Shown here: in pieces, positions 1-64,000 of the stretch | How positions within the stretch are numbered: the stretch's first letter is position 1 | How the letters are laid out: each line of letters starts with the position of its first letter | Source of the DNA: an uncultured Gammaproteobacteria bacterium | GTDB lineage: Bacteria; Patescibacteriota; Patescibacteriia; UBA9934; CAZDDW01 | Reading direction: 5' to 3' | Length of the DNA: 64,000 nt | Assembly (NCBI GenBank): GCA_965231015.1 | Contig: OZ246408.1 | Coordinates: 147,755 to 211,754 of the forward strand | Notes under the pieces: generated by a model | The model's database searches: none | What the model was told of the DNA's origin: nothing | Seen by the model: the letters and a program-made list of their open reading frames with translations, nothing else | Translations under genes and position numbers: made by a program

Positions 1-2837
1 CTCCGAAGGGAGATTATGTTTTTTATGATGGGCCACCGTTTGCTACCGGACTCCCGCACTACGGGCATATTGTGGCCAGTATATTGAAAGACGTGGTGCC
101 ACGCTACTGGACCATGAAGGGTTACCGCGTGGAACGCGTTTGGGGTTGGGATTGTCATGGTTTGCCGATTGAGAACATCGTTGAAAAGGAAATGGGCTCT
201 AAGAGTAAGGCTGACATTGAAGCGGCTGGTGTGGGTGAGTTTAATGAAAGTTGTCGAACCAAGGTTTTAAAGTATGTTGAGGATTGGAAAGTGGTGATCC
301 GCCGGCTGGGTCGTTGGGTTAACATGGATGACGCTTATAAAACTATGGACCTCGGTTACATGGAGTCGATCTGGTGGGTCTTTAAACAGCTTTATGATAA
401 GGGCTTGATTTATGAAGGCCACCGTTCCATGCATGTTTGTCCGCGTTGTGAGACTACACTTTCGCAATCCGAAGTAGCAGAGGGTTACCGAAACGTCAAA
501 GATTTGTCAGCCACGGTCAAGCTCGAGATCGTGGATGAACCGGGGACATCGGTTCTTGCTTGGACCACGACGCCTTGGACATTAATTGGCAACGTGGCTT
601 TGGCTGTCGGTAAAAATATTGATTATGTGAAGGTTGAATTAGTGACAAAAGATGGGGTTCCATCAAAACATGTAGTTAATTCTACTGGTGATGGTCAGAT
701 TCGTCGTGTTAACGTAGAAAATTTTATTCTGGCAAAAGACCGTCTCGAAGAAGTTTTTGGTGACTATGACTATAACATAATAGATGAGTTCAAAGGAAAG
801 AAACTCGTCGGCAAGAGCTATAAACCGTTGTTTTATTATTACGCTAATGATGAGAGTCTTGAAAACCGCAAGAATGGTTGGCAGATTTACGCGGCTAACT
901 TTGTTTCAACTGAAGAAGGAACCGGTGTGGTGCACATTGCACCTGGCTTTGGTGAAGACGACATGCAGCTTGGAGTTGAAAAAAACTTGCCATTTATTCA
1001 ACATGTAAAACTAAACGGTGACTTTGCTGATGAGGTAACTGATTTTAAAGGCCTTAACGTTAAACCAGCCGACGACAGAATGGCGACCGATGTAGAAATC
1101 ATTAAGTGTTTGGCCGGTAAAGGAACCCTGTTTGCCAAGGCTAAGTATGAACACAGCTATCCGCACTGTTGGCGGTGCGATACTCCGCTTTTGAACTATG
1201 CCACGTCTAGCATGTTTGTGGCGGTCACTAAAATGAAGGACGAACTATTAAAGAAAGCCAAGGAAATCAATTGGTCACCGGAACATATTAAGGACGGTCG
1301 GTTTGGTAAGTGGCTCGAAGGCGCGCGCGACTGGTCAATTTCTCGTCAGCGTTATTGGGCGAGTGTAATTCCGATTTGGTGCTGTGAATGTGGAAAAAAG
1401 AAAGTGATTGGATCCGTGACTGAGCTCGAGGAGTTGTCAGGAACTAAAGTAACTGACTTGCACAAGCATGTCGTGGATGAAATCACGTTTCCGTGTCAGT
1501 GCGGTAAGACCATGCACCGCGTGCCGGACGTTTTGGACTGTTGGTTTGAGTCGGGTAGTATGCCGTACGCGCAAATGCATTATCCGTTTGAGAACAAAGA
1601 GAAGTTCGAAAATAATTTTCCGGCCGAGTATATTGCTGAAGGGGCTGACCAAACCCGTTGTTGGTTTTACTACTTGCACGTGCTTTCAACCGGAGTGATG
1701 AATAAAACCGCCTATAAGAACGTTATTGTGAATGGAATCGTGTTGGCAGAAGACGGGAAGAAGATGGCCAAGAAGTTGCAGAACTATCCTGACCCAAGTT
1801 TGATTTTTGACCAGTACGGAGCAGACGCTTTACGTTATTACTTGTGCACGTCCCCGGTGATGCGAGCCGATACACTTTGTTTTGCCGAACGTGAAGTAGA
1901 TGAGGTGGTTAAGAAGGTGTTGAACATGGTTTCGAATGTGAATCGGTTCTATCAGCAGTACGAAGGCAAGCTCGAGCTGTTGGACGAACCAAATTCTGAC
2001 AATGTACTCGATGCCTGGATTTTAGCTCGGCTCAATGAACTTGTAGCTGAAACAACTCAAGGAATGGATAATTACGATTTGGTGGCTGCGGCTCGACCAG
2101 TTCGAGACTTTATCGATGACCTTTCAACCTGGTGGTTGCGCCGTAGTCGAAATCGATTCAAGACTGAAGGGTTTGATGCTCAAGCTGCTGTAACAAATTT
2201 GCGTTACGTGTTGCTTGAACTTTCTAAGGTCATGGCTCCATTCATACCGTTTACCGCGGAAATGATTTATCAGGACGTAAACGGTCCGGCTGAATCAGTG
2301 CATCTTGATGAGTGGCCAGAAGTAAATGGTCAGTTTGAGGCCGAAGAGGTTTTGAAGAATATGGAAGAGGTACGGCGAGTCGTGAGTGAGGGATTGCAAG
2401 TTCGCGAGAAGACAGGAATTGCGGTGAAGCAAGCTTTGAATTTGATGAAAGTAAGTGGTGCTCGGGATCTTGAGGACGAATATTTGGCTTTGATCGCAGA
2501 AGAAGTGAATGTAAAACAGGTCTTAATTGATCCGTCCGGAGATTTTGGGGTTGAACTTGATACTGAAATTACACCAGAGCTGGCGCGCGAAGGTTTGGCT
2601 CGTGAAATCGTACGCAAGGTAAATGGAATGCGTAAGGAAGCTGAGCTGACGATTGAAGATAAAATCGAACTGTACGTCTTTGGGGAGGATGAAGTGATGA
2701 AGACGTTGACCGAGCATGGTGAGGCGATCCAGTCTGGTACCATCGCCATTAGTTTACATGAAGAAAAACCAAGCACAGCTAACGCTACCGAGTTCAAAGT
2801 GGGAGACGTTACAGTTTGGGTTGGGTTTAAGCATTAA
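1..2837 (+). CDS. ileS: isoleucyl-tRNA synthetase, 5'-truncated by window edge (frame continues upstream from position 3: ...PPFATGLPHYGHI HIGH motif)
   Basis: Class I aaRS motifs: HYGH(I), GWDCHGLPIE, KMAKK (KMSKS variant). About 920 aa. The reading frame is open to the window start. Confidence 0.9.
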   Translation, partial: PKGDYVFYDGPPFATGLPHYGHIVASILKDVVPRYWTMKGYRVERVWGWDCHGLPIENIVEKEMGSKSKADIEAAGVGEFNESCRTKVLKYVEDWKVVIRRLGRWVNMDDAYKTMDLGYMESIWWVFKQLYDKGLIYEGHRSMHVCPRCETTLSQSEVAEGYRNVKDLSATVKLEIVDEPGTSVLAWTTTPWTLIGNVALAVGKNIDYVKVELVTKDGVPSKHVVNSTGDGQIRRVNVENFILAKDRLEEVFGDYDYNIIDEFKGKKLVGKSYKPLFYYYANDESLENRKNGWQIYAANFVSTEEGTGVVHIAPGFGEDDMQLGVEKNLPFIQHVKLNGDFADEVTDFKGLNVKPADDRMATDVEIIKCLAGKGTLFAKAKYEHSYPHCWRCDTPLLNYATSSMFVAVTKMKDELLKKAKEINWSPEHIKDGRFGKWLEGARDWSISRQRYWASVIPIWCCECGKKKVIGSVTELEELSGTKVTDLHKHVVDEITFPCQCGKTMHRVPDVLDCWFESGSMPYAQMHYPFENKEKFENNFPAEYIAEGADQTRCWFYYLHVLSTGVMNKTAYKNVIVNGIVLAEDGKKMAKKLQNYPDPSLIFDQYGADALRYYLCTSPVMRADTLCFAEREVDEVVKKVLNMVSNVNRFYQQYEGKLELLDEPNSDNVLDAWILARLNELVAETTQGMDNYDLVAAARPVRDFIDDLSTWWLRRSRNRFKTEGFDAQAAVTNLRYVLLELSKVMAPFIPFTAEMIYQDVNGPAESVHLDEWPEVNGQFEAEEVLKNMEEVRRVVSEGLQVREKTGIAVKQALNLMKVSGARDLEDEYLALIAEEVNVKQVLIDPSGDFGVELDTEITPELAREGLAREIVRKVNGMRKEAELTIEDKIELYVFGEDEVMKTLTEHGEAIQSGTIAISLHEEKPSTANATEFKVGDVTVWVGFKH

Positions 2838-2903
2838 AATCCGAAATCAGAATATCGAAATCCGAAACGTTTTGAATTTCTTATTTCGTGCTTTGAGTTT
2901 ATT

Positions 2904-3761
2904 ATGTTGGATCGTCAGAATTGCTTATTAATAGTTCCCGTGAATGACGAGGAAGCCTTTTTGATTGCCGAGATTGGAGAGAAGATTGGGATGCAAGTGT
3001 ATCGGTCGAGTCAAGAACATGGCGCGAAGTTAGAAGATGAAACAGGGATTATGGATGTTCTTGAATGTAGGGGCGAACGGCCGTTCGCCCATGTGATCAT
3101 TGTAGAAATGCCGGGGGTTGAGATCGAGAAAAGGATAAAGGATAAAGGACGATTTTTGCATATCATTGACCATCACCAGTACAACGATTTAGACCGGGCT
3201 CATGATAAAGACGGGAATGCTCTGCCAAGTTCACTGCACCAGTTCCTCGAGCTTGCAGAGATATCGGACTCTGAACTCGAGCAACTCGGTTACGATCCGC
3301 GACTGGTTCACGGAATCGGATATTGGGATGCTGGATATTTTTGGGGGTTGTTGGACGCTGGGTACTCGCGCGAGGAGATTGACCGGGTGGAGGAATATAA
3401 GAATGAACTCGGGGCGAAGATTCCTGGGCGGTTGCCGAGTAAGGAGGCTCGTGATGTGGCCGAGAAGGCTTGGAAGGCCAGGGAAGCTTGGAAGGACTTT
3501 CAGATCGTAGTGTCGGATGATCCGGATACATACATTCGTTCGTTGGTTTCTCGGTTGAGCGCTCGGGAGTACTGGAAACCCATGCCAATGATCATTGTTG
3601 AACGAGCCGGAAAGAGGATTTATGTTCAGGAATCACCTCGAACTCGAGATTTGTTTGAGCATTTTGGAGGGTTCACCTTTGGCTCGGACCGGAATTGGGG
3701 GTATGATAATGAGGAGGAGGTAAGAATAACGTTGGGGAGAGTAAAAGAATTTTTAAAATGA
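2904..3761 (+). CDS. hypothetical protein (contains a DHH tripeptide; no confident family)
   Basis: 285-aa ORF with host-like GC. It contains the 24-bp palindrome gtaggggcgaacggccgttcgccc at 3063-3086, encoding ECRGERPFAH. Confidence 0.5.
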   Translation: MLDRQNCLLIVPVNDEEAFLIAEIGEKIGMQVYRSSQEHGAKLEDETGIMDVLECRGERPFAHVIIVEMPGVEIEKRIKDKGRFLHIIDHHQYNDLDRAHDKDGNALPSSLHQFLELAEISDSELEQLGYDPRLVHGIGYWDAGYFWGLLDAGYSREEIDRVEEYKNELGAKIPGRLPSKEARDVAEKAWKAREAWKDFQIVVSDDPDTYIRSLVSRLSAREYWKPMPMIIVERAGKRIYVQESPRTRDLFEHFGGFTFGSDRNWGYDNEEEVRITLGRVKEFLK

Positions 3762-3762
3762 T

Positions 3763-5016
3763 ATGTCAGAAAGAGAAGGATACAAACCAAATATTGAAAA
3801 AATTGAGCACGGTGATCAAACAGAGCTTGGTCGCAGGTTAAAGGATGTTAAGGATAACCAAGAGTTAGTTAATGAGTTAGTAAAGCTGCGAGGTTCAGGG
3901 GAGATTAATGATTTGTCTCCGTCCGAACAGCGTGATCTGATAGATCGGGTTGTGGCTTGGTATTCGGAAAATTTGACTCAAGGAAAGGTTGATGGCTTTG
4001 ATGGTGCGATTATGGTCAATGGTCTATTTATGCCTTCCCGGCGTTCATACAAAGATAAGGATATTTTGGATGAGTATGCTAGCATGATGCCTGAAATATG
4101 GCTTCAATATCCCGAAGCTGCTCGCGAGTTATCTAATTTATTAGATCAAGATGCCCAGGTGGTTAACCCTGATGTGTATTTGGAATCTTTGGGAAAAATT
4201 TTTCGACAGCCGGGTCTGCCGCCTGATGCACTAACAGGTGCCGTGGCCGGTTTATCTTATCAGGCGAGTTTCGGTTTGATGCCTTTTCTTGAAAAAAGAA
4301 TGGACAATCTTGACGAGTTAGAGGTGGAGCAAGCCTCTTCTTTACTGTCTGTGTTAAACGCCACGTCTTCATACGGAGAAAATTTTGGTTTTTCAGAACA
4401 GTCAGCAGAGAAAATGGAAAGTATGTTGGAAGAGTTTCCTGAAAAAACCAACTCGGCTTTGTTAAAACGAAAGGCCGAGGCTATTTTGGAACAACGGTCT
4501 TCTGGGGGTGGTTTGCGATTTGATACTGAAGATATTCGAAATTGGATGGCTAATGATCGGGATACCTTTGATTATATTGATGAAGATAGGATTGAGGAGA
4601 TGTCGGACGATGAGCTATGTGATGAATTTGAATATGTTTTTAATCAAACTGCACATATTTTTCGTGAATACCTAATTGATAAAAAACGTGTGAAAATGGA
4701 ATCCCCGTATGGCACTGACCAGATTGATATTCACAGGTTGCAGCGGAGTAATGTTGGCGTGGTTCCAGTATCAAAAGAATACTACGGAGTTTATGATCTC
4801 AACGGTAAACTTATTGGCATGTTGAATAAAGAAAATGAAAAAGAAGTATATCAAGCCGAAGAGATGATTCATTTCGGTGATTTACCGATGATCGGTATTT
4901 CAGATGATTTGAATAGTGAGCAACGTGAGTATCGAATGCAGGCTCAACGAGATTATTCCATGTTGTTGGACAATAACCTCTTGGATGGTTTAGAAAAGAT
5001 TACTGTTTTTCAGTAA
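3763..5016 (+). CDS. hypothetical protein
   Basis: 417-aa ORF tightly packed after the upstream gene. No recognisable motif. Confidence 0.5.
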   Translation: MSEREGYKPNIEKIEHGDQTELGRRLKDVKDNQELVNELVKLRGSGEINDLSPSEQRDLIDRVVAWYSENLTQGKVDGFDGAIMVNGLFMPSRRSYKDKDILDEYASMMPEIWLQYPEAARELSNLLDQDAQVVNPDVYLESLGKIFRQPGLPPDALTGAVAGLSYQASFGLMPFLEKRMDNLDELEVEQASSLLSVLNATSSYGENFGFSEQSAEKMESMLEEFPEKTNSALLKRKAEAILEQRSSGGGLRFDTEDIRNWMANDRDTFDYIDEDRIEEMSDDELCDEFEYVFNQTAHIFREYLIDKKRVKMESPYGTDQIDIHRLQRSNVGVVPVSKEYYGVYDLNGKLIGMLNKENEKEVYQAEEMIHFGDLPMIGISDDLNSEQREYRMQAQRDYSMLLDNNLLDGLEKITVFQ

Positions 5017-5048
5017 GAGAATTAAGTACTCGAGAACAGATTTGGTTT

Positions 5049-6062
5049 ATGGCTTCACTTCGAGAAATTTCACCAAAGGAAGAAAAAGAAATCATGGAAT
5101 TTACAAAAAAATACGGCCTGGATGGAGCCCGGACTTTTCTTTCTTGTGAATACGGAGATGAATTCAGAGACACTGTTTTAAAGATTGATGAACGCATGGA
5201 CCGGGAAACCGCAGAATTGGTCTTTGCTCGGTATGGAGAGGTGGTGCAAGCGGCGCAAAATGTGGTTTCTGAAATAGAGGATTATCTTGGCTCGTCTGCC
5301 AAGGAGCAACTTGATCCGACCAAGTTGGAACAGAAGCTACTAGAAAAAGCCAAGGATTTTTTGGTTGATGTATCGGCTCAAGATTCTAAAAGGTTAGACG
5401 ATAAACTGAAAAGTTTTACTGCTGACGTGCAGCTTTTTGGAAATATTTTCAGAAGCTTGTTCAAAGGAAAGGAAAACCCGGATCTATCGATGGTTAAAAA
5501 TGTCGAGGTGGTCAGCCGGGAGGCGCAAGAAATCGATCAGAAGGACCAAGCAGCCATGCTCGATATTGCTGACAAGAACTGGCAAGAGATTCCGCGTATG
5601 CATGATTTTGTGGTCGGGTTGTTAAAGAAAAGCGTGGAAAATCCCAAGGAAGGTTCTGAGTTTAAGATTATGAAAAAAGATAATGACGTTCTGGCTTTTA
5701 TGCGGGTGGACAAGGGAGAAGATGGGTCAGCTCATATTGGATCCGTCAATGTGAATCCGAAATACCGCGGTTCAGCCATTGGTGAAGTCATGCTTAATCA
5801 GGCCGTGGAGCAGTTGGCAGCAGATCATGTAGTTAAACTTGAGGCTTATCCTGGTTCTTTGATTACGGTGGTTTACTGTGAAAAGTTTGGTTTTGTGGTG
5901 GATGGGGTGCATGAGATTCCGGTCGAAGGTGATGAACCGTTGTATGGATTCAACATGAAGCGAGATAATAAAGCGAATGAAAAGTATACAGCTCGAGCAG
6001 AACAGTTGGATCCTGAAAAACTGGTCAAGTTATCACAGAAACCAAACGAGGCCAAAAGTTAG
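5049..6062 (+). CDS. hypothetical protein with C-terminal GNAT N-acetyltransferase domain
   Basis: C-terminal YRGSAIGEVMLNQAV, a GNAT motif A-like pattern (R/Q-x-x-G-x-G/A). Confidence 0.55.
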   Translation: MASLREISPKEEKEIMEFTKKYGLDGARTFLSCEYGDEFRDTVLKIDERMDRETAELVFARYGEVVQAAQNVVSEIEDYLGSSAKEQLDPTKLEQKLLEKAKDFLVDVSAQDSKRLDDKLKSFTADVQLFGNIFRSLFKGKENPDLSMVKNVEVVSREAQEIDQKDQAAMLDIADKNWQEIPRMHDFVVGLLKKSVENPKEGSEFKIMKKDNDVLAFMRVDKGEDGSAHIGSVNVNPKYRGSAIGEVMLNQAVEQLAADHVVKLEAYPGSLITVVYCEKFGFVVDGVHEIPVEGDEPLYGFNMKRDNKANEKYTARAEQLDPEKLVKLSQKPNEAKS

Positions 6063-6149
6063 GCCTTGAGATTAAGAAATTTGATTTACGAAAGGTTTAC
6101 GATGAAATGATTGCCTCGGTTAAGGCAGAAACGGAAGAAGGAGAAGTGG

Positions 6150-6968
6150 CTAGCCGGTTGTTTGCTGATCCGAATGATCCTGATTCTCGAGTTGTGGTTT
6201 TTGAGAAGGCAAGTTAGAACAAGTAAACAATGCTTTAATGGTTGAGCGCATGGTTTTAGCCAAGCTCGGACTTTCAATAATCACGGCAATCATATTTTCG
6301 TGATCCATAAAGGCAACATTGTTTCCAAAAACACTAATATCCCCGGTAAAGGGGTATTTTTGTTCATCAATGACTGAAGCCTGACGCAGTTCAGACTGAC
6401 TTCGGCTCATCATTTCGGATACTCGTTTACTTGAGGAGCTCATCACAGCGAAAACCGGAATTTGGGCGGCAACGCGCTGTTTTAAATACGAGCCACGTAA
6501 CCACTTGAGCAGTGTGGTTTCTTGAGCTGGCGGGCCGATTAAGCTGTAAATCGGCTGGCCGGTTTTAAGAATGGTTTGGTACACCTCTTTCATGCCGCTG
6601 ACCCCTTCAAAGACTCGAAAAGCCGGTTTTTTGGTAATTAAGTTGAAATGGCTCTTTAGGGAAGGAAGAGTAGAATCGAGCTGGGAATATAAATTTTGCA
6701 CAGATTCAAGCCGGGCTTTAGCTAAACCACGCAAACGCTCCGGATCAACTGCTCGAAAGACAGTCTTTTTGCCAGTTTCTTCAATAACCAGCCCTTTTTC
6801 TTTTAAAGACGTTAAAACATTATAGGTATTGCCGCGGCCTAAATCAGTGAGTTTTACGAGTTCTGCTGCTGGTTTTGGTCCATATTCAAGCAAAACCTCG
6901 TATATTTGAACTTCTGAGCTGTTTAGACCAAGCTCTAAAAGGATAGGGAAATGGATTTCATGAGGCAT
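6150..6968 (-). CDS. TrmB-family transcriptional regulator
   Basis: N-terminal winged HTH ELGLNSSEVQIYEVLLEYGPKPAAELVKLTDLGRGNTYNVLTSLKEKGLV, typical of TrmB (PF01978). Confidence 0.7.
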   Translation of the reverse strand: MPHEIHFPILLELGLNSSEVQIYEVLLEYGPKPAAELVKLTDLGRGNTYNVLTSLKEKGLVIEETGKKTVFRAVDPERLRGLAKARLESVQNLYSQLDSTLPSLKSHFNLITKKPAFRVFEGVSGMKEVYQTILKTGQPIYSLIGPPAQETTLLKWLRGSYLKQRVAAQIPVFAVMSSSSKRVSEMMSRSQSELRQASVIDEQKYPFTGDISVFGNNVAFMDHENMIAVIIESPSLAKTMRSTIKALFTCSNLPSQKPQLENQDHSDQQTTG

Positions 6969-6981
6969 ATGGAGGGAGAAG

Positions 6982-7005
6982 GTAAAAGGTAAAGGGTAAA
7001 AGGGG
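6982..7005. repeat. purine-rich tract ggtaaaaggtaaagggtaaaagg; complementary to the pyrimidine-rich tract at 7376-7401 across the Avd-like gene
   Basis: Direct reading of the sequence. A related pair occurs at 9173-9188 and 9207-9234. Confidence 0.7.
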
Positions 7006-7086
7006 CTAAGTTTGCTGGGATTTTCTTAGGGCGGCAAGGGAAATCCAGAGTTGTTCGGTTAAAGCTCGAGTTTCGTTCCAGGAAGT

Positions 7087-7362
7087 TTAAGTGATGTATC
7101 CCTGATTAAGGGCGATTTTTAAGCAGGCGTCGGTTTCTGTTAGTGAGCCAAGAGCAATATTGAGAAAGCGTACGAATTCGGGTTTGGTGTTTCTGGAGCT
7201 CTCTTCAGCTAAATTAAGGTAAATTGAGATTGAAGCCCGGCGAATTTGGCTCGTTAGACCGAATTTTTCCTCGTCCGGAAAGCCTTTACTTAGGGAATAC
7301 ACTTGATTGACATAGTCTAAAATGACCTGGTTAACCCTTAGTTGTTCATATCGAAATTCCAT
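7087..7362 (-). CDS. four-helix-bundle protein of the Avd / 23S-rRNA-intervening-sequence protein family
   Basis: 91 aa. Sequence EFRYEQLRVNQVILDYV...FGLTSQIRRASISIYLNLAEE...FVRFLNIALGSLTETDACLKIALNQGY matches the four-helix-bundle family (TIGR02436/PF05635). No rRNA is present in the window. Confidence 0.7.
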   Translation of the reverse strand: MEFRYEQLRVNQVILDYVNQVYSLSKGFPDEEKFGLTSQIRRASISIYLNLAEESSRNTKPEFVRFLNIALGSLTETDACLKIALNQGYIT

Positions 7363-7375
7363 ATTTTGATTTCTT

Positions 7376-7401
7376 TTACCTCTTTCCTTTTTCCCTTTAC
7401 C
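7376..7401. repeat. pyrimidine-rich tract ttacctctttcctttttccctttacc; partner of 6982-7005
   Basis: In the minus-strand mRNA it becomes a purine-rich 5'UTR that can pair with the pyrimidine-rich 3'UTR, enclosing the ORF in a long stem. Confidence 0.6.
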
Positions 7402-7499
7402 ATCATAATATCATGAAAACGTCACTTAGTCAATGACAGGAGCTGTGGATAAGTCTGGGCTAAAATAAGCCAATTTTGAGGAATAGTGCCACTGACCCC

Positions 7500-7528
7500 T
7501 TGACAAGTTTTGTGTTTTGTGCTATACT
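7500..7528 (+). promoter_or_regulatory. sigma70-type promoter TTGACA-N17-TGcTATACT
   Basis: ccccTTGACAagttttgtgttttgtgcTATACTgg with an extended -10. It is divergent from the Avd-like gene. Confidence 0.7.
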
Positions 7529-7534
7529 GGTGTT

Positions 7535-7725
7535 AACAAGATGAGAAAAGGAAACGAAGAGCCTGGACTCATCAAGTACCTTCAAGAACAATATAGAGCG
7601 AGAGAGCCCGAGCCTGGGGTTATAAGGCATAAGTGAATGGATACATTTATAGATTGATAGATGTATACATTGACTAGACGGATTTAATTATCTCTTGCCG
7701 AGTTAGTTAGATCCGTCTTTTTTAT
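7535..7725 (+). ncRNA. small RNA module copy 1 (promoter-to-terminator, ~190 nt), unclassified
   Basis: It ends in a rho-independent terminator: gacggatttaattatctcttgccgagttagttagatccgtc followed by tttttt. It shares the motifs agagagccc(g/t)..ggg and tgtatacattga with copy 2. No conserved ORF. Confidence 0.55.
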
Positions 7726-8468
7726 AAGACAACAGTTCATTACTAGCATTTACGAATATCCGCAGTGATGACCGGCCCGGTCGGGCACGACAACCGACAG
7801 CGAGGCCATACGGAGGAGCGAGAGAGATCACCACGAATATGCGTAAGTGCATCTTACAAACCCAACTTCATGGGTTCTAACGAGTGCGCTACGCCTGGGA
7901 TCCCCAATCGGGTCGAGCCCAAGCGGAGCAGTCCTTAGAACCAGAGAGGATCAAGCGAGAGACAGAAAAACCTCTATTCGCGGGAAGTACCTTACAATTG
8001 AATACCAAATCGAAGAAGCAGGATGTAGATAAACGAACGAGAGAGATCTCTTGTCTAGGTTCTGCTTCCAGAGATCATGGATTCTAAAGTTATCCAAAAG
8101 GAAACTGTGGAGCATGACTCAATACATAACAGTGAAGTCGGGTCAGGGATTAATTACCAATCGTGATCTTATTATATAGATCGGCCTAGCGATCCGACTT
8201 CAATACTTTTTATGAATACAATTCTATTATCAACTTACATTCCTTTCATGATGGTCGTGGGAACGGTCAGTGTGGTTGGAGCGTGAGTCTTCCATAGCTC
8301 GCAAGGGAGAGAGCTTGCGAGTCTTGGAAGCCTCTGAATCAGATCCGTTATGACGGATCTGATTCAGGGAGAACGCTGCGAGGAAATGATTCTTCGCAGT
8401 GGATTAAAACGGTGCCCGTATGGGCGTTGGTGGCGTAATGCTACAACGGCCTTGAGGGGCTGCCGCAA

Positions 8469-8492
8469 AGCGTAGGGGCGAACGGCTGTTCG
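8469..8492. repeat. near-perfect 24-bp palindrome gtaggggcgaacggctgttcgccc (second copy of the 3063-3086 element)
   Basis: It differs by one base from the copy inside ORF 2904..3761. It sits about 10 bp upstream of the SD of the first GC-rich ORF. Confidence 0.8.
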
Positions 8493-8503
8493 CCCTGGAG
8501 GAG

Positions 8504-9040
8504 ATGACGATGACGACGACCACGACGAAGACAACGAAGACGACGAAGACGACGACGACGGCGCTGCCGCCGATTTCTCGACCGGCGGAGCGGCTGGAGG
8601 CCCTGCGGGGTCGTCTGATCTCGACACCCCGTGGTCCGTCCACGGGGATCGACCTCGGCCATGGCCGTCAGGTCCTGACGGAGGTCGTGTCCGTCCGACA
8701 AACGGACGGAGAGCTGGTCACCGGCCGTGATGCCCGTCACGGCCGGACCGTGCCGCTCGCGCGGCACATCGAATTCCTCCGTCGCAAGATCGCGGCGGAG
8801 AAGAAGCAGGCGGCAGCAGGCCGCCGCGGCCAGCAGGTCACTCGCCGCCGGCCGGGCAAGACCGCCCGTCGGCGGGAAGCGGCCGCCGCGGCCCGTCGCG
8901 AGGCAGAGGCCAAGGCAGAGGCCAAGGCCGCCGCGGCCCGTCGCGAGGCCGCGGAGCAGGCGGCCCGCGAGGCGGGCTGGAACTCGGCCGCGGAGCAGGC
9001 CGAGTGGGAGGTCCTCCTCACAGAAGAGCAGGCCGCCTAG
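8504..9040 (+). CDS. hypothetical protein, GC-rich island ORF 1
   Basis: Strong SD ggaggag before ATG. N-terminal Thr/Lys triplet repeat (MTMTTTTTKTTKTTKTT), Arg/Ala-rich coiled-coil-like C-terminus. GC ~68%. Confidence 0.5.
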   Translation: MTMTTTTTKTTKTTKTTTTALPPISRPAERLEALRGRLISTPRGPSTGIDLGHGRQVLTEVVSVRQTDGELVTGRDARHGRTVPLARHIEFLRRKIAAEKKQAAAGRRGQQVTRRRPGKTARRREAAAAARREAEAKAEAKAAAARREAAEQAAREAGWNSAAEQAEWEVLLTEEQAA

Positions 9041-9113
9041 CCCGCCCCCCTGATCCGTGCTTACGGGGCGATTGAAGCACGGCGGCCAAGGGACCGTTTC
9101 CCTCGCACTCGAA

Positions 9114-9150
9114 CCCCGAGCGGACGCGACGCACATCGCTTCGCTCGGGG
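9114..9150. repeat. conserved nested-hairpin motif copy 1 (ccccgagcgg-acgcgacgcacatcgc-...cgctcgggg)
   Basis: One of three near-identical ~37-nt elements, each lying 70-305 bp past the stop of a GC-rich ORF. Confidence 0.75.
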
Positions 9151-9172
9151 CCTCGATTGAGAATAGGAAATA

Positions 9173-9234
9173 GGTAAAAGGTAAAAGGATCTGAAAATCT
9201 GATTTTCTTACCTCTAACCCTTTACCCTTTCCCC
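9173..9234. repeat. hairpin built from ggtaaaaggtaaaagg / cctctaaccctttaccctttcccc tracts (same family as the tracts flanking the Avd-like gene)
   Basis: Direct reading. The central gaaaatc-t-gattttc is itself a palindrome. Confidence 0.6.
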
Positions 9235-9352
9235 TTCTGAATTGAGGCAACCGGGAAGTTTCTCTCGGTGACTCAAAGTGAAAACAAAACTCGGATTTAG
9301 CCACCCGGGTTTGAGAATGATCAGGTTGGCGACCTGAAAACGAGGAGAAAAG

Positions 9353-10372
9353 ATGTTCCAAATGACTATCAACGTTGCGGTCATGTTCTCGAAGTTCTTC
9401 AGCCCCGCCGACCGCGAGGCGGTGCTGGAGGCCATCCCGGCCGACGCCAAGAAGGTGCTGTTCGTGGACACGGGCGCCACGCCCGTGCTGGCGGACACGA
9501 TCCGCGTGCTCTTCGAGCGCGGGATCGAGGTGGTCGTCCGAGACCACCACCGTGGCGAGGGCAGGACGCCCGAGGCCGCGGAGGCGATCGAGAAGATCCT
9601 GGGCGACAACGCCCGGATCGTCTCGCGCGATGAGGCACCGGCGTGTGCCTCTCTCGTCGAGATCGCCGAGTTCGCCGAGGTCGGGACGGTCATCGTGGCC
9701 GATCCGGACCCGGACGGCCTGACCGCGGCCATGAAGGCGGCCGGCGTGACCTACGACGGCCTGGACCGCGACGCCGCGGTGCTCGACGGGCCGCGGTCCG
9801 AGCAGACCGCTGACCGGCTCTCGGATCTGGCGGTCCTGTTGACGAAGGGGATGGCGACCTTGCCCCCCTTCAACCCCAAGCGGCCGGAGGGGGGCGAGAA
9901 GGCGAAGAGCGAACACTTCGGAGAGTTTGTTGCCGCCACCCAGGGCGACGAGCAGGCCGTCGAGGCCTTGACCAAGAAGGTCGAGGTCTACGAGGTGCAG
10001 GTCTCGGAGGCCGAGCGCCTGGCCACCCGCGCCGAACAGATCCTGCCCGGCGTCTGGCTGGTCGACTGCCGCACCGGCGGCAGGTTCGACCTGGCCACGC
10101 TGGCCAAGGAGATCGAGTCCCGCCCCGGCTGCATCTGCACGGTGCAGATCAAGGGTATGGGTCCGATCGCAGCGGCCTGCGGGGGGATCCAGTACTCCTT
10201 GGCGGTGGTGAAGAGCCATCAGGCCGAGCTGGATCTCCGGAGCCTGGTCCCGGACGGCGCCGAGTCGAGCCCGGCAGCCGGACTCATCTCGAACACCTCC
10301 TTCCTCCTGCATGTGAGCCAGGAGAGGTGGATCCAGGAGATCGAGCCGGCGCTGCGCGCCCGGCTCGGCTAG
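9353..10372 (+). CDS. hypothetical protein, GC-rich island ORF 2
   Basis: SD aggagaaaag before ATG. 339 aa, GC ~67%. Contains DHH, DPDPD and EHFGEF segments. No confident family. Confidence 0.5.
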   Translation: MFQMTINVAVMFSKFFSPADREAVLEAIPADAKKVLFVDTGATPVLADTIRVLFERGIEVVVRDHHRGEGRTPEAAEAIEKILGDNARIVSRDEAPACASLVEIAEFAEVGTVIVADPDPDGLTAAMKAAGVTYDGLDRDAAVLDGPRSEQTADRLSDLAVLLTKGMATLPPFNPKRPEGGEKAKSEHFGEFVAATQGDEQAVEALTKKVEVYEVQVSEAERLATRAEQILPGVWLVDCRTGGRFDLATLAKEIESRPGCICTVQIKGMGPIAAACGGIQYSLAVVKSHQAELDLRSLVPDGAESSPAAGLISNTSFLLHVSQERWIQEIEPALRARLG

Positions 10373-10673
10373 TCCGGTTCACCTTTTCACGCGCAAGGGG
10401 TCGCGGGGAAAAGGGAAAGAAGAATGCTGCCGGTGCTGTGAAGCCGAAAGGTGGAGCTAGGCAGTAAAACCCCCCCAATCCTACAGATAGAGAGGATCTT
10501 CTATGATTGTAGGAAAACGCCACCGGTTAAGGCGTGATAATACAAATACCGGCTAATGGCCTTCGCCAAGGCTACACCGACGTATCGTGAACTTGTGGCG
10601 ACAAGTTATACGACAGTTGGTCTCTGCCAGGACCGGCCCGCAAGAGCTATATCTTGCATGCACTCGAGACATT

Positions 10674-10710
10674 CCCCGAGCGGACGCGACGCACATCGCA
10701 CCGTTCGGGG
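10674..10710. repeat. conserved nested-hairpin motif copy 2
   Basis: ccccgagcggacgcgacgcacatcgcaccgttcgggg, 302 bp after the ORF 2 stop. Confidence 0.75.
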
Positions 10711-11541
10711 ACTCGACCGAAGTCCGGAAATTTTCCGAACTTCAGTTGAGGAGAGTTAAACCAACACGCAGAGCAAACGGGCTCTGGTTAGGCCTCTTTT
10801 GGTCGCGGTTCTGTGGTGGTTCCGCGCCCCGGAGGTCTAACCGGAACCCCTTTGCCAGGGGTTGTTTATGTTTTGCTTCTAAAGTCCGTGAAATATTTCA
10901 TAGCCTTTGGAAGCGCCGTGAGGGAAATTGTTCCTTCGCGGTGTGGGGCAAGTGCTGATGCCCATTCATTCCAATTCAGCACAACTCTCATCGCCCGAAT
11001 ATCCTCTATAAGTGATAGTGTGCCTGTCATGAAATGGGGAGAATAGGGGTGATGAGATTGGAGAGCCATGAGAAAAATCATGGCCGGATGGTTGCGCAGC
11101 TCGAGCGGCATTCTTGTCGCGGGCTGTCTGCCATACGGACCGGTCCTGTGGGCGACATTGCTCACCTGTTTGGACCCCGCGTGCCGGCACCACGAGCCGG
11201 CAGCGCGGATCGTCACCCGCAAGTAGGTGATGATATCCGTAAGTCGCGATGCCCGGTGCGTTATCCGGGGAGGTCCTTTTCAGGGCCGGTGGCCGACGAG
11301 CCAAAGCGGGGCACCGCATGAAAAGCAGGGGGCGAGTCGGTTGCACACCGACCGCTCCCTTTCCACATCAGCGCGGAGACTCTAGCTCTCTTGCTGGCCG
11401 CCTTGTTTCCTAAGAGGCGTAACAGCCGCCGCTCTGATGTGGCCGCGTGAACATGCGTTCGCGCGGAAAACAGCCCCCGCCTATATCCGGAACGGGTCTG
11501 GATGAAATGGCAAGGGCAAACCGCATGAAAGGAGAAACAAC

Positions 11542-13773
11542 ATGCGGTGTTACACATGGTCCGGGGGCGAGCTCCGAGAGGGGCTCGCTCTGACCCAGGA
11601 CGATCGGCTCGGGCCGGTTGTGTTCCTGGGCGAGGCCGGGCGCGGCCGACGCTACGAAAAGGTAGCGCTCGGTCGGCGCGCTCCGGCCGAGGTGATCAAC
11701 GGGCGCGTGCTCGACGCGCACCCGGCCAAGATCACCCTGCCACCCCGGGACGGGAAGCCCGAGAAGAGCTTCTACGTCCTGGAGAAGCCGCGCCAGCACG
11801 GCGGTGACGCCGTGCTCGTGCGGGTGTACACGTACACGTCGTACATCCGCGGCGGGCGGGGATGTTGGCGGAGGATCGCCGGTGAGCCCATGACCCTGAT
11901 CTCCGGCTACGGCGCCTTCGGCGCTGCCGGCCGGGTCGGGAGCTGGGACGACGGGCTGATCGTCCTCCGCCACGGCGACGTGTTGCGCGTGTCCCCTTCG
12001 CGGGGACAGCACAGCTACGCGCTGTGGCTCGAGGCCGGCCGGCCGGTCACGGCCACCTGGCAGGACTACGAGAACCTCCAGGCGGTCGAGAAGGCCCAGC
12101 AGGTGCTCGAGCAGGCGGCGGAGACGCCCGAGGATCTCGATGTGATCTTCGGCCAGATGCGGACGTTCACGTTCGCGGGTGGCCAGATCACGGCGGGGCT
12201 AAAGGTGACGAAGGGCGCCACCGGCCCGGTCATCGCGTTCGGCGAGTCCGGACGCGGGCGTTCGCTCGTCGAGGTGCCCCTGGTCGGCCTCGACGTCACC
12301 AAGCAGAGCGACAACTACGGTCGCGAGAGCGAAGTGGTCGAGACGGCCAGCGTGGTCAAGCTCGACGAGAAGGCGGCGCCGGCGCGGTACAGCTGGGAGC
12401 AGCCCAAGGTCAATACGATCTACGGGCTCACCCAGACGGGCAAGTCGGAGGACGCCTTCCTCGTCCGCGTGTCGACCGCCGGCCCCTACACCAAGGGGAC
12501 CACCGGCACCGTCGACCCGTGGAAGGGCTCGCCCGTGGTCATCACCTCGGGCAGCGGTGCCCACGGTGACGCCGGCCGCGTCGGCGGGTGGGACGACGTC
12601 CTGCTCGTCGTGCGGGAGGGTGACGTGCTCTTCGTCCGCTCCGAAGGGGGCTACAAGAGCGCGGGTCCGTGGGCGCTGTACGTCGAGGGCGGCGAGCTCA
12701 AGGTCGAGTTCTGGCAGGAGTGGAAGCTCCGCGACGCCAAGAACGACCCCGAGTTCTACGTCGCCCAGCGCACCGCGCCGATGGGCCACACCCCCTCGGA
12801 GTGGGTCGGCCAGGTCGTGACGGTCTGCTACCTCTCGCAGGGGCAGTCCGGCTGTGGCCCGACCAAGACCTACCTCGAGGACCGCGCCACGGGCGAGCTC
12901 GTCCGGATCGGGCAGGAGTCGGTCGTCCTCAACCTCGGTTGGGACGGCAAGGACTACCACGAGTCCACCATCGGTGGTTCGTGGGTCAAGCTCGAGAAGG
13001 ACAAGCAGGTCCGGAAGCTCGACGGTGAGGAGGCGGAGAAGCGCAAGCAGATCCGCACCGAGGCCGAGGAGTTGAAGGACAAGGCCATCCTGGCCACGAA
13101 GCAGAGCCACTTCGAGCTGGCCGAGGCCACCTTGCGCCGCCAGGTGCAGGAGATCGCGCAGGAGTCAGGGTTCGACACCATGTCCACCGAGGGCTGGTAC
13201 GACTCCCTCACCTCCTGGGTCGAGAAGGCCAAGGCCGTGGTCGAGAAATGGCAGGCGACCGAGGCCGAGCTCAAGACGCTCGAGGAGCGCAAGAGCTCGG
13301 GTGAGGTGCTCGTGGACTTCGGCGGCCACTTCCGCGTGATGGGTGCCACCGGCAACGCCCAGTACTGGGTGATCATGCCGGACGGCTCCGAGCGCGACCC
13401 CGACGAGGTGGAGTACCGAAAGCGGTATACCTCGGAGGGGAGCAAAAAGTGGCGGCTGGTCGGTCCCGGGGAGCTGGCGATTTCGTGGTTCAAGGCCTAC
13501 ACGGCCGCGGACCACGAGTTTGTCGTCGACAAGCTCCCCGAGGGTGGTTGCACCGCGGAACAGCTCGTCACGGTTGAGCGCCTCGAGCGCGAGATCGACG
13601 AGCGATTCCGTGGCAGTGTCGGTTGCTCCGGGCAGTCTAGCCCGGACATCGGCCGTGGCTGGGATCTACAGCCAGCCCCCACCCCCACCGCCCCCGTGGT
13701 CGAGTCTACCGGGACGTCCGACTCTTCGGAGCCGGATCTCTCGAGTCTGCTCGGCAAGTGGGGCCGCCGCTAA
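11542..13773 (+). CDS. hypothetical protein with internal duplicated domain, GC-rich island ORF 3
   Basis: SD aaaggag before ATG. 743 aa. Two homologous segments (GYGAFGAAGRVGSWDDGLIVLRHGDVLRV and GSGAHGDAGRVGGWDDVLLVVREGDVLFV). Coiled-coil-like central region. Confidence 0.55.
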   Translation: MRCYTWSGGELREGLALTQDDRLGPVVFLGEAGRGRRYEKVALGRRAPAEVINGRVLDAHPAKITLPPRDGKPEKSFYVLEKPRQHGGDAVLVRVYTYTSYIRGGRGCWRRIAGEPMTLISGYGAFGAAGRVGSWDDGLIVLRHGDVLRVSPSRGQHSYALWLEAGRPVTATWQDYENLQAVEKAQQVLEQAAETPEDLDVIFGQMRTFTFAGGQITAGLKVTKGATGPVIAFGESGRGRSLVEVPLVGLDVTKQSDNYGRESEVVETASVVKLDEKAAPARYSWEQPKVNTIYGLTQTGKSEDAFLVRVSTAGPYTKGTTGTVDPWKGSPVVITSGSGAHGDAGRVGGWDDVLLVVREGDVLFVRSEGGYKSAGPWALYVEGGELKVEFWQEWKLRDAKNDPEFYVAQRTAPMGHTPSEWVGQVVTVCYLSQGQSGCGPTKTYLEDRATGELVRIGQESVVLNLGWDGKDYHESTIGGSWVKLEKDKQVRKLDGEEAEKRKQIRTEAEELKDKAILATKQSHFELAEATLRRQVQEIAQESGFDTMSTEGWYDSLTSWVEKAKAVVEKWQATEAELKTLEERKSSGEVLVDFGGHFRVMGATGNAQYWVIMPDGSERDPDEVEYRKRYTSEGSKKWRLVGPGELAISWFKAYTAADHEFVVDKLPEGGCTAEQLVTVERLEREIDERFRGSVGCSGQSSPDIGRGWDLQPAPTPTAPVVESTGTSDSSEPDLSSLLGKWGRR

Positions 13774-13943
13774 CCGAATCCCGTTCGGGCCCATGACGGC
13801 TCGGACGGGAACTATTCTTTCGGCCGAAAACTAAGAAGAGTAATGCCGTAAACTATGCTCTTCTGCGGACTATTCGTCCGTCCGCGCAAGCGGTAACAGA
13901 ATCGGCACTCCCCGGGCCGCCGCAAGGCCCGGTGCACATACAT

Positions 13944-13981
13944 CCCCGAGCGGTTGCGATTGCACATCGCGCCGCTCGGGG
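13944..13981. repeat. conserved nested-hairpin motif copy 3
   Basis: ccccgagcggttgcgattgcacatcgcgccgctcgggg, 170 bp after the ORF 3 stop. The loop shows coupled ac-to-tt and ac-to-at substitutions relative to copies 1 and 2. Confidence 0.75.
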
Positions 13982-14031
13982 CCTTAACTAAGATTGGGAA
14001 GTGATTCACAATCTTTAATAGGAGGTGAGAC

Positions 14032-14421
14032 TTGATCAGATTAACTCTGACGAGCGGACCGTACGCGGAACGCTCACGAAGCTTCTCGGACAAGATCGCG
14101 GATGACGGATCCGTTGTTGACGCGAACGAGCTTCTTGGATCTCTCGTCAACCACGGCTGGTCCTGGGAGATAGATCTTTCTTCTGCTAGCGCGGAAGAAT
14201 CCTTCATCTGGGGACGAGCCGACATGGTCGCGCGCATTGTTCGGGCGGTCATGGAGCGAAGACCGGTCTGGGTTTTGACCCGCCGGTTCGAGCCCATCGG
14301 TGATCCGTCCACGATCGTGGGAATGATCGAGGACGAGATCGTCGAAAGCGGGCGACTTGTTTACGTGGCTTCGGATGACGAACGAGGTGTTGTCATCGGG
14401 GCGCACGGGTACGAGGAATGA
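14032..14421 (+). CDS. hypothetical protein, GC-rich island ORF 4 (TTG start)
   Basis: SD aggagg 6 nt before a TTG start codon. 129 aa. Followed by the hairpin cccaacgttc...acgttggg at 14436-14472. Confidence 0.4.
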   Translation: MIRLTLTSGPYAERSRSFSDKIADDGSVVDANELLGSLVNHGWSWEIDLSSASAEESFIWGRADMVARIVRAVMERRPVWVLTRRFEPIGDPSTIVGMIEDEIVESGRLVYVASDDERGVVIGAHGYEE

Positions 14422-14579
14422 CCCGCCTTAACTCGCCCAACGTTCTTGAGGAGGATGAACGTTGGGCAAATCCACAAGTTCAGCAAATCAAATATCTGGC
14501 GGATGAGCCCTGAGCTCTCTCGCCAGGAGGAATTTGTCATTTGTTTGGCTCTGCTGGACTTGTGGATTTGAGCTTAATT

Positions 14580-14632
14580 TAGCCTAAATATCTTTGTCAG
14601 GTCTTGACAAACTTAAAAAAATATGGTATAGT
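14580..14632 (+). promoter_or_regulatory. promoter of the tagcctaaa...TCTTGACAAA-N17-TGgTATAGT family
   Basis: tagcctaaatatctttgtcaggtcTTGACAaacttaaaaaaatatggTATAGT. The upstream half matches the repeats flanking the DGR at 45365 and 48405. Confidence 0.7.
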
Positions 14633-14638
14633 GTGAGC

Positions 14639-14801
14639 GTTACAATCAAAGAGTTGAGAGAGCCCTGGTCCAGGGAAAAGGACAAATGCAAGAAACGGTA
14701 AATGTATACATGTATAAATTGATACATTGATACATTGATACATCTGTTCTTGCGAAACCGGATTTGGTTACCTCTCACGAGTTAATTAAATCCGGTTTTT
14801 T
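14639..14801 (+). ncRNA. small RNA module copy 2 (~160 nt), unclassified
   Basis: Terminator aaaccggattt...aaatccggtt plus ttttt. Contains gagagagccctggtccaggg and three tandem gatacatt units plus tgtatacat. Confidence 0.55.
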
Positions 14802-15770
14802 CATAAGCACAGATCTGAGGAGGAGAGCTCTGACACTAAACTTGAGGAGGGAGGTGTCGGGTGGTATTCAAGTGATTAATCCCGGTTTAACCCGTTCGAC
14901 GGGTTTTAGCTGGCACTATTCACACGCACGAATACCTGGTGGATATACCAACTGCTTGCAGTAGGTCAAGGTCCACATGCCCCTCAGTTCTGTGCTTGGG
15001 AAACCTAGCACCCTATGGCGTGGCCTTATGCTAGTAGTCTAGTAAGGTAAAATAAGTCGGGTGGAAGTCCCGGCCACGCCTGCAAAAATTCCGCCCAGTC
15101 AACAGACCGGGCGTGAAGATATATAAACAAATTTCAGAAAGGAGAAGATTGAAGTACTGAAAGGGTTGCAGGTTAACCCGCCCAAAAAACCTGATCGGGA
15201 TTTGGGACATGGTCGAGCCCGGATTCTAGACGCAAGACCAAAGGGACTATGAAGACGCCCTGCCAATCGAGCCCGTTACGTCATGGGCTGGCAAAAAGTA
15301 TCTTCGTCAAATTTTACAACCGGTGAATCAGGAGGAAGAAATCCGCTAGAGGATCAATCCGTTTGGCAAATCAATCAGATGGTTGAGTTGTGCCAAGAGA
15401 GGATCGGTGAATGCAGAAGGATTGAAGGTCGCTCGGGGGCTTGTTGCTAAGCTACCCGCCCGGGCGATAGTAAAAAACAACCTCGTTAATTCGAGGGTCA
15501 GGGTAGTCGGCGGAGCATGAGGTACTTGTGCTGGAACGTTAGGAACGCCTAAGGATAAAACCGGTGGCTAGTACGAAGCAAACCCAGCATAAAGGCCGTG
15601 CCGAAATTCCGGTACCCGTCGTCAGGTTCGCACCCAAACATGTCGGGCGTCACCTGCCCGTTAAATCCGTCTAGCCAACGGAAGTGGTGAGCCAAGGGGA
15701 AGCAGATCCCCCAGTGAGATTACTTTGGCCCGTGCAACACAAGCACTAACGTGTTGCACGGGCCTTTTCC
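14802..15770 (+). ncRNA. ORF-free ~0.95 kb region with extensive hairpins ending in a terminator-like perfect 12-bp stem (15729-15762) plus ccttttcc; candidate large structured RNA, family not identified
   Basis: No ORF of 60 aa or more on either strand between 14965 and 15890, in an otherwise tightly packed genome. The terminal stem is cccgtgcaacac/gtgttgcacggg. Confidence 0.3.
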
Positions 15771-15890
15771 TAAGAGCTTGATACAATTGAATCGAGCGTT
15801 TGGGTGAACATTCACACATGGGTATCACTTAAATGGTTAAAACAAAAAACCCCACAAAGTGAGAGTTTGTTCTCCATAATAAGAATTTTA

Positions 15891-16199
15891 TCAACTCTGC
15901 GGAAACGGTTCGAGTTCTAAGATTCGCCGAGCGTCATCCTCAGTAATCACAGAACGTTCGACCAGGATTTCAAGAGTGGCAGCTAATTTACGATCTTCCT
16001 TGCGAACCAATACTACAAGATCACCACGTAAGTCAGAGAGTTTTTCATCCAAGTAGTCCTTAGTGACCATAGTTGACTCAACCTTGTTTAGTCTTGATTC
16101 AACACCATCAAAACGATCGTCAACATGAGTTGAGAAATCGTTAATGGCCTCTAAAATTTCATTTTTTACAGCATCTTCCATACAAAGATAAAATATCAT
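15891..16199 (-). CDS. hypothetical protein (host-like GC)
   Basis: 102-aa ORF. Low confidence. Confidence 0.4.
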   Translation of the reverse strand: MIFYLCMEDAVKNEILEAINDFSTHVDDRFDGVESRLNKVESTMVTKDYLDEKLSDLRGDLVVLVRKEDRKLAATLEILVERSVITEDDARRILELEPFPQS

Positions 16200-16225
16200 G
16201 GTTCATTGATTTCGACAAGAAATCA

Positions 16226-16340
16226 CCCCATCTAAGTTCTCCAGCCTTTGCCAAGGCTTCGGCCGGCAAGTGGCGAGCTTGAGACCTTGGACGGAGGAAT
16301 GATCCTTCAAAGATTCAACCCACAGTGGAGTAATTCCGCA
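16226..16340. repeat. 115-bp perfect direct repeat, left copy
   Basis: accccatctaagttctccagcctttgccaaggcttcggccggcaagtggcgagcttgagaccttggacggaggaatgatccttcaaagattcaacccacagtggagtaattccgc. It is identical to 17243-17357. Confidence 0.9.
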
Positions 16341-17188
16341 TGGAGCGGAACAGAAACACTGGAGTCGTGATGAAGAATGCCATGATGAAGAATGCCATGA
16401 TGATCTTGACCGTTACAGTATTCACCTTCTGCCTCGGCTGCCTGGACTACGATCTGGTATCCGTCGAGGATGTCGGCGACGAGCACGACCTGGATCAGGT
16501 CGATCCGTCCGACGACGACCCCGATATTGGCGAGCCCCATGCTGTACCCAACGGCGACGAGTACGATTTGCCCGAGGGTGACGATGACACGATCAATCCC
16601 GAGGTCATGTGCGGCATGTACATTGATGACGGGTACTTCGGTACCCCCAACGCCGTCTATGTCGAGAGTCAGCCCATCTGGGGACGTTTGAGCCCGGACG
16701 TGGTCGAGATCAGTCAGGGTGACACGGTGGAGTTGAGCTACGTGATCTTGAACACTCCGTGCGCCGACATCGAGGTCAACTCCATGTTCATCGGAGTATA
16801 CGACTGGTCCAATCCCGAATGGCTCTGGGACCTGTTCGAAGCCTCGATCAGTATGGAGCTCGAGGAGACCTCGACAGGTGACCAGTTCACCCCACACGTC
16901 CCGGTTAACATGTTCGTGACCCCCACCGGCGACCAGCTTCACTATATCTGGAATAGTGATAACGGTCCCTACACCAACTGGGGATCCACACACATGGATG
17001 ATCTGGTCTTCACTCCCGGACAGGCCGAGGTGTTCACCTTCATCTTCACGGCCACAGAGTTCGCGCCAATCGGTAGTGAGTTTGAGATCAGTCTGACCGA
17101 ACTCACTTGGACCGACGTCACCACTGGGCACGACATCATGTCCTACCCATTCTGGGACGTGGCGACAACGGTTCGCGTTGTCGACTAG
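16340..17188 (+). CDS. hypothetical acidic secreted/lipoprotein-like protein (GC-rich)
   Basis: 282 aa. N-terminal hydrophobic segment ILTVTVFTFCLGC, then a highly acidic region. A 15-bp tandem duplication (atgaagaatgccatg x2) sits at the 5' end. The SD lies inside the direct repeat. Confidence 0.55.
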   Translation: MERNRNTGVVMKNAMMKNAMMILTVTVFTFCLGCLDYDLVSVEDVGDEHDLDQVDPSDDDPDIGEPHAVPNGDEYDLPEGDDDTINPEVMCGMYIDDGYFGTPNAVYVESQPIWGRLSPDVVEISQGDTVELSYVILNTPCADIEVNSMFIGVYDWSNPEWLWDLFEASISMELEETSTGDQFTPHVPVNMFVTPTGDQLHYIWNSDNGPYTNWGSTHMDDLVFTPGQAEVFTFIFTATEFAPIGSEFEISLTELTWTDVTTGHDIMSYPFWDVATTVRVVD

Positions 17189-17242
17189 CTCACCACAACA
17201 CCGACATTCCGTCGGTCCCGCCCTCTGTCACTTCTCGACATC

Positions 17243-17357
17243 AGGGCACCCCATCTAAGTTCTCCAGCCTTTGCCAAGGCTTCGGCCGGCAAGTGGCGAG
17301 CTTGAGACCTTGGACGGAGGAATGATCCTTCAAAGATTCAACCCACAGTGGAGTAAT
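17243..17357. repeat. 115-bp perfect direct repeat, right copy
   Basis: Identical to 16226-16340. Followed by the hairpin gttccgga...tccggaac. Confidence 0.9.
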
Positions 17358-17530
17358 TCCGCGCGGCACATCCGTTCCGGAGTCACTCGATTCCGGAACA
17401 TCCAAAAACACAGCAATTTGACGAAAAATCTTACGCTCTCTCGCAAGATCTTTCGCCTGAATCTGCTGTGTTTTTGTTTGAGTAAACGCGGCCAAAATGT
17501 TACACTTAGAGCATTAAATAAGCTTATTTT

Positions 17531-19372
17531 ATGTGCGGAATAGTCGGATATATCGGAAAAAAGGAGGTTTTGCCAATTTTGGTGGATGGCTTAAAGCGTC
17601 TTGAATATCGTGGATACGACTCAGCTGGAGTAGCTGTAATTTCTGGTGAAACTCTTCAGGTTGTGAAGGCTCCAGGAAAAATTGTGGAACTCGAAGGAAA
17701 ACTCGAAGGATCAAGTATAAAGGACAAAGGACAAAGGATCGGAATCGCTCATACTCGTTGGGCCACTCATGGTCCGCCGACCGAAGATAATGCTCATCCG
17801 CATACGGACTGTTCGGGTAAACTGGCACTCGTACACAATGGAATTGTAGAAAACTATCAAGAACTAAAAACAGAACTTGAAGCGGATGGTCATAAATTTA
17901 AATCCGAAACCGACACCGAGGTGTTGGTTCATTTGGTTGAAAAACATCTTAAAGATTGTAAGGATTTATCAGAAGCTGTCCGGGAAACTGTAAAAGAAGT
18001 TCGAGGCACGTACGGTCTGGCTGCGGTTTCAGCTGGCGCGCCAGAAGAAATTGTGGTTGCCCGAATGGGCTCACCGATAGTGATCGGACTTGGCAAGGAC
18101 GATTTTTTTGTTGCCTCAGATGCCTCGGCCATCATCAACCACACTCGAAACGTAATTTTTTTGGATGATGGAGAGATGTGTGTTTTGCGTCCTGACGGAT
18201 ACGAAATTAAAACTTTAAGTAACCTGCCAGTGGCTAAGGATCCGGAAGAACTAGAGTGGTCATCCGAAGACGTTCAAAAAAATGGCCAGCCACATTTTAT
18301 GAAAAAGGAGATGTTGGAGCAGCCGGAAGTAATCTTGAATTCAACTCGTGGTCGACTGAAACCGAAAGACGGTAAGGCTATCCTTGGTGGATTGTGCGAT
18401 ATTGCCGAACGTTTGCGTGAGCTTGATCGCATCATCATTGTTGGCTGTGGGAGCGCGTATTATGCAGGATTGGTTGGCGAATATATGCTTGAAGAATATG
18501 CAGGAATTCCGGTTGAAGTCGAGCACGCTTCAGAGTTTCGTTACCGCAAAGCCATTATCGATCGTCACACCGCAGTGCTGGCAATTTCTCAATCAGGTGA
18601 AACAGCGGACACGCTCGCGGCCATTCGGGAGGCCAAAGAAAAAGGTGCACTCACTCTCGGAATCGTGAACACAGTTGGTTCAACCATTGCCCGCGATACA
18701 GACGCCGGAGTTTACAACCATGCCGGTCCAGAAATCGGGGTGGCTTCTACTAAAGCGTTCTTGTCTCAAGTCACGGTACTCGCTTTGATGGGTTTGTTCC
18801 TTGGTCGACAACGGGATCTTAGCATGGTCATGGGTAAACGCATTGCGGACGAAATCAATTTGCTACCGGATAAGTTACAATCAATTTTGGACCAGTTCGA
18901 TTTGATAGTTCAGCTCGCAGAGAAATACAAAGATGCCCGCGATTTCATGTACTTGGGTCGTAAATATTTGAACCCAATCGCTCTTGAGGGGGCTCTCAAA
19001 CTCAAAGAAATTAGTTATATCCATGCTGAGGGTTATGCGGCCGGGGAGATGAAGCACGGACCAATTGCTTTAATCGATCCAGAGTTTCCAGTATTCGTGT
19101 TGGCTCCGAAAGATTCCGTGTATGAAAAGACCATCTCAAACTTGGAAGAGATCAAAGCTCGTGGCGGCAAAATCATTGCTCTTACTACCGAAGGCAATGA
19201 AGAGATTCGAAAGTTGGTTGACGATGTAATCTTTATTCCCAAAACTCTGGAAATGCTAACGCCAATCCTGGCTGTAGTACCGCTTCAGATTTTTGCTTAC
19301 GGTGTGGCAACGGCCAAGGGTTATGATCCAGACAAGCCGCGCAACCTGGCTAAGTCAGTTACCGTCGAATAA
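17531..19372 (+). CDS. glmS: glutamine--fructose-6-phosphate aminotransferase
   Basis: Starts MCGIVGY (N-terminal Cys nucleophile). Two SIS domains. 613 aa. Confidence 0.95.
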   Translation: MCGIVGYIGKKEVLPILVDGLKRLEYRGYDSAGVAVISGETLQVVKAPGKIVELEGKLEGSSIKDKGQRIGIAHTRWATHGPPTEDNAHPHTDCSGKLALVHNGIVENYQELKTELEADGHKFKSETDTEVLVHLVEKHLKDCKDLSEAVRETVKEVRGTYGLAAVSAGAPEEIVVARMGSPIVIGLGKDDFFVASDASAIINHTRNVIFLDDGEMCVLRPDGYEIKTLSNLPVAKDPEELEWSSEDVQKNGQPHFMKKEMLEQPEVILNSTRGRLKPKDGKAILGGLCDIAERLRELDRIIIVGCGSAYYAGLVGEYMLEEYAGIPVEVEHASEFRYRKAIIDRHTAVLAISQSGETADTLAAIREAKEKGALTLGIVNTVGSTIARDTDAGVYNHAGPEIGVASTKAFLSQVTVLALMGLFLGRQRDLSMVMGKRIADEINLLPDKLQSILDQFDLIVQLAEKYKDARDFMYLGRKYLNPIALEGALKLKEISYIHAEGYAAGEMKHGPIALIDPEFPVFVLAPKDSVYEKTISNLEEIKARGGKIIALTTEGNEEIRKLVDDVIFIPKTLEMLTPILAVVPLQIFAYGVATAKGYDPDKPRNLAKSVTVE

Positions 19373-19374
19373 TC

Positions 19375-20589
19375 ATGTGGTCTAATTTATTTACCAAACC
19401 CACTAAACCAACCCGAAGCCTTGACGAGGTCATGTTTGAGATTATTCAGGAAGGTGGTTGGCTTTCAAAAGCTGATGAGGCTTTATCCAAAGCTCGAAAA
19501 AAATATCCGGTTCTGGCCGACACTCTGGATAGCCCCCAATCTCCGGACAAGCATGCGGAAGGGCCACGGGTTAATGACCACATTCGATTAATGTTGGCCT
19601 CGCTCTATGCAATTGTTGATGGTCGATTGAAACTTCTTGAAATCGAAGAGTTTGCTCGAATGAAAGGTTATGAAGGTGAGATTGAGGAAATAGAAAACAC
19701 CATCAAGGAACGGGCGGCTTGGTACGAGGTTTTCGCTCTTATGCACGACCTGGCCAAAGGTCCCACAGTCCGTTTTATTCCCGCCCCAGAGTCACTTGGA
19801 CAAGAGCTTGGATTTGGAACCTTAAAAGCCGGATGGGATGAGATTGGTGGGGAAGAGCGACTGGTATGGCAAAAAACATACGATGATTTGTATGCCGGGT
19901 TCGCCGCAACCAGGGTGGGAGAAAAGCGACAAATGATCCAAGTAGAGTTTTTCAAAAAATATGGCATCTCGGTTTCAAACTGGGGGCATGCCAAAGCAAT
20001 CTATAAGCCGCACCTAGAAGAGCTGATTCGAGCCTGCGCTAAGGAATATCGTTTGAGCGATTTTGACACAGATTTGTTGGTTGACATTATTGCCATGCAT
20101 TTAGAGCCCCTGGTCCGTTTTCGTAAAGGAGCAGAACCAAAAGATTATGATTACTTATTGGCTCACGCTAACAGACAAGGCTATGACGCAGATGATTATC
20201 TAGATTTATTACAAGGTTGTGTTTTACTAGATATGGTTCTTGGTCGCCAGGCGGTCGGTCCATACGGTTACTGGCATGATCCAGTCACACTGGAAAACAT
20301 GCTTCGGGCGGAACATGATTGGGCTCCTTGGAAAAAAGAAGCTGGAGTCAAGCAAAAAGAACAGGAGGCAGACAAAATTAAAAAACAAGTCATGAAAGAG
20401 TTTGGTTTGGACGGTAGTTCTATCATGAGTTTAACAGGGATGACACCTGGGCCGGAACTTGGTAAGCTTCTAAAAGATATCAAACGAGCCATAGATGAAC
20501 TTGGCTATTTACCGAAAATCGATCGCAAGCATGAGACCGAGATTATGCGGCGAATAGGCGAAGCTCGGATCAAATTAACCAACCTATGA
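19375..20589 (+). CDS. hypothetical protein (weak resemblance to the C-terminal region of CCA-adding/HD enzymes)
   Basis: 404-aa ORF translationally coupled to glmS. No firm motif. Confidence 0.4.
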   Translation: MWSNLFTKPTKPTRSLDEVMFEIIQEGGWLSKADEALSKARKKYPVLADTLDSPQSPDKHAEGPRVNDHIRLMLASLYAIVDGRLKLLEIEEFARMKGYEGEIEEIENTIKERAAWYEVFALMHDLAKGPTVRFIPAPESLGQELGFGTLKAGWDEIGGEERLVWQKTYDDLYAGFAATRVGEKRQMIQVEFFKKYGISVSNWGHAKAIYKPHLEELIRACAKEYRLSDFDTDLLVDIIAMHLEPLVRFRKGAEPKDYDYLLAHANRQGYDADDYLDLLQGCVLLDMVLGRQAVGPYGYWHDPVTLENMLRAEHDWAPWKKEAGVKQKEQEADKIKKQVMKEFGLDGSSIMSLTGMTPGPELGKLLKDIKRAIDELGYLPKIDRKHETEIMRRIGEARIKLTNL

Positions 20590-21131
20590 TTACAACACTC
20601 ACCGGAACGGTAACTTATAAAGGATTAGATTGGCTTGTGCTTGAAGTACAGGGGGTCGGGTTTAAAGTGAATATGCCAGCTGAACAAATTAGTGGCCTGT
20701 CCGGGGGGATAACTTTGTATACCCATGAGGTCAACAGGGAAGATTCCCATGAATTGTTTGGTTTCTTTTCCATAGAAGCACTCGAGCTTTTTTGGAATCT
20801 GATTAGTGTTTCTGGAGTAGGTCCTAAGGTTGGTCAAAAAATTGTAACCGTTGAAGCAGTGGATGAGGTAAAAGCCAAAATTATGGCCGGGGACCTGGGT
20901 TTTCTAACAGGTATTTCTGGGGTTGGTAAAAAAACAGCGCAAAAAATTATTTTAGAGTTAAAAGGAGCGCTGGCGGAAGAGGTCCCGTCCGCTACCCTGG
21001 ATCAAGATGCCCTGGCCGCTCTCGTTAATCTTGGCATTACTAGAAGGGAAGCTGAAGAGACGCTCTCACAGGTGGAAGCAGAGGATACGGACGAGCGGAT
21101 CAGACAAGCACTTAAGTTGTTTGATAAGTAA
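20586..21131 (+). CDS. ruvA: Holliday junction branch migration complex subunit RuvA
   Basis: LISVSGVGPKVGQKI and LTGISGVGKKTAQKIILELKG helix-hairpin-helix motifs. Domain order matches RuvA. Confidence 0.85.
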   Translation: MITTLTGTVTYKGLDWLVLEVQGVGFKVNMPAEQISGLSGGITLYTHEVNREDSHELFGFFSIEALELFWNLISVSGVGPKVGQKIVTVEAVDEVKAKIMAGDLGFLTGISGVGKKTAQKIILELKGALAEEVPSATLDQDALAALVNLGITRREAEETLSQVEAEDTDERIRQALKLFDK

Positions 21132-21132
21132 T

Positions 21133-22125
21133 ATGGATATTCGGAAAGTTGGTGACAAGGAGCAATGGAATAATTTTGTGGTTGAACATGGCCCGCGTTC
21201 CGGGGTTTTTTTGCATTCTTGGGAATGGGGGGAATTTTTAAAAGCAGGAGGAACAAAGCTTGATCGGCTTGGTTTTTATGAGAACGATTTGTTGTTTGGT
21301 GTGGCTCAAATTGATTTGAACCATTTACCTTTAAAAAAGAATTATGCCGCTTGTTTACGGGGGCCGATTTTTAATGACAAACACCACTCAGAGGATATTG
21401 TTGAACTGGGTGATTTTTTAAAGCAAGAATACGGAGTCATATTTTTTCGCTTTGAACCACTGAATCCGATTTCAGGAAAAATACAAAATAAGAAAATAAA
21501 AACAACCGCGTCTGTTTCACCAAAACATACTTTGATTACTGATATATCAGGAAGTGAGACTGACCTAATGTATGCCATGCATTCCAAAACTCGCTACAAT
21601 ATTCGTTTGGCTGAACGAAAGGGGGTGCAGGTAGAGGAAATACATCCGCAACACTTTGAGAAGGCTTGGCAGATATTTTCTGAAACGAGTCAAAGGGATC
21701 AATTCAAACTGCACAGCAAGCAACATTATGAGCGCATGCTATCCTTTTTTAAGAGTGGTAACGTTCCGGTTCGTTTAGTTGGTGCTTACTACAAAGATGA
21801 TTTGTTGGCCACCAACATCATGGTTGATTTTTCCGGTACCAGGACTTATCTTCACGGTGCCTCCTCAAACAGATCACGAAATGTCATGGCACCATATGCC
21901 TTACACTGGCATGAAATACGTGAGGCACAAAAAAATAATTTGAGTCATTACGATTGGTGGGGGATTTCTGATGATAACCCGGCCTGGGCCGGGATCACTC
22001 GTTTCAAACGTGGGTTCGGGGGAGAAGAGATAGTATATCCTGGTTCGTTTGATTATGTATTAGAGCCTGGTAGTTACATATTGTATAAAATCCTCCGGCG
22101 ACTGTTGTACGGACCAAGGAAATAG
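21133..22125 (+). CDS. FemAB-family peptidoglycan bridge-formation aminoacyltransferase
   Basis: The start MDIRKVGDKEQWNNFV...HSWEWGEF is typical of FemAB (PF02388). The start was taken at ATG 21133 rather than the track start 21007, which overlaps ruvA. Confidence 0.65.
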   Translation: MDIRKVGDKEQWNNFVVEHGPRSGVFLHSWEWGEFLKAGGTKLDRLGFYENDLLFGVAQIDLNHLPLKKNYAACLRGPIFNDKHHSEDIVELGDFLKQEYGVIFFRFEPLNPISGKIQNKKIKTTASVSPKHTLITDISGSETDLMYAMHSKTRYNIRLAERKGVQVEEIHPQHFEKAWQIFSETSQRDQFKLHSKQHYERMLSFFKSGNVPVRLVGAYYKDDLLATNIMVDFSGTRTYLHGASSNRSRNVMAPYALHWHEIREAQKNNLSHYDWWGISDDNPAWAGITRFKRGFGGEEIVYPGSFDYVLEPGSYILYKILRRLLYGPRK

Positions 22126-22226
22126 ATAATGAGCCCGTCCATGCGACGGGCTTTAAAGTCCAGGCTTGACAGGCTGGTTTTTTTGTTTTATCTTGGGGGA
22201 GTTCATCTGAGAGAGGAGATCTACTG

Positions 22227-22553
22227 ATGAGTCAGGGGGAAAAGGGTTATTTGCATGTGGCTGATCTCGGTGACATGACCTGCTTTGTCATTCCCATGGG
22301 GAGCAGGTGGCTCGAAGTTGCCAACTTCGGACGTCATGGAATCGAGGTGGCCAATCTGACGCACCCGGTGATGAACTGCAGGGTCACACCGGCTGAAGAT
22401 GAAGATCTGCTCCAGCTGCTAGAAAAGCTGGCGATTATCGACAAGAATCTTCCCGAAGCCTGGGCGGCAAGTCTCGGGCGAACAAGCGAGTTCGCCGAGG
22501 CCGAGCGACTCAACCGCATCTTGGCCGAGTTCTTGCAACACGGCCCCTTCTGA
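22227..22553 (+). CDS. hypothetical small protein
   Basis: Own promoter TTGACAggctggtttttttgtttTATCTT and SD. Followed by the bidirectional terminator at 22562-22606. Confidence 0.45.
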   Translation: MSQGEKGYLHVADLGDMTCFVIPMGSRWLEVANFGRHGIEVANLTHPVMNCRVTPAEDEDLLQLLEKLAIIDKNLPEAWAASLGRTSEFAEAERLNRILAEFLQHGPF

Positions 22554-22561
22554 CACGCAAT

Positions 22562-22606
22562 CAAAAAAAACCCGCAAACCAGTCTTGGTTTGCGGGCGTA
22601 TTTTTT
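22562..22606. terminator. bidirectional rho-independent terminator
   Basis: aaaaaaaacccgcaaaccagtcttggtttgcgggcgtatttttt. Confidence 0.75.
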
Positions 22607-22607
22607 G

Positions 22608-24566
22608 TTATTCAATTACTACTCCCTGGTTGGCCAAGTATTCATCACCCGAAGCTTCAGTGGTTAATTCTCCATTGGAAACACTCATTTTTTCTTGAGT
22701 TACAGAATCAGTAGCAGTAACAGAGATTGGATTAACCAGTTTCACAAAAGTACCAACATCATTTTGGTCTGGGGTGATTGATACTTCAAAGTAAGATTCC
22801 AGTTGTGAAATACTAGTCGGTAAGTTGTTGATATACCATCGAACCACACGGGACTCCGGATGAAAAGTGAGTTCTCCCATGTCTGTGGCGTAGCGTCCGG
22901 TCCAGGAGACATTCAGCGGCAAAGTGGCTGAAACTTCTATTTCATTGATATCATGCAGACTGTTAGTCAGATCAAGTTGAATTCTGTAGCTTGTGGTTTC
23001 ATCAACGGTGGGTGGAATTGTTCCGGTGCCTAGTTCATTTCCCTCGTCATCGTAAAAACGGCTTAAAGCATTAAAAGCTAGATCAGAATTGATACCAATG
23101 TTGATCGGTGAACTGGAAATACTGCGTTCACTAATGACATTGCCTATCTGTTGCATGGCACTAGTTAGGGTTAAGGTTAAATTATCTCCGGTAAGGTCAG
23201 GATCAATTTCTTCAACAACCGGAAGAGTTAAATCAATCACATCTTCCTGATTTGGTTCTAACAAAGCAAGGTTTGGCAAGCTTGTACTATCCCAGGTGAT
23301 AGTGCCACCGGTTTCATTATAAGTTCCACCAAACAGATCTGCACTGGCAAAGTCGATCGGTAGATTTAATCCGTCACTATTTTCAAGCTTTAATTCAAAT
23401 GATGCATTACCAATATTTTCTGTGCCCTGGTTAGCGTACTTAATAGAGATCCGTAAGTTGTCTCCGAGTTCAACCGACTGGTCACTTTCCTGACCATTGA
23501 TTACTGTATAGGCCACCAGGTTTCCACCGAGTACATCAGTTTGTACTGTGGTTTCGGTCTGGGTCAATTCAACCCCGGAAGTATTTTTAAATACGGAAAC
23601 CATGCTTAGGCTGTTGAGACCCGAAGCCTCGGAAGCATAACTTCCCTTGATTTTGATTTCTGTGGTAGTGTTTGGATCCAAGTTTTCAAAGACCCATCTG
23701 GCTTCTTTGTTTTCAGGTAAAGCCGGTTCAGCTTCTGAAATCAGAAAGTGATTTTGCGGTTTTAGATAAACTTCAAAGTTTTGTGCCGGTTCTGATCCGG
23801 AATTAGTTAGACGATAAACATATTCCACTTCGTCCCCGGGAACGGTTTCCATTGATCCCTCAAACTTGGCCTCCAGAACCGTATCTTTGATCATGAATTC
23901 TTTGGTTTCAATATCCTGAAAATCAGCGTTAAAATTTGCCGGTCGGTAGGTGATAATTGCCTGGATGGTGGAGGCGCTTGGTACGTCACCGATGATAGTT
24001 CCGTCAATGGTGATAGATCCATCAGAACCCGGTCGCAAACTACCAATGGTCCAGGTTTTTTGTTCGTCAGTTGGAGAAGGGGAAAATTCGTTGATAATAA
24101 AGGTTTCTGGCAAGTTGAGCTGAATTTCAAGGGCGGCCACCGGCAGTTTGCCATCGTTTTCATAACGGATCTTGTATTCGGCTTGACTGCCACTTGTGAC
24201 TTCTTCCGGCCCTTGAATGGTCACCTGAATTGATTCACTACTTCGACTACCCCAAGGGTCAAAAATCAAAAATCCAGCCCAGGCTATTCCAGACAGAATC
24301 AGAGCCACACCAATAAAGCCAACCAGAAAACGAGTTAACCTACTGGAACGCCTTTTATCCAGCTTCCCAAGCTCAGGTTTTTTATCGCCAGAACCGTAGA
24401 TGGCATTTAGTTCCTGGTCGAAATTACGACTAGGTGGGGTAGGAGCCTTGGCCGGCTTCTTTTTAGAAGATAATTTCTTGGCTGGTTTTTTGGCCAGTGC
24501 TTTTTTAGTTGGTTTGGTTTTATTTTTGGGGACTCGAGCCATATTACAAATCTCTTTCAAAAACAA
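22608..24566 (-). CDS. hypothetical membrane-anchored surface protein with Lys-rich N-terminus
   Basis: 652 aa. N-terminal KKPAKK repeats then a TM helix. Last gene of the minus-strand envelope operon. Confidence 0.6.
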   Translation of the reverse strand: MFLKEICNMARVPKNKTKPTKKALAKKPAKKLSSKKKPAKAPTPPSRNFDQELNAIYGSGDKKPELGKLDKRRSSRLTRFLVGFIGVALILSGIAWAGFLIFDPWGSRSSESIQVTIQGPEEVTSGSQAEYKIRYENDGKLPVAALEIQLNLPETFIINEFSPSPTDEQKTWTIGSLRPGSDGSITIDGTIIGDVPSASTIQAIITYRPANFNADFQDIETKEFMIKDTVLEAKFEGSMETVPGDEVEYVYRLTNSGSEPAQNFEVYLKPQNHFLISEAEPALPENKEARWVFENLDPNTTTEIKIKGSYASEASGLNSLSMVSVFKNTSGVELTQTETTVQTDVLGGNLVAYTVINGQESDQSVELGDNLRISIKYANQGTENIGNASFELKLENSDGLNLPIDFASADLFGGTYNETGGTITWDSTSLPNLALLEPNQEDVIDLTLPVVEEIDPDLTGDNLTLTLTSAMQQIGNVISERSISSSPINIGINSDLAFNALSRFYDDEGNELGTGTIPPTVDETTSYRIQLDLTNSLHDINEIEVSATLPLNVSWTGRYATDMGELTFHPESRVVRWYINNLPTSISQLESYFEVSITPDQNDVGTFVKLVNPISVTATDSVTQEKMSVSNGELTTEASGDEYLANQGVVIE

Positions 24567-27483
24567 TTCCTAAATAAACCTCATCATTGTTTTCGGCATT
24601 TATGGTAACAGTTTGTTCATTATGGTCTTCATTGGTTGACCAGATTATATTCAGCCGTGGATCGAGATCAACCTCAACGTTGTAACTTCGATCAATTACC
24701 CCGGATTGTTTTTGGATAAATAGGTTATATGAATCAATTGGGTGTAGACCAACCAGGTCTTTGATTTTTTGAACCAAATCGTAGTCATTGGACAGGGTTT
24801 GAATTTTCCATGGCAGTCGGTAGGTGAAAGACGCCACCTCGGTTTCACCCGGCTTGGTTTGAATCCAGTTTCCAAACACGGTTTTACCAAACTCCTCGCT
24901 AATGGTAGTACCGCTGGCTGGATCGGTGTAAGTGGCACTAGCGGCAAAGGACAGGTCCTCGTCTTCACTGAAAAAAGGTTGTGGTCTTTCAAATAAATAT
25001 GGTTCTGGAATTTCAAATCCACTGGCAGCAATTAATTCGCTACCGCGTGGAACATAAAGACGGGCGTAATCTACGTTATTGACTCCAGTAAACAGCTCGT
25101 TGGCAAGGCCATTATGCGTTCTGGAAATAGTGACCGTGTTGGTGATTGTACCATCGGTGGCAAACCCAACCTGCACATCAACTTCTTCGGTGATAATACT
25201 ATCTGTTTTGCCACCACCAAGGTTAGAGGTGATAAGCATCAGATAATCCCCGGCCCCTCTTTTGACTTCTCCGGCCCAACCAAGTTCTTGAATTTGTTCT
25301 TCCAATTTATGATCTTTAAAGTAAAGTTGGATATCTTTTTGAGCTAACCCGGTTCCCAGGTGAGAGAGAATATTAAGAAAAGTATCAGTGTCCTGGTCTT
25401 TTATTCGTTCCAATAAAATTGGAGCCAGGTCTGCTATGAATTGTTTTGGAGCAGATTTATCCGCTTCGGTCTCTACGATTTTTTGTGTTTCAAAGACAAA
25501 GTTTTCCGAGTTTATGGTTCGGCCATACTCATCCATTTCAACTGGTCCGAGCAGACCTATCAAGTCAGCCATGTAGGTGGCGTTCAAAGAAATAACTCCA
25601 TCAACACTTGGCCCACCTGAATTATCATGGAATTCAATGAGTTTTTTTGCCGAAGCAGGGAAGTCGGGAAACCAATTGGCGTCCTGGAATTCCCAGCGAG
25701 CGTTGATTAGTTGTAGTGGTTCCGGGGAAGCTAAAAACTCCTGGTTGCTACCCTGAAGGTCATAGGAGCCTCCGGCCGGAATATAGACATCCTCGATTTC
25801 CCCGTTGTATATGTCGAGCAGAGCATAGCTACCAATGAAACCACCAGTTGGTCGTAGTTCATTGTTGTTTTGGAATATAACAAGATAACGTTTCTTTTCT
25901 TCTTCACCCATGATTTCTTTGGCCAGTTCAGAAAAGGACAAAAATTCGTTCAAGGTTGTAGTTAATTGTGGTAAAGCGCTAGTTAATTCTTGGTAGGCCG
26001 GGACAATATCTTCGGGAAGCTTGCTCGGATTAATTCCATATAGGTGTTCCGAGGCTTCTTCTAAAAATGGCAAAGATCGATTAAGAGAGGTTTCGAGAAT
26101 TTTGATTTTGGCCACCGGGGTATTAGAGATTTCAGTTTGCATGGCCGCAAAGGCATCAGACAAACGAGTGGCGGCACGCGAAAGGGAGTCCCCGGCTTTT
26201 AATAGCTCTGCTTTAGATCGGGTTTCTGGAATAAGTCCGGACAATGTATTGATGGCCAGACCCATGTCGCGCAGAGTGCTTTGAGCTTTGGCAAATTCAT
26301 CACTGGCTGTGGCAAATTGATTGGCTGCGTTATCAAAGTCAGCTCCGGCCACCGCATCAGCCCCGGAAGTAAGATTAGATAAAGCGGCGTGACCGGTATT
26401 TTCAAGACTGGCTTTGGCTTCAGAGAGATTGCGAAAAGTTCCCATGGCGTGCAAAGGAAGCACAAAGACAAAGGAGAGCAGGACAAAACCAGCAATGGCT
26501 CGATGCCAACCGTGCTCTAATCGCAGGCCGATCGGGAAATGCCACTGCCGTGGTTCTTTAACTCTGCTTGTCGTTTTAACTTTTTCCGTTGACTCTTCTT
26601 CTGACTTCACAATGGCCGGTCCGGCAGAGCTAAGAACAAATTCCGGCAGTTCTTCTCTTGTTTCTGCTTCCGCGACCACTTCATCAAAGGTTTCAGCTTC
26701 CTCGGTTTCCGGCAGATCAAGTAAGTCAAAAATATCGACCGGAGTTTCATAAGGAATTTCCGCCATTGGTTCCGGAGTATAAAATCGACTTAAGTTCAAT
26801 TCTTCCAATTTTGGCATCTTTGGTTTGGTAAACCAGAGTGGTTCTACAATTTCTGTGAAATCTTTTTCTTGGATTTGCCCGGATAAAACTTTTTCATCAA
26901 CCAGCATGCCCTCCATTGGATCTTCAGACGGGGTAGTATGCATGACCCAGTCCAGGCTGTTTAGAAAATTAATTTCCGGAACAGATTGTTCTTGATCTTC
27001 AAGAAGAACGGATGGGGTTGGTAGGTCTCGGGTCAAATAAATTGTGAAGGGAGAAAGGGGAGCCTCGTCTGCCACTCTAAGATTAAGTTTGTGGTGCTTT
27101 TTCTTGGCTGCTTCTCGTTCGATTCTTTTTAATTCGTCTTTTGAAGATTCAATAATCGAGGTTAAAACCTCAGCTCGTTCTAGGGCTTCTTTTTTGGTGA
27201 TAGGGCGTGGGATAACCGTAGACTTGTTTGCCGCTGCTTGTTTCTTGGCCGCTGTTTTCTTTTTTACAACCGGTTTCTTTTTGGTCGACGTTTTCCTCTT
27301 GGCCGTTGTTTTCTTTTTAGTTGCAGACTTTTTCTTGGGTGCAACCTTTTTCACAGCTTTCTTGGTCGTTTTTTTCTTGGTCGTCTTTTTTGACTTCGAA
27401 ACCTTGGCCGCGCTTTTTTTAACGGTTTTTTTGGTCTTCCCAACGTTTTTGGTTTTCCTAGTTGTTTTTTTCTTAGCCGGCAT
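24544..27483 (-). CDS. DUF4012-like large membrane-anchored protein with Lys-rich N-terminus
   Basis: 979 aa. Lys-rich N-terminus, a TM helix, and the motif YLVIFQNNNELRPTGGFIGSYALLD characteristic of DUF4012. Confidence 0.6.
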   Translation of the reverse strand: MPAKKKTTRKTKNVGKTKKTVKKSAAKVSKSKKTTKKKTTKKAVKKVAPKKKSATKKKTTAKRKTSTKKKPVVKKKTAAKKQAAANKSTVIPRPITKKEALERAEVLTSIIESSKDELKRIEREAAKKKHHKLNLRVADEAPLSPFTIYLTRDLPTPSVLLEDQEQSVPEINFLNSLDWVMHTTPSEDPMEGMLVDEKVLSGQIQEKDFTEIVEPLWFTKPKMPKLEELNLSRFYTPEPMAEIPYETPVDIFDLLDLPETEEAETFDEVVAEAETREELPEFVLSSAGPAIVKSEEESTEKVKTTSRVKEPRQWHFPIGLRLEHGWHRAIAGFVLLSFVFVLPLHAMGTFRNLSEAKASLENTGHAALSNLTSGADAVAGADFDNAANQFATASDEFAKAQSTLRDMGLAINTLSGLIPETRSKAELLKAGDSLSRAATRLSDAFAAMQTEISNTPVAKIKILETSLNRSLPFLEEASEHLYGINPSKLPEDIVPAYQELTSALPQLTTTLNEFLSFSELAKEIMGEEEKKRYLVIFQNNNELRPTGGFIGSYALLDIYNGEIEDVYIPAGGSYDLQGSNQEFLASPEPLQLINARWEFQDANWFPDFPASAKKLIEFHDNSGGPSVDGVISLNATYMADLIGLLGPVEMDEYGRTINSENFVFETQKIVETEADKSAPKQFIADLAPILLERIKDQDTDTFLNILSHLGTGLAQKDIQLYFKDHKLEEQIQELGWAGEVKRGAGDYLMLITSNLGGGKTDSIITEEVDVQVGFATDGTITNTVTISRTHNGLANELFTGVNNVDYARLYVPRGSELIAASGFEIPEPYLFERPQPFFSEDEDLSFAASATYTDPASGTTISEEFGKTVFGNWIQTKPGETEVASFTYRLPWKIQTLSNDYDLVQKIKDLVGLHPIDSYNLFIQKQSGVIDRSYNVEVDLDPRLNIIWSTNEDHNEQTVTINAENNDEVYLGIVFERDL

Positions 27484-27485
27484 GT

Positions 27486-28622
27486 TTAGCCTTGTTCGTT
27501 ATAAAGTTTTAGGATTTCTTTGGCCATGGTTTGCCAAGAATACTTTTTAACTTGATCTGCTCCTTTGGCTTTTAATTTGTCCCGTAGTTCAGAGTCGGTT
27601 AAGCCTTGCTCCATTGTCCGAACCATGGCTTCAATATCATCAGGGTGAAAATATAAGGCGGCATCTCCTAAAATTTCGGGGATAGCCGTGGCTTTGGAAG
27701 CGGCAACTGGCACCCCGCGGGCCATAGCTTCAAGCGGTGGCAAGCCAAAGCCCTCGTGTCGGGAAGGAAAAACGTATAGAGCAGCATGGGCATAGAGTTG
27801 GTCTAGCTCTTGTTCTGACGCATAACCAAAAAAGATAACGGACTCATGCGGAACGTCGATTTCATCAAATTCGCGCTCAAGCCATTTCCAGAAAACATCT
27901 TTCTTTCCGACAAGCACCAGCTTCACTTCCGGATGAAGCCGGTGAAAGAAAGAGAAGGCATGTAAAAGCGCTTCTAAGTTTTTATGAGGGTAGGCGTTAC
28001 CAACATAGAGCAGATACGGAGCAGAAAATGGACGCTGGATTTCAAGATTTCTGGATTTCAAGATTTCTGGATTTTTTGGCTCAGTTACTCCTTCATGAAC
28101 AACGGAAATTTTGTCAGTCGGAACTGAGAAATTTTTCAAAATTGAACCTTTGGTAAAGTTGGAAACAGCAATAATGTGCTTCGATCGATTAACTGCCTGT
28201 TTGAGAACAAACTTGTAGCCAGCGTATTTGAGATGAAAACGGATTGGGTCAAGCTGTGAAGCTTTGTTCGAGTTTGGTTCATCGAGCATGATGAGGTCAT
28301 GGATGGTGACCATAAATGGTGTCTTGGCTCGAAGTGGGATGTTCCAATGCGGATAATGAACAAAATCGCATACGGCACCGTCGATTATTTTCGGCATCTT
28401 GATTTGTTCGGCCATAGTATACCAATGAACGTCGGCTAATACTTTTTCAAAGTTCGGGTTGGTGATTTTGCACGTGTCAAGGTTGTCACGTTTCAGAAAT
28501 AAAACATAGCGGTTCTTTTTGTCGATTCGTTGCAGTTCATTAACGAGCTGTTCAACATATCGACCAAGACCGCCTCCCCCCACTTTTGGGCCGTAAAGCC
28601 GTGCATCAATCCCAATCTTCAT
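27486..28622 (-). CDS. glycosyltransferase family 4
   Basis: Starts MKIGIDAR. C-terminal EGFGLPPLEAMARGVPV motif. Confidence 0.8.
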   Translation of the reverse strand: MKIGIDARLYGPKVGGGGLGRYVEQLVNELQRIDKKNRYVLFLKRDNLDTCKITNPNFEKVLADVHWYTMAEQIKMPKIIDGAVCDFVHYPHWNIPLRAKTPFMVTIHDLIMLDEPNSNKASQLDPIRFHLKYAGYKFVLKQAVNRSKHIIAVSNFTKGSILKNFSVPTDKISVVHEGVTEPKNPEILKSRNLEIQRPFSAPYLLYVGNAYPHKNLEALLHAFSFFHRLHPEVKLVLVGKKDVFWKWLEREFDEIDVPHESVIFFGYASEQELDQLYAHAALYVFPSRHEGFGLPPLEAMARGVPVAASKATAIPEILGDAALYFHPDDIEAMVRTMEQGLTDSELRDKLKAKGADQVKKYSWQTMAKEILKLYNEQG

Positions 28623-28731
28623 AAAGTATATACCCTTGCTGAAATTGATCTTTCAGCTTCTATATTATAGCAAAAAAATAAGCTCTCGTCCGCTTATTTT
28701 TCCACATTCAATCAATTTTTCGTTTTTGGCT

Positions 28732-29895
28732 CTATTGAGATGATTTCTTCAGTGCTTTTACGGTGTCTTCTGCAGCTTTTTGCCAGGTAAAATTCATGGC
28801 CTGTTTGATACCAAGTTGTTTTAAGGTTTTGGCTAACTCCGGATCATCTAAAATTTGGTTTATAGAGAGAGCAAGGTCAGCAGAATTAAAAGGATCAATC
28901 AAGATGGCTGCGTCTTTGGTAATTTCTGGAAGGGAGCTTGTGTTTGAAGTGATCACAGGGATGCCACAGGCCATGGCCTCAAGCACCGGAAGTCCGAATC
29001 CTTCGTAGATGGACGGAAAAATGAAGGCTGTGGCTTGCCGATAAAGAGCTGGGCGATGTTCGTGGGGTACATATTCCAAATACACCACGTTTTCATTTTG
29101 AGCTAGACGGTTTTTTATTTCTTCTGACTTCCAACCGGACCCCCCGGCCATAACGAGCATAAGTTCCGGGTGATCTTTTTGTATTTTTTCAAAGGCATCC
29201 AACAGAGCCGATAGATTTTTTCTTGGTTCTAGTGTTCCGAGGAAAAGTAGGTATGGTCGATTAAGGGAATATTTAGATTTTATTCCATGATCTTGTGGGG
29301 TTGGTTTGTGATTGAAGATGGTTTGATCAATTCCGTGTGGTACAACTTGGATTTTGTCCTCGGACTGTTTCGAATAGGAAAGCAGATCAGTTCGGGTGCT
29401 GGTCGATGGACAAATAATAGTACGCGCGTTGTTGATGGTTTGTTCCGGCCGGTTCAGTTTAAAGGCCATTTGGTCTTTAGTGGTGAAAAATTCCGGGAAT
29501 AAGTGCCAAGACATGTCATGTACGGTTAGTACATACGGTGTTCGCTCCATGGAAATGAAGTTGATATTGGGGAAAAAGAAAACATCACAACCACCAGATT
29601 CTTCATTGAGCCAGGTGTCAAGTTTTGGATTGTGGGTCAGGCTGATTTGTAAGTTTAGTTTGCGATTGGGAATAGGTAGATGAAGGTGACGGACGTGTGA
29701 GCGGAATTTATCAAGATCAATTTTTTCCAGATTATCTAAGCAGGTTCGTCGAGCTGTTTCCGTGCCGGCACTAAACAGCATGAAATCATCTCCGGATTCC
29801 AATTCAAAAAGCGCGCGGAGGAGCTCAAGTGTGTATTCCCCCACGCCGCTTGGATTTTCTTTAGCCAGGTGTCTAATATCAATAGCGATGCGCAT
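28732..29895 (-). CDS. glycosyltransferase family 4
   Basis: Starts MRIAIDIR. Contains EGFGLPVLEAMACGIPVITS. Confidence 0.8.
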   Translation of the reverse strand: MRIAIDIRHLAKENPSGVGEYTLELLRALFELESGDDFMLFSAGTETARRTCLDNLEKIDLDKFRSHVRHLHLPIPNRKLNLQISLTHNPKLDTWLNEESGGCDVFFFPNINFISMERTPYVLTVHDMSWHLFPEFFTTKDQMAFKLNRPEQTINNARTIICPSTSTRTDLLSYSKQSEDKIQVVPHGIDQTIFNHKPTPQDHGIKSKYSLNRPYLLFLGTLEPRKNLSALLDAFEKIQKDHPELMLVMAGGSGWKSEEIKNRLAQNENVVYLEYVPHEHRPALYRQATAFIFPSIYEGFGLPVLEAMACGIPVITSNTSSLPEITKDAAILIDPFNSADLALSINQILDDPELAKTLKQLGIKQAMNFTWQKAAEDTVKALKKSSQ

Positions 29896-30982
29896 GGTTG
29901 TGCCAGGTTTGGTGGATGAATTTTTTTATTTTTGTCTTAAAAATCTCGCTGTCAAATTGTTCAGCATGAGCACGGATTGAAACCGGATCGTAAGAGGTGT
30001 GTTCAAAATGCATAATTCGATCAGCCAGCTCTTCCCAGCTCTGTTCATCGATAAATTCTCCGGTTAAACCTTCTTCAACAGCTTCGGTGGCTCCACCGGT
30101 GCGCAAAGCAATGACCGGCCGGCCACTGGCCATGGCTTCCACTTGGGTAATTCCAAAGTCTTCTTCGTGCGGGTGCAAAAAGGCAATACACTCTGAATAC
30201 AAGCGGGCTTTTTCTTTCTCGCTCACCCTACCCAAGAATTCGATATTGTCTCCGGCTCGTTCTCGTAGATTAGCTTCTTCCGGACCTGAACCAAAAATTT
30301 TAAGCGGAAGGCCAAGCTTATTAAAAGCATCAATTGCGATATCGAAACGTTTATAAGCAACGAGCCGGCCTCCAATCAGGTAGTATGTCTTGGGTTGGTT
30401 GGAAATAAAAAACTGTTTGGTTTCAACCGGGGGGTGAATTACTACAGAATCCCGGTTGTAGTATTTTTTGATTCTCTTTCTCACCGTTTCCGAATTAGCC
30501 ACAAACACATCCACTCGATCAGCCGCGGCCTTGTCCCACATACGCATATAGGTCAAAAATGGTGGAAGTAATTTTTTAATAAAACCCGGGACACCAAGTT
30601 CTTCAATGTACCGGTGGGTATCGCTCCAAAGATAACGAGTCGGAGTGTGGCAGTAGCAAACGTGAAGAGCGTGCGGATCTGTGATGATTCCTTTGGAGTG
30701 GGCACTGGAGCTTGATAGTACTACGTCGTAGCCGGACAAGTCATGACGTTCAGTGGCGGTTGGCATTAGTGGCAAGTACCACTGGTATTTGGTAAGTGCG
30801 AGTGGCAGTTCTTGGATAAACGAAGTACGGATGTCCTTGCCTGCAAAATTTGGACCTACACGTTCCGGATCATGGAGTAGAGTGTAGGTTGGGGAATTTT
30901 TCCAAACATCTTGAAAAACCGACAGGACCTTTTCGGCCCCACCGGCTTGGATTAAATGATCATGTACCAGCGCGAGTTTCAT
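29879..30982 (-). CDS. glycosyltransferase family 4
   Basis: Starts MKLALVHD. Contains EDFGITQVEAMASGRPVIA. Confidence 0.8.
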   Translation of the reverse strand: MKLALVHDHLIQAGGAEKVLSVFQDVWKNSPTYTLLHDPERVGPNFAGKDIRTSFIQELPLALTKYQWYLPLMPTATERHDLSGYDVVLSSSSAHSKGIITDPHALHVCYCHTPTRYLWSDTHRYIEELGVPGFIKKLLPPFLTYMRMWDKAAADRVDVFVANSETVRKRIKKYYNRDSVVIHPPVETKQFFISNQPKTYYLIGGRLVAYKRFDIAIDAFNKLGLPLKIFGSGPEEANLRERAGDNIEFLGRVSEKEKARLYSECIAFLHPHEEDFGITQVEAMASGRPVIALRTGGATEAVEEGLTGEFIDEQSWEELADRIMHFEHTSYDPVSIRAHAEQFDSEIFKTKIKKFIHQTWHNHAHRY

Positions 30983-30985
30983 AGC

Positions 30986-32407
30986 TTAATAAGCTCCTTT
31001 TTTCCAAAAAACAACTAGCGGTGTTTTGATTAGGATGATTATGTCAAGAAACGGTGTCCAATTCTCAATGTAGTACACATCTAGCCTGATTTCTTCTTCA
31101 AAGTCAAGGTCGGCACGGCCACTGATTTGGGCCAGTCCGGTGATGCCAGGTTTAACCGCATGAACGCGTCGGTGGTGTGGCTGGTATTTGTCCACCTCTT
31201 CTGGTAAATGAGGCCGAGGTCCAACCAGCGACATTCGACCTATCAGAACCAAGTAAAATTCTGGGATTTCATCAATTGAATATTTTCGAATGAATTTTCC
31301 AACGCGAGTGATTCTAGGATCATCTTTTAGTTTGAACAAGGGTGTTCCCCCGCGCTCATTGCCGTACTTTTTAATGAAGTCTTTATCAAAGCGGTACTTG
31401 TGAGCGTCTTTGACCATACTGCGGAACTTGAAGTAGTGGAACGGTTTTCCATCCAACCCGATTCGCATGGTTTTTTTATTGTCTGGTGTTCGAGAGAAAA
31501 GAATTCGGCCGGGTTGCTCAATAAATAATGCCAGAGCCACAAGAGCCTGAAGCGGCAAAGTGATTAAAATCAATAAAAAAGAAATCACAATATCAAACAA
31601 TCTTTTATAAACCGCCCCCCAGCCTTCAAGTGGGGTAGATTTAAATTCGATAATCGGAACCCCGGCCATGGTATGGGCCTCGAAGCGGGTTGAGGCTGAG
31701 TCGAAAACATCAGCAGTGTGTTTAAAATTGATATGTTCCGCGTCAGCAAAATTAAGAATTTTTTGACGCATATCACGCGTGGTCTCTGGGTCAGTAATAA
31801 TAATCTCATCAACCCCATCTTTTTTCTTGAGCCGTGAAATTTTTTTGGCTATCTCATCATTGAATTTGTCGTAGTTGGCTACAGTTATAAATCCAAGACT
31901 GCGCTTAGCTTTGAATTCTTTCATAAGGGCATCAGCTGTTTTGCCTTTCCCGATTACTACCACTTTATGTAGTCCAACACCCAGCCGACGTATGGAGCGT
32001 TGAATCAGCCGAATGATGATTCGTTCAGTTGAAACAAGCAGAATGACTAGCAGCCAGGCGGCCAGCAAAATAAATCGTGATTCAAAAGCTTCCCGAGTAA
32101 AGAAGAGCAGGGCAAAGACAGCGGCCACACCCGCTGCTGAAGCAACAATAATACGTGAGACTTCAACCGTAAGTTTGCGTGGTTGGATTTTATAAAGTCC
32201 GGACATGGCGAAAACCACAACCCAAATCACAGCCACAAAAATGACAATGTTGGTGTACTCCTCAATTCCTAAATCAAAAGTAACCGGACGAATAGCCGTT
32301 AGTTGAGGTAGAAATCGAGAATAGTAGGCAGCAATACCCGCGGCGATTAAAGTAATGTAATCGAGCGGAACAAGCAGAACCGCAAAAAGAAGTTCAGAGC
32401 GTTTCAT
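30986..32407 (-). CDS. polyprenyl-phosphate sugar phosphotransferase (bacterial sugar transferase, WbaP/EpsE-like)
   Basis: Multi-TM N-terminus. C-terminal KRLFDIV...GRMSLVGPRP...PGITGLAQ motifs. Confidence 0.85.
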   Translation of the reverse strand: MKRSELLFAVLLVPLDYITLIAAGIAAYYSRFLPQLTAIRPVTFDLGIEEYTNIVIFVAVIWVVVFAMSGLYKIQPRKLTVEVSRIIVASAAGVAAVFALLFFTREAFESRFILLAAWLLVILLVSTERIIIRLIQRSIRRLGVGLHKVVVIGKGKTADALMKEFKAKRSLGFITVANYDKFNDEIAKKISRLKKKDGVDEIIITDPETTRDMRQKILNFADAEHINFKHTADVFDSASTRFEAHTMAGVPIIEFKSTPLEGWGAVYKRLFDIVISFLLILITLPLQALVALALFIEQPGRILFSRTPDNKKTMRIGLDGKPFHYFKFRSMVKDAHKYRFDKDFIKKYGNERGGTPLFKLKDDPRITRVGKFIRKYSIDEIPEFYLVLIGRMSLVGPRPHLPEEVDKYQPHHRRVHAVKPGITGLAQISGRADLDFEEEIRLDVYYIENWTPFLDIIILIKTPLVVFWKKGAY

Positions 32408-32464
32408 ATTGCATCTATTTTAGCGTAAATCCATTAATAAGCCAAGGTTTGTCATATCAAAAAA

Positions 32465-32898
32465 CGCGAGTTTATAACTCGTGTTTTTGGTTGCCTTAGA
32501 AAACCTGTAAGCCGAATTTTGTCGAGGATGATCATCTATCTGGGACGACTGTTGCCAGTCGCCTCATGGAACGTTCGACGTTCCAACGCGAGCTACCAAA
32601 CTTGCTCTTGCACCGGAAAGGGTTTACCACGCACCTGCGTCACCGCAGGGCGAGAAGTGTAGCCGCAAGCGACATCACTTCACTTTTCACGTTTGACCCG
32701 AAGGCTAGTATTGTCTCTGTGGCACTTTCCCTAGGCTTCCAAATTGATCTTTTGTCTCGAGAACAAAATCGCAATTTGTCGCCCGGTCGCCGTTAGCGAC
32801 TTTCCACGCTCCTTAACCGTTGCCGGCCAAGGGGTGTTCGGACTTTCCTCCCCGCACCTTTTTCAAGGATGAAGGGCGATCATCTAGTTTTCAAAGGC
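32465..32898 (-). ncRNA. rnpB: RNase P RNA (bacterial type A-like)
   Basis: On the minus strand: GAGGAAAGUCCGAAC (P4 5' strand), GCCACAGAGACAAUAC (conserved ACAGARA region), ACGUGAAAAGUG, and 3' ACAAAAUUCGGCUUACAGG (P4 3' strand). P1 pairing GGCCUUUGAAAAC/GGUUUUCUAAGGC. Promoter TTGACA-N17-TATCTT upstream and a hairpin plus U-run terminator downstream. Confidence 0.7.
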
Positions 32899-32978
32899 CT
32901 ACATAAGATACCACAAAAATTACCTCTTGTCAACCCCCAAACCTTTACAAATTGGCTTATTTATGGCAGAATCGCGGC

Positions 32979-34256
32979 ATGTCTGAAAAGCAATACAATC
33001 CAGAGATTTTGGCTCCAGTTGGAAGCTGGGAGTCTTTAACCACGGCGATAAACGCTGGGGCGGATTCGGTTTATTTTGGTATTGGTGAGCTAAACATGCG
33101 CTCCCACTCGGCCCAGAATTTTACAGTTGAGGATTTACCAGAGATTGCTCGCCAGGTTCACGAGGCCAACATGAAGTGTTATTTGGCCTTGAATGTTTTA
33201 GTGTATGACGAAGAGATTGAAGAAATGAAAGGAATGATTGATGCAGCGAAAGATGCGGGGATTGATGCCGTGATCGCTTTTGATCTCTCAGTAATAAATT
33301 ATGCTCGCGAAATCGGTCAAGACGTTCATATTTCAACCCAACATTCAATTTCAAATATTGAGGCCATTAAGTTTTTCTCTCAGTTCACTGATCGCGTGGT
33401 ACTAGCTCGCGAATTAACGCTCGAGCAAATCGCTGAGATTCGTGATCAGATAAAAGAACAAAATGTACGCGGACCAAAAGGGGAACTTGTCGAAATTGAG
33501 GATTTTATTCATGGCGCCATGTGTGTCTCGGTCTCTGGGCGTTGCGGCATGAGTCTTTATTGCCACAACACTTCGGCTAACCGTGGCAAATGTTTCCAGC
33601 CATGTCGACGCGTGTACCAAGTGACTGATCCAAGCACCGGTAAGGCTATGAAGGTAGATAACAACTTTGTCATGAGTCCGGAAGATCTTTGTACTATTGG
33701 TTTACTTGATGATGTCCTCGAGGCTGGAGTGCAGGTGCTCAAGATCGAAGGGCGCGGTCGTCCAGCTGAGTACGTCGACACCGTGGTGCGTTGTTATCGC
33801 GAAGCGATCGAGGCAATTAACAACGGGACTTACACTGACAAAAAGATTAAAGAATGGAACGAGCGACTCGGTACCGTGTTTAATCGAGGATTGTCCGAGG
33901 GATTCTACCGAGGCAAAGCTTGGAAGTATTGGTCAGGAATTGGTGGCAGTAAAGCAACTGAAACCAAAGAGTTCGTTGGGCCAGTAACGCGGTACTACCC
34001 CAAGCTTGGAGTTGCCGAGATCGCGGTTCAGGCGAGTGAACTTGCCGACGGACAAGAGGTGATATTTATTGGTAAGACCACTGGAGTACACCGGCAGAAG
34101 GCAGAAGAACTGGTTGTAAACGAAAAACCGGTTGAAATATCAAAGCAAGGAGATGAACTAACATTCAAAGTGACTGATCGAGTCCGCAAGGGTGACAATA
34201 TGTATAAGGTGAGCCCTCCTAAACGTCAAAACGAACGGTATCCGGACGCAAAATAA
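32979..34256 (+). CDS. peptidase U32 family protein (collagenase-like)
   Basis: Contains PEILAPVGSWESL, ADSVYFG and E..C...AL..L. Start taken at Met10 of the track ORF. Confidence 0.75.
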   Translation: MSEKQYNPEILAPVGSWESLTTAINAGADSVYFGIGELNMRSHSAQNFTVEDLPEIARQVHEANMKCYLALNVLVYDEEIEEMKGMIDAAKDAGIDAVIAFDLSVINYAREIGQDVHISTQHSISNIEAIKFFSQFTDRVVLARELTLEQIAEIRDQIKEQNVRGPKGELVEIEDFIHGAMCVSVSGRCGMSLYCHNTSANRGKCFQPCRRVYQVTDPSTGKAMKVDNNFVMSPEDLCTIGLLDDVLEAGVQVLKIEGRGRPAEYVDTVVRCYREAIEAINNGTYTDKKIKEWNERLGTVFNRGLSEGFYRGKAWKYWSGIGGSKATETKEFVGPVTRYYPKLGVAEIAVQASELADGQEVIFIGKTTGVHRQKAEELVVNEKPVEISKQGDELTFKVTDRVRKGDNMYKVSPPKRQNERYPDAK

Positions 34257-34291
34257 AACAGAGCCGGAAGCGGACTCTGTTTTTTGATTTT

Positions 34292-35281
34292 TTACAATTC
34301 AATTCCGATTTGTTTGCGTACTTTTTTCATATTCTTTTCCGCGATCTTTTTGGCCCGTTTTGCTCCGTCATCTAAAATCTTTTTGATCTTACCCGGGTTC
34401 TTCATCAGGTTTGCGTGTTTCTTTTTAATCGGGGACAAGAACTCGACCACAGCTTCAGCCAAATCATTTTTAAAATCAGCGTATCCTTTTCCATCATAAT
34501 CTTTCTCGATTTCTGTCGGTGTTTTTCCAGTTACGGCACTCATAATGGTGATCAGATTGTAGACACCAGGTCGGTTTTTGTCGTACTTAATAGTTCCTTC
34601 AGAGTCGGTTTGGGCTGACTTGATTTTCTTTCGAATCACTTCATCTTCATCAGTAAGTGCAATATAATTCTTTGGGCTTGAAGCTGACTTGCTCATTTTT
34701 TTGCTCGGGTCATCCAGTCCCATAATCCGTGCCCCTTCTTTTTTGATCCTTGGATCAGGTACTATAAACGTTTGGCCAAAATCTCGATTAAATCGTTCAG
34801 CCAGATCCCTGGCTAACTCTACATGTTGCTTCTGATCTTCTCCAACCGGAACCACGTCCGTGTCATAAAGCAAAATGTCAGCGGCCATCAAACATGGGTA
34901 CGTAAACAACCCCACACCAACCGAGTCATGTTTGCCGCGTCCTTTTTCTTTGTACTGGGTCATCCGTTCTAGCTCACCCATTCGGGTTAACGTCGTTAAG
35001 ATCCAACCGAGCTCAGTATGCTCGCTCACCCGTGACTGTTGAAACAGAATGGCTTTTTTAGGATCAATTCCCGATGCCAAATATGATGCAGCTAAATTCA
35101 GAATGTTGTTCTCGAGTTCTTTTGGTTCTTGAGGGACGGTGATGGCATGTAAGTCAACAATACAAAAAATACTGTTGAACTCATTTTGCATTTCTACAAA
35201 TTGCTGAATGGCCCCAATATAGTTACCTAAATGAATGTTGTTAGTTGGCTGAATGCCGGAGAATATGCGTTGTTTTGTCAT
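34292..35281 (-). CDS. trpS: tryptophanyl-tRNA synthetase
   Basis: Starts MTKQRIFSGIQPTNNIHLGNYIGAI (HIGH-class motif) and carries KMSKS. Start set at the internal Met. Confidence 0.9.
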   Translation of the reverse strand: MTKQRIFSGIQPTNNIHLGNYIGAIQQFVEMQNEFNSIFCIVDLHAITVPQEPKELENNILNLAASYLASGIDPKKAILFQQSRVSEHTELGWILTTLTRMGELERMTQYKEKGRGKHDSVGVGLFTYPCLMAADILLYDTDVVPVGEDQKQHVELARDLAERFNRDFGQTFIVPDPRIKKEGARIMGLDDPSKKMSKSASSPKNYIALTDEDEVIRKKIKSAQTDSEGTIKYDKNRPGVYNLITIMSAVTGKTPTEIEKDYDGKGYADFKNDLAEAVVEFLSPIKKKHANLMKNPGKIKKILDDGAKRAKKIAEKNMKKVRKQIGIEL

Positions 35282-35381
35282 ATGGGGAGATGATATCATC
35301 AAATAAGCAACGAAGCAACGAAACAAAGAAACAAGCAGTTTGCTTGCTTCTTTGCTTTATTGTTTAGTTGTTTCGTTGATC

Positions 35382-37184
35382 TTACACCTCAATAACCACC
35401 GGCAGAACCATTGGTCGGCGCTCCGTCTTTTTAAAGAGGAAGCTACCAATGTCATTTCTAATACGATTTTTGATGTAATCGATATCTGCCTGCGATTTTG
35501 GATCTTTATCATGGACAATGTTTTTAACTCGTTTTCGAGTATCCTCAATCAGCTTCTTATTTTCTTTCATATAAACGAAACCTCGGCTGATAATGTCCGG
35601 ACTGCCTACGAGTTTGCCAGTCTTTTTGGCAACTTGAGCAATCACGACCACCATTCCTTCTTCACTTAGAACCTGACGGTCGCGTAGCACTACTTGTGAA
35701 ACGTCTCCCACGCCAAGTCCATCTACGAAAACGTAGTCAGACGGGATCTTCTCGTTGGTCAGGCGTCCTTCACCTTTTTTAAATTCCAGGATCTGTCCGT
35801 TTTCTGAGATGAAAATGTGGTCGTCATCATAACCAAGCGAGTTGGCTATTTCTGCGTTCTTGCTCATCAGATATTGGGTTCCCTCAATCGGAACATAATA
35901 TTTTGGTCGCATTAAACTGATCATGAGTTTAATGTCCTCGGCATTGGCGTGACCACTCGCGTGAATGTCAAGCATTTTTGAGTGCAGGATTTTGGCTTTT
36001 CGTTTGGCCAAAGTATCACGCAAACGTGAGACGGCAACCTCGTTTCCTGGAATAATCGAACTTGAGAAAACCACGGTGTCACCCGGAATAATTCGTACAC
36101 TCTTGTGTTCATTGTTGGCAATTCGCATCAAAGCCGCTCGTTGCTCACCCTGGGCTCCGGTACAAATTAAGAGTACCTTGTGTTTAGGATAGTTATCTAT
36201 CTGTTCCGGAGTAATGATTGTACTTGGAGAGAATTCCAAATAACCGAGTCCTTTTGCAATCTCAATGTTTGTTTTCATCGAATATCCGTCAACTGCAACT
36301 TTTCGTCCAAGCTTTTCTGAAATTTCAATAATTTGTTTAATTCGAGCTAGCTGTGAAGCAAAAGTACCGATGATGATTCGTCCCTTGGCATCCTTTATCA
36401 ACTGTTCAATATTTTTACCGATTTCACGTTCAGAAATAGTATGTCCCGGACTACCGGCGTTTGTTGAGTCTGAGAACAAAGCCATGACTCCCTCTTGACC
36501 CAGCTGGGCAATACGTCCGAAGTCAGCCGGAGTAGTTCCTGATGGATGGAAGTCAAATTTCCAGTCTCCGGTATGAACCACACGTCCCTCTGGAGTGTCA
36601 ATTACAATTCCTACTGAATCAGGAATTGAATGATTTAAGTGAATGAAAGAAACTTTAAATTTTCCAAGCTGCAGTGTGTCGTCAACTTTAATTTGTTTTA
36701 CGTCAATGTTACGACCATGAAAATCTTCCTGTTTCTTTTTAATCATTCCTGCGGCCATGGGCATGGCATACACGGGTGGATTACCAATGTTTGGAAGCAC
36801 ATGAGGAATACCACCTATGTGATCAAGGTGACCGTGAGTGATTACGACCCCACGGATATTTTGCTCTTTTCCTTTTACGTATTCCATGTTCGGAATCGCA
36901 TAATCGATTCCTGGCATGGTGTCTTCAGGAAATTCAAGTCCCATGTCAATAAACATGATGTCATTTCCGTATTCAAGCATGGTACAGTTTCGCCCGACCT
37001 CTTCAGCGCCACCCACTAGGGCAATACGAAGCTTGCCAAAAGTTTTGGTCGGCTTTCTGGCGCGAGTTGATTTATTGTTTGTTTTTTTGTCAGAGTGACG
37101 TTGTTTTGTCTTTCTGGTCTTCTGAGACTTTCCGGCCTTCTGAGCCTTCTTTGTCTTTCGGACTTTTTTACCTTTCTCAACCAT
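35382..37184 (-). CDS. rnj: ribonuclease J with Lys-rich N-terminal extension
   Basis: Metallo-beta-lactamase motif HGHLDHIGG. Beta-CASP organisation. About 50 aa of Lys-rich N-terminus. Confidence 0.85.
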   Translation of the reverse strand: MVEKGKKVRKTKKAQKAGKSQKTRKTKQRHSDKKTNNKSTRARKPTKTFGKLRIALVGGAEEVGRNCTMLEYGNDIMFIDMGLEFPEDTMPGIDYAIPNMEYVKGKEQNIRGVVITHGHLDHIGGIPHVLPNIGNPPVYAMPMAAGMIKKKQEDFHGRNIDVKQIKVDDTLQLGKFKVSFIHLNHSIPDSVGIVIDTPEGRVVHTGDWKFDFHPSGTTPADFGRIAQLGQEGVMALFSDSTNAGSPGHTISEREIGKNIEQLIKDAKGRIIIGTFASQLARIKQIIEISEKLGRKVAVDGYSMKTNIEIAKGLGYLEFSPSTIITPEQIDNYPKHKVLLICTGAQGEQRAALMRIANNEHKSVRIIPGDTVVFSSSIIPGNEVAVSRLRDTLAKRKAKILHSKMLDIHASGHANAEDIKLMISLMRPKYYVPIEGTQYLMSKNAEIANSLGYDDDHIFISENGQILEFKKGEGRLTNEKIPSDYVFVDGLGVGDVSQVVLRDRQVLSEEGMVVVIAQVAKKTGKLVGSPDIISRGFVYMKENKKLIEDTRKRVKNIVHDKDPKSQADIDYIKNRIRNDIGSFLFKKTERRPMVLPVVIEV

Positions 37185-37398
37185 AAAAAAGAATAATTAA
37201 TGTGAATTATGTTGAGTCATATTCTCGAAAGTTCGAGAATCAATCCGTGGCCCACGAGTCCGAACTCGTAAAACATGGATTGATTCTGGCTGGCCTGCCA
37301 GCCGTAGATCCAGCTATATTTTATCTTTGGTCCTCCTTCGCCAAGGCTTCGGAAGACAACCTCCGCTCCACCAGCAAATACCTTGCTGGAGCGAAGGT

Positions 37399-37485
37399 TG
37401 GTGCCGCGAGTGGGACTCGAACCCACACGAGATTGCTCCCACTACGACCTGAACGTAGGGCGTCTGCCAATTCCGCCACCGCGGC
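37399..37485 (-). tRNA. tRNA-Leu (anticodon CAG)
   Basis: Reverse complement GCCGCGGTGGCGGAATTGGCAGACGCCCTACGTTCAGGTCGTAGTGGGAGCAATCTCGTGTGGGTTCGAGTCCCACTCGCGGCACCA. Long variable arm. CCA encoded. Confidence 0.85.
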
Positions 37486-37537
37486 TGATATTAAATTCCC
37501 TAAGTCTTTAAAGAGGCTGTAGTTTAGCAGAAATAAC

Positions 37538-39559
37538 TTATTCTGTCAACCCTTCTTCTTCTAAATTTTCTTCGTTTTCTTCAGGCTCGTCATTAGAGCT
37601 TTCATCTGTTTCTTCCTCACTTTCACTGTTTGATTCATTTTCGACTTCAGTTTCAATAACCTCATCCACCTCTTCATTAGCAGGACTTTCTAAGTCCTCT
37701 TCGTTTTCAGTATCATCTTTTGTGTTTATCTGCCAGGGCCAAATAATACTCATTTTAGTTTTAACGTACCACTCAGAAATTGTTCCAAAACGGTCCGCCG
37801 GAGTGTTGATTTGGTCTAAGGTTACATTTTGAATTTTATTTGGAAGGGCATAACGATAAGTTGGTTGATAGAGGAATACAGCCGGCACATCCTCAGTTAG
37901 CAGGTCTTGAAATTCGATATATTTTGTAGCCCGTTCGATTGGATCCGTGGTAATCCTTGCCTCTTCTAGCAGTTCGTCCACATTACGGTTGGTGTAGTTC
38001 GACAGGTTGAGTCCGGAGTCAGTAGCCTGGGAAGAATGCCAGAAAGGAAATGGATCCGGGTCAATTCCCATGAGTTCCCCGGTGAAAAACATTTCGTATT
38101 TGCGTCCAGTTAATACGGTGGCGTTCAGTTCGGTTGCCCCAACAACTCGAATTTCTGTTTTTACTCCAACTGCCATCCACTGTTCCTTAATGATTTCCGC
38201 ACTGCTGATGAATTCTGGTTGATCTAATACAGTTAGAGTAAAAGTAAGCTCTGTTTCTTCACCATCTACGGTTTTACTTCGGTAAGGTGCATTTTCATTC
38301 CAGGTCCAACCTTCTTCATCAAACAGATTGTTCGCAGCTTCCTGACTATATTCGTAAACTGTGACGTTTTTATGATAACCAAGCATGCCCGGCAAGATCG
38401 GAGCGTTGATTACCGTGCCGTTGCCCCCTAAAATGTCAGAGACAATTTGATCTCGGTTCAGAGCGTGAGTCAAAGCAGTTCTGATGTTCACTTCTTCGAT
38501 TTCAGTTCCGGAATCAAGATTGAAGAAAATAGCACTGACTTGCGGAATACCCGGCCGAAACATGTTGACCCCGCGCAAGCCTGATATTTCTTCTGCCAGA
38601 TCAGTCGGCACAAACCCTAGTCCTTCTACATTTTTGTTTTCCAAAGCTTGTAATGCCTCAGCACTGGTGTTGTAAAATTTAAAAGTGAGTTGTTCAATCA
38701 TGGGAGCCTGGGCATAATAATCGGTGTTTCGGATTAAGGTGTATGAGCCAATGTTGCCAAGTTTATCCTTTGTGAAAACATCGAATTTGTATGGACCACT
38801 GCCAATTGGAGTAAGGTTGAGTTCAGTCAAAGTTGCCCGTTTTGGAGCCACACTCTCCCAAATATGAGAAGGTAGAATTCCTACGGTCAAACTGGATAGG
38901 AAAGGTGCAAACGGTTCCGGCAGAATAAACTGGAATGTTTTTTCATCGACTTGAGCTACTCCAATATTTTTGAAACTAACCGAAAGCGGACTTTTATATT
39001 CTGGATTTTGAATGGCCTGAATAGTAAACACAACATCGCTGGCTCGGACCGGCTCACCATCGTGCCACTTAGCGTCTTCGCGAATAGTAACCGTATAGAT
39101 GGTTTGGTCTTCTGAAATTTCGTAAGAAGCGGCCAGGTCAGGCACTAATCCGTTAACCGGATCAAATTTAAAAAGACCGCTAAAGACAAGTTGAGCTAAA
39201 TCAGCATCTACGTCAGAAGCAATAGAATAGAGAGGATTAACAAATTGTGGCTCACCGACTAATCCTTCAGTATATTCACCGCCAACAGCCGGTACTTCCT
39301 CTCGGTGATTAACCCCATACCACGCTCCAATAAAAATAAAAGCCACTACAAGTGTTCCAAGAGCCAGTCGAAAAAACAGCAATTCGGTTTTGGTCAGCAC
39401 CTCTGGCAAACGTTTCCATTGTCGAAAATTAGGTAACGTCCGTTCCCGGGTTACCTTTAAGACGTGTTCCGTGGTCAAATCCTTCTCACCACGGTGAAAC
39501 ATTTTTTCTATCTTTGACCATCCCTTACGAAGATGGCCAAGGGGGTCGTCTAATTTCAT
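37538..39559 (-). CDS. solute-binding protein family 5 (Opp/Dpp-like), membrane-anchored, with acidic C-terminal tail
   Basis: 673 aa. N-terminal TM helix, SBP_bac_5-like body, and an Glu/Asp-rich terminal ~60 aa. No permease or ATPase gene adjacent. Confidence 0.6.
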   Translation of the reverse strand: MKLDDPLGHLRKGWSKIEKMFHRGEKDLTTEHVLKVTRERTLPNFRQWKRLPEVLTKTELLFFRLALGTLVVAFIFIGAWYGVNHREEVPAVGGEYTEGLVGEPQFVNPLYSIASDVDADLAQLVFSGLFKFDPVNGLVPDLAASYEISEDQTIYTVTIREDAKWHDGEPVRASDVVFTIQAIQNPEYKSPLSVSFKNIGVAQVDEKTFQFILPEPFAPFLSSLTVGILPSHIWESVAPKRATLTELNLTPIGSGPYKFDVFTKDKLGNIGSYTLIRNTDYYAQAPMIEQLTFKFYNTSAEALQALENKNVEGLGFVPTDLAEEISGLRGVNMFRPGIPQVSAIFFNLDSGTEIEEVNIRTALTHALNRDQIVSDILGGNGTVINAPILPGMLGYHKNVTVYEYSQEAANNLFDEEGWTWNENAPYRSKTVDGEETELTFTLTVLDQPEFISSAEIIKEQWMAVGVKTEIRVVGATELNATVLTGRKYEMFFTGELMGIDPDPFPFWHSSQATDSGLNLSNYTNRNVDELLEEARITTDPIERATKYIEFQDLLTEDVPAVFLYQPTYRYALPNKIQNVTLDQINTPADRFGTISEWYVKTKMSIIWPWQINTKDDTENEEDLESPANEEVDEVIETEVENESNSESEEETDESSNDEPEENEENLEEEGLTE

Positions 39560-39570
39560 GAAGAAAATCC

Positions 39571-39789
39571 CTAGTAGATAACGTTAGCGATCGACACAGC
39601 AAAGAATAGAATGGCGACCACAATCGTTAGTTGGAAGAGCTTTTTTTCAACTCCACGTTTGGTTCGAAAAACATTTCCTTCACCACCAAAGGCTGAACCA
39701 AGTCCTGTGCCACGAGCCTGAACCAGGATGGCAACAATAAGAATGATGGCTAGGATTAATTGTGTAATATTGAGAATCGTGTCAGTCAT
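39571..39789 (-). CDS. secG: preprotein translocase subunit SecG
   Basis: 72 aa. Two TM helices flanking the Gly-rich GTGLGSAFGGEG loop. Confidence 0.75.
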   Translation of the reverse strand: MTDTILNITQLILAIILIVAILVQARGTGLGSAFGGEGNVFRTKRGVEKKLFQLTIVVAILFFAVSIANVIY

Positions 39790-40035
39790 ATTTTTAGCTT
39801 ACTACAAGCACGAGGATTATATGATAGTCCTGGTTTCTTGTCAATCCAACAATTAACTCTTCTTGGCTAATTTCTGCGCTAATTGTTTGGTTCCACGACC
39901 GCTGACTCGCATTTTTGGCTGTTTTTTTCGTTTTCTTCGTTCTGCCTTTTTGGCCAGCCGGGTTTCTTCCGGGTATTCACTCATAAGACGCTCTTAAGCC
40001 TTTACTATTTACATGATATACTGAAAGACAAGAAT

Positions 40036-40770
40036 ATGCGAGGTGAAATTGGGGGAAAATCCACAAGACATATCGGTTGGACCGTGTTAGCGGTGGTGCT
40101 TTTGATAATTTTAGCTCTTTTTGCCCTTCGGGTAATTATTATTTACGACAAGATTAGTAGAGGTGATTACCATGATTTAGCTATTGATTTTAGTGGATAT
40201 GTGAGCACAGGGCAGGGTTTGGTAGAAAGTAGTGATGACGAGGTGTATGATGTGGCGACAGAAGATGACCCGAGTTTTGGTCCTGATGGTGCGCCCTTAA
40301 CCATTGTGCAGTTTGCTGACTTTGATTGTCCGTATTGTGCAGATACCGCCTACACTGTTCGCCGCTTGCAAGGTCGGTATCCGGATCAAATTAAGTTTAT
40401 CTTTCGCGATTTTCCGATTACAGAAAATCATCCCGATGCTCAGTTAGCCGCCGAGGCAGCTGAGTGTGCCAACGAACAAGGAAAGTTTTGGGAGTTCCAT
40501 GATAAATTGTATCAGAACCAGTCAGATCAAAGCCGTGAGGTGTTAAAAAGATTCGCTGTTGAACTTAACATGGATTACAATGAATTTGTTGGTTGTTTAA
40601 ATAGTGGCCGTTATCGAAGTGAGGTTCAGGAAGATTACGCTGATGGAGTTATGGCCGGAGTTTATGGTACACCAACGTTCTTTTTTAACGGTCATCGAGT
40701 TCAGGGAGCAATTCCTGACGACGTTTTTTCACTCATCGTCGATGCTTTTTTAACGGGTACTGCCGAGTAG
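40036..40770 (+). CDS. DsbA-family thiol:disulfide oxidoreductase (membrane-anchored)
   Basis: TM anchor then the thioredoxin fold, with the CPYC active site in QFADFDCPYCA. Start set at ATG 40036; the track start 39883 is an upstream extension. Confidence 0.75.
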   Translation: MRGEIGGKSTRHIGWTVLAVVLLIILALFALRVIIIYDKISRGDYHDLAIDFSGYVSTGQGLVESSDDEVYDVATEDDPSFGPDGAPLTIVQFADFDCPYCADTAYTVRRLQGRYPDQIKFIFRDFPITENHPDAQLAAEAAECANEQGKFWEFHDKLYQNQSDQSREVLKRFAVELNMDYNEFVGCLNSGRYRSEVQEDYADGVMAGVYGTPTFFFNGHRVQGAIPDDVFSLIVDAFLTGTAE

Positions 40771-40771
40771 T

Positions 40772-42283
40772 ATGAAAAGAATGAAAAAAATAGGATCAAT
40801 TTTTGTAGCGTTGTATGCGTTTGCTTTTATTTTTGCTTTGCCTGCGACTGTTTTAGCAGCCGAGAATTGTGTTTGTTGGTGTGGGTTAGAAGGAGCCGGA
40901 GCCGTGGTAGCTGAAGGACCGACTACAATAGAAGGCTGTCGAGCCGGTTGCGATACAGCTAATATGGAATTTCTGACTTGTGCTGAAGAAGGCGATTATG
41001 ATCCGACCAATAATCTAATCTGCTGGTCAGAAACAGAATGTGCTACTGCTGAAGGTATTTGGGGAGACGATATTCCAAAAGATTGTACGGACAACACTCG
41101 TTATTGTTACAACCAAGCCGAGCCGGTTAAGCTCGGTGTGGCAGTCGGTGGAATCAGTACCGTTAATGATATCGGAGAGTACGTCAACGCCTTTTATAAA
41201 TGGACTTTGTCAGCCGGAGTAATTGTGGCCACAGTTATAATCATGGTTGGTGGCGTGCAGTACATGGTGGGTAAAGGTTCAGGAAATGTCCAAAAGGCTA
41301 AGGATCGAATTCGTCATGCGGTAATTGGATTTGTTTTGTTGCTCGGAGCGTACATTATTTTGGCCACGGTTAATCCACAATTAGTTAGTTTAGAAATTCC
41401 AACCTTCCCGAAAGTTAAAACCGTTCATTATCTTGGTGACGAAGACAACTGCGATAAATTAATCGGTCATGGCTATAAAGTTGAATTGGAAAATGGAACC
41501 GAAGTGAGTACAACCGACGCGACCATTATGGCTCTCTTGCGATCTGGTCAAACTCTGGGTGCACTCGGGAAGTCCAGTTTGAGTTGCGGGACAGAAGCCA
41601 CAGTGACAGCTGGTCCGGGGGACTCTGAAGTTGAAGAAGATAAAACCTGTTTCTTCACCTATTGTCCAACCGGTGAAGGTTGTATTCCTCCGTCAGCTGG
41701 AGAACCACCAGAGTGTATTGGGTGTACTGATATCGTCGGTTTTCAAGCAGGAAAGCCACAGCCAAGCGAAAGTACTTGCAGTATGATTACCTATCCCAAC
41801 TCCGGCAATACTAAACGTTACTGTGTATATTCTCAAACCGGACTCTTGTCACCTTTGCAGGCTGACGACATTAAAGCTCATGGTGGTTGTGGTGAGTTGA
41901 CAGTTGATTGTAGTAGCATTTCTTCCTGCCGAGATTATGATGAAGCCACTGTTAGTATCACGGCAACTAAAGTCGTTGAGTGCGTTTCAGGGGCTGGTAT
42001 TGCCGCTTTTAATCCATCAATTTTTTCCAACCTCTGTAATAGTGATCCCTGTAACGTTGCCCCGGACGGTCAAAGTTGTGGTCCGAAATTTACGTACCTG
42101 AATGATGTTTCTGAAGCCTTTCAATTAGGACCACTACCAGCCAGTTTTTATCCGGGGTTACCGAATGTCCAATGGGATTGTGTAAATACTAATTACAAAG
42201 AAACTGGTTGTTTGGATAAAGATAATAAGGACATCACTTGTTGGGATGTTGAGGGAACTACTGGAGCTTGTTTGAGGTTTTAA
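40772..42283 (+). CDS. Cys-rich secreted protein with central pilin-like pair of TM helices
   Basis: Signal peptide, about 35 Cys residues, and an internal segment WTLSAGVIVATVIIMVGGVQYMVGKG...HAVIGFVLLLGAYIILATV that resembles the VirB2/TrbC two-helix topology. Confidence 0.45.
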   Translation: MKRMKKIGSIFVALYAFAFIFALPATVLAAENCVCWCGLEGAGAVVAEGPTTIEGCRAGCDTANMEFLTCAEEGDYDPTNNLICWSETECATAEGIWGDDIPKDCTDNTRYCYNQAEPVKLGVAVGGISTVNDIGEYVNAFYKWTLSAGVIVATVIIMVGGVQYMVGKGSGNVQKAKDRIRHAVIGFVLLLGAYIILATVNPQLVSLEIPTFPKVKTVHYLGDEDNCDKLIGHGYKVELENGTEVSTTDATIMALLRSGQTLGALGKSSLSCGTEATVTAGPGDSEVEEDKTCFFTYCPTGEGCIPPSAGEPPECIGCTDIVGFQAGKPQPSESTCSMITYPNSGNTKRYCVYSQTGLLSPLQADDIKAHGGCGELTVDCSSISSCRDYDEATVSITATKVVECVSGAGIAAFNPSIFSNLCNSDPCNVAPDGQSCGPKFTYLNDVSEAFQLGPLPASFYPGLPNVQWDCVNTNYKETGCLDKDNKDITCWDVEGTTGACLRF

Positions 42284-42450
42284 CAATTGAAACAATCGGT
42301 TCAGAATGGGCCGGTTTTCCCCGCCAACGGTTCTACGTGGCGGAGTCCCGCCACGATTTGCGATGGCGGGATTTGTTTTGTTTACCCTTGTCTCTTGTCA
42401 GATAAAAAAATATGTGTTATCATCTCGAGCACTTGTAATAAAACCAAATT

Positions 42451-45312
42451 ATGAAAGATGCTATCAAAATTAGAGGCGCTCGAGTTCATAACCTTAAGAA
42501 CATCAACGTTGATATTCCGAAGAATAAATTAGTGGTTGTGACCGGACTCTCTGGTTCTGGTAAATCGTCTTTAGCCTTTGATACTGTCTATGCTGAAGGA
42601 CAGCGACGCTACATGGAGTCGCTTAGTTCTTATGCTAGGCAGTTTTTAGAAATGCAAGATAAACCAGATGTCGATGAAATTATTGGTTTGTCACCGACTA
42701 TTGCTATTGATCAAAAATCTTCTTCACACAACCCTCGCTCTACAGTAGGAACTGTCACTGAGATTTATGATTACCTGCGAGTGTTGTTTGCCAGAGCCGG
42801 TCGGCCACATTGTCCAGAGTGTAACGAGCCTGTATGCGAACAAACTCGAGATAAGATTGCTGCCGAATTAATCACCATGGTTTCAGAAAGCGAAGTTGGT
42901 TTATTTGCACCAGTGGTTGATTCGCAAAAAGGTGAACACAAACAAGTTTTACTCGCTGCGGAAAAGGCTGGTTTCAAAGAAATTCGTTATGATGGTTTAC
43001 AAATGGATTTGGATGAGTCTATTCGTATGCGTAAGGATAAAAACAAGGCTCACTCGATCGATATTTTGATTCACACGTTTATTAAAGACGAGGAAATTTC
43101 CCGGGAGCGCATGAACGATATTTTGAAAAAAGCCCTCGACTATGGCAACGGTCTGATTTTGGCAGTGCATGAATCAGATGGCGAAGAAATTATTTTTTCT
43201 GAATCGTTTGCGTGTCCTAATTGTCACATTAATCTTCCACGTCCTGAACCACGAATGTTTAGTTTCAACTCGCCGCTAGGTGCTTGTCCTGAATGTACTG
43301 GTCTGGGAGTGAAGTTGGTGTTAGAGCCAGATTTGGTAATTCCCAACAAGCGTCTGACTTTTGCTGAAGGAGCCGTGAAGCCTTGGACTCGGATTGCTGG
43401 AAACCAAACTAGTTATTTGCGAATGCTTGAACTAGTGGCCAAGAAACACAAGTTTTCTGTCAATCAATCAATTAGTAAAATTTCTAAAACTAAAATAGAT
43501 CTAGCTCTTTACGGAACTGGTGATGATATCTATAAGTTTGACGGAGCTGAAGTAACGTACCCGGGAATTATTCCGCAGCTAGAAGAAAAGTATAAATCAA
43601 CTGATTCTGATTATGTACGTAGCGAATTAGAGACTTACATGCGGACCATGGTTTGTCCTGATTGTAAAGGTAAACGTTTAAGGAAGGAAGTTTTACATGT
43701 ATTAATTGGAAACAAGTCGATTGCTGACGTGGTCAACATGTCGATTGAAGACATGTCTGGTTTCTTTGATGATATTTCTAGGAAAGAATCTAAAGGCAAA
43801 AAAGCAAAAGATAAAAAAGTTGCCGCCGACATGTCAGAGGCCGAAACCAAGGTAATCAATCGGGTAAAAAAGGAAGTAACTGAACGACTGCATAATTTGC
43901 TTGATGTGGGATTAGGTTATCTAACTCTAGACCGGTCAGCCATGACTCTGTCTGGTGGTGAAGCTCAGCGTGTTAGACTTTCAACTCAATTAAGTTCGTC
44001 ACTTTCTGGAGTAATCTATATTTTAGATGAGCCATCTATTGGTCTGCATCCCAGAGATAATGACAAACTGATCAAAACCATTGAAACTTTACGCGATCAA
44101 AACAACAGTGTGATTGTTGTCGAACATGATGAGGCCATGATGGCGGCAGCTGATCATGTGATTGATGTTGGTCCAGGGGCTGGTGAGTATGGCGGAGAGA
44201 TTATTGCCGAGGGAACTGCAGCAGCTTTGAAGAAAAACAAAGAGTCATTAACGGGACAGTACTTAAGTGGAAAGAAAAAGATAGAAACTCCCAAGAAGTT
44301 TCGAAAAGGATCTGGCAAGAAATTGACTATCGAAGGAGCTAAAGCCAACAACTTACAGGATATTAACGTTGAAATCCCGCTTGGTAAATTTGTTTGTGTC
44401 ACCGGAGTGTCTGGATCGGGAAAGTCAACTTTGATCTTAGATATTTTGGGCCGAGCTTTGTCTAAACATTTCTACCGAGCGAAGGCTTATCCGGCCGACC
44501 ATGAAGATATTAAGGGTATTAATAATATCGATAAAGTTGTGGCTGTTGATCAGTCGCCAATCGGACGCACACCTCGCTCTAATCCAGCAACTTACACAGG
44601 AGTGTTTACGGCTATTCGTGATTTGTACGCAGCTCAACCGGAAGCCAAGATGCGTGGTTTTGACGCTGGAAAATTCAGTTTTAATGTTAAAGGTGGTGGT
44701 CGATGTGAAGGTTGTGGTGGTGATGGAGTAAAAAGAATTGAAATGCAGTTTATGGGTGATGTGTACGTTGAATGTTCTGAGTGTCACGGTAAACGGTATA
44801 ATCACGAGGCCCTCGAGATATATTACAAGAGTAAAAATATTGCTGACGTGCTTGATATGACGGTGGAGGAAGCTCGCCGGTTCTTTGCCAGTGAACAATT
44901 GATTTTTGATAAGTTGAACGTGTTGCACGAAGTTGGACTCGGTTACATCAAGCTTGGGCAATCAGCCACCACACTTTCTGGTGGTGAGGCACAACGTGTG
45001 AAGCTTGCCACTGAACTTGGACGACGGGCTACGGGAAGCACTTTGTATATTTTGGATGAGCCAACAACCGGACTTCACTTTGAGGATATCAAACGTTTAC
45101 TCGAGGTACTGCATCAACTGGTCGATAAAGGAAATACCGTTTTGATTATTGAACACAACCTGGACGTGATTAAACAAGCGGACTGGTTGATTGATATGGG
45201 GCCGGAAGGTGGAAACAAAGGCGGTCTTATTATTGCCGAGGGAACACCAAAAGAGCTCTCGAAAAATGGCAAAGTCAGCTATACGGCCAAGTATTTGAAA
45301 GAGGTGCTTTAG
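42451..45312 (+). CDS. uvrA: excinuclease ABC subunit A
   Basis: Two ABC ATPase modules ([12 protein letters not shown] and [11 protein letters not shown] Walker A) and Zn-finger Cys clusters. 953 aa. Confidence 0.95.
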
Positions 45313-45331
45313 ATTGATACATATTTTGTTA

Positions 45332-45362
45332 AACCAGCGTTTTATTAACGCTGGTTTTTTTT
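45332..45362 (+). terminator. rho-independent terminator of uvrA
   Basis: aaaccagcgttttattaacgctgg followed by tttttttt. Confidence 0.8.
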
Positions 45363-45364
45363 AC

Positions 45365-45413
45365 GCCTAAAATTAGGTCAAATCTTGACAAAGACACAAA
45401 ATGGTGCTATATT
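45365..45413 (+). promoter_or_regulatory. promoter-bearing repeat A (gcctaaaattaggtcaaatcTTGACAaag-N-TGcTATATT), left boundary of the DGR cassette
   Basis: A near-identical ~40-bp copy lies at 48405-48445, immediately after the RT stop. Confidence 0.75.
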
Positions 45414-45558
45414 TTGACCTTGATCATTCAAATTTCAAGGTTAAAATTTATATGAGATAAGTATTTTGTCTGGCTCGTTTGAGCTATGTAGAATACTTGT
45501 CTCATGTTAGAGACCGGTCGTTTATCCGAACGAGTCGGATGGTTGGCCAAAAAAGGAG

Positions 45559-46470
45559 ATGATGATGACGACGGAAACGTTGATCACGTCACGGGATCCC
45601 AAGGGCAGACAGTGCTTCAGTGTGCTCGAGGCCGTCTATGACAAGGCGGAGCTCAACCCCGAGGAAGCACAGCACATCAACGAACAGGGCTATGAACTCA
45701 AGCGCGAGTTTCAGAAACTGATCGCCCGTTTGCGTGTCCGTCAGGATTACGCCAACGAGCAGGTGATCTCGAGCTACACCTACCCGAACGAGTACGCGGG
45801 CCCGCAGCCTATCGCCGAGCAGGTGGACATTCTGGCCGAGTTGTTCGGCCTGTCGCTCGGAGCAACGGTTGAGTACATTGAGAAGGTGCTACCCTCGCTC
45901 GAGCTTCCCAAGGGAGCCGAGGGGTGGTTCGCCATCCCGAGTGTCGGCGCTCTCGCTGCCCGTCACTTCCCCAAGGTCACCGATCCGGCCGAGCAGTACT
46001 GCCGCGCGGTCGAGCTGGTGCTCAAGAAGATCAGTCACTCGCGGAAGTTCTACAACTACCGCCAGGGGCAGATCAATCCGAACCAGCTGCGCCAGTATGC
46101 TAGCAGTATGGCCATGATGGAGCAGACCGTCAAGAACCAGCCAGGCGACATCATGATCATCCCGGCCCAGTTCGGTCTGCGTCACCGAGGATGCAGTGTC
46201 CGTCGAGCCCGAGCTATTTTCACCAAGAACGAATTCGGCCTCGGAGCGCTCGCTGTTGGTTCAATGCTCCTCACTCATCCCAAGCGCCTTGTCCGTTGGG
46301 AACAGCTCCACGTGGACTGCACGGGTGATGAATTTGCTCCGGTTGCTGGTGGCCAGTTCGTGCACGCGCCGTTCTTCGACTGGCTCGGCGGCGGAGTCGG
46401 GTTCTACTCCGGCCGCCTCGACAACGCGCGCGTGTACTATGGTTCGGCCTCCGGGTTTCTCCCGCAGTAG
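45559..46470 (+). CDS. DGR target (variable) protein; cytoplasmic-type N-terminus, C-terminal variable region
   Basis: SD aaggag. 303 aa. GC-rich relative to its surroundings. The last ~43 codons form the VR, which matches the TR at all positions except those where the TR carries an adenine. Confidence 0.8.
   Translation: MMMTTETLITSRDPKGRQCFSVLEAVYDKAELNPEEAQHINEQGYELKREFQKLIARLRVRQDYANEQVISSYTYPNEYAGPQPIAEQVDILAELFGLSLGATVEYIEKVLPSLELPKGAEGWFAIPSVGALAARHFPKVTDPAEQYCRAVELVLKKISHSRKFYNYRQGQINPNQLRQYASSMAMMEQTVKNQPGDIMIIPAQFGLRHRGCSVRRARAIFTKNEFGLGALAVGSMLLTHPKRLVRWEQLHVDCTGDEFAPVAGGQFVHAPFFDWLGGGVGFYSGRLDNARVYYGSASGFLPQ
46338..46468 (+). repeat. DGR variable repeat (VR)
   Basis: 131 bp aligned to the TR at 46849-46979 without gaps. 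There are 23 mismatches, and every one sits at a TR adenine. Confidence 0.85.
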
Positions 46471-46528
46471 TTGAACCTTGTTCTTTGAGGACTTGAATCT
46501 TTTGAGCCCTTGAAGCTTTTCGTTAAAG

Positions 46529-46584
46529 CCCCGCCCGCGGCGGGGCGAACCTGTCGGCTATCCACAATACGCGTGGGTAGCCGA
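46529..46584 (+). promoter_or_regulatory. two GC-rich hairpins downstream of the VR (gccccgcc-cgcg-gcggggc; cggctatccac...gtgggtagccg); candidate target-gene terminator and/or DGR homing-associated stem-loop
   Basis: Inverted repeats read directly from the sequence, 60-115 bp past the VR. Confidence 0.45.
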
Positions 46585-46603
46585 CTGTTAATTTTGCTAT
46601 AAT
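46575..46603 (+). promoter_or_regulatory. extended -10 promoter (tgcTATAAT) upstream of the TR
   Basis: ccgactgttaattttgcTATAATg. Weak -35. Confidence 0.45.
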
Positions 46604-46848
46604 GTTCGCGAGTAAGGCTAATGAACAGTAGTTCAAGGATTACTGTCGCCAAGCTCTCTCTTCAAAGAGAACAACAGCCAGAATCTTGACGGTTACGGCT
46701 TTCAAGAGCGTGCTGTCTTGAGGGGATACTGCTTGTTTCTGTCTGGTGGAGATGTTTTGTAAACATAACAAAACTGCTCCCAAATAAAATACAGGAAAGA
46801 GAAAATGGATTTTCAATTTTCAGTGACCAGGATGGACAGAAACAATAA

Positions 46849-46979
46849 TCCGGATGCTGGTGGCCAGTTCGTGAACGCACCGAACTTCAACTGGAACGAC
46901 GGCAAAGTCAAGTTCAACACCGACAACCTCGACAACGCGAACGTGAACTATGGTTCGACCTCCGGGTTTCTCCCGAAGT
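46849..46979 (+). repeat. DGR template repeat (TR)
   Basis: Adenine-rich. The AAC codons in TR correspond to the variable codons in VR. The track ORF 46805..47041 is the TR read in the VR frame, not a gene. Confidence 0.85.
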
Positions 46980-46995
46980 CACTCCTCAATAACAA

Positions 46996-47022
46996 AAGAC
47001 GTCCTGTAACGGACGCCTTTTG
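46996..47022. terminator. bidirectional hairpin terminator between TR and avd
   Basis: aaaagacgtcctgtaacggacgccttttg. Confidence 0.6.
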
Positions 47023-47027
47023 TATTA

Positions 47028-47378
47028 TTATTCAGATTTAAGTGAGCGTATCCATCCTCCAAGCATGCGTCCGATTTCATCTACCTGTTGTTGCAAGGGA
47101 GTATATTTGTTGTTGTCGATAATTTTGATGTCCTTGGCCAGGCGAATTAAAAATCTAAGTAGGTTAAGTCGAACACTAACTTTTTCTAATGTCGGTAGTT
47201 TATTGTGTTTATACAGCTCGCTGGCTTGCAGAATACCTTCAATATTATCCAGGTTAGCATTTTCAATTCTTTGCCATAGAGTATGTTTATCCTGTTTTGG
47301 TATACTGGGGCGGAGAATATAAATGTTTCGATACAATTCGTAAGATTTTTTGAAGATGGGAATGTCAAACTCGTCCAT
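47028..47378 (-). CDS. avd: DGR accessory variability determinant (Avd)
   Basis: About 116 aa from the internal Met. C-terminal VDEIGRMLGGWIRSL matches the Avd hallmark (compare Bordetella phage Avd ..EVGRILGSWIARV). Basic four-helix-bundle pattern. Inverted relative to TR and RT. Confidence 0.7.
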   Translation of the reverse strand: MDEFDIPIFKKSYELYRNIYILRPSIPKQDKHTLWQRIENANLDNIEGILQASELYKHNKLPTLEKVSVRLNLLRFLIRLAKDIKIIDNNKYTPLQQQVDEIGRMLGGWIRSLKSE

Positions 47379-47387
47379 ATAATAAGT

Positions 47388-48405
47388 GTGAAGATTGATA
47401 AGAATATTTTTGATTCGATTATTGATCCGGAGTCTCTTTTTCAGGCTTGGCAGAAGTTTCGGAATGGTAAAAGCAAACGTAAGGACGTAACTCAATTTGA
47501 GTGGAATTTGGAGAGTAATATTTTCAAGCTACATCGTGATTTAGTCAATGGAATTTATCGACACGGGTCATACACTGATTTTTACATCACTGATCCAAAA
47601 TTGCGCCATATTCACAAGGCTACGGTGCGGGACAGGATTGTACATCACGCCGTGTATCAAGTTGTAAATACAATCTTTGAGCGATCATTTATTTTCGACA
47701 GTTACTCCTGTCGGATTGGCAAGGGTACACATGCGGCAGTGAATCGACTCGAGAAGTTCGTTCGTAAGGTGAGCAAAAATTACACTGGTCCATGTTGGGC
47801 GCTTCAGTTTGATGTGAAAAAATTTTTTGATTCCGTTGATCATGACATTTTACTTAGTATTCTCAAACAAAAAATCTCCTGTCCAAAGACAAACCGTCTT
47901 TTGGCGGAGATCGTGGGCAGTTACTCGAGTTCAAATTCCGTTGGGGGGGGGGACGCTACTTGGAACCATTCGCGCGAAAGGTCTCCCGATTGGGAATTTA
48001 ACCTCGCAGTTGTTCGCGAACGTGTATATGGATGCATTTGATCATTTTATTAAAGAGGGGTTAAGAGCGCAGTGTTATCTACGCTATACTGATGATGCTT
48101 TGATTATTCACGAAGATCCGAAATATTTGAGTCTGCTCGTGCCATTTATTCAGCACTGGCTTTGGCAGAACAGGTGTCTTGTTTTGCATCCTTATAAAAC
48201 ATCTATCCGAAAATATTCGCAAGGGATTGATTTTCTTGGCTATGTTAATCTGCCACATTATCGAGTGCTTAGGACAAAAACCAAGAAGCGCATGTTTAAC
48301 CGCATTGATGAAACAAATCTGTCTTCATATTTGGGGGTTTTGTCTCATGCTGATACTCACAAAATGCAAGATAACTTGTTAAATATAGTTTGGTTTGAGC
48401 TTTAG
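47388..48405 (+). CDS. DGR reverse transcriptase, interrupted by a +1 frameshift in a G10 tract (47944-47953)
   Basis: RT motifs: TVRDRIVHHAVYQVV, FDVKKFFDSVDH, KGLPIGNLTSQLFANVYMD (the DGR-specific I/LGxxxSQ signature), YLRYTDD. The two halves are the track ORFs 47283..48041 and 47827..48405. The start is uncertain (ATG 47283 or GTG 47388). Confidence 0.8.
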
Positions 48406-48453
48406 CCTAAAATTAGGTCAAATCTTGACAAAATGAGCGAATGGTGCTAAGGT
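48405..48453 (+). promoter_or_regulatory. promoter-bearing repeat B (gcctaaaattaggtcaaatcTTGACAaaa...), right boundary of the DGR cassette
   Basis: Identical to repeat A over ~30 bp, then diverges. The -10 is degenerate (TAAGGT). Begins at the RT stop codon. Confidence 0.7.
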
Positions 48454-48490
48454 CATATCTCACAAAATTAACTAAAACAAGCCTAAAAAT

Positions 48491-50182
48491 ATGTTTAAAA
48501 AACTAATTAGTCTTATTGCTGTGCTCGGAATTCTGGGTGGATTTATCCCAGTCAGTCCAGCAATTGCCGGTTCGGAGACGACCCTTGAGGCCGACCGAGT
48601 TTGGCACTATGACGGGTACCGCGTGGAGCGCCTTGATTTTGGCACCGATGAAGTCGACGAAATAATTAAAATCGACGACTACACTATCATTACCGTGCGT
48701 ACTCCTGGTTGTGATTCTGAATGCAATATCCGCGATCTTTATTTTATTGAAAACGGAAATTACACTCATGTTGAAGACGTTCCTGGGTATGTCCTTGATG
48801 AAGCCAATTATTTCGCCAATGATGAGCGTTTCGTTTGGATTGAACTTATGAATGAAGACGAGGAAAACCGTTACAACGTGGTTGAGTACTTGCCCGGGAC
48901 CAATGAAAAAGTTGTTGTTTTAGAAGATCTGTTTTTCAGTGGTGTAGAGTCAATCAAAGCGATTGCCTCCGGAGATGAGTATTATATGAACCCGGTGTAC
49001 AACTATGACAACCACCAAGGGTTCAAACAGGCTGCGGTTTACAAGTACTTTCCTGATATTGGACTGACTGAAATAATCACTAAGCACTGGGAACTTCAGA
49101 ACGAGGAAGTTTTGGATGCCCATGACGGCATGTTACTAACACAAATGAATTTTGATAGTGACTATAAACAGCTCTGGCTTTATGGAGATGGTGAATGGCC
49201 GTACGCTCTTGCCGACACCTGGACTGTGCCACATGAAGATATTGTTGGGGCACACTTCCTGTCAGATGGATCGGTTGAGTTTTTTCGCATGTATGAACGC
49301 TACATTTGGACTCCCGGTGAAGATGGTGGTGTAACCGAAGCTCAAGGAGACTATCTTAGCTGGTACCGTGATTTTGAGGATGCACTACAGATCGTAAATG
49401 GTCGTATGGCTTGGATTGATGCTGATGACAACCTGCGTGTTTCTACTGGAGATGGAATTATTGAACTTGGCAGTATTGGTTCGACCGGTATATTCCGTTT
49501 AGAGGATGATCGCATCTTCTATGACTCCGGAGAGTCCGGTCATTTATATGATTTTTCTACTGACTCCAGTGAAATTGTTGGTTTTGCTGCCACTGATTCA
49601 GCTGAAGGGGTAATGGTTGGTACCGATGTATTGAATAATATCCTGTATATTGAAGAAAGCACCGGAACCGAGTTAACCCTTGGCTATGGTTCAATTCCGT
49701 TCGTGACTGATGCTAATCACATTTATTGGGTTGGTAATGACGGCCATGCATATGAGGCTACTATTAGCCCTGGAACAATCGCTGATACGGACGATGTAAC
49801 GGCTGCCATGACTAGTTCAAGCAATACAGTGTATCTGGTTGACGGATCAGAATATTACGAGATTCCAAGCGAAGACGTATACTTTAGTTGGTTTGATAGT
49901 TTTGAGGCAGTTGAACTCGTTGATAGTTCTTGGTTCAATGCTTACGACTATGCCGGAACAGCACAATTGTCTCCAGGAACCACTGTAAAACTTGAGGGAG
50001 ATCCTAAGCTTTATATGGTTGGAGATGATGGCAAGTTGCATTGGCTTATCAGTCAGGCGGTAGCTTATTCAATCTACGGAAGTGAGTGGAATCAGAATGT
50101 GATTGAGATGAACTATGAACAGTTAGTGCCGTACGCTTACGGCGTAAATGTGACAAGTGAAGCTGATATTCTCGAGATCTAA
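48491..50182 (+). CDS. hypothetical secreted protein
   Basis: Signal peptide MFKKLISLIAVLGILGGFIPVSPAIAG. 563 aa. Confidence 0.55.
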   Translation: MFKKLISLIAVLGILGGFIPVSPAIAGSETTLEADRVWHYDGYRVERLDFGTDEVDEIIKIDDYTIITVRTPGCDSECNIRDLYFIENGNYTHVEDVPGYVLDEANYFANDERFVWIELMNEDEENRYNVVEYLPGTNEKVVVLEDLFFSGVESIKAIASGDEYYMNPVYNYDNHQGFKQAAVYKYFPDIGLTEIITKHWELQNEEVLDAHDGMLLTQMNFDSDYKQLWLYGDGEWPYALADTWTVPHEDIVGAHFLSDGSVEFFRMYERYIWTPGEDGGVTEAQGDYLSWYRDFEDALQIVNGRMAWIDADDNLRVSTGDGIIELGSIGSTGIFRLEDDRIFYDSGESGHLYDFSTDSSEIVGFAATDSAEGVMVGTDVLNNILYIEESTGTELTLGYGSIPFVTDANHIYWVGNDGHAYEATISPGTIADTDDVTAAMTSSSNTVYLVDGSEYYEIPSEDVYFSWFDSFEAVELVDSSWFNAYDYAGTAQLSPGTTVKLEGDPKLYMVGDDGKLHWLISQAVAYSIYGSEWNQNVIEMNYEQLVPYAYGVNVTSEADILEI

Positions 50183-50238
50183 TCGAATAAAAAAGCAAAA
50201 CGAGCTCCTTTAACCGGGGAGCTCGTTTGATTTTGGAT

Positions 50239-50877
50239 TTATTTCATCCAGGTTTCTTTCAGTTTTCGTTTGAAGCGACGTTTTACATTGCGTAGGAAAC
50301 CGAGCTTGGCTTGGCGGACCCGAGCAACCTTGACCACTTCAATCTTGGTCACGTTTGGTGAAGAAAGTGGGAATACTTTTTCCACACCAATTCCACCACT
50401 TACTTTACGAACAGTGATGGTGCGTTTGTTTCCGGCGCCCTTCACTCCAAGGACGATCCCTTCAAACACCTGAATTCGTTCTCGTTCTTCACCCTTTGGT
50501 GAAATGTCCAGAATTCGCTCATGTACTCGGACGGTCATACCGGACTTCACTTCTTCACTACCGATCATTTTCCCTTTGTGACCACTGGTGTCTTGCATCT
50601 CTTCAGAGATTGGGGAAGGTGGTTCCTTGTCCGCCGAATTTTTCTGTTCAGGCTCAACATGTTGAGCCCCTACATCTGAATCCTCTTGATCCTTTGTTTC
50701 TTCTGTATCCCCTACATCCTTTGGAGCTTCTTCCTTTGGCTCTTCCTTCTTCGCTGAGGCTTCAGAGGAGGAATCAGCTGGTTTTTCTTCTTGTTTTGAT
50801 TCTACAGGAGCCTCTTGATCCTTTGTTTCTTCCGCATCCTTTGGATCTTGTGCACCCTTCTTATCTTCATCAGCCAT
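50239..50877 (-). CDS. rplS: 50S ribosomal protein L19 with long acidic/Lys N-terminal extension
   Basis: C-terminal ~115 aa, VRVHERILDISPKGEERERIQVFEGIVLGVKGAGNKRTITVRKVSGGIGVEKVFPLSSP, matches bL19. Confidence 0.8.
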   Translation of the reverse strand: MADEDKKGAQDPKDAEETKDQEAPVESKQEEKPADSSSEASAKKEEPKEEAPKDVGDTEETKDQEDSDVGAQHVEPEQKNSADKEPPSPISEEMQDTSGHKGKMIGSEEVKSGMTVRVHERILDISPKGEERERIQVFEGIVLGVKGAGNKRTITVRKVSGGIGVEKVFPLSSPNVTKIEVVKVARVRQAKLGFLRNVKRRFKRKLKETWMK

Positions 50878-51004
50878 ATTTACGATATTTAAGTTTATTT
50901 GGAGAAGTATTTTAGTTTATAACGACGAGCAGAAGTTTAACAAAACGGCTTAATTTAGTCAACCCTTCAAATATCTCAGGGTTGACCCTGAGTCTGTCGA
51001 AGGG

Positions 51005-51556
51005 TTAAGACACCAGTTTTTTCACCTCCTCCACCGTTTCCTCAACTTTTCCATCAGCATTTATTACCTCATGGTCACAAACCTCGCGATAGCTGAGTTC
51101 ATGATCCAGTTCCTTAATTCGACGTTCAAGATCCTGTTTCTTGTTTTGTCCACGTTTTTCGAGCCGGGCAATCATGGCTTCGCGCGACTCGGCGTTTAGA
51201 AAAATAGAAATAGCTTCCGGTTGAATTTCTTCAATGGTTTTGGCACCTTGAACATCAATGACCATTAAGACGTCTTTTCCGGACTCGAGCAATGACTCAA
51301 GATCAGATTTTGCATTTCCGTAGTACTTGTCGTAAACAGTAGCCCACTCAAACATTTCTCCTGCTTCAATTTTCGCTTTAAAATTCTCCTCACTCACAAA
51401 ATTATAGTGCACCCCATCTTCTTCTCCCTCACGTGGTTGGCGAGTGGTGTAGGTGACAAGTTTAGTAAGGTTTGGCAGGTCCTCGAGTAATTGATTAGCC
51501 ACCGTGGTTTTTCCAACCCCGGACGGACCGGTTAAAACAATTAGTTTTCCTTTCAT
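51005..51556 (-). CDS. gmk: guanylate kinase
   Basis: GPSGVGKTT P-loop, YTTRQPREGE, and the GMP-binding pattern. Confidence 0.85.
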   Translation of the reverse strand: MKGKLIVLTGPSGVGKTTVANQLLEDLPNLTKLVTYTTRQPREGEEDGVHYNFVSEENFKAKIEAGEMFEWATVYDKYYGNAKSDLESLLESGKDVLMVIDVQGAKTIEEIQPEAISIFLNAESREAMIARLEKRGQNKKQDLERRIKELDHELSYREVCDHEVINADGKVEETVEEVKKLVS

Positions 51557-52476
51557 AACGTTTCTAATAGATTTTGTAAATCATCTGGCAATGGTGTCTC
51601 GAAAGTTTTCGTTTCTCCGTTTGGTAATTCAATCGTGAGTTTAGCGGCATGTAAAAAAATACGGTCAAGTTCAATGTGGTTGATATTTTTCATCAATTTC
51701 TTTTTGTATAGCGGGTCACCAACAATCGGATGGTCAACTGCTTGCATGTGAGCTCGAATCTGATGAGTACGCCCGGTTTTGATCTGGACTTTGAGAAGGG
51801 AAGTGGTTGGATACTCTTCGAGTACATCGTACAATGTGATAGCCTCTCGTCCTTCCTCTGAATCTTCCGGCATAGCCACCATTTTCCCAGAGCGTTTAGA
51901 GCGACCAATTCGAAAATTAATTTCTCCGGCTGCTTGTTCCATTTTTCCGTAAACAAGAGCTAAGTATTCTTTTTTGGCAAGTCGATCAGTAAATTGTCGT
52001 TTTAGGTGCTCGAAGGCAGATTGGTTTTTGGCCACGATCATAACTCCGGACGCGGTTTTATCGAGTCGGTGCACAATTCCGGGTCGTTCTTCCGGAGCCT
52101 CACCCACGCCGGCAATTTCTGGGTTGCGTTTCAAGAGCGCATCCACGAGTGTCCACGACGTGTCCTCGGCGTTGGCTCGGTGTACAAGCAACCCGGCTGG
52201 TTTATTGATTGCCAACACATCATTGTCTTCATATAGTACCTCAAATCCAGGTCCGGTTTTGGCTATCCCCGGATCAATCCCGCTTTCGTTCCTAACCTCG
52301 ATAAGATCGCCTGACCTCACTTTATAACCGGATTTACCGATTTCATCATCAATCTTAACAGCTTGGGCTTTGATCAATTTTTGAACCTTGCCTCGCGGTA
52401 ACTCCAAAACATCGCTTAAAAAGACATCTAAACGGTTTCCGGCTTGCGTGTCATTTACTTCAAATTGTTGTATCAT
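51553..52476 (-). CDS. RluA-family 23S rRNA pseudouridine synthase (RluD-like) with S4 domain
   Basis: HRLDKTASGVMIVAKN catalytic motif and an N-terminal S4-like domain. Start set at the internal Met; the track ORF extends to 52533. Confidence 0.8.
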   Translation of the reverse strand: MIQQFEVNDTQAGNRLDVFLSDVLELPRGKVQKLIKAQAVKIDDEIGKSGYKVRSGDLIEVRNESGIDPGIAKTGPGFEVLYEDNDVLAINKPAGLLVHRANAEDTSWTLVDALLKRNPEIAGVGEAPEERPGIVHRLDKTASGVMIVAKNQSAFEHLKRQFTDRLAKKEYLALVYGKMEQAAGEINFRIGRSKRSGKMVAMPEDSEEGREAITLYDVLEEYPTTSLLKVQIKTGRTHQIRAHMQAVDHPIVGDPLYKKKLMKNINHIELDRIFLHAAKLTIELPNGETKTFETPLPDDLQNLLETL

Positions 52477-52537
52477 AGGGTTGACTTTTGGCTGTTTTAC
52501 TGCTAGTTTACAGAGATCCGTGACATAATACAACCAC

Positions 52538-52612
52538 GGGCCGATAGCTCAACGGTAGAGCCCCGAGCTTATACCTCGGTAGTTGATGGTTCGAGTCCAT
52601 CTCGGCCCACCA
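52538..52612 (+). tRNA. tRNA with anticodon UAU (Ile, AUA-reading)
   Basis: GGGCCGATAGCTCAACGGTAGAGCCCCGAGCTTATACCTCGGTAGTTGATGGTTCGAGTCCATCTCGGCCCACCA. Anticodon loop CTTATAC. Confidence 0.7.
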
Positions 52613-52731
52613 CCCTACGCTTCATTAAGAAAATTGGTTTTGAAGTGGAGGATGTCCTCCGAAGCCCCGAAGGAACAAAGGGGGATCTCGGGAGTAAGTT
52701 ATGAAGCTTCGGATGGTAAACCATACATTAT

Positions 52732-52884
52732 ATGTTTATAGCACTCGGAATAGTAATAATGATAATGGGCGGGTTGTTTCTGTGGCGCTACATGCGTGAG
52801 GGGAACACCTTCCAGTACTTTGCTTGCGGCGCTTTTTTTGTAGCCGGAGTGCTGTTATTTGTTTTACAATTTGTTTTTGTTTAA
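52732..52884 (+). CDS. small hydrophobic protein (50 aa), below the ORF-track length cutoff
   Basis: MFIALGIVIMIMGGLFLWRYMREGNTFQYFACGAFFVAGVLLFVLQFVFV, immediately upstream of the next membrane-protein gene. Confidence 0.3.
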   Translation: MFIALGIVIMIMGGLFLWRYMREGNTFQYFACGAFFVAGVLLFVLQFVFV

Positions 52885-52887
52885 TTT

Positions 52888-53337
52888 ATGGACTTAGCAA
52901 TTTTTACGTGGTTTTTAGCAGTCGTTTGGTTCATTTTTTATTGGGTGTTTGGTGGAGTATTTTTTGTTGTGGTAGCCATGTTGCGTTTAGGTAGAATAAA
53001 AAAGATTCGTTTTTCATGTCTTTATACTTTGCTTTCAGCCATCGTTGGGTATGCCGCATCCTGGACCGGAGTGTATTGGTCAGAAGATGCAATTAATACC
53101 TGCCTGGCTGAAGCCAATGGAATGAGTGAACAGTTTGCTGCAGTATTTGCTTGTGGAATAATTGGTATTTTTTCCGCCATGCTCGTTTGGGCGGCAGTGT
53201 TGATGCTCGGAGGATTCATTATGATGGCCATTACTAAAACGAATGAAAAAGCTTGGTTTGAAAAAACAGATGAAGAGGTTGAAGCAGAACGTTTGAGTGA
53301 TGAAGATGAGACTCTTTACACTGAAGAAACAAATTGA
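52888..53337 (+). CDS. hypothetical membrane protein
   Basis: 149 aa, four predicted TM segments, acidic C-terminus. Confidence 0.5.
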   Translation: MDLAIFTWFLAVVWFIFYWVFGGVFFVVVAMLRLGRIKKIRFSCLYTLLSAIVGYAASWTGVYWSEDAINTCLAEANGMSEQFAAVFACGIIGIFSAMLVWAAVLMLGGFIMMAITKTNEKAWFEKTDEEVEAERLSDEDETLYTEETN

Positions 53338-53353
53338 TAAGATCCTTCACTAA

Positions 53354-53430
53354 GGACGTATAGCTCAGTTGGTTAGAGCGTCACATTGACATTGTGAAGG
53401 TCCGTGGTTCGAATCCACGTACGTCCACCA
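53354..53430 (+). tRNA. tRNA-Val (anticodon GAC)
   Basis: GGACGTATAGCTCAGTTGGTTAGAGCGTCACATTGACATTGTGAAGGTCCGTGGTTCGAATCCACGTACGTCCACCA. Followed by a hairpin plus T9 terminator. Confidence 0.85.
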
Positions 53431-53641
53431 GGCTGCTGGGCGGCTAACGCCAAACAGTGGCGCCAAAAATCGACCACTAGAAAAAGTGGCCGGTTTTTTT
53501 TTGACTAAATATTGGGTACGGGATAAGTTTAGATCTGAACCTTTGTCAGGGAGGTCAACAGTGGCCAATATTACTTTTCGTCGTCAGGTGGCCAAGCATC
53601 CAGGGGACTTTTCGTCCGAGCTTGTCCGTAAAGTCGTTCGC

Positions 53642-54040
53642 ATGAACCAAAACGTGTTTGCGGGTCAGGATGAAATTTCACCTGGTTCGTTCAAGGACTA
53701 CCGTGAGCGTTTGGCCAAAGTTTTCTCAATTATTCTTACGGCCGAAACCAAGGGGCTTGTGATCGCCAATTGCATTGCCTACCCGATCGATGACTGGCTG
53801 TACATCTGGGTCCTAGCCGTAACACCTTCGGTGCAGAGGCACGGTTTGGCCACGCGTCTCATGGATGCCATTGAACTTATGGCTAGGGAGCAAAAACATG
53901 AAACCGTACGGGTCAAGGTTTACAACGTCTCCAAGGATATGCAGGCTCTGTTGATCAATCGCGGCTATCATATCGTTCAGGTCGTGCCATCAAAAACCGA
54001 TCCCAAATATAACGAAGTCTTCTTCCAACTTCCTCTCTAA
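53642..54040 (+). CDS. GNAT family N-acetyltransferase
   Basis: YIWVLAVTPSVQRHGLATRLMDAIE motif A. Start moved to the ATG past the tRNA terminator. Confidence 0.6.
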   Translation: MNQNVFAGQDEISPGSFKDYRERLAKVFSIILTAETKGLVIANCIAYPIDDWLYIWVLAVTPSVQRHGLATRLMDAIELMAREQKHETVRVKVYNVSKDMQALLINRGYHIVQVVPSKTDPKYNEVFFQLPL

Positions 54041-54402
54041 ATCAACCCACCGAGTCACTCTTGGTGGGTGCGTTTTTTGTTCAACAAAAAAAAGCGCTTC
54101 GGGAATAAAAGAGTTCCAAAAACGCTTCAGGTGTCGAGCCTGGGCTCGTTAAGCTCGCAGAAGGTGCGAGTGAGCTCACAGATAAAGTATATGGCCAGTT
54201 CTTGGGTGACAACGATGTCGTCATTGGTGAACTGATCGGCCCAGTGATCAAGGAGTAAAGCGACGGTTTCTGGAAAATTGTCCGTGCTGCCCTCGGTGTA
54301 AAGGCCGGTTCTCCAGGTCTCGTCGAATATTAAGCGACGAACGCAGAAAGTGAACTCCCCTTGTTCGGTCTGAAACTTCAGGTTAAAGGCAACTTCTCGA
54401 TC

Positions 54403-54642
54403 TTATTCCTCCATCAGAGGACCGTCGTGGCACCACTTGAGATTAATCCTCAAGATGCCGATAGGCAGATCACCCGTGAACTTGAAAGATTTGCCTTGCG
54501 AAGCTTCGTGTTCGGTCGCGGCTGTGATACCCTGACTCATGAGTCTGTAAGCACTCGCTTGGCTCGGTCGGAGTCCGGCCGCAGCCACCGCGGTTTCGAT
54601 CATCAACATGAACGGCTCGGCCCATTCGGGTTCGTGGTTCAT
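54403..54642 (-). CDS. hypothetical small protein; possibly the 5' fragment of a disrupted gene
   Basis: SD gaggaa. 79 aa. Immediately downstream, in another frame, a further ~90 codons are open without a start codon (54130-54400). Confidence 0.3.
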   Translation of the reverse strand: MNHEPEWAEPFMLMIETAVAAAGLRPSQASAYRLMSQGITAATEHEASQGKSFKFTGDLPIGILRINLKWCHDGPLMEE

Positions 54643-54669
54643 GATACATTTCCTCTCTCTGAAAAGATC

Positions 54670-55806
54670 TTACTCCGCCAGTTGTTCCTTTATCTTGGCT
54701 ACGATATTTTTTTCTACTTCCATAATCGTCTGGTCCATGAAACACAATCGAACTTCGTCGCGCGTGCCGGCCGGGCGGAACGGAGCTGCAAGGGTCATGG
54801 CGTCGTGCGGTTCTTCGGCTCGCAAAATTGCACACACGTTACCTTCCCGGTCTTCATACATGAGAATTACTACCTTGGCGTGCGGTGAGCTAGCAATTAG
54901 CTCATCCACCACGTCCGGTAGGTCATCCTCATTAGCGCCCGCATGCATGAAATCACTTCTGCCTAGCAAGGTCCAAACGAGTCGGCTATGTTCGTGTGAC
55001 TTGAGACGAGCCAAGGCTCGACCCCAAAGCCGAAGCGTCTCGACTGATCGGGTGCGGAAAAGGTTTTCCACGATTTCATCGCGACGAGCTCCATAACTCA
55101 TAAGCATCGAAGCGATCTTTAAAGTGCGTGGAGTCACGTTAGCAGTTTTAAAACTTTTCGTTTTAGCAATCATGCCGGCCAGCAAGGCGGTGGATACTTC
55201 TTCGTCAATAAGATTTGGTTCAACGATTTGAATCAAGTTGTGGGCTACTTCAGAAATTGCCGTGGCGGTAGTGTCGACCAGATTTAATTGCCCATAGTGT
55301 TCATTGGCCGGAGAGTGATCCAAGTTGATGATTGGGGTGGTAAAGAAAAATTCAGCGTGATTGTGAAAAATGTGATCATGGGCAGTTAGGTCAGATGCAC
55401 CAAGAGAAATAATCAAATCATATCGATAGCCAGATTTGGCCGTGTTAATGTCTTGGTCGGCCCAAATACCGGATTTGGGAATCAGGTGAATATGAAGTTC
55501 GTCCCCCTCGATGTTATAAGACAGCTCTTCTACTTTGGTTTGATTAATATTGAGCTTGATGGTGAATTTTTCCAAGCTTTCAATGGTGGGACGGACAAGG
55601 CAATGCTTTTTTAAAAATTTGAGTTGCTTGGGAGCTGGACCTTGGGCTGAAACAATTTCCACTGGTTTATCCAGTTTTTGTATGGCCTCGGCTAAACCAA
55701 TAGCTGATGCAAATCCGTCAGAACCAGCACCTTTGGCAACGCAAATAAGCGGTCGATCAGATCGCTTAATCATTTCCTGGATTTGTTGTGATTCAGTTAA
55801 GGCCAT
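54670..55806 (-). CDS. DHH-family phosphoesterase (NrnA-like nanoRNase/pAp phosphatase)
   Basis: DHH plus DHHA1-like organisation: GAGSDGFASAIGL, LDHSPANEHYG, and a GGGH-like region. Start set at the internal Met. Confidence 0.65.
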   Translation of the reverse strand: MALTESQQIQEMIKRSDRPLICVAKGAGSDGFASAIGLAEAIQKLDKPVEIVSAQGPAPKQLKFLKKHCLVRPTIESLEKFTIKLNINQTKVEELSYNIEGDELHIHLIPKSGIWADQDINTAKSGYRYDLIISLGASDLTAHDHIFHNHAEFFFTTPIINLDHSPANEHYGQLNLVDTTATAISEVAHNLIQIVEPNLIDEEVSTALLAGMIAKTKSFKTANVTPRTLKIASMLMSYGARRDEIVENLFRTRSVETLRLWGRALARLKSHEHSRLVWTLLGRSDFMHAGANEDDLPDVVDELIASSPHAKVVILMYEDREGNVCAILRAEEPHDAMTLAAPFRPAGTRDEVRLCFMDQTIMEVEKNIVAKIKEQLAE

Positions 55807-55970
55807 GGTGGTCTGGTTTTCGGTTGTCCTCTCTCCCTCATCCCTCACCCGAGGTTTCGGATGACAGGCAGCCACGCATGGAATGGCGAAGAAAGTATCT
55901 TACACCGAGCTTAAAAATAGGTCAAGCCCTCTTGTCAGGCACGGTTTTTTGGGCTAAACTGTCAACACAT

Positions 55971-58649
55971 ATGCCAAAGCCTGATATTCCAAAAGCATAC
56001 GAGCCTCAAGAGGTTGAGGACGGTATTTACACCGCCTGGGAAGCAAGCGGTTTCTTTAATCCGGATAATTTACCGGACGCGGATAAACAAAAGGATCCGT
56101 ATTGTATTGTTTTACCTCCGCCAAACGTAACCGGAACCCTTCACCTGGGGCATGCGGCCATGTTAGCCGTTGAAGACATTATGATTCGTTATGCTCGGAT
56201 GAAGGGGATGGATACTTTTTGGGTGCCTGGAACTGATCATGCCGCCATTGCTACTCAAACCAAAGTCGAGAAGTTGTTGCTTGAGGAAGGGTATGATGAC
56301 CCTCGAAAAGAACTCGGGCGCGAGAAATTTTTGGAACGAGTCAACAAATTTGCTCAGGAGTCACATGACACGATTGTAAACCAGACTAAAAAAATGGGTT
56401 CATCTTTGGATTGGTCACGCGAAGCGTTTACTTTGGATGAAGCTCGAACCAAAGCGGTACGAACCGTGTTTACCAAAATGTATGATGATGGATTGATTTA
56501 CCGCGGCGAGCGAATCGTAAACTGGTGCCCGCATTGTCGCTCCACCATTGCCGACGATGAAGTGGAATATAAGGAATCAGGAACCAAGCTTTACACTTTC
56601 AAGTATGACCATGACTTCCCAATTTCAATTGCCACTACTCGACCGGAAACAAAACTGGGCGACACAGCGGTAGCTGTGCACCCGGACGACGAACGGTATA
56701 AGCAATATGTTGGTCAAGAATTTGAAGTTGATTTTGTGGGACAGCCTCTCAAGATAAAAGTAATCGCTGATAAAGAAATCGATTCTGAATTTGGAACCGG
56801 AGCTTTAGGGGTTACCCCGGCTCACTCGCATGCGGACGCAGAAATGGCTCGTCAGAATGATTTGCAATCAGTTCAGGTGATTGGTGAAGATGGAGATATT
56901 GTTCCAGGGATTAAAGTGTTCGCTGGCCAGTCGGCTGAACAAGCTCGGGACAAAGTTGTTGATTATTTAAAAGAGCAGAACTTGCTTGAAGTTGAAGAAG
57001 ACATCATACACAACCTTTCAATCTGTTATCGTTGCAGCTCGGTGATCGAACCGTTGCCAAGCCGACAATGGTTTATTGATGTGAACAAGGAATTTAAATT
57101 GGTTCAATCTAAACGAGCTCCGCTTCAAGGATTAAAAAATGGAGAAACAGTGACGTTAAAAAAATTGATGCAACAGTCAGTGCGTTCCGGACAGATAGAA
57201 ATTATTCCGGATCGCTTTAACAAAACTTACTTCCACTGGATTGATAACTTGCGCGACTGGTGTATTAGCCGTCAGATTTGGTACGGCCACCGTATTCCGG
57301 TTTGGTATCGAGGAGAGGAAACCTATGTGGGAGTTGAAGAACCAGAGGGAGACGGCTGGGTTCAGGATCCAGACACCTTGGACACCTGGTTCAGTTCCGG
57401 ACTTTGGACCTTTTCGACTCTTGGCTGGCCGGATGACACCAACGAGTTCAAAAAATATCACCCAACGGCCGTGCTTGAAACTGGTTATGACATTTTATTT
57501 TTCTGGGTGGCGCGCATGATTCTGATGACTACCTACACGCTCGGAGAAGTACCGTTTGATAAAGTTTACTTGCACGGACTCATACGTGATGAACAAGGTA
57601 GAAAGATGTCCAAGTCGCTTGGTAACTCGATCGATCCGTTAGAAGTCAGTCAGAAATTTGGAACTGATGCCGTTCGGCTCGCTCTTGTGATTGGAACCAG
57701 CCCTGGGGCTGATACTAAGCTCTCGGAAGAAAAGATAGAAGGCTTTAGAAATTTTGCCAATAAACTTTGGAATATCTCACGTTTTGTGATGACGAGTGTG
57801 GATCAGGTTCAAAAGGTAGATCGAGTGGAACCAAAGACATTAGCTGATAAGTGGATTTTGTCGCGGCTTGATGAAGTGATTAAAACCGCCACCGCGCATT
57901 ATGAGAAGTACGAGTTCTCGCACGCTGGTGAATTGTTACGCGATTTTACCTGGAACGAGTTTGCGGATTGGTATTTGGAAATTGCCAAAGTGCAGATGAA
58001 AAACGACGACGTGCGACGTGCGACGTGCGACGCACTGCTTTACGTGTTGCGCCAGTTACTAATAATGTGGCATCCGATCATGCCATTTGTGAGCGAAGTG
58101 ATTTGGAAAAGTTTTCGAACCGATGATCAGGATTTCTTGATGATTCAGAGTTGGGCTAATCCAAAAGCCCTTAGCGAAAAAGAAGCAATAAAAGATTTTT
58201 CCTTACTACAAGAAACAGTAACCGCCATTAGAAATTTACGAGCCGAGTATCGAGTTGAACCATCCAAGAAAGTACCAGTGATTATTGCTAGTAAAAAATA
58301 CACTTCGTTTTATCGTGAGCAATCAGAGGCAATAAGACATTTGGCTCGAGTTAGCCCGATTGAGATTCAGGAGTCGGCTAATAAACCTGATGGAGCCGCC
58401 ACTGCCGTGGTTGGAAAAGTACAAATCTTTATGCCGCTTGAGGGAATTGTGGATGTTGAGAGGGAAAAGGCTCGGCTTGCCAAGGAACTTGATTCAGCCA
58501 AACAATATTTAGACTCGCTCAACAAAAAACTCGCGAACTCAAGTTTTGTGGACAAGGCTCCGGCTGAGCTTGTAGATGGTATTCGAACCAAACAAGCGGG
58601 AGCCGAGGAACGAGTATCAAAAATAGAATCACAATTAAAGTCACTTTAA
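55971..58649 (+). CDS. valS: valyl-tRNA synthetase
   Basis: PPPNVTGTLHLGHA (HIGH), KMSKSLGN, and a C-terminal coiled coil. Promoter TTGTCA-N17-TAAACT just upstream. Start at the internal Met of track ORF 55788. Confidence 0.9.
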   Translation: MPKPDIPKAYEPQEVEDGIYTAWEASGFFNPDNLPDADKQKDPYCIVLPPPNVTGTLHLGHAAMLAVEDIMIRYARMKGMDTFWVPGTDHAAIATQTKVEKLLLEEGYDDPRKELGREKFLERVNKFAQESHDTIVNQTKKMGSSLDWSREAFTLDEARTKAVRTVFTKMYDDGLIYRGERIVNWCPHCRSTIADDEVEYKESGTKLYTFKYDHDFPISIATTRPETKLGDTAVAVHPDDERYKQYVGQEFEVDFVGQPLKIKVIADKEIDSEFGTGALGVTPAHSHADAEMARQNDLQSVQVIGEDGDIVPGIKVFAGQSAEQARDKVVDYLKEQNLLEVEEDIIHNLSICYRCSSVIEPLPSRQWFIDVNKEFKLVQSKRAPLQGLKNGETVTLKKLMQQSVRSGQIEIIPDRFNKTYFHWIDNLRDWCISRQIWYGHRIPVWYRGEETYVGVEEPEGDGWVQDPDTLDTWFSSGLWTFSTLGWPDDTNEFKKYHPTAVLETGYDILFFWVARMILMTTYTLGEVPFDKVYLHGLIRDEQGRKMSKSLGNSIDPLEVSQKFGTDAVRLALVIGTSPGADTKLSEEKIEGFRNFANKLWNISRFVMTSVDQVQKVDRVEPKTLADKWILSRLDEVIKTATAHYEKYEFSHAGELLRDFTWNEFADWYLEIAKVQMKNDDVRRATCDALLYVLRQLLIMWHPIMPFVSEVIWKSFRTDDQDFLMIQSWANPKALSEKEAIKDFSLLQETVTAIRNLRAEYRVEPSKKVPVIIASKKYTSFYREQSEAIRHLARVSPIEIQESANKPDGAATAVVGKVQIFMPLEGIVDVEREKARLAKELDSAKQYLDSLNKKLANSSFVDKAPAELVDGIRTKQAGAEERVSKIESQLKSL

Positions 58650-58650
58650 T

Positions 58651-59679
58651 ATGTTTGAAAACTCATACGTTGTGGCCGGACTGATCGTAGTCGGATCAAT
58701 TGTCGTTGCACAGATCGTTGTCTGGACATTACCTCTTTTCAACAAGCTGGCCAGTAAATCAAAAACCAAACTGGACGACTATATTCTTAAAGCAATTGGA
58801 GCAGTAGTTCGGATGGCGGTTATGGTGGCCGGATTTTTTTATGCTTTGTGGTATTTATGGCCGGAAGCCATGATCGGAGCACATAAAGTGAGCGACCTTT
58901 ACATTGTGATTGGATTTATTTGGGGAGGATATGCTGTACGGAAAGTTATAAAGGCAATATTCGCTTGGTACACGGACGAGTTTAGCGATAAGGATCACAA
59001 AGGGGAGCAAACCATTTTTTCTTTTATTGATAGTTTGTCCGCGATTGGTATTTGGGCCATTATTATACTCTTAATCTTGCAACGCTTTGGAGTGGAGATT
59101 GGTCCGTTGTTGGCTGGTCTTGGGATTGCCGGTATTGCTTTAGCTTTTGGCCTACAAGATACGCTCAAAGGAATCTTTTCAGCACTTTACATTGCGGTTG
59201 ATCAACCATTGCGTATTAATGATTATGTGAAGCTGTCTGATGGAACAGAGGGTTTTGTTGATGATATTTCATGGCGTTCAGTTCGACTTAAAACTTTTGC
59301 CGAGAATGTAGTGGTCGTACCAAACAGTCAACTGGCCGACATGGTCATTACGAACTATCATATGCCACATGCTCGCACTGGACTGGTGGTTGGGTTTGGA
59401 GTTGCCTATGGAGCTGACCTTAAAAAAGTGGAAAAGATTGCACTTGAGGTAGCGGCCAGAGTGATGAAGGAAGTGGCCGGGATTGAAGACCATGAACCAG
59501 GCTTCCGGGTTGACTCCTTGGCTGATTCATCAATTAATTGTAAGGTCTCTGTAAGAGCGGAAAAGTATGCCAATCGTTTGGCTGTTCAAGGAGCAATTTT
59601 AACCGAGCTTTATAATGAGTTTAACAAAGCTAAAATCGAAATTCCGTATCCGAAGATGGATGTGCATATCGTAAAATAA
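58651..59679 (+). CDS. mechanosensitive ion channel, MscS family
   Basis: TM helices followed by the MscS beta-domain signature INDYVKLSDGTEGFVDDISWRSVRLKTFAENVVVVPNS. Confidence 0.8.
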   Translation: MFENSYVVAGLIVVGSIVVAQIVVWTLPLFNKLASKSKTKLDDYILKAIGAVVRMAVMVAGFFYALWYLWPEAMIGAHKVSDLYIVIGFIWGGYAVRKVIKAIFAWYTDEFSDKDHKGEQTIFSFIDSLSAIGIWAIIILLILQRFGVEIGPLLAGLGIAGIALAFGLQDTLKGIFSALYIAVDQPLRINDYVKLSDGTEGFVDDISWRSVRLKTFAENVVVVPNSQLADMVITNYHMPHARTGLVVGFGVAYGADLKKVEKIALEVAARVMKEVAGIEDHEPGFRVDSLADSSINCKVSVRAEKYANRLAVQGAILTELYNEFNKAKIEIPYPKMDVHIVK

Positions 59680-59680
59680 T

Positions 59681-60874
59681 ATGAAAGTTGATACTAACCA
59701 AGAAAAAATTGAAGAGTTATTAAACCGAGGGGTGGAGGCAGTGTATCCAACGCGGGAGTGGCTTAGTAATGAGCTTGCTTCTGGACGTCGATTAACCATT
59801 TATACCGGTTATGACCCAACCGCTGATAGTTTACATATCGGACACGGAATAACTTTGATGAAACTGAAGCAACTTCAGGATCTTGGTCACAAAATCATTA
59901 TGTTGATCGGGGATTTTACCGGCATGATTGGCGACCCGACCGACAAGACTGCGGCTCGAACCAATTTGACTCGGGATGAAGTGCTGGCTAACTATAAGAA
60001 CTACAAAAAGCAGGCCGCAAACGTACTGAGTTTTTCAGGCTCAAACAAGGTTGAGCTAAAGTATAACAGCAAGTGGCTTGGCAAGCTTAATTTAGAAGAT
60101 GCTCTTGAATTGGCTTCGCACTTTACCATGCAACAACTAGTGGAGCGTGACATGTTTCAAAAGCGACTTGAAGAAGAAAAGCCAATTTACATGCATGAAT
60201 TTATGTACCCACTTTTACAAGGTTATGATTCCGTAGCTATGGACGTGGACGGTGAGGTGGGAGGAAACGACCAGATGTTTAACATGATGGCTGGCCGAAC
60301 TTTAATGAAGGCCATGAAGGATAAAGAAAAGTTTGTACTGACCATGAAGTTGTTGGCCGACGAGAGTGGAAAGAAGATGGGGAAGAGTGAAGGGAACATG
60401 ATTGCTTTGTCTGACAGTCCGGAAGAAATGTATGGCAAAGTCATGAGCTGGACTGATGGTATGATCGTTCCTGGATTTGAACTTTGTACTATGGTTAGTG
60501 ACGAAGAAGTCGAGGCGGTACGTCAGGCCTTGGAAGCCGGTGAAAATCCACGCGACCACAAAATGAGGCTGGCCTATGAGATTGTGAAAGTTTGGCACGG
60601 TGAAAAAGGAGCTGAAGCAGGGAAAGAAAATTTTGCTAAGGTTATCCAGCAAGGCAACAAACCGGACGAGATTCCGGAAGTCGAAGTTTCCGTTCAAGAT
60701 ATCGTGAGCTTACTCGTGGAAACAGAACTTTGTACCAGCAAGTCTGACGCTCGTCGTAATATTGATGGCGGAGGAGTGAAAGTGAACGATGAGAAGGTTG
60801 ATTCGTATGAGCTTGAAGTTAGCTCCGGCGATGTGGTTCAGAAGGGCAAGCGTCATTTTGTGAAGATCAAATAA
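59681..60874 (+). CDS. tyrS: tyrosyl-tRNA synthetase
   Basis: YTGYDPTADSLHIGH (HIGH), KMGKS, and a C-terminal S4 domain. Confidence 0.9.
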   Translation: MKVDTNQEKIEELLNRGVEAVYPTREWLSNELASGRRLTIYTGYDPTADSLHIGHGITLMKLKQLQDLGHKIIMLIGDFTGMIGDPTDKTAARTNLTRDEVLANYKNYKKQAANVLSFSGSNKVELKYNSKWLGKLNLEDALELASHFTMQQLVERDMFQKRLEEEKPIYMHEFMYPLLQGYDSVAMDVDGEVGGNDQMFNMMAGRTLMKAMKDKEKFVLTMKLLADESGKKMGKSEGNMIALSDSPEEMYGKVMSWTDGMIVPGFELCTMVSDEEVEAVRQALEAGENPRDHKMRLAYEIVKVWHGEKGAEAGKENFAKVIQQGNKPDEIPEVEVSVQDIVSLLVETELCTSKSDARRNIDGGGVKVNDEKVDSYELEVSSGDVVQKGKRHFVKIK

Positions 60875-60877
60875 AAT

Positions 60878-62584
60878 ATGTATTCCATTTCCAAAGCCAA
60901 ACAACAGGTTTTAAAGGAGCTGAAAGTTGCTCTTGGAAAAACTCACGTACCAAGCGTGGATGAGTTGGAGCGACCGCCAGAGTCCGCCATGGGAGACTTG
61001 GCGTATCCTTGTTTTGCTTTGGCTAAAGGAATGAAACGAAATCCAAACGAGATCGCGACCGAGCTGGCGGCAAAAATCGGACCGAAGAATTTCATTAATA
61101 AGGTTGAAGCCAAAGGCCCGTATGTAAATTTTACTATGGATACAGCCAGTTTTGGCGACGCAGTACTAAAAGAGATAACAGTAGCTAAAGAAAAATACGG
61201 TCAGGCCACCTCTGGATCAAAAAAGAAAATTTTGGTCGAATACGCTGCACCAAACACCTTAAAAGAAATCCATGTCGGACATTTGCGGAATTTTGTACTT
61301 GGAAATGCTTATATTAAAATTCTGCGTGCCGCCGGCTATGAAGTGATCGCAGCATCATACATTAATGACCTTGGTTCTCACATTGCTAAAACTCTTTGGG
61401 CTATTAAAAAGTTTCATGCGGATGAGAAGCCGGAATCTCAGGATCGTCAAGAATTTTTAAACCAAGCTTATATTAAGGCAAACCAGTCTGAAGAAAAAGA
61501 TGAGAAGGTAAAAGGCGAGATCAGCGAGGTATACCGTGATCTTGAGTCGGGCAGTCGAAAGTGGCAGGCGCTATGGAAAAAGACACGTAAGTGGTCGCTT
61601 GATTATATTTTTAGTATTTTTAAAGAGTTGGGACTGGTTAAGGATGTTCAGTATTACGAGTCTGATCTCACAAAGCGGACTCATAAGATTGTCAATGAGC
61701 TTGTTAAAAAAGGAATCGCCAAAGAAAGTGAAGGTGCGATTATTGTTGATTTGGAAGAAGAAGGGCTGGGAGTCAATCTGCTCAAACGTAGTGACGGAAC
61801 TCTGCTTTATAACGCGAAGGATCTGGCTTTAGCAGAGCGCAAAGAAGATGATTATGCTCCTGATCGTTCGGTTTATGTGGTTGACGCTCGGCAGTCATTG
61901 GCTATGGATCAACTGTTTGCCACTTTGAAGCGCATGGGTTTTACCAAAAATTTACAGCATCTATCTTATGAGTTTGTAACGCTAAAAGAAGGAGCCATGG
62001 CTTCTCGAAAGGGCAACGTGATAAAGTACGAAGCTTTTCGAAATAAAATGATTGAGTTAGCAAAAGATGAAACAGTCAAAAGGCATCAAGACTGGGATGA
62101 AAAAAAGCTCAATAAAACCGCCGCATCAATTGCGTATGCTGCTATGAAGTTTCCCATGTTAAAACAGGATTTAGATAAAACAATTATTTTTGATATGGAG
62201 GAAGCGGTTAGTTTTGATGGATTTTCCGGGCCGTATATCCTATACACTATTTCTCGGGCTAACAGTATTCTAAAAAAGACCAAGTTGAAAGCTAAGGTCA
62301 AAGGTTCTGTCTACACAGACCCGGTCGAACACGAGTTGCTTGTTAAACTGGCTGAGTATCCAGAAATAATTTTAGGGATAGCCTCTAATAATCGTGTTTC
62401 CAGCCTACCTCATTTCTTATTTGAACTGGCTCAGACTTTTGCCGAATTTTATGAAAAAGTTCCAGTTCTTCAGGCTGAAGATGAAGAGGATGTCAAAGCT
62501 CGCCTGGCTTTGGTTGGTAGCCTAAAGCAGGTTTTGGAAAACGGATTGGCTTTGCTTGGAATTGATTCAGTTGAAGAGATGTAA
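60878..62584 (+). CDS. argS: arginyl-tRNA synthetase
   Basis: YAAPNTLKEIHVGHLRN (HIGH-like) and an anticodon-binding C-terminal domain. 568 aa. Confidence 0.9.
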   Translation: MYSISKAKQQVLKELKVALGKTHVPSVDELERPPESAMGDLAYPCFALAKGMKRNPNEIATELAAKIGPKNFINKVEAKGPYVNFTMDTASFGDAVLKEITVAKEKYGQATSGSKKKILVEYAAPNTLKEIHVGHLRNFVLGNAYIKILRAAGYEVIAASYINDLGSHIAKTLWAIKKFHADEKPESQDRQEFLNQAYIKANQSEEKDEKVKGEISEVYRDLESGSRKWQALWKKTRKWSLDYIFSIFKELGLVKDVQYYESDLTKRTHKIVNELVKKGIAKESEGAIIVDLEEEGLGVNLLKRSDGTLLYNAKDLALAERKEDDYAPDRSVYVVDARQSLAMDQLFATLKRMGFTKNLQHLSYEFVTLKEGAMASRKGNVIKYEAFRNKMIELAKDETVKRHQDWDEKKLNKTAASIAYAAMKFPMLKQDLDKTIIFDMEEAVSFDGFSGPYILYTISRANSILKKTKLKAKVKGSVYTDPVEHELLVKLAEYPEIILGIASNNRVSSLPHFLFELAQTFAEFYEKVPVLQAEDEEDVKARLALVGSLKQVLENGLALLGIDSVEEM

Positions 62585-62673
62585 TAAAAATTGTGTTCAA
62601 GCGTCGTTGACGAGACACGGTGTCGTGATAAAATGATCACGATATTTTTAAACCAATATATAACACGTTAAAT

Positions 62674-63057
62674 ATGGCAACACAAAGTTCACAACAGACC
62701 ATCATTGCTGAGGGTGTGAAGGTGGAAGGAGACTTCACAAGTCAAGGTTCTGTGGTCATTGAGGGGGAGGTTACCGGTTCAGTTAACACCAACGAGTTTC
62801 TACAAGTTGGAGAAAGTGCCCGGATTCACGCTGACGTCACAGCCGCTGATGCGGCCATTGCTGGTGAAATCAAAGGAAACATTCATGTTGGTGGAAGACT
62901 TGATTTAGCCGAGTCCTCCAAGGTTCATGGTGACGTTGAGGCCGAGGTTTTAACCGTCGCTGCCGGAGCGAAAATGAACGGAAAGGTGAGCATGGGTGGC
63001 GGTGCTACCAAGAAGGCTAAAAAAGAATCTTCGGCAACATCTGAAGAAAAAGAATAA
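62674..63057 (+). CDS. bactofilin-family cytoskeletal protein
   Basis: Repetitive beta-helical pattern GxVxGDV/EGEVTG, a DUF583-like core, and a Lys-rich tail. Confidence 0.65.
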   Translation: MATQSSQQTIIAEGVKVEGDFTSQGSVVIEGEVTGSVNTNEFLQVGESARIHADVTAADAAIAGEIKGNIHVGGRLDLAESSKVHGDVEAEVLTVAAGAKMNGKVSMGGGATKKAKKESSATSEEKE

Positions 63058-63066
63058 TCCGCTCTG

Positions 63067-63819
63067 ATGTATTATTACGTTTACGACGATTTTGTACAGG
63101 ATAAAAAACACGAGCGGGATTTATCGAGAATCGAGAACCGGTTGGCTGATTTGGGTATTGCTGGAAAGATTGCCCGGCTGGCACTTTTTAAACACGCGGA
63201 TGAGTTGATTATTGATGAGGTGCGTCGAGGGGTGAAAACAGTTATCGCGGTTGGGGATGATAGTACAATTTATAAAGTTTTTCCGGCTGTGGCTGAAAGT
63301 GGGGCCACCCTTGGGGTAATTCCTTTTGGCAAGCAAAATAGTTTGGCTAAGATTTTCGGTGTTCCAGAGGGGGTAGAGGCTTGTGATGTGATCGCCAATC
63401 GTATTACCGAAAAGCTTGACATCGGTCTTGTAAATGGAGAGCGGTTTTTAACCGGGGTAAAGTTTACAGGTGTGAAACCAGAAATTGTTTGTGATAAATC
63501 TTTTATTGTTACCCCAACGGAACCAACTGAGGTGGAGGTAAGAAATTTGATCGCTGGAGATGATGTTGTTTTAGATGATATTGCAGACCCTAAGGACGGT
63601 AAATTAGATCTCGTAGTAATGAATAAAAATAGAGGTGGTCTCTTTCGAAGAAAGAAAACAGCACCGGCAACCATTTTACCGATTAAGCGATTTGCTTTTG
63701 ATGGGAAGCGTGACGCTGTAGCAGAAGTTGATGGGCGAAAAGTTCGTGATGCCCGTTTTAGAATTCGTTTAGATGCCAAGAAAATCAAAGTGATTGTTGG
63801 AAAGGACAGGATGTTTTAG
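63067..63819 (+). CDS. diacylglycerol-kinase-catalytic-domain lipid kinase (YegS/BmrU-like)
   Basis: VIAVGDDSTI corresponds to the GGDGT nucleotide-binding motif of the DAGK_cat fold. Confidence 0.55.
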   Translation: MYYYVYDDFVQDKKHERDLSRIENRLADLGIAGKIARLALFKHADELIIDEVRRGVKTVIAVGDDSTIYKVFPAVAESGATLGVIPFGKQNSLAKIFGVPEGVEACDVIANRITEKLDIGLVNGERFLTGVKFTGVKPEIVCDKSFIVTPTEPTEVEVRNLIAGDDVVLDDIADPKDGKLDLVVMNKNRGGLFRRKKTAPATILPIKRFAFDGKRDAVAEVDGRKVRDARFRIRLDAKKIKVIVGKDRMF

Positions 63820-63871
63820 GTCTTGGTCTTGACAGGCGGTCTTTTTTTGTTTAAAATTCGGACACAATTTT

Positions 63872-63957
63872 GCGGTCGTGGTGGAATGGTAGACACGCTA
63901 GCTTGAGGGGCTAGTGGGCGCAAGCCTGTGAGAGTTCGAGTCTCTCCGACCGCACCA
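63872..63957 (+). tRNA. tRNA-Leu (anticodon GAG)
   Basis: GCGGTCGTGGTGGAATGGTAGACACGCTAGCTTGAGGGGCTAGTGGGCGCAAGCCTGTGAGAGTTCGAGTCTCTCCGACCGCACCA. Long variable arm. Promoter TTGACA-N17-TAAAAT upstream. Confidence 0.85.
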
Positions 63958-64000
63958 AAGAACCGTCAGTTTTGTCTGGTGGTTTTTTGTTTTGTTTAAT

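Follow-up and report, generated by a model that had tools for sequence, protein, structure and literature searches.

The locus upstream of glmS in this genome raises the question of how a single GC-rich gene came to lie between two identical copies of a long direct repeat. In the 64,000 nucleotides analyzed (hereafter the window), we identified an exact direct repeat of 116 bp, named R, at positions 16224-16339 (R-left) and 17247-17362 (R-right), both on the forward strand and offset by 1023. Since the match is exact over 116 nt, this pair cannot be due to chance. The initial annotation had reported an identity over 115 bp; the identity stands, and the coordinates given were off by 2 nt for the left copy and by 4-5 nt for the right one. 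It had also proposed a search for further copies, and blastn detected only these two, with no third one in the 64-kb window. R folds weakly (z -1.95) and has no Rfam 15 match at the gathering score. Sub-threshold matches are at chance level only, such as PK-repZ at 17325-17383, which overlaps the 3′ end of R-right (18 bits for a cutoff of 44 bits, E = 0.58). Likewise, Rfam searches of the window, of 15600-17700, of 7300-8500 and of 14400-15950 gave nothing relevant to R or to the ORF-free regions. Two sub-strings of R have no match in viral contigs and a 24-mer has none in JGI metagenomes, and a 20-mer searched against GTDB genomes retrieved a ubiquitous hairpin motif only, not R. A 46-nt extended match in Peribacteria (L065) lies inside the coding region of fmt and is probably due in part to chance.

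The two copies of R enclose an insert of 907 bp (16340-17246, forward strand) that is unique to this genome, the relatives holding other genes at this site. Its GC content is 0.56, compared to 0.39 for the left flank. Its sole ORF (16340-17188, forward strand; GC 0.56, and GC3 0.76 compared to about 0.40 for the neighbouring genes) encodes an acidic lipoprotein with a lipobox cysteine, a pI of 4.05 and 53 D+E residues versus 6 K+R residues; the gene had initially been described as GC-rich, with a lipobox-like segment and an acidic body. The proposal that R supplies the SD and the start of this gene is not supported, since the family of homologues aligns to the methionine at 16370, which is preceded by a separate GGAG within the insert (16361). 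The start at 16340 is therefore uncertain, and the true one is probably 16370 according to this alignment. The exact 15-bp tandem duplication noticed at the beginning of the gene (ATGAAGAATGCCATG x2) is located at 16370-16399 (forward strand), within the signal peptide, where it encodes MKNAM twice. The lipoprotein has no match in Pfam, PHROG or PADLOC and belongs to a small family (36 representatives at E ≤ 1e-3, all lipoprotein-like). Its AlphaFold model (pLDDT 81) displays a beta-sandwich at residues 93-281, for which a fold search gave weak Ig-like or CARDB-like matches and nothing stronger. In four metagenome loci, the homologues are again GC-rich single genes in flanks of lower GC content. 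A repeat search found no inverted repeats at the ends of the insert; a DNA transposon or an insertion sequence was rejected on the grounds that the element has neither transposase nor terminal inverted repeats and that the duplication measures 116 bp.

Five relatives were informative for this locus, the closest being L086 (92% identity of glmS with this genome, compared to 87% for L085). The left border is a conserved divergent gene encoding a small coiled-coil protein (15891-16199, reverse strand) of 96-102 aa, the 96-aa form being the one called in Logan contigs; the N-terminus of its orthologue in L085 (1047-1457) is 80% identical. The right border is a conserved twin-hairpin spacer (forward strand, fold z = -7.0) made of a strong hairpin, H (17374-17399), and of a long, terminator-like hairpin, T (17403-17476). 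It precedes the conserved anchor glmS (17531-19372, forward strand), which has Pfam GATase_6/7 and SIS domains and for which homologues were found. R-right is an extra leader copy without any gene behind it, followed by these hairpins and then by the glmS region, as initially observed. H and T are orthologous in L085, L086 and L087, with compensatory changes in the stem of L086, and all four of the nearest relatives have a conserved hairpin and terminator 3′ of their variable gene. Between these borders, the gene content differs: the lipoprotein gene here, a GC-rich gene (325 aa, 66% GC) behind a single-copy leader in L085 and another ORF in L086, without any similarity to one another. Such different genes between conserved flanks bear out the initial suggestion of the recent gain of a single-gene module of about 1 kb, and the R-gene-R structure most likely reflects a gene acquired recently at a hotspot of cassette-like character, an assembly error being unlikely.

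The first ~100 nt of R are orthologous to the single-copy leader of L085 (~1482-1560), which adjoins the divergent gene: 24 of 25 nt match across the left border, and a further block of 47 nt is about 85% identical. The end of R-right and hairpin H also align to L085, with a score that none of 500 shuffles reached. From this comparison, R, in its left copy, is the resident leader of the locus and not imported DNA, at odds with its initial description as the flank of a module. Two candidate sigma70-like promoters (16130-16157 and 16165-16194, forward strand) point into R; the number of these matches does not exceed shuffle expectation. A comparison with relatives, which had been recommended in the search for an empty site, showed that neither L085 nor L086 has a second copy of R in the interval from the upstream gene to the hairpin. 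Among these relatives, none had a truly empty site: the two copies of R are identical in this genome, the leader is single in L085 and the site there is occupied by another gene. In L086, about 60 nt separate the end of the upstream gene from the hairpin, and the contig ends before the position of the resident leader.

R carries a 28-nt GC hairpin mini-insertion (16242-16269, with its second copy at 17265-17292; forward strand) that is missing from the leader of L085 and whose core 20-mer is found exactly in 78 loci from many phyla. A 13-mer had been reported to recur next to a tRNA-Leu gene; this recurrence is real, at 37340-37352 and not at 37337-37349. Since the 13-mer is part of a hairpin motif of about 30 nt present in many phyla, it is uninformative on integration and no longer serves as a hint of an integration site. 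R and the tRNA-Leu trailer have a stretch of 18 nt in common and nothing more. A tRNA-targeting integrative element was therefore rejected, the stretch in common being only 18 nt long and part of a widespread motif, and no integrase having been detected in the ORFs tested. A literature search found no paper on the 13-mer.

Two identical copies around one insert could also reflect an assembly artefact or a mixed population, with one R on the chromosome and the insert existing as a circle, as a multimer or in another strain. We consider this very unlikely. Independent reads, taken as Logan contigs (k = 31) of SRR7048225 and SRR7048221, for which a literature search found no paper, are 100% identical to the window, and at every junction they stop exactly 30 nt into R: the left contig at 16253, the insert contig at 16310 and at 17276, and the right contigs at 17333. 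The four junctions (left flank to R, R to insert, insert to R and R to right flank) therefore all exist in the reads of these two sets, a check of read support that the initial annotation had called for. Furthermore, R is specific to this CPR lineage and is joined to both ends of the insert in the two samples; the insert is therefore linked to sequence of this organism on both sides. The source contig is 1.0 Mb long, and GC-rich island DNA is elsewhere contiguous with host genes on an independent contig of 25 kb. However, in both samples the short-read graphs are interrupted at R, so that the k = 31 data cannot order the pieces: the junctions fit left flank-R-insert-R-right flank, and equally an empty site accompanied by a 1023-bp circle, or two or more units in tandem. 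An assembler would thread the sole Eulerian path through a 116-bp repeat. The left contig of SRR7048221 also ends at 16214, a hint of strain variation or of low coverage.

The reading that we favour, and to which we give about an even chance, takes R as the native leader of a slot that varies between strains and lies directly upstream of glmS in this Patescibacteria (CPR) lineage, and attributes the second copy of R to a recent insertion-duplication by single crossover. R would combine an imperfect hairpin with a 5′ untranslated stretch; the left boundary of the slot would be formed by R and the small divergent gene, and the right one by the conserved hairpin and terminator. Its cargo in relatives would be GC-rich, promoterless and of unknown function, from one gene to more than a dozen with twin-hairpin spacers; in this genome, it would be one acidic beta-sandwich lipoprotein gene with a leader on both sides. 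Donor DNA made of the gene and a copy of the leader would have recombined with the resident leader by a Campbell-type single crossover, and recombination between the two copies of R would excise the gene again as a 1023-bp circle. Insertion-duplication is known from plasmid integration and from mutagenesis in transformable bacteria, where the insert lies between two identical direct copies of the target and the event is reversible. The identical direct copies of R resemble this outcome, whereas the donor circle, its origin and its uptake route are hypothetical here. We infer that the event was a gain and not a loss, that it followed this recombination route and that the circle can form.

The duplication could also have a purely local history without any incoming circle: either a two-unit array lost its second gene, which is equally simple, or a tandem of R plus gene lost one of its genes. 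Tandem segmental duplications do occur in the arrays of the relative L093 (pairs of 146 nt at 77% and of 18 nt, exact, at a distance of 864-865 nt), and the array of L092 also ends in a spacer copy with no gene behind. In addition, the stretch just before H that aligns to L085 extends over the final 5-6 nt of R-right (TCCGC), which would fit the joint of a microhomology deletion. However, the copies of R do not differ at any of their 116 bp, on both sides the similarity ends abruptly in unrelated sequence, and the second gene would have left no trace. As for remnants of homology beside the repeat, the 3′ UTR of the gene does not resemble the region of the R end and hairpin significantly (90/500 shuffles) and resembles the 3′ UTR of L085 only marginally (13/500 shuffles). 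We regard this local history as rather unlikely.

It is highly improbable that R is a long target-site duplication, i.e., that the gene was pasted into a staggered break of about 116 nt whose fill-in doubled the leader. The capture of foreign DNA or RNA, for example reverse-transcriptase-primed or by end-joining, could act in this way: the copies of R abut the insert exactly, the window codes for a reverse transcriptase, the block of a diversity-generating retroelement (DGR) in the window also lies between 45-nt direct repeats of a promoter region, and a 17-nt exact repeat is found on both sides of the small divergent gene in L085. Yet this only reverse transcriptase is of DGR type, with its gene split over two frames, and terminal inverted repeats and a transposase are missing. 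The lengths of these repeats (17, 45 and 116 nt) vary widely, as expected for homology-driven events. We know of no bacterial mechanism that generates 116-bp duplications, which also counts against this explanation. Since direct repeats of about 120-130 nt near a GC-rich surface-type gene recall the template and variable repeats of DGRs, R was considered as such a pair; this was rejected because the copies are identical and non-coding, with no adenine-specific differences. The window does contain a true DGR, at 45.5-48.4 kb, in which 23 of 23 differences are at template adenines.

Our analysis also revealed multi-gene arrays upstream of glmS in more distant relatives, with from two to at least 13 same-strand, Pfam-less genes that are GC-richer and separated by twin-hairpin spacers (fold z -6.8 to -12.6 for such spacers overall). 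L092 carries at least two GC-rich genes, one of them between direct repeats of the spacer of 74 nt (91%) and 21 nt (90%). L093 and L094 have 13 or more Pfam-less genes on the same strand, with a GC content of 0.48-0.59 (0.52-0.59 for all but one), compared to 0.39-0.45 for the host DNA, and their spacers are repeated, including a 41-nt exact pair. A further contig has eight same-strand, Pfam-less, GC-rich genes. Promoter-like matches in the arrays are weak (9/12) and no commoner than in shuffles, and CPR promoters may differ from the consensus. The duplicated unit is R here and a twin-hairpin spacer in L092; since R is weakly folded and not a twin hairpin, it is unlike the unit of L092. The window itself contains a second GC-rich island (8441-14421, forward strand) of same-strand orphan genes without any Pfam match, with spacers at 9115-9248, 10673-10750 and 13944-14022 (fold z -6.8 to -8.1) and a 58-nt repeat family, D6; it lies with host genes on the single 25-kb Logan contig mentioned above. 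R scored lower against 8200-8520 than against random tiles of the window, and the idea of one leader common to both islands was therefore rejected. A second variable slot after FemAB (22.1-22.6 kb) was also rejected, as it lacks flanking repeats and has no clean empty site in L085. The same applies to cargo common to different arrays, tblastx having given only low-complexity Ala/Lys/Glu matches. Searches of the cargo genes against Pfam, PHROGs and PADLOC yielded one L092 match to a PHROG of unknown function and a faint RecJ/DHH signal, and were otherwise uninformative. Given this PHROG match, the arrays of L092 and L093 could be phage-derived remnants that arose by another process than R-gene-R.

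Same-strand ORFs without detectable promoters or known function, structured repeats, one fixed site and a content that varies between relatives are also features of integron arrays and of CALINs (attC clusters without an integrase). They could suggest an integron-like, site-specific cassette system in which R or the spacers would be the sites of a tyrosine or other recombinase encoded elsewhere and the gene a mobile cassette. A complete integron requires an IntI tyrosine recombinase next to the array, which a CALIN does not, and attC sites are imperfect palindromes whose R″ (RYYYAAC) and R′ (GTTRRRY) cores lie 50-140 nt from each other. However, no integrase, recombinase or transposase domain was detected in the ORFs tested from the 64-kb window or in the Pfam hits of the Logan calls, and a crude regular expression retrieved no RYYYAAC...GTTRRRY pair on either strand of 8000-17600 (about one being expected in shuffles). 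Moreover, insertion by an integron leaves no duplication of an entire 116-bp site, attC sites are merely similar whereas the copies of R are identical, and a full identical duplication of a leader is not a product of attI x attC recombination. We consider such a system quite unlikely; a literature search found no paper on integron-like arrays in Patescibacteria.

For the favoured insertion-duplication, the best functional analogue of R-gene-R is the promoter-early stem-loop (PeSL) cassette, and the route would be comparable to the shuffling of orphan genes by repeated regulatory cassettes in T4-type phages. PeSLs of T4-type phages are short, repeated regulatory modules with stem-loops that lie on both sides of orphan genes in hyperplastic regions, which vary among close relatives; through homologous recombination between modules, genes are gained, lost or exchanged, and mini-circles can be set free (Arbiol et al. 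2010, PMC2839356; Comeau et al. 2014, PMC4122927). As with PeSLs, motifs occur here at indel or replacement points around orphan genes (the window compared to L085 and L086, and L092). Phage PeSLs combine a strong sigma70 promoter with a terminator stem-loop; in the present arrays, the twin hairpins are very stable and the promoter-like matches are weak and at chance level. The setting also differs, being a bacterial chromosome in which circles are hypothetical and R is a leader and not a terminator stem-loop. More tentatively, and with a rather low probability, the whole may represent a non-integron gene-capture platform at a fixed chromosomal site upstream of glmS in this CPR lineage, acting through an unlinked recombinase or through homology-based capture, the latter using DNA that the cells take up from GC-rich neighbours. 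Orphan genes that are GC-rich and promoterless, for surface and small membrane proteins, would be stacked between twin-hairpin spacers, and each entry would leave a duplicated leader or spacer as its footprint. In SAR11, which has a streamlined genome, Wilhelm et al. reportedly described hypervariable regions at fixed positions in 2007; they are similar in that conserved flanks bracket strain-specific genes in a small, otherwise syntenic genome. To our knowledge, neither repeated twin-hairpin spacers nor a duplicated leader have been reported in SAR11.

CPR bacteria are ultra-small, their genomes are tiny and they rely on other cells. Their acquisition of surface and accessory genes through islands and individual transfers has been reported, without any mechanism (PMC12455944). 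The locus analyzed here provides a defined and comparable site for gene gain and loss, with conserved borders and a cargo that differs from one relative to another, and the perfect 116-bp duplication is a fresh footprint in this genome. The GC content of the cargo consistently exceeds that of the host, also in unrelated genomes carrying homologues of the lipoprotein, and points to an external gene pool that these genomes have in common. Should the repeat-mediated route prove real, excised circles are predicted, and single foreign genes would land behind host expression signals while leaving the essential glmS undisturbed.

The exact direct repeat R is real, as the initial annotation had reported, but measures 116 bp rather than 115 bp and lies a few bases away from the positions first given, mostly in its right-hand copy. 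The two copies (R-left, 16224-16339; R-right, 17247-17362) are offset by 1023 bp and enclose a 907-bp insert with a single ORF (16340-17188), in which the 15-bp exact tandem duplication already noticed was found at 16370-16399. No third copy was detected by blastn in the 64-kb window. R has no match in Rfam and folds modestly (z = -1.95). R-right is followed by a tight hairpin (17374-17399), a long terminator-like hairpin (17403-17476; z = -7.0 for both taken together) and glmS (from 17531). The lipoprotein gene of the insert and its neighbours are carried by a 1,002,985-bp contig of the NCBI genome and were also found in the Logan assemblies of two runs. The window is 100% identical to the Logan contigs (k = 31), which break exactly 30 nt into R on either side: the left contig extends to 16253, the insert contig, recorded in two samples, covers 16310-17276 and the right contigs start at 17333. 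Since these contigs stop inside R, all four junction types exist in the reads, which fits either a chromosomal flank-R-insert-R-flank arrangement or an empty site accompanied by a circle of 1023 bp, at any copy number. Whichever arrangement holds, the insert is linked at both ends to the organism's own DNA, since R is lineage-specific. An artefact of assembly or of the population is a very unlikely source of R.

Relatives were traced by their glmS homologues and their contigs compared with the window. L085 (glmS 87% identical) shares the divergent small gene, after which comes a single copy of a leader that can be aligned with R (24/25 nt at the left border and ~85% over a 47-nt block around CGGAGGAATGATCCTTCAA), 28 nt of R (16242-16269) having no counterpart. 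This leader precedes another gene (325 aa, 66% GC), which resembles nothing in the window and passes directly into the same hairpin and terminator as those found 3′ of R-right. The ORF that ends before the hairpin in L086 (glmS 92% identical) is a third one, unrelated to the others; the hairpin stem there displays compensatory changes. In L087 (80%) the hairpin and terminator are located at the contig end. No second leader copy precedes the hairpin in L085 or L086. Given the single-copy leader, the differing genes and the common hairpins of these relatives, R-left is the leader native to the locus and R-right an additional copy, specific to this genome; between leader and hairpin lies a slot whose content differs in every relative. 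The perfect identity of the R copies, and the fact that L085 and L086 have no second copy ahead of the hairpin, argue for a recent event. Recent gain of a gene thus remains the best view of what had been described as a very recent duplication or insertion of a ~1-kb single-gene module, except that R itself is the resident leader.

More distant relatives carry arrays at this locus. In L092 (glmS 77%), glmS is preceded by two or more GC-rich genes on the same strand; on both sides of the second, the spacer recurs as direct repeats (74 nt, 91% identical; 21 nt, 90% identical). L093 and L094 (glmS 75%) harbour at least 13 same-strand genes without Pfam match, with a GC content of 0.48-0.59 (0.52-0.59 for all except one) versus 0.39-0.45 for host DNA, interspersed with spacers of a repeated family, among them a pair identical over 41 nt and separated by 2.5 kb. 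Eight GC-rich same-strand genes without Pfam match were also found, by gene listing alone, on a 128-kb JGI contig (glmS 77%). All spacers fold into two adjoining strong hairpins (z = -6.8 to -12.6). The window itself contains a 6-kb GC-rich island (8441-14421; 55-73% GC versus ~44% for the genome) of four same-strand orphan genes (178, 339, 743 and 129 aa; GC3 of 0.91 for the 743-aa one), each followed by a twin-hairpin spacer of the same kind as in the relatives' arrays, and one independent 25-kb contig carries this island (8.4-14.4 kb) together with host genes. A purely local history, in which a two-unit array lost one gene or a tandem duplication was partly deleted, is a possible but rather unlikely origin of the structure. 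Promoter-like matches within the arrays are weak (9/12 to a sigma70-like consensus, from which promoters of these bacteria may differ) and no commoner than after shuffling of the sequence; in the stretches scanned, strong matches were limited to 7500 (+) and 14604 (+), plus one of 10/12 at 7433-7405 (-).

Other features were observed nearby. The island is closely preceded by an Avd-like 23S_rRNA_IVP gene (7087-7362) and a TrmB regulator. Two paralogous units (7500-7722 and 14604-14800), one upstream of each GC-rich island, each consist of a near-consensus promoter, an sRNA-like stretch of ~190 nt and a terminator whose stem differs between them through compensatory changes, and each contain a tiny ORF (MDTFID and MYTCIN, respectively) and GATACATT-type repeats. 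The ~1 kb that follows the second (14800-15890), like 7722-8440, has no ORF larger than 66 aa and no match in Rfam; its blocks are 82-95% identical to L085, 14998-15093 (95%) being more conserved than neighbouring coding DNA, and the stretch may encode a large non-coding RNA. The gap after the FemAB gene holds a further GC-rich orphan gene (22227-22553; 108 aa, GC 0.56), which has a promoter-like site of its own and no flanking repeats. Since relatives carry other small genes or none there, this gap is a second variable slot.

R fits none of the mobile-element families tested. No integrase, recombinase or transposase domain was found in the ORFs tested across the 64-kb window or in precomputed Pfam matches, and a motif scan of both strands of 8000-17600 revealed no integron attC core pair. 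A site-specific system with an unlinked recombinase is improbable. The only mobile-element enzyme among the tested ORFs is the reverse transcriptase (47283-48404) of a complete diversity-generating retroelement (DGR; 45365-48449), split across two frames near a G-run by either a sequencing error or pseudogenization. Its GC-rich target gene (45559-46470) contains the variable repeat (46338-46468), which differs from the template repeat (46849-46979) at 23 positions, all at template adenines. R was rejected as such a pair, its copies lacking adenine-specific differences. A staggered break that produced a long target-site duplication, perhaps with the help of a reverse transcriptase, is highly improbable.

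We favour, at about even confidence, an insertion-duplication by recombination on a repeated regulatory module, because of the perfect leader duplication around a foreign-looking gene, the relative-dependent content of the slot, the ~90% identical spacer copies of L092 and the absence of any recombinase or attC signature. A donor molecule would have carried the gene and a copy of the leader; a single crossover with the resident leader would have inserted the gene and doubled the leader, and the reverse reaction would release a circle. The PeSL motifs of T4-type phages similarly shuffle orphan genes by recombination on repeated modules and form mini-circles (PMC2839356), but the modules found here have no detectable promoter. 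In L085, the small divergent coiled-coil gene lies between two direct, exact copies of a 17-nt leader segment (GACCTGATGCGGAGGAA; 986-1002 and 1513-1529), which suggests that this gene was likewise inserted into an older leader. The DGR block is also bracketed by a 45-nt direct repeat with a promoter-like site (45365-45409 and 48405-48449, 87% identical). Taken together, both cases suggest that short regulatory segments were duplicated repeatedly alongside insertions in these genomes; neither favours one route over another.

A 13-mer shared by R and the 3′ flank of tRNA-Leu had been offered as a tentative hint of an integration site, with chance as an alternative. It reflects a widespread hairpin mini-insert and not an attachment site, since the motif occurs in many phyla and contexts and is patchily present in close relatives. 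A genome-wide scan with the 20-mer GCCAAGGCTTCGGCCGGCAA retrieved 78 loci (L007-L084) from many phyla, all outside the source genome, with similarity to R limited to ~30 nt apart from a lone 46-nt match inside a Peribacteria fmt gene (L065). This GC hairpin motif, (C)CAGCCTTCGCCAAGGCTTCGGCCGGCAAGC, extended 5′ by CCTTC-like bases in 45 of the 78 loci, is near-identical across phyla and occurs in the window at 16242-16269, 17265-17292, 37335-37359 and ~52640-52666. It is found in intergenic DNA, immediately 3′ of tRNA ends, in frame in proteins (such as that of fmt) and within an apparent RNase P RNA gene (L030), 3′ of a GGGAGGAAAGTCCG motif. It is present in R and not in the L085 leader, while a variant lies in the L085 non-coding region and not in that of the window, so that it behaves like a mini-insertion. 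We know of no description of this motif. The trailers of tRNA-Leu(CAG) (37399-37485) and of a tRNA-Ile with a UAU anticodon (52538-52612), uncommon in bacteria, resemble each other and carry variants of it.

The cargo ORF has a GC content of 0.56 and a GC3 of 0.76, compared to a GC3 of ~0.40 for neighbouring genes. Its strongly acidic product (pI 4.05) has no match in Pfam, PHROG or PADLOC, nor any relative by word-indexed search; an exhaustive HMMER search retrieved 36 representatives of a small family at E ≤ 1e-3, 21 of them at E ≤ 1e-10. Nearly all of the 25 aligned homologues (~230-285 aa) display a signal peptide and a lipobox cysteine, followed by an acidic linker and a ~170-aa conserved domain with two conserved cysteines. 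Their start aligns with the Met at 16370, preceded by its own GGAG at 16361, so the idea that R supplies the Shine-Dalgarno and start context is doubtful. In the AlphaFold model, residues 93-281 form a confidently predicted beta-sandwich (mean pLDDT 81), with weak Ig-like, CARDB-like and PapD-like Foldseek matches in the PDB (TM 0.3-0.5), and the protein may be read as a surface beta-sandwich lipoprotein with no assigned function. At all four metagenome loci carrying relatives of this gene, the gene (GC 0.57-0.64) has sharp borders with its flanks (roughly 0.34-0.53).

Overall, the R-gene-R structure is best interpreted as the trace of a recently gained gene, the site being a cassette-like hotspot located 5′ of glmS in a lineage of Patescibacteria. 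Of greater interest than the repeat itself is this hotspot, where GC-rich orphan genes occur with twin-hairpin spacers; its nearest known kinds are integron-like arrays and PeSL-type shuffling.

Follow-up and report, generated by a model that had tools for sequence, protein, structure and literature searches.

Locus 45365-48453 of the window, which is the whole 64,000-nucleotide stretch of DNA that was analysed, is almost certainly a chromosomal diversity-generating retroelement (DGR) of the CPR (Patescibacteria) type, and its reverse transcriptase (RT) gene is interrupted by a run of ten G's. The main reading is that RT expression is slippage-gated, with DNA tract-length switching turning the mutator on and off. 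This reading is given a probability of roughly 0.6. The cassette consists, in order, of a target gene with a C-terminal variable region (VR), a structured template region (TR) RNA, avd on the opposite strand, and the RT. It is identified as a DGR because the TR/VR pair differs only at adenines, Avd matches a curated family, the best match of the RT is the BPP-1 bRT, and RNA elements of the DGR type surround the TR. The sequence-only reading had called the locus a complete and textbook DGR. The identification is now backed by tests; the words "complete" and "textbook" are dropped, since the RT is out of frame at the G10 tract, avd is inverted, and the target has no detectable C-type lectin fold. 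The DGR is a new member of an already known kind, and the gated RT probably a new variant.

Target gene and template repeat

The target gene is located on the plus strand at 45559-46470 and encodes 303 aa as a maximal ORF, with a GC3 of 0.77. In the public annotation, the gene begins at 45565 (301 aa), 6 nt downstream of AGGAG. Profile and structure-model searches of the protein detected neither a known domain nor a C-type lectin fold; the model is modest (pLDDT 68), and the absence of a lectin fold is not established by it. By inspection, the N-terminus has no hydrophobic segment and no signal peptide, in agreement with the earlier description. The GC content of the target is 0.58-0.63 versus about 0.38-0.45 in the surroundings. 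The contrast reported before (60% against about 43%) is therefore real, and the recent import that it implied is not upheld. In each of the 10 homologous loci examined, GC3 is higher in the target than in the genes next to it, although in one locus only slightly; the high GC is therefore a trait of the target family and not evidence of recent foreign origin.

The VR (46338-46468, plus strand) is the last 131 nt of the target gene, and the TR (46849-46979, plus strand) contains 34 A and nine AAC codons in the VR frame. The two align without gaps over 131 nt with 23 mismatches, and the TR base is A at 23/23. The substitutions from TR to VR are 11 A>G, 7 A>T, and 5 A>C; the VR keeps 11 of the 34 adenines of the TR, and every TR position with C, G or T is identical in the VR. 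The probability that all 23 mismatches fall on the 34 A positions by chance is 1.2e-17. Homology ends at the upstream boundary, with 4 non-A mismatches in the 12 nt before 46338. The realignment reproduced exactly the counts and the repeat boundaries that had been read from the sequence alone. The AAC codons were also correctly placed at the variable positions: eight of the nine are altered in the VR, to H, F, D, L, Y, R, R, and Y. When the span is extended to whole codons, which includes codons just outside the repeat, codon position 1 or 2 holds 25 of 27 mismatches. A search of the 64-kb window for a second VR found none.

The same pattern is found in relatives. The hypervariable columns of 38 target homologs coincide with the A-carrying TR codons, and the entropy is 2.25 bits at columns opposite these codons versus 0.73 at other VR columns. 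In nine related cassettes, the TR lies 326-415 nt after the stop, with 0-3 non-A versus 12-27 A mismatches.

The cassette is bracketed by a direct repeat of 45 nt (45365-45409 and 48405-48449, both plus strand; 87% identity, 3040-nt spacing), found by repeat search. Its first 28 nt occur exactly twice in 64 kb versus 0 expected. The left copy contains the 5-2-5 palindrome CCTAAAATTAGG and the best promoter-like site of the region (TTGACA at 45385-45390, a spacing of 17 nt, and TGcTATATT ending at 45413; 11/12 score with TG). The right copy, with TTGACA, 17 nt, and TGcTAAGGT, is located upstream of the next gene (48491-50182). The N-terminus of the protein from that gene is signal-peptide-like.

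Structured RNA and avd around the template

Several hairpins on the plus strand lie between the target and the TR RNA, and the fold of 46471-46600 has a z of -5.6. The first hairpin after the target stop (46483-46515, motif CTTGAATCTTTTGA) has conserved columns in an 11-locus alignment. By analogy, it is a candidate element for target-site recognition, standing where BPP-1 has its IMH-adjacent hairpin. It is followed by a GC-only hairpin of 8 bp at 46528-46546 (GCCCCGCC-CGC-GGCGGGGC), and a similar hairpin is present in L009 and L021. The terminator scan showed a terminator-like hairpin of 13 bp with a T-rich tail at 46553-46585, probably the end of the target mRNA; its stem contains the DnaA-box-like CTATCCACA. 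This hairpin, as TATCCACA...TGGGTA, recurs in L006, L021, L060, L062, and L142. A candidate extended -10 promoter (TGcTATAAT, 46596-46606, plus strand) may drive the TR RNA. Its TATAAT column is conserved directly upstream of the conserved RNA in 9-11 loci.

The 5' domain of the TR leader RNA (46610-46717, plus strand) contains two covarying hairpins, H1 (46616-46650) and H2 (46675-46715). The covariance model R1 has a single match in the window (102.7 bits, E 2e-22). Of the loci from genomes it matches 44 of 80, and of those from metagenomes 17 of 68. Covariation was measured with 45 matches, all on the RT strand save one marginal match (L065, E 0.0015). In these, 96% of cells are paired versus 62% when shuffled and 42% when slid, and double changes are found in 23/25 pairs. 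The Rfam search of the leader RNA gave no family at E<=1. Helix H3 is formed by the plus-strand arms 46733-46744 and 46834-46845. RNAalifold on nine loci gave it 12 pairs, most with compensatory changes. The 3' arm terminates 4 nt before the start of the TR, possibly at the point where cDNA synthesis ends. The TR lies within this conserved, strongly covarying RNA. The TR also sits inside a mechanical ORF of 78 aa (46805-47041); the covarying RNA helices across 46616-46845 speak for RNA and not protein here.

A long-range duplex is predicted across the TR between 46719-46726 (UUGAGGGG) and 46983-46990 (CUCCUCAA), both on the plus strand, the latter 4 nt after the TR. A duplex of 8-11 bp is predicted in 9/9 loci; in L007 and L126, the sequence of both strands is entirely different, yet they still pair. 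A stem-loop follows at 46992-47023, with a stem of 7 bp and 5 bp interrupted by a one-base bulge, a loop of 6 nt, and flanking A and U runs. It folds on both strands (z = -4.3 and -5.2) and resembles a terminator acting in both directions, on the TR RNA and on avd. An equivalent stem-loop of 9-12 bp follows the TR in most of the nine aligned loci. [quoted passage not shown] 2024), and the duplex and the stem-loop of the window match these by position. The roles of the RNA elements, putative by this analogy, are stated conditionally below, as are the start and end of transcription.

The avd gene (47028-47378, 116 aa) is on the minus strand, head-to-head with the RT and 9 bp apart. Its product matches NF033474 'DivGenRetAVD' with 91 bits, above the curated cutoff of 80, and PF22296 bAvd with 1.9e-22. 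An Avd gene between TR and RT had been recognized before, and the HMM check agrees; its strand had been missed. The divergent avd/RT arrangement is common to nearly all CPR loci examined. Inverted avd is the B3 architecture, present in 90% of CPR DGRs (Wu et al. 2018, PMC5758913). The window resembles the CPR DGRs (B3; clade 2, PMC8144416) in the order of target, TR, inverted avd, and RT, in the host lineage, and in a target without recognisable domains, and nothing separates it from this clade.

With the BPP-1 DGR (mtd-VR / avd / TR / brt; PDB 8ub7), the window shares the adenine-specific flow from TR to VR, the VR at the 3' end of the target gene, the four-helix-bundle Avd partner, an RT with the I/LGxxxSQ motif, an RNA duplex between sequences on the two sides of the TR, and a stem-loop directly behind the TR. 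It differs in being chromosomal and not phage-borne and in having a target with no recognisable lectin fold or signal peptide. Because avd is inverted and located after the TR, the duplex takes its upstream strand from a dedicated structured leader of roughly 240 nt and not from the avd coding sequence. The RT of the window also carries a 16-aa loop insertion relative to BPP-1 bRT that holds the poly-G tract, and it is out of frame.

Reverse transcriptase and its poly-G tract

The N-terminal part of the RT (47388-47952, plus strand) starts with GTG in frame 0 and contains motifs 1-3. It ends with the G10 homopolymer (47943-47952), which encodes a conserved V-GGG loop; a continuous frame would need one G fewer. 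The C-terminal part (47953-48405) is in the +1 frame and contains GLPIGNLTSQ (motif 4), YTDD (motif 5), and the thumb. Frame 0 read through G10 reaches a stop at 48041, giving a 217-aa fragment without the catalytic motifs. When one G is deleted (G9), an RT of 338 aa is obtained, with motifs 4-7 restored to frame. The IGNLTSQ motif and the DGR type assigned to 47388-48405 before were right; the single ORF was not. The public database contains a truncated 252-aa RT product (P0009) with the same frame break.

The best sequence match of the RT is BPP-1 bRT (8ub7, E 6e-41) versus 4e-17 for a group II RT. BPP-1 bRT is also the best structural match and the closest solved relative (E 3.5e-20, TM 0.74-0.76). 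The RT model is confident (pLDDT 82.6), and its only disordered internal loop is the tract-encoded one, with residues 184-191 below 50. Identity to many Patescibacteria RTs is 50-72%. A second RT, P0001, is in frame and 72% identical; the two halves are equally conserved to it (N-terminal 73%, C-terminal 70%). P0001 probably belongs to the same genome as the window RT and might make it dispensable, an observation that bears against gating.

G10 is the only G or C run of at least 8 in the 64-kb window. A pure G7-G14 tract is found at the same RT loop in 68 related RT genes. The three closest genome loci having this loop (L064, L072, L081) are all G10 and all out of frame, and beyond these the metagenome scan gave 64 RT genes with G7-G14 at this site; the scan demanded at least 8 G's, and the frequency of tract-free loops is not derivable from it. 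The length has a mode of 9-10 and reaches 14. Of the 39 unique states whose two halves are both long and open, only 9 read in frame; 16 would be restored by removing one nt and 14 by adding one, a split that does not differ from 1:1:1 (chi-square p = 0.37). Tract lengths are unequal in four contig pairs that are 99.7-99.9% identical over 1-4 kb (L102/L138, L120/L134, L106/L085, L083/L099). The tract is the sole indel in three of them; L083/L099 has a second gap. The in-frame relatives L146-L149 keep uninterrupted runs of G9 or G11, even though glycine is least often encoded by GGG here (16%); three such codons in a row have a P of 0.004. In an unbiased set, 24 of 81 RT genes carry a tract of at least 8 G's, always as sense-strand poly-G and at three different positions. 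The flanks contain 5 such tracts in 732 kb; the RT genes are 39-fold denser (P = 1e-29). Across these sequences, the G run is not a private lesion of this RT.

Proposed gated expression and competing explanations

In the proposed mechanism, a promoter near 46600 would give an RNA of roughly 400 nt that folds into the conserved leader. The TR would be looped out between the leader helix ending 4 nt before it and the long-range duplex beginning 4 nt after it, with the stem-loop next. The RT-Avd complex would copy the TR to cDNA with misincorporation opposite adenines, and the cDNA would take the place of the 131 nt at the 3' end of the target gene, with about 20 codons altered. The target is proposed to be a cytoplasmic protein of unrecognised fold. 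The tract inside the RT gene would gate RT production, with 9 G as the continuous frame and 10 G as the sequenced state, and slipped-strand mispairing would alter its length. It is quite likely that the tract is a maintained, functional slippage site. The odds are about even that it acts by DNA-level phase variation rather than by RNA or ribosome slippage. CPR DGRs (clade 2) are reported to have lower-than-average activity (Roux et al. 2021, PMC8144416), which is counted in favor of a gated RT and can also be claimed for decay.

Constitutive recoding is unlikely. Here the tract would be a programmed RNA-level slippage site, by polymerase stutter on the C-run template or a ribosome shift on GGG-GGG-G. 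With any tract of about 9 or more, a low but constant share of the product would be full-length RT; changes of DNA length would be close to neutral, and DGR activity would be permanent but low. The near-equal frame states among intact-looking genes (9, 16, 14) would be expected if DNA length matters little, the constant sense-strand poly-G is explicable by an RNA-level mechanism, and the tract is long with both RT halves conserved. Programmed frameshifting and transcriptional slippage (prfB, dnaX, IS3-family transposases) likewise use a conserved slippery homopolymer at a fixed place in the gene with both halves conserved. However, these classical systems have one fixed direction and site, whereas across the lineages both +1 and -1 corrections are needed, tract length varies, and in-frame alleles exist. 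The length differences in near-identical contigs show unstable DNA, which is enough alone for phase variation. In bacteria, efficient transcriptional slippage is known mostly from A/T runs, which also counts against recoding.

That the element is decaying is improbable. The RT would be a pseudogene hit at a mutation-prone homopolymer, the VR/TR differences would be frozen past activity, and the tract would have no function. The encoded product does end at 48041 without motifs 4-7, and most tract-bearing relatives are likewise out of frame. However, neither RT half, each with an open frame of at least 150 codons, has any other lesion; this holds both for the window and for the 30 out-of-frame states, which had been retained for both halves being long and open. 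The 131-nt TR/VR pair has no non-A mismatch, Avd and the covarying RNA are intact, in-frame relatives retain a pure tract against codon bias, and tracts arose at three places in RT genes, a sign that they are selected for. A sequencing or assembly error, by which the true length would be nine G's in an ordinary intact DGR, is very improbable: homopolymer length is the commonest error class, a one-base repair suffices, and some related assemblies are long-read-like by their record names, but the truncated ORF is identical in the NCBI and Logan assemblies (possibly from the same reads), 30 of 39 independent relatives that look intact, from many different projects and built with many assemblers, are out of frame both ways with lengths of 7-14, far above consensus error rates, and no other G or C run of at least 8 is present in the window to hint at a general problem.

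Some observations stand against gating itself. Homopolymers are prone to sequencing error, and some relatives are probably long-read assemblies (e.g. L081, by record name only). The NCBI and Logan copies of the window may share reads, and the in-frame minority (23%) also fits neutral decay or RNA-level recoding.

In the papers covered by the literature search, there is no report of slippage-gated RT expression, none of poly-G tracts in RT genes or of a covarying leader RNA in the CPR DGR clade, and none of phase variation in CPR bacteria. Slippage-gated expression finds its likeness in the poly-G/C contingency loci of Campylobacter, Neisseria, Haemophilus, and Bordetella fim. These share with the window a pure G tract of 8-14 nt within an ORF, on and off frames, unequal length between otherwise identical sequences, and strong enrichment in a single class of genes while the rest of the genome is poor in tracts. 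Most known contingency genes are for surface structures, restriction-modification enzymes, or modifiers of these, whereas in these uncultivated CPR hosts the switched gene would be the engine of a second, targeted mutation system. Switching within populations would then control mutagenesis: most cells would keep the current VR, and a minority would switch the mutator on. If this is true, a stochastic switch would be superimposed on a targeted hypermutator.

A CPR-type retroelement with a divided reverse transcriptase gene

The locus at 45365-48453 is almost certainly a diversity-generating retroelement (DGR), as the sequence-only reading had proposed, and the signature in its variable region (VR) and template region (TR) had been described correctly. 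The VR (46338-46468) and the TR (46849-46979) align over 131 nt without a gap, exactly as claimed, and both ends of the homology lie where they had been placed, with the 3' limit at 46468. The two regions differ at 23 positions. The TR base is A at all 23 (11 A>G, 7 A>T, and 5 A>C), and no mismatch falls on a C, G, or T of the TR. The TR contains 34 adenines in its 131 positions, 11 of which are unchanged in the VR; by chance, every one of the 23 differences would coincide with an adenine with a probability of 1.2e-17. When the TR is read in the VR frame, nine AAC codons are present, and eight of them are recoded in the VR to H, F, D, L, Y, R, R, and Y. A search demanding matches at the non-A positions of the TR returned no further VR-like copies in the 64-kb window.

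An alignment of homologs was used as a proxy for population variation in the VR. Across the 38 family members, the mean entropy opposite those window TR codons whose first or second base is A was 2.25 bits, versus 0.73 bits in the other VR columns and 0.88 bits in the remaining protein (Mann-Whitney p = 6e-7). In nine related cassettes the TR lies 326-415 nt past the target stop, with 0-3 non-A versus 12-27 A mismatches per cassette. A Logan contig from an independent assembly, obtained via exact-protein look-up of UvrA (L001, from SRR7048221), is identical to window 40048-46353 over 6.3 kb and ends at 46353, 16 nt inside the VR. The TR and the VR have no 31-mer in common, which indicates that the contig did not end through simple collapse of the repeat; VR heterogeneity or low coverage might be the reason. 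Exact-protein look-ups returned no record for Avd (two start choices), the 303-aa target, the downstream 563-aa protein, the truncated public product of the window RT (P0009), or a second, in-frame RT (P0001).

The reading of the ORF at 47028-47378 as the accessory protein Avd was borne out by the family models, with 91 bits against the NF033474 equivalog (cutoff 80) and 80 bits against PF22296 bAvd (cutoff 40). The avd gene is on the minus strand and starts 9 bp from the RT start (intergenic 47379-47387). Since the two starts are so close on opposite strands, each promoter must sit within the coding sequence of the other gene. In some relatives, the avd and RT ORFs overlap head to head. The order of target, TR, avd on the opposite strand, and RT, together with a Patescibacteria (CPR) host, is of the CPR type; the architecture was defined as B3 by Wu et al. 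2018 (PMC5758913). The inverted avd was found in almost all Patescibacteria-like loci (L002-L065), whereas the non-CPR relatives carry avd on the RT strand. The window DGR is a member of the known CPR clade (Wu B3, Roux clade 2).

The element had been called complete, which it is not as sequenced, since the RT is out of frame at a hypervariable poly-G tract. The span 47388-48405, given before as the RT, is split between two frames at a run of ten G (G10, 47943-47952). Frame 0 begins with GTG at 47388, continues through G10, and stops at 48041, giving a product without motifs 4-7. GLPIGNLTSQ, YTDD, and the thumb are encoded in the +1 frame, which runs to 48405. Removal of one G restores a 338-aa RT that aligns end to end with its homologs, and the gene is otherwise undamaged. 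The motif 4, GLPIGNLTSQ, is of the DGR type (I/LGxxxSQ). With one G removed from the tract, and only then, the RT matches that of the Bordetella phage BPP-1 DGR (bRT, PDB 8ub7). It is the best match in the PDB sequence search (E 5.8e-41, versus 4.4e-17 for the best group II intron RT), and 8ub7_A is the top Foldseek match of the AlphaFold model (pLDDT 82.6; E 3.5e-20, TM 0.74/0.76). A group II intron RT was rejected on these PDB matches and on a TIGR04416 score of 135 bits versus a cutoff of 300. A retron RT was rejected at 46 bits versus a cutoff of 235. No intron or retron RNA family was matched in 45200-48600 at E<=1 in Rfam. The second DGR-type RT, P0001, lies outside the window, is 72% identical, and is in frame (SVGGGAIL); its contig has the same recorded length (1,002,985 bp) as that of the window's proteins. 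The genome probably has two DGRs, and the second one could act in trans.

Structured RNA around the template region and the cassette surroundings

Three hairpins follow the target stop (fold z = -5.6). The first hairpin after the VR contains a motif conserved in 11 cassettes, and the last is terminator-like. In the terminator hairpin (46553-46585), the stem contains (T/C)TATCCACA, a match to the DnaA-box consensus TTATNCACA. The same stem recurs in L006, L021, L060, L062, and L142, among cassettes with a target identity of only about 40%; the likeness is either a coincidence or could mark a protein-binding site. A conserved TATAAT box, preceded by TG, is located at 46601-46606, 3' of the hairpins and 5' of a leader.

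The leader, about 240 nt long, can be aligned between cassettes with target identities of only 30-55%. RNAalifold on nine loci predicted 44 pairs, with compensatory changes in 30. Among the predicted pairs is a 12-bp long-range helix (H3), which joins 46733-46744 to 46834-46845 and ends 4 nt before the TR. A covariance model of the first two leader hairpins (R1, 108 positions) matched the window once (46610-46717, E 2e-22); it also matched 44 of the 80 loci from genomes and 17 of the 68 from metagenomes. All matches in the oriented genome loci are on the RT strand save for the marginal L065, and the distance to the downstream RT is mostly about 700-850 nt. Over 45 matches, 96% of cells were paired, versus 62% in shuffled and about 42% in slid alignments; the alignment is fitted to the model and so biased in its favor, and the margin is large. 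Changes on both sides were found in 23 of the 25 pairs. Rfam gave nothing relevant here at E<=1.

Pairing is also predicted next to the TR. Each of the nine loci has a predicted long-range duplex, which in the window joins 46719-46726 (UUGAGGGG) with 46983-46990 (CUCCUCAA), 4 nt after the TR. L007 and L126 have wholly different sequences on the two strands of the duplex, and these are still complementary. A stem-loop at 46992-47023 follows, with an equivalent in most of the nine aligned loci. Handa et al. 2024 predicted a 'cPRT Stop' duplex and an Avd-binding stem-loop in 207 of 278 DGRs, CPR included. The window RNA has both TR-flanking elements of that scheme, an upstream:downstream duplex and a stem-loop after the TR. 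By position, the window duplex resembles the 'cPRT Stop' duplex of the Bordetella phage RNA, and the window stem-loop resembles its Avd-binding stem-loop (Handa et al. 2024). No counterpart of the 5' two-hairpin domain of the leader was found.

The target gene (45559-46470) has a GC3 of 0.77, versus 0.37-0.43 in uvrA, avd, RT, and the downstream gene. The target GC3 is higher than that of the neighbors in 10 of 10 homologous loci (L002, L003, L006, L009, L011, L013, L021, L032, L060, and L062), and the excess over other long ORFs, where measurable, is 0.04 to 0.46. Recent horizontal transfer is unlikely on this evidence, as the same offset is present in all ten. A-depletion by off-target DGR mutagenesis was rejected: outside the VR, A and T are low to the same degree (0.22 and 0.19). 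The high GC3 is a standing, family-wide codon bias.

A 45-nt direct repeat brackets the cassette (45365-45409 and 48405-48449). Each copy contains a near-consensus promoter and a small palindrome. The -35 and -10 parts are identical between the copies, and the 8-nt spacer differs at six of eight positions. This spacer divergence makes a fresh target-site duplication or insertion scar doubtful, and the copies are more likely two similarly built promoters. The right copy precedes a gene at 48491-50182 with a signal-peptide-like N-terminus. Cassette-bracketing repeats of 41-101 nt, unrelated in sequence between loci, were found in four other CPR loci: L032 (4106-4178 / 7006-7078), L044 (2228-2268 / 5406-5446), L058 (1960-2060 / 7290-7390), and L021 (3432-3523 / 6926-7017). 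Such repeats suggest co-regulation or a mobility scar.

A T4SS-pilin-like gene (PF18895) is located upstream of uvrA at about 40781-42283 (L001 734-2236). A PF18895 gene is also found near the closest in-frame relatives, L146 (from 12580 onward) and L149 (from 7080 onward), and these two loci share RNase J, SBP_bac_5, and DsbA as neighbors. On the minus strand, 50239-50877 encodes what appears by eye to be a ribosomal-protein-L19-like C-terminal domain with a roughly 100-aa acidic, lysine-rich N-terminal extension.

Poly-G tracts in the RT genes of the family

The G10 at 47943-47952 is the only G/C run of at least 8 in the 64-kb window, where 0.08 runs of at least 10 are expected; the longest homopolymers besides it include a C7 at 10470 and a T9 at 53494. 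The tract lies 1.5 kb from the VR. It encodes part of a V-GGG motif directly before GLPIGNLTSQ, and the motif is conserved in the nearest RTs. GGG is the rarest Gly codon in the window (16%), and the probability of three consecutive GGG codons is 0.004. The tract-encoded residues (184-191) are the only internal segment with a pLDDT below 50 in the AlphaFold model; judged from this model, gain or loss of one glycine in the loop should be tolerated. Both halves of the RT are equally conserved relative to P0001 (73% and 70% identity). The public protein database holds the identical truncated 252-aa product, P0009, at 100% identity, with sources in NCBI and Logan.

Related RT genes were then compared at the same site. 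Among 80 related RT loci taken from species-representative genomes, the three closest loci with the loop (L064, L072, and L081) all have exactly G10 and are out of frame. A scan of metagenome contigs for at least 8 G followed by PIGNLTSQ codons returned 64 further RT loci. The loop tracts are 7 to 14 nt long, with a mode of 9-10. After near-identical contigs were collapsed and both halves were required to be open (at least 150 and at least 120 codons), 39 frame states remained: 9 were in frame, 16 had a surplus of one nucleotide, and 14 lacked one. This split is indistinguishable from equal thirds (chi-square p = 0.37). Four contig pairs, 99.7-99.9% identical over 1-4 kb, have unequal tract lengths. 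The tract is the sole indel in L102/L138, L120/L134, and L106/L085, and L083/L099 has one more gap. The loci L146-L149, chosen only as intact RT proteins, all carry an uninterrupted G9 or G11 in frame, and in each the tract is the sole G/C run of at least 7 within 8-13 kb.

Tracts are not confined to the loop. In an unbiased set of 81 RT loci, 24 (~30%) have a tract of at least 8 G within the RT gene or at its edge, and the G run is on the sense strand in every case. In 19 loci the tract is at the 5' end, where it separates the divergent avd from the conserved N-terminal part of the RT; in four it is in the loop, and in one near residue 310. The other 732 kb of these loci contain only five such tracts, a 39-fold difference (Poisson P = 1e-29). 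The occurrence of three tract sites within one gene family argues for selection for the tract itself.

The 5'-end tracts (G8-G12) were found in L019, L020, L026, L027, L030, L033, L035, L038, L039, L042, L045, L046, L048, L049, L050, L051, L055, L056, and L063. They sit in the short space common to the RT and the divergent avd, just upstream of the RT match. In at least 10 cases there is no start codon between the tract and the conserved N-terminus, which indicates that the tract must be translated. Among the 18 5'-end loci analyzed, the upstream ATG is in frame with the RT in 6 and out of frame in 11. In five 5'-end loci the tract falls within the promoter region or the 5' UTR; there it might also serve as a ribosome-binding site or alter avd expression. 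Tracts of G10-G12 were also seen near the C-terminal end of the RT or beside the RT in L016 (911), L093 (5198), L051 (3404 and 5253), and L117 (990 and 3207). L051 has two RT genes and three tracts.

A candidate switch of DGR activity and its meaning for CPR bacteria

The tract is probably a maintained slippage site. It has sequence features of a contingency locus: it is a long and pure homopolymer within a coding sequence, rare elsewhere, and its length polymorphism gives on and off frames. How slippage would be used is less certain. Phase variation at the DNA level is favored because the DNA length differs between near-identical sequences, and we regard it as about an even bet. The remaining reading is slippage at the level of RNA or of the ribosome, in which the DNA length would be nearly neutral; slippage of this kind would also be a gate on RT production.

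Simple decay of the RT gene does not fit several of the facts. The RT genes have no other lesions, the tract is kept pure in the in-frame alleles, every TR/VR mismatch of the window falls on an A of the TR, and neither Avd nor the RNA is damaged. About three quarters of the independent assemblies are out of frame, and in both directions, a share that sequencing error does not explain. Two other mechanisms were rejected. A classical programmed +1 frameshift would agree with the conserved site, but the direction of the correction is mixed (+1 in 16, -1 in 14, and none in 9). Division of the RT into two polypeptides is contradicted by the fused in-frame alleles and by the different frames among near-identical contigs.

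A more far-reaching reading, to which we assign a probability of roughly 0.5, is that the RT genes of many CPR DGRs carry a stochastic poly-G switch, whether at the 5' end, in the loop between motifs 3 and 4, or near the C-terminus, together with a CPR-specific leader RNA that presents the TR. With such a hypermutable poly-G tract, the targeted hypermutator would be active in only a minority of cells. A contingency locus placed over a DGR would be an evolvability device of two tiers. Alongside this switch, the CPR-specific structured leader may present the TR to the RT-Avd complex. Below-average signs of activity were reported for the CPR DGR clade (Roux et al. 2021, PMC8144416), which fits a gated RT. 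A search of the DGR and CPR literature for homopolymer or poly-G tracts, phase variation, frameshifts, and contingency loci found no report, and an earlier mention is possible.

Once a useful variant has been found, a cell must cease to rewrite its VR. To our knowledge, no dedicated off-switch of a DGR is known, and the restraint of mutagenesis is an open question. The most interesting feature of the locus is this tract, taken together with its like in about 30% of related RT genes; it is a testable candidate for how CPR DGRs are switched. If the tract were an error or a sign of decay, the locus would be just another member of a well-described clade. The covarying leader extends the BPP-1 RNA architecture to the inverted-avd layout and offers a defined RNA (about 46610-47030) for the reconstitution of a CPR DGR. 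Pipelines that require an intact RT ORF may under-count CPR DGRs. A gated RT would explain the lower activity of the CPR clade in population surveys (PMC8144416). If true, gating of the RT by a slippage-prone tract would be a simple and testable explanation of how DGRs are restrained.

Follow-up and report, generated by a model that had tools for sequence, protein, structure and literature searches.

DGRs are most common in the Patescibacteria. To our knowledge, the movement of cellular DGRs outside phages, plasmids and ICEs is largely unknown, and we know of nothing on this subject for the Patescibacteria clade. Cellular Patescibacteria/CPR DGRs (clade 2; Roux et al., 2021, PMC8144416; Wu et al., 2018, PMC5758913) combine a DGR-type RT, bAvd and adenine-only TR/VR pairs, and are located on the chromosome with no phage or plasmid context. 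The 3-kb element bracketed by direct repeats in the window (the whole stretch of DNA analysed here, 64 kb) resembles them in all these features and is a canonical Patescibacteria DGR, with a target gene carrying a VR, a TR, an avd gene on the minus strand and an RT gene. It differs from them in that its RT frame is broken by an extra G and that the cassette lies between duplicated copies, 28-45 nt long, of promoter sequence from the adjacent gene, an arrangement around DGRs for which we found no report in the DGR literature searched.

Direct repeats also flank DGR DNA in the DGR-carrying ICEs of Bacteroides, where an integrase creates them by inserting a large ICE site-specifically into tRNA-Lys (bioRxiv 10.1101/2024.11.15.621889). 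There too the insert is absent in related genomes, whereas the unit described here is a bare 3-kb cassette with no integrase and its repeat is an apparently mosaic promoter. As in transposon target-site duplications and homology-facilitated illegitimate recombination, a single-copy host stretch has become flanking direct repeats; unlike a transposon target-site duplication, this repeat is longer (28-45 nt), imperfect and without terminal inverted repeats or a transposase, and one of its junctions would coincide with promoter-consensus microhomology. The locus is a tidy insertion footprint and a well-documented single example, not a new kind of system or principle. It offers a dated before-and-after view of how a DGR cassette on its own came to occupy a conserved housekeeping region: the vacant site can be seen, as can other occupants and the two junctions, and the locus shows how the cassette may have obtained local transcription signals.

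The target gene (45559-46470, plus strand) encodes a protein of 303 aa, has about 60% G+C and matches no Pfam family. It has more than 2000 homologs, those named by source being from Patescibacteria; the best 120 listed are 53-60% identical over their full length, the closest homolog among the matches listed being 60% identical. At its 3' end lies the VR (46338-46468, plus strand; 131 nt), which is 82% identical to the TR (46849-46979, plus strand). All 23 mismatches between them fall at TR adenines, of which 34 are present, so that the pair is of the adenine-only type. The avd gene (47028-47378; 116 aa; Pfam bAvd, 1.9e-22) is located on the minus strand directly upstream of the RT gene, a placement that recurs in about 20 homologous cassettes.

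The RT gene (47388-48405, plus strand) is split by a +1 frameshift in a run of ten G (47943-47952). Both halves match RVT_1 (Pfam), and with one G removed the gene encodes 338 aa, 50-72% identical to thousands of DGR-type RTs, including those of Patescibacteria; many are encoded beside bAvd genes. The extra G deprives the cassette of the intact RT frame of a currently functional DGR. NCBI and Logan records both contain the truncated 252-aa product; the split may reflect a pseudogene, a gene that depends on slippage or a read error common to the two sources. A second DGR RT is encoded in the same genome (P0039, 72% identical) and might act in trans for this DGR. The only hint on ongoing diversification of the VR is a Logan contig (L081) that ends 15 nt into it.

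Upstream of the target gene is a conserved structured leader RNA (45421-45558, plus strand), comprising a long hairpin at about 45451-45506, a short hairpin and an RBS, in that order. A family leader profile matches it with nhmmer at E=2e-19, its single match in the window, and its fold has a z-score of -6.3. Within the family the 25-pair helix has 20 covarying pairs, with 92.9% of cells paired, values reached by none of 500 shuffles. An Rfam search returned no family for the leader, for the repeat described below or for an insert found at the same site in a related genome (L001).

The two flanking repeats are real, and each is a predicted sigma-70-type promoter. A repeat search of the window aligned 45365-45409 with 48405-48449 over 45 nt at 87% identity: 28 exact nucleotides, a 7-nt block with six mismatches, and ten exact nucleotides. 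The 28-nt core, GCCTAAAATTAGGTCAAATCTTGACAAA, occurs twice in the window even with three mismatches allowed (expected count 0 from 100 shuffles), and its copies are 3,040 bp apart. Ungapped comparison of the left and right flanks scores 28, while shuffles have a mean of 9.0 (sd 1.1, maximum 12). All the mismatches fall within the 7-nt block, in the spacer between the -35 and -10 elements, which reads GACACAA in copy 1 and ATGAGCG in copy 2; neither variant was found elsewhere in the window on either strand, leaving no template source there. Directly 3' of this block, AATGGTGCTA is the same in both copies. The first-pass annotation, which had reported the repeats at 45365-45413 and 48405-48453, was correct about their existence and position; its ranges extend 4 nt further and include the differing -10 elements TATATT and TAAGGT. 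As it also described, copy 1 lies between the terminator of uvrA (hairpin at 45331-45357, then a T run) and the DGR target, and copy 2 begins at the RT stop codon (TAG, 48403-48405) with the ATG at 48491 downstream. Our census covered the 64-kb window of the 1.0-Mb genome, the overlapping contig L081 and about 170 related loci. With up to six substitutions allowed, the 28-mer is absent from the roughly 170 fetched loci with the sole exception of L081, which comes from the same genome, and it is therefore no common promoter consensus. In L081, an independent Logan assembly, the left junction of copy 1 is 100% identical.

Copy 1 (45365-45409, plus strand; exact core 45365-45392) supplies the predicted target promoter with an upstream element and a -35 (45385-45390); the -10 of this promoter is TATATT at 45408-45413, and a promoter scan reads the whole as TTGACA-17-TATATT, with 11 of 12 consensus matches and a TG extension. 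Copy 2 (48405-48449, plus strand) is the predicted promoter of the gene at 48491, with its -35 at 48425-48430 and its -10, TAAGGT, at 48448-48453 (TTGACA-17-TAAGGT, preceded by TG). Both thus have -35 and -10 elements at a spacing of 17±1 nt and a gene downstream, and both match the extended sigma-70-type promoter (TTGACA, 17 nt, TGnTAnnnT). What they have beyond that consensus is an exactly shared 20-nt upstream element, GCCTAAAATTAGGTCAAATC, a candidate UP-like or regulator site. From the -10 of copy 1 to the target ATG there are 146 nt, the mode in the target family being 143-148 nt, and the family's promoters read cAAATaCTTGACAnAA...GTGCTATAyT (for example AAATCATTGACAAAA...GTGCTATATT in L093). 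Copy 1 therefore occupies the canonical promoter position of the target family. The conserved position of each repeat relative to its downstream gene supports function of both predicted promoters, and the duplicated upstream half of the neighbour's promoter is predicted now also to drive the DGR target gene.

The cassette is flanked on the left by uvrA (42451-45312, plus strand; Pfam UvrA_DNA-bind 1.5e-24, UvrA_inter 2e-20) and its intrinsic terminator (45331-45364, plus strand; an 11-pair hairpin and TTTTTTT in a terminator scan), and on the right by a conserved gene (48491-50182, plus strand) encoding a 563-aa protein with a hydrophobic, signal-peptide-like N-terminus and no Pfam match. Orthologs of uvrA are 57-91% identical in Uhrbacteria relatives, the best match among the searched representative genome contigs being 82%, and orthologs of the 563-aa gene follow uvrA in L001, L002, L004, L005, L082, L083 and L085. 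No DGR is present at the uvrA / 563-aa gene / L19 locus in the seven Uhrbacteria relatives (L001, L002, L004, L005, L082, L083/L084 and L085). The empty site that the first-pass annotation had predicted exists in L085, which reads uvrA, terminator, one TTGACAAAA...TGCTAAG promoter and then the 563-aa gene. Other relatives carry different DNA at the same intergenic site: L082, the closest sampled relative, and L083 have distantly homologous two-gene modules, and L001 has a structured non-coding insert. Its four different states among relatives mark this intergenic region as a hotspot for recombination or insertion. Around the other inserts (L082, L083/L084 and L001) we found no flanking repeats, the best scores being 7-9. 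Because the two closest relatives carry a different insert here, the DGR may have replaced an earlier insert rather than entering an empty site.

Comparison with these relatives suggests which copy is the older. Nucleotide homology with L082 begins again at 48408, a few bases into copy 2, and over promoter plus 5'UTR copy 2 is identical to L082 at 73 of 89 positions; TTGACAAA...TGCTAAGGTCAT is kept in L082 and L083, with small changes in L085 and L004. In the 7-nt block, a gapped alignment to L082 favours copy 2 (4/7 matches, compared with 1/7 for copy 1), but only when gaps are allowed, since over the ungapped spacer copy 2 matches L082 and L085 at 9-10 of 17 positions and copy 1 at 10-11. 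Judging from the match of its spacer, -10 and 5'UTR to the orthologous promoters, copy 2 appears to be the ancestral promoter of the 563-aa gene, and copy 1 a recent, partial and mosaic copy fused to a cassette-type spacer and -10. The 20-nt upstream element is identical to L082 at 12 of 20 positions and between the two copies at all 20, which suggests that the duplication is younger than the split from L082; at the orthologous promoter, L001 has the element interrupted by 13 inserted nucleotides and L085 lacks it. The earlier proposal was that the target, TR, avd and RT had entered as one unit between a promoter and its gene, duplicating the promoter. A lineage-specific insertion of a recurrent unit agrees with our results, and so in part does the duplication; the cassette, however, seems to lie upstream of the complete ancestral promoter (copy 2), and copy 1 is partial and mosaic where a clean duplication had been envisaged.

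We think that the cassette probably entered with staggered junctions and thereby duplicated part of the resident promoter, a reading that we hold with modest confidence. In one Uhrbacteria (Patescibacteria) lineage, a complete Patescibacteria-type cassette would have entered the region between uvrA and the 563-aa gene after the split from the closest sampled relative, bringing the -10 and spacer of its own promoter, the structured leader, the target with its VR, the TR, avd in minus orientation and the RT. On the right, the RT stop codon would have been fused to the beginning of the upstream element in the resident promoter. On the left, the junction would lie within the -35 region TCAAATCTTGACAAA, where the cassette and resident promoters resembled each other beforehand, both having the AAATnCTTGACAAA...TGCTA pattern of the lineage. 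Such staggered junctions would duplicate the 28 nt between them. The outcome would be a hybrid promoter, with the resident upstream element and -35 and the cassette's spacer and -10, driving the target from the canonical position, and an intact ancestral promoter that keeps driving the 563-aa gene. Recombination between the 28-nt perfect repeats could later give precise loss of the cassette. It counts against this account that a junction at the -35 explains only GTGCTA of AATGGTGCTA, and the other 4 nt would be due to chance (about 1 in 256) or to patchy repair. The genome's second DGR is a possible donor of copy 1: were it to carry GCCTAAAATTAGG...GACACAAAATGGTGCTATATT natively, the cassette would have brought copy 1 with it.

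The mosaic identity of the copies (28 nt the same, 7 nt unconverted, 10 nt the same) also fits promoter capture after insertion, in which the cassette arrived with a complete promoter that was later overwritten with the upstream element, -35 and AATGGTGCTA patch of copy 2 by short gene conversion or template switching. Copy 1 retains a cassette-type -10 and the canonical 146-nt spacing, as this would predict, and the native promoters of the family share AAATnCTTGACAAA and GTGCTA with the resident promoter, providing some seed homology. At only some 14 nt, this seed would be short for conversion by recombination; moreover, the exact abutment of the RT stop codon on the repeat is left unexplained, and about 19 other cassettes beside foreign promoters show no such conversion. 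We therefore regard later capture as rather unlikely.

Those other cassettes also bear on how the element was inserted. As a unit, target-TR-avd(-)-RT is found in the same order in about 20 unrelated settings within Patescibacteria, at unrelated sites, and some 19 homologous cassettes have no flanking repeats like those of the window, so flanking repeats are not a general property of the cassette family, which counts against the insertion account. One independent cassette (L154) repeats the pattern in a weaker form, in favour of our preferred account: where its target gene canonically has a promoter, it carries a 20-nt stretch of -35 and spacer sequence that also occurs in the promoter of the gene downstream (score 17; shuffle maximum 12, same-locus control maximum 13). 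L121 has a weak 28-nt bracket. Together with the exact bracketing of the insert here and the single promoter copy in relatives, these shorter brackets could point to a true target-site duplication of at least 45 nt, made by a staggered cut of a trans-acting transposase- or integrase-like enzyme and followed by one complex mutation of the 7-nt block in copy 1. The first 28 nt are indeed identical, but six mismatches packed into 7 of 45 positions would be very unlikely under independent mutation (about 3e-5 by our own count). A length varying from 20 to 45 nt is atypical of known DNA transposases, most cassettes lack repeats altogether, and no transposase, integrase or recombinase is found in or beside the cassette, its ORFs being the target, avd and RT (Pfam) and its neighbours uvrA and the 563-aa protein gene. 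A repeat search of 44000-50000 detected no terminal inverted repeats joining the cassette ends; the inverted pairs in this interval (14-30 nt, 70-88% complementary) do not pair the termini. This origin is in our view unlikely, and the lack of a recombinase, a transposase and terminal inverted repeats weighs against our preferred insertion with staggered junctions as well. Nor do the data fit site-specific att integration, there being no recombinase and no 28-mer in viral contigs or related loci. A phage vehicle for the cassette is unsupported: the 28-mer was not found in 2.9 million viral contigs, exact scans of viral contigs for the 25-nt core and for the copy-1-specific spacer gave no matches, and target homologs number only 4 in IMG/VR compared with more than 570 in metagenomes.

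The hotspot itself raises the possibility of replacement, or of import by homologous recombination from an unsampled strain, since L082 and L083 carry a two-gene module at the site; the origin of the repeats would then move elsewhere. The DNA could have been imported from a related strain or integrated as a circular intermediate in the manner of Campbell, with a crossover in the promoter and the two copies representing different spacer alleles. The spacer block does resemble two alleles rather than scattered mutations, the site has been occupied in several ways, and the related genomes L166 and L167 carry DGRs at a different site. L166, which is among the two loci whose RTs are closest, has no flanking repeats and an unrelated target, and in L167 the target end of the cassette is missing. 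However, identity to L082 is flat at 78-82% across uvrA up to the junction, which rules out a foreign recombination tract there; no donor was found, the closest target homolog listed being as distant as noted above; and the first origin of the repeats would still need explaining. We judge import or Campbell-type integration quite unlikely.

A broader reading, which we consider improbable, is that the compact cassette (leader, target, TR, avd and RT) is a mobile unit that inserts at resident promoters by promoter-homology-guided recombination. If it were so, both cassette ends would carry a copy of the resident -35 region, the pattern observed in the window and in L154, the cassette would gain a ready-made local promoter, and the repeats would allow precise excision. 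DGRs would then have a means of spreading, inside one streamlined genome or from one to another, that needs no phage, plasmid or integrase. Should the pattern of promoter duplication seen in these two cassettes recur, it would point to promoter-homology-guided insertion and to reversible DGR carriage.

Finally, the two repeats might owe nothing to duplication: the promoters could have arisen separately within a single regulon, with selection on a regulator site common to both (the CCTAAAATTAGG palindrome) and on a consensus -35 and extended -10 preserving their similarity. The loose motif SYTAAAWWWARS is enriched in the window (seven matches, 1.75 expected), five of the seven lie just upstream of predicted promoters, including those of sRNAs and valS, and TAGGTC is found 5-13 nt upstream of the -35 in five promoters. 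Yet this motif was defined after seeing the data, and the other promoters bearing it have at most 14 aligned matches with the repeat, compared with 26-28 for the pair. The upstream element is also poorly conserved at the orthologous promoter, as described above for L082, L001 and L085, and the 28-mer is absent from all related loci, so that we find a shared regulon highly improbable.

The valS promoter matters for a further claim, that a third, diverged copy of the repeat at 14580-14612 links the DGR to a GC-rich island at 7-17.5 kb. The sequence quoted for this copy is present, but its similarity to the repeat is marginal and at the level of motifs: TAGCCTAAA and TCTTGACAAA are common to both at a different spacing, and blastn gave no plus-strand match at E<10. 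With up to two mismatches, GGTCNNNTCTTGACAAA has three matches in the window (0.69 expected), a number reached by 2 of 100 shuffles. Against the upstream element of the repeat, the valS promoter (55910) has a local score of 14, the 14580 sequence 12 and other promoters at most 7. The 14580 promoter and the sRNA promoter at 7459 are paralogs; with the valS promoter no less similar to the repeat, the suggested link to the island is not supported. Searches of the island found no copies of the target, RT, avd or TR (tblastn, blastn) and no conserved leader (nhmmer). The only Pfam match is a 23S_rRNA_IVP four-helix protein (7087-7362), which lies beside the island.

The promoter-containing direct repeats that the first-pass annotation had placed on both sides of the DGR are real. 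A repeat search of the window returned a 45-nt direct repeat at 45365-45409 (copy 1), 3' of the uvrA terminator, and at 48405-48449 (copy 2), which starts at the RT stop codon and lies upstream of the ATG at 48491 that opens the neighboring 563-aa gene (48491-50182, plus strand). Their 28-nt core, GCCTAAAATTAGGTCAAATCTTGACAAA, is identical in the two copies and occurs exactly twice in the 64-kb window with up to three mismatches allowed, with 0 occurrences expected by chance. When the 400 nt left of the target gene were compared with 460 nt around the RT end, the ungapped score was 28, against a shuffle mean of 9.0 (sd 1.1, maximum 12). An assembly artefact at the left junction is excluded by L081, a Logan contig of the same organism from an independent assembly (SRR7048221), which is 100% identical to the window over 40048-46353. 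A promoter scan predicts a sigma-70-type promoter in each copy: TTGACA-17-TATATT with a TG extension in copy 1 (11/12 matches) and TTGACA-17-TAAGGT, likewise with TG, in copy 2. That these are two independent promoters belonging to one regulon we regard as exceedingly improbable.

Just 3' of the core, the copies differ at six positions of a 7-nt block (GACACAA in copy 1, ATGAGCG in copy 2), neither variant of which is templated elsewhere in the window. They then agree again over the 10 nt AATGGTGCTA, and divergence sets in two bases inside the -10 hexamers. A true long target-site duplication would span both identical stretches, with complex mutation afterwards to produce the block between them; we judge this quite unlikely.

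The insert between the repeats is a canonical DGR. It comprises the 303-aa target gene (45559-46470) with its variable repeat (VR, 46338-46468), the template repeat (TR, 46849-46979), at whose adenines lie all 23 positions that differ from the VR, a minus-strand bAvd gene (47028-47378; Pfam 1.9e-22) and the RT (47388-48405), which has an RVT_1 match in both halves. The L081 assembly breaks 15 nt into the VR. No exact 31-mer is common to TR and VR, so the break may stem from a VR that varies within the population. A surplus G in a G10 run (47943-47952), which codes for the conserved VGGG motif, splits the RT reading frame. With a single G taken out, the frame yields a 338-aa protein that shares 50-72% identity with DGR RTs of Patescibacteria, and the truncated 252-aa product is on record in both NCBI and Logan; the gene may be a pseudogene, may be switched by slippage or phase variation, or may only look broken through a read error common to both records. 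A second DGR-type RT, P0039, lies on the same 1,002,985-nt contig and is 72% identical to the RT of the window; it might stand in for the broken RT, or the present cassette might derive from it.

The target belongs to a family of more than 2000 homologs, of which the best 120 listed are 53-60% identical over their full length; all listed homologs with a source name come from Patescibacteria. The order target, TR, avd (minus strand) and RT is seen again in about 20 metagenomic loci with unrelated contexts, from which we conclude that the cassette behaves as one unit. The clade of these DGRs is almost entirely cellular and confined to Patescibacteria (PMC8144416), which fits the count of four target homologs in IMG/VR versus more than 570 in metagenomes. 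Apart from its broken RT frame, this DGR is an ordinary member of that clade.

By its uvrA relatives, the organism, represented by a 1.0-Mb NCBI contig, is a Candidatus Uhrbacteria bacterium. In seven relatives an ortholog of the 563-aa gene comes after uvrA, usually with an opposite-strand L19 gene behind it, and none of the seven carries DGR genes between uvrA and this ortholog. The first-pass annotation had proposed to look for an empty site, and the relative L085 (uvrA 82% identical) is one, reading uvrA, terminator, a single promoter and the gene. Two further relatives, L002 and L004 (uvrA 67%), have a short intergenic gap with one promoter and, like L005 (uvrA 64-65%), are without DGR genes. 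Other relatives carry different inserts. In L082, with uvrA at 91.5% identity, the site holds two genes (7820-8834), a plus-strand one of 204 aa and a GC-rich minus-strand one of 116 aa; in L083/L084 (uvrA 82%) it also holds two (L083 8343-9391; 203 aa, plus; 127 aa, minus), with about 600 nt in addition. These modules are distant homologs of each other (21-25% identity) and unrelated to the DGR. This fast-evolving two-gene module, with its GC-rich minus-strand gene under its own divergent promoter, matches no Pfam family. In L001 (uvrA 82%) a GC-rich non-coding insert of roughly 400 nt is found, about 380 nt of which (4640-5020; 54% G+C) fold as two long helices (z=-5.6), with no Rfam match and nothing similar in any fetched locus. 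These varied states mark the uvrA intergenic region as an insertion hotspot at which the DGR is specific to the lineage of the window. None of the other inserts at this hotspot has flanking repeats. With the two-gene module present in both closest relatives, the DGR may have taken its place instead of entering a vacant site.

Comparison with these relatives identifies copy 2 as the older promoter. Nucleotide homology between the window and L082 ends at the uvrA stop codon and restarts at 48408, just inside copy 2; between that point and the start codon 73 of 89 positions are identical, spanning TTGACAAA, GGTGCTAAGGTCATA and the 5'UTR. The -10 region TGCTAAGGTCAT is common to L082 and L083 and slightly changed in L085 and L004, and L001 has at the same place GCCTAAAATAAG, 13 extra nucleotides and then TCAAATCATTGACAAAA. 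This makes copy 2, upstream element included, the native promoter of the 563-aa gene. In a gapped alignment with L082, the 7-nt block of copy 2 matches at 4/7 positions and that of copy 1 at 1/7; ungapped comparisons do not tell the two blocks apart. Over the 20-nt upstream element, the window and L082 agree at 12 positions, versus all 20 for copy 1 and copy 2, which would place the duplication, or a homogenisation, after the split of the window from L082. A post-insertion gene conversion, by which the target would have captured its neighbor's promoter, we consider unlikely, if still deserving of attention.

Copy 1 has a different makeup. An alignment of the upstream regions of 55 family members shows a strong promoter at a set spacing, mostly 143-148 nt, before the start codon. 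The window has 146 nt, so that copy 1 occupies the canonical promoter position of the cassette. Family promoters typically read cAAATaCTTGACAnAA...GTGCTATAyT, and that of L093, the locus with the closest avd, reads AAATCATTGACAAAA...GTGCTATATT. The -10 hexamer TATATT of copy 1 looks cassette-derived and its spacer probably is too, while its upstream element and -35 are copies of those in the neighbor's promoter. The earlier proposal that the DGR was inserted as one unit between a promoter and its gene is thus supported in its first part, given the DGR-free relatives, and needs amending in its second, since copy 2 is an intact native promoter and copy 1 a hybrid.

Following this promoter, a leader RNA of about 140 nt (45421-45558 in the window) is conserved in the target family. 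Aligned leaders (alignment A6; L088, L093, L094, L096, L103, L121 and others) form a 25-pair hairpin in which 20 pairs show compensatory changes and 92.9% of cells are paired; these values were reached in none of 500 shuffles, and pairing in slid controls is only 35-47%. The leader of the window folds with z=-6.3. A short second hairpin and the conserved start region GGAGGATGACGATG follow, and the leader has no Rfam match. As it also occurs at family members without an RT nearby, it is a candidate cis-regulatory RNA.

The most likely history, to which we give somewhat better than even chances, is an insertion with staggered junctions. On the right, the RT stop codon would have been fused to the beginning of the resident upstream element; on the left, the junction would lie inside the -35 region, over which the promoter brought by the cassette and the resident one already resembled each other. 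The 28 nt between the junctions would thereby have been duplicated, giving the target a hybrid promoter and leaving that of the 563-aa gene intact. Staggered junctions would account for the perfect 28-nt identity with its abrupt break after TTGACAAA and for the makeup of the two promoters, copy 2 having a spacer and -10 that look ancestral and copy 1 a -10 of the cassette type at the canonical distance. They do not fully explain the identical AATGGTGCTA, of which GTGCTA is the extended -10 consensus and the other 4 nt would be due to chance or patchy repair. Repeat and Pfam searches found no recombinase or terminal inverted repeats. The cassette might instead have been imported by homologous recombination from an unsampled strain; uvrA contains no foreign tract, and we find this very doubtful. 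The locus is a well-supported, datable insertion footprint, for which staggered junctions are the proposed mechanism.

The flank-versus-flank comparison was also made for about 19 distinct homologous cassettes whose flanks were long enough; scores were mostly 7-11, no better than those of same-locus controls. L121 has a 28-nt pair at 86% identity, also no better than its control. In L154 (= L153), a 20-nt sequence, CTTGGAAAAGATAG[A/C]TATTT, lies at the canonical promoter position of the target (-146) and again as -35 and spacer of the promoter of the gene 3' of the RT (6826-6845 and 9851-9870, one mismatch); its score of 17 is clearly above background (shuffle maximum 12, same-locus control maximum 13). 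In L154, whose cassette is an independent one, the RT reading frame likewise terminates inside the right copy. The bracket is therefore not a hallmark of the family and maybe not unique. The closest RTs (62-63% identity) are found in two related genomes, L166 (5296-8020) and L167 (1-2032; uvrA 79%), in DGRs whose target is unrelated and whose avd is 32% identical. These occupy a different site, with a class-I tRNA synthetase gene on one side and RNase J on the other, about 5 kb left of the SBP-DsbA-pilin-uvrA block; the L166 DGR has no flanking repeats, and in L167 the target end of the cassette is missing. In L105 (5389-7906) a family cassette lies directly 3' of a uvrA-like gene (35% identity), possibly by coincidence. 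DGRs are known to be transferred by phages, plasmids and ICEs, and DGR-carrying ICEs have flanking direct repeats from integrase-mediated insertion into tRNA genes (bioRxiv 10.1101/2024.11.15.621889). We found no report of a bare DGR cassette bracketed by a duplicated host promoter in the DGR literature searched.

A third, diverged repeat copy at 14580-14612 had been taken to link the DGR to the GC-rich island (7-17.5 kb), and this link did not hold up. The two sequences have TAGCCTAAA and TCTTGACAAA in common at different spacing, with no plus-strand blastn match at E<10. When all 22 TTGACA-17-TAnnnT promoters of the window were ranked against the upstream element of copy 2 (26 against itself), copy 1 scored 22, the valS promoter (55910) 14, the 14580 promoter 12 and the rest at most 7. 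Moreover, blastn and tblastn (nhmmer for the leader) detected no paralogs of target, RT, avd, TR or leader in the island, and Pfam no integrase. The target's high G+C was rejected as a link, being family-wide: nearly all homologs lie at 0.55-0.66 irrespective of host composition (loci 0.38-0.50), beside AT-rich avd and RT genes (RT 0.30-0.48; window 45559-46470 versus 47028-48405; L086-L165), a split within one cassette that is kept across dozens of lineages. The resemblance at 14580 reflects a promoter-upstream element common to some promoters of this genome, not a common mobile origin.

The 14580 promoter is a paralog of that at 7459, and each drives one of the sRNA copies flanking the island. 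These sRNA-like units (7440-7735 and 14545-14815; promoter, about 180 nt, terminator) enclose 60-69% G+C sequence and have well-conserved 3' halves, with a mean identity of 74% over the whole alignment; a 23S_rRNA_IVP four-helix-bundle gene (7087-7362, minus strand; Pfam 7e-28) lies just left of the first. The loose motif SYTAAAWWWARS, defined post hoc, was found 7 times versus 1.75 expected, 5 of the 7 just 5' of predicted promoters. TAGGTC (CAGGTC at 14598), often preceded by GCYTAAA, lies 0-13 nt upstream of the -35 in 5 of about 22 canonical promoters, those of sRNA2 (14599-14603), the DGR target (45375-45380), the 563-aa gene (48415-48420), valS (55919-55924) and tRNA-Leu (63818-63823), and may be a lineage-specific promoter-upstream element. 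Finally, the start of the first island gene, GGAGGAGATGACGATGACGACG (8499-8518), matches 19 of 20 nt of the target's ribosome-binding and start region (45554-45573; blastn E 0.05) and also resembles the family consensus for that region; this likeness could be due to chance or to a shared translation-start style of GC-rich genes.

Follow-up and report, generated by a model that had tools for sequence, protein, structure and literature searches.

Among natural systems of protein diversification, diversity-generating retroelements (DGRs) are the most extreme, and little is known of how cells keep them in check. A closely related described system is the DGR of Bordetella phage BPP-1 (bRT-Avd, PDB 8ub7), whose reverse transcriptase (RT) carries the GxPIGxLTSQ and YxDD motifs and is accompanied by the accessory protein bAvd; as in DGRs generally, its template region (TR) and variable region (VR) differ only at adenines of the TR, and the VR lies at the C-terminus of the target gene. 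A different kind of locus, the simple-sequence contingency locus, is found in Neisseria, Haemophilus, Campylobacter, and Helicobacter, where the reading frame depends on the length of an uninterrupted intragenic poly-G/C tract, individual alleles are found in one of several frames, and tract length is polymorphic against an otherwise identical background (PMC3786947, PMC6321876, PMC2823697). In phasevarions based on mod methyltransferases (PMC3230613), as well as in switchable mutators, a stochastic repeat switch acts on an enzyme that itself creates heterogeneity, which amounts to second-order bet-hedging. Finally, in homopolymer slippage rescue and programmed transcriptional slippage (reviewed in PMC5009743; IS3, PMC6211511), a gene is out of frame at a repeat yet its downstream part is conserved.

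Here we report the analysis of a 64-kb stretch of DNA (64,000 nucleotides, hereafter the window, to which all coordinates refer unless another contig is named) that contains a complete DGR with an RT gene split at a run of ten guanines, with features of two known kinds of locus, a DGR and a simple-sequence contingency locus. The truncated RT product (P0009) is on record on a 1,002,985-bp contig, which indicates a genome of about 1 Mb of the Candidate Phyla Radiation (CPR, Patescibacteria) type. The cassette consists of the following features:

45365..45409, + strand: left copy of a 45-nt direct repeat that bounds the DGR cassette
45559..46470, + strand: DGR target gene, 303 aa, with the VR at its C-terminus; no Pfam or PHROG match
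46338..46468, + strand: variable region (VR), 131 nt, 82% identical to the TR
46553..46585, + strand: terminator-like hairpin after the target gene
46849..46979, + strand: template region (TR), with 34 adenines
47000..47015, + strand: short hairpin with a T-rich tail, between the TR and the 3' end of avd
47028..47378, - strand: bAvd accessory gene, 116 aa (Pfam bAvd PF22296, E 1.9e-22), divergent from the RT gene
47388..47942, + strand: N-terminal part of the RT, with a GTG start and the motifs IHKATVRDR, SYSCR, and FDVKKFFDSVDH, ending at the tract
47943..47952, + strand: G10 simple-sequence repeat that codes for GGG in a loop specific to the clade; with a length of 3n+1 it places the gene out of frame
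47953..48405, + strand: C-terminal part of the RT in the +1 frame, open to its own stop at 48403-48405
48405..48449, + strand: right copy of the 45-nt direct repeat, its first 28 nt equal to the left copy

The TR and VR differ at 23 positions, all 23 of them adenines of the TR (A to G, 11; A to T, 7; A to C, 5), with no other mismatch. The starts of bAvd and RT are 9 nt apart, and we take this divergent avd/RT layout to be the type that a survey of CPR DGRs calls B3. That architecture is reported in 90% of CPR DGRs (PMC5758913).

The window RT belongs to the same family as the bRT of BPP-1, its best match in the PDB (phmmer E 5.8e-41), and shares with that DGR both conserved motifs, the bAvd partner, the adenine-only TR/VR pair, and the C-terminal position of the VR; it differs in the divergent orientation of avd and in a 16-residue loop at the tract, which the BPP-1 enzyme lacks. 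As in the contingency loci, an intragenic G tract sets the frame, with several-frame alleles and length polymorphism among relatives. Unlike them, the host is a CPR bacterium whose genome measures about 1 Mb, the gene that would be switched is itself a mutagenesis enzyme, the tract lies mid-gene in a tolerated loop and not near the 5' end, and it is G(n) or (GA)n depending on the lineage. The likeness to phasevarions and switchable mutators lies in the enzyme that a repeat would switch, whereas the effect of a DGR is the targeted diversification of one protein by reverse transcription, not an epigenetic change or a genome-wide mutation rate. Conserved coding sequence downstream of a frame break, and hairpins beside the (GA)n repeats of some relatives, recall programmed slippage, from which the locus departs in an offset that is not fixed, a variable length, a tract of G or GA and not of A/T, and no stimulatory structure at the window tract. 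In the literature searched, which included a large DGR survey and the global DGR ecology paper, no mention was found of a repeat, a frameshift, or phase variation in the RT gene of a DGR; the 2017 Nature Microbiology paper on CPR DGRs lay outside that search, and with this proviso a frame-switching repeat in a DGR RT appears not to have been described before.

The G10 run occupies positions 47943-47952, preceded by T and followed by A. The preliminary description had quoted the tract string, gttGGGGGGGGGGacg, correctly and placed it one base too far to the right, at 47944-47953. The tract is the longest homopolymer of the 64-kb window and its only G/C run of at least 8 (the next longest is 7), where base composition predicts about 0.06 G/C runs of such length per 64 kb. 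From the GTG start at 47388, the upstream RT frame crosses the tract as ..SVGGGDATWNH..VYGCI and stops at 48039-48041. In the +1 frame, the sequence after the tract reads TLLGTIRAKGLPIGNLTSQ..YTDD.., includes GLPIGNLTSQ (47980-48009) and YTDD (48085-48096), and continues to the stop at 48403-48405. The preliminary description was right to read this gene as a DGR RT that a +1 frameshift within G10 has broken. One G fewer (G9) or two more (G12) would give a single RT open reading frame, and the claim that deleting one G yields a continuous enzyme is likewise borne out: the RT with one G removed has its motifs and matches Pfam RVT_1 nearly end to end (profile positions 8-203 of 205, E 2.6e-23). 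The frameshift is the only lesion in the gene, the +1 frame being open for 150 codons with every motif intact.

Several other readings of the break were considered and rejected. Removal of the A that follows the tract would also restore the frame (VGGGAL.., where the paralogue described below reads G10 followed by CG..); this is disfavoured, tract slippage being mechanistically far likelier, and the closest relative, L171, also has G10 with a different next codon. Synthesis of the RT as two separate polypeptides does not agree with downstream start codons that are not conserved or with the existence of in-frame alleles. A structural polypurine role (triplex or G-quadruplex) fits neither the (GT)n found at the equivalent 5' site of other loci nor a lone G10, which is unable to form a quadruplex. 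A search of Rfam gave no RNA family near the tract.

The tract encodes part of a loop that is predicted to be dispensable. When aligned with bRT (PDB 8ub7), the window RT has its 16-residue insertion at the tract, just before the motif that reads GIPIGSLTSQ, and in an AlphaFold model of the window RT (mean pLDDT 70) residues 181-202 are unstructured, with pLDDT below 50; relatives tolerate either GGG or GGGG in this loop. In all seven relatives for which DNA was available (eight loci with the window), the VGGG loop is encoded by an uninterrupted G run, of 9 nt in L164, L165/L166, and L167, 10 nt in L002 and L171, 11 nt in L163, and 12 nt in L083. Elsewhere in the RT genes of this clade GGG accounts for 34% of glycine codons (0 of 11 in L165), and if the loci are independent, seven of them with three GGG codons apiece would arise by chance with a probability of about 1e-10. 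The RTs are only 55-72% identical, a distance at which synonymous positions would be expected to be randomized, and such exclusive use of GGG shows that it is the homopolymer itself, beyond the three glycines, that is maintained in the clade at the DNA level. The same loop in other lineages is encoded by (GA)6-25 in place of the G run.

We extended the comparison to 160 CPR DGR RT loci fetched from metagenomes and genomes. A loop repeat of G10-12 or (GA)6-25 is present in 11 of the loci examined (10 of the 160, and L002), and about thirty CPR loci have a repeat of G8-12, (GA)7-11, or (GT)8-12 at the 5' end of the RT gene. The RT motif was located in 153 CPR loci, and of the 51 long repeats in these loci, 43 are inside the span of the RT gene, which makes up 21% of the bases (binomial P = 1e-21). 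As a control, a query with the N-terminal half alone was used to collect 80 DGR RT loci from viral contigs; each of the 80 RTs is read in a single frame, long repeats amount to 1 in 260 kb, and neither a loop repeat nor a frameshift was found in any of the 80. Given this control, the repeats and frameshifts are a property of these cellular CPR clades and not of DGR RTs or of metagenome assembly generally.

Broken RTs of this type are numerous. A protein collection was queried with the 188 N-terminal residues of the window RT, and 101 sequences were retrieved out of the 120 top matches listed; 91 of the 101 are distinct RT fragments of 178-260 aa, a count that gives no trustworthy ratio of broken to intact genes, since the word prefilter may favour short subjects and the intact proteins P0002-P0007 are missing from this list of matches to the N-terminal half. 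The fragments stop within a few to about 50 residues past ..GGG (55 fragments) or ..RERERE (32), derive from Uhrbacteria, Magasanikbacteria, Berkelbacteria, Andersenbacteria, and Parcubacteria, and come from NCBI, JGI, ENA, and Logan data, many of them on contigs of 20-630 kb. Judged by the reading of the GLPIGNLTSQ region, 25 out-of-frame tails are in frame A, the state of the window, and 18 in frame B, the remaining tails being too short for a call. Intact members are known both for the GGG type (P0001-P0008 and others) and for the RERE type (P0020, P0024, P0029, P0039, P0057, P0204, P0209). Fragments ending in GGG or RERE were found in more distant branches too when representatives at 50% identity were searched, a set in which the clade collapses into few representatives and which is too coarse for an ON/OFF census.

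Repeat length also differs in an otherwise identical background. The alignment of L168, from an NCBI metagenome-assembled genome, with L169, from an ENA assembly of Hainich groundwater, covers 4270 nt without a mismatch, and its one gap, of 10 nt, corresponds to (AG)14 versus (AG)9 in the RT loop; the raw data behind the two may overlap, and L170 agrees with L169 in having (AG)9. The two alleles are in different wrong frames, and in both the C-terminal half is fully open and has every motif. A similar pair is formed by the intact P0052 and the broken P0195, which are 95% identical in their core and differ at the repeat as L168 and L169 do.

A second complete DGR of identical architecture lies in the same genome (L002, 4432-6960), with a target gene of 237 aa, VR at 5018-5140, TR at 5461-5583, a divergent bAvd, and an intact RT. 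This RT is 72% identical to that of the window and has a G10 at the homologous position (6508-6517), where the tenth G starts a GCG codon and the gene remains in frame. The L002 TR is unlike the window TR except near the 3' end, and it is therefore uncertain whether the L002 RT could complement the window cassette in trans. With the window cassette OFF (3n+1) and its paralogue ON, the simplest account would be that each of the two cassettes in this genome has its state set without regard to the other.

NCBI and Logan assemblies alike contain the identical truncated RT open reading frame (P0009). An in-frame version of the window RT was absent from a collection of 5.8 billion proteins, in which the best full-length match was the 72% identical paralogue. 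An exact-pattern scan of genome contigs, allowing a variable gap, gave no other assembly of the locus, and exact-protein look-ups of the downstream 563-aa protein and of P0009 gave no further copy. A UvrA look-up gave only L001 (Logan, SRR7048221), an independent contig that matches window positions 40048-46353 at 100% identity; it breaks off within the VR, at a point 10 nt short of the next site of a TR adenine. The paralogous cassette was assembled straight through its own VR in SRR7048225. The end of L001 gives a weak hint of VR heterogeneity at the window cassette despite its OFF consensus.

Taken as a whole, these comparisons make it probable that the G10 tract, placed in a loop that the RT can do without, is a hypermutable repeat and serves as a reversible frameshift switch, and that the window copy was assembled in the OFF state. 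The preliminary description had listed a phase-variation switch as one of three readings without choosing among them; it is favoured by the evidence from relatives, as the tract is conserved, both wrong frames occur among homologues, length differs in an identical background, and the downstream part is constrained. Phase variation as the predicted mode of control is well supported by these comparisons, from which we infer switching at the window locus, its reversibility on ecological time scales, and its control of diversification. In the proposed mechanism, slipped-strand mispairing at replication would change the length of a conserved hypermutable repeat located in a flexible loop of the DGR RT, just before GLPIGNLTSQ. 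At G9 or G12 the frame would be kept, and a full-length RT would be made and carry out mutagenic retrohoming of the TR into the VR; at other lengths the RT would be truncated before the catalytic YTDD and the cassette silenced. The outcome would be a heritable, reversible, and stochastic switch for each diversification cassette. The broader proposition, that CPR DGRs are commonly governed by hypermutable G(n), (GA)n, or (GT)n repeats in the RT loop or in the RT/avd overlap and that their cassettes flip heritably between ON and OFF, seems on balance to hold.

Recoding offers an alternative view, in which the out-of-frame state would be the normal expressed one and slippage of RNA polymerase or +1 slippage of tRNA-Gly would supply a low level of full-length RT, tract length tuning the RT dose with no ON/OFF switching. 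The great number of out-of-frame copies with conserved downstream halves agrees with it, as does a run of GGG codons on which tRNA-Gly can re-pair perfectly in the +1 frame, and in four relatives (L015, L128, L089, L103) a stable hairpin abuts the (GA)n repeat on the 5' side and a UUCG hairpin follows on the 3' side, a layout resembling the hairpin-stimulated transcriptional slippage of IS elements. The hairpins flanking (GA)n in L015, L128, and L103 have z scores of -1.2 to -3.4, whereas no significant RNA structure was found at the window tract (z = +1.5) or at that of the paralogue (z = 0.03), and the 0-frame codon that follows the window tract, GAC, is neither a stop nor obviously slow. 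Slippage is less documented on G tracts than on A/T tracts. Programmed sites normally have one fixed offset, but neither offset nor tract length is fixed among the relatives (G 9-12, GA 6-25), which occupy all three frames and vary in length in an identical background. Recoding is for these reasons unlikely to account for the locus; being compatible with a DNA-level switch, it may contribute some leaky expression, through slippage at the RNA level or a +1 slip of the ribosome on GGG-G.

It is quite unlikely that the window RT is a recent pseudogene, in which one slippage event would have killed a cassette that is now decaying while the paralogous DGR continues. This reading draws on the absence of an in-frame allele of the window RT from every assembly, on the intact paralogous cassette in the same genome, and on the closest relative, L171, which has G10 together with a premature stop near the 3' end. 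Set against these are the single lesion, followed by 150 open codons with all motifs, the 23 adenine-only TR/VR differences with no other mismatch, and a tract that is a conserved feature of the clade and no chance site of mutation. Moreover, the ratio of C-terminal to N-terminal identity is 0.95-1.16 for the window compared with its relatives and 0.85-1.26 for the OFF alleles as a group (window, L171, L168), as against 0.85-1.07 for intact pairs. Conservation of the C-terminal half being no lower than that of the N-terminal half, the broken RT genes do not appear to be decaying, although some broken copies may be, given the additional stop of L171.

A sequencing or assembly error that hides a true G9 and an intact gene is highly improbable, even though long G homopolymers are error-prone on several sequencing platforms, because the same truncated open reading frame comes from NCBI and Logan assemblies, the paralogous G10 of equal length was assembled in frame, no other gene of the window is split, and such breaks recur in dozens of independent assemblies from different groups and pipelines, dinucleotide repeats included, while 0 of the 80 metagenomic viral DGR RTs are broken.

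If cassettes are switched in this way, CPR bacteria would have a simple, heritable, and reversible means of control: a small subpopulation would diversify a protein of the surface or one that binds ligands, and the other cells would retain a variant that works. At any time, a large fraction of the cassettes in nature would be OFF, and surveys that require an intact RT would miss them and under-count CPR DGRs; in the overlap arrangement, a single repeat would set the RT and avd frames together. Roux et al. sort DGRs into active and inactive ones (PMC8144416), and an RT frame switch could help to explain apparently inactive DGRs of metagenomes.

The surroundings of the window cassette were also examined. 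The 45-nt direct repeat brackets the cassette exactly and has no further copies in the window or in L002. At its left copy there is a predicted strong sigma-70-like promoter (TTGACA, 17 nt, TATATT; 45385-45413) that matches 11 of 12 consensus positions. The repeat may be a duplicated promoter, a trace left when the cassette was inserted, or a substrate by which the cassette could be deleted. The neighbouring genes are intact (UvrA, RuvA, FemAB, a DsbA-like protein, tRNAs, RNase P), no split genes were seen elsewhere in the 64-kb window, and RuvA/FemAB and other adjacent pairs of open reading frames, considered as possible splits, proved to be separate genes. At 8000-14000 of the window there is an island of 62-67% G+C in a background of 44% G+C. 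Its open reading frames at 9353-10372 (339 aa) and 11542-13773 (743 aa) have no PHROG match, the 743-aa one has no Pfam match, and the island has no rRNA or other Rfam match; it may be foreign DNA or a mis-join.

Among the CPR DGRs, repeats were observed at further sites. In about 30 loci, G8-12, (GA)n, or (GT)n occurs where the starts of the RT gene (+) and bAvd (-) overlap head to head (for example, L152 2953-3000, L065 663-713, L073, L124, L132, L155), and the RT is out of frame in L051, L054, L059, L062, L082, and L143, among others. In six poly-G overlap loci with the RT leader ATG in frame, avd has an in-frame ATG beyond the tract, which it reads as Pro, and in the overlap loci with RT out of frame, avd is without an in-frame start. 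In these overlaps, the frames of RT and avd seem to depend on one and the same repeat. The (GA)n loop repeats of L015 (3560-3650), L128 (1636-1700), L089 (3570-3635), and L103 (3545-3600) belong to a composite unit that is translated in frame throughout: on the 5' side a 9-11 bp hairpin ending in ..AAATCGA abuts the repeat, with compensatory changes between loci, and on the 3' side there is a UUCG-type hairpin. L015 has (GA)25 and L128 (GA)10 with shared flanks. The composite might be a module that stimulates slippage, or else a small element that was inserted.

CPR DGR modules have recurrent repeats at other positions as well: after YxDD, close to the C-terminus of the RT, and some 925 nt upstream of GLPIGNLTSQ. 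Examples are P0208 and P0218 (..NEYTLRGGG..), as well as P0034, P0194, and P0328 (..GGG at the C-terminus), and further repeat sites are also present in L110, L133, L134, L097, L099, and L100. The proteins P0162 and P0163 are identical up to about residue 305 and differ in their last 10-15 residues (..KWGQPPFMLG versus ..KWGHGNGVSHHLC), a divergence that suggests another slippage site near the 3' end of the gene.
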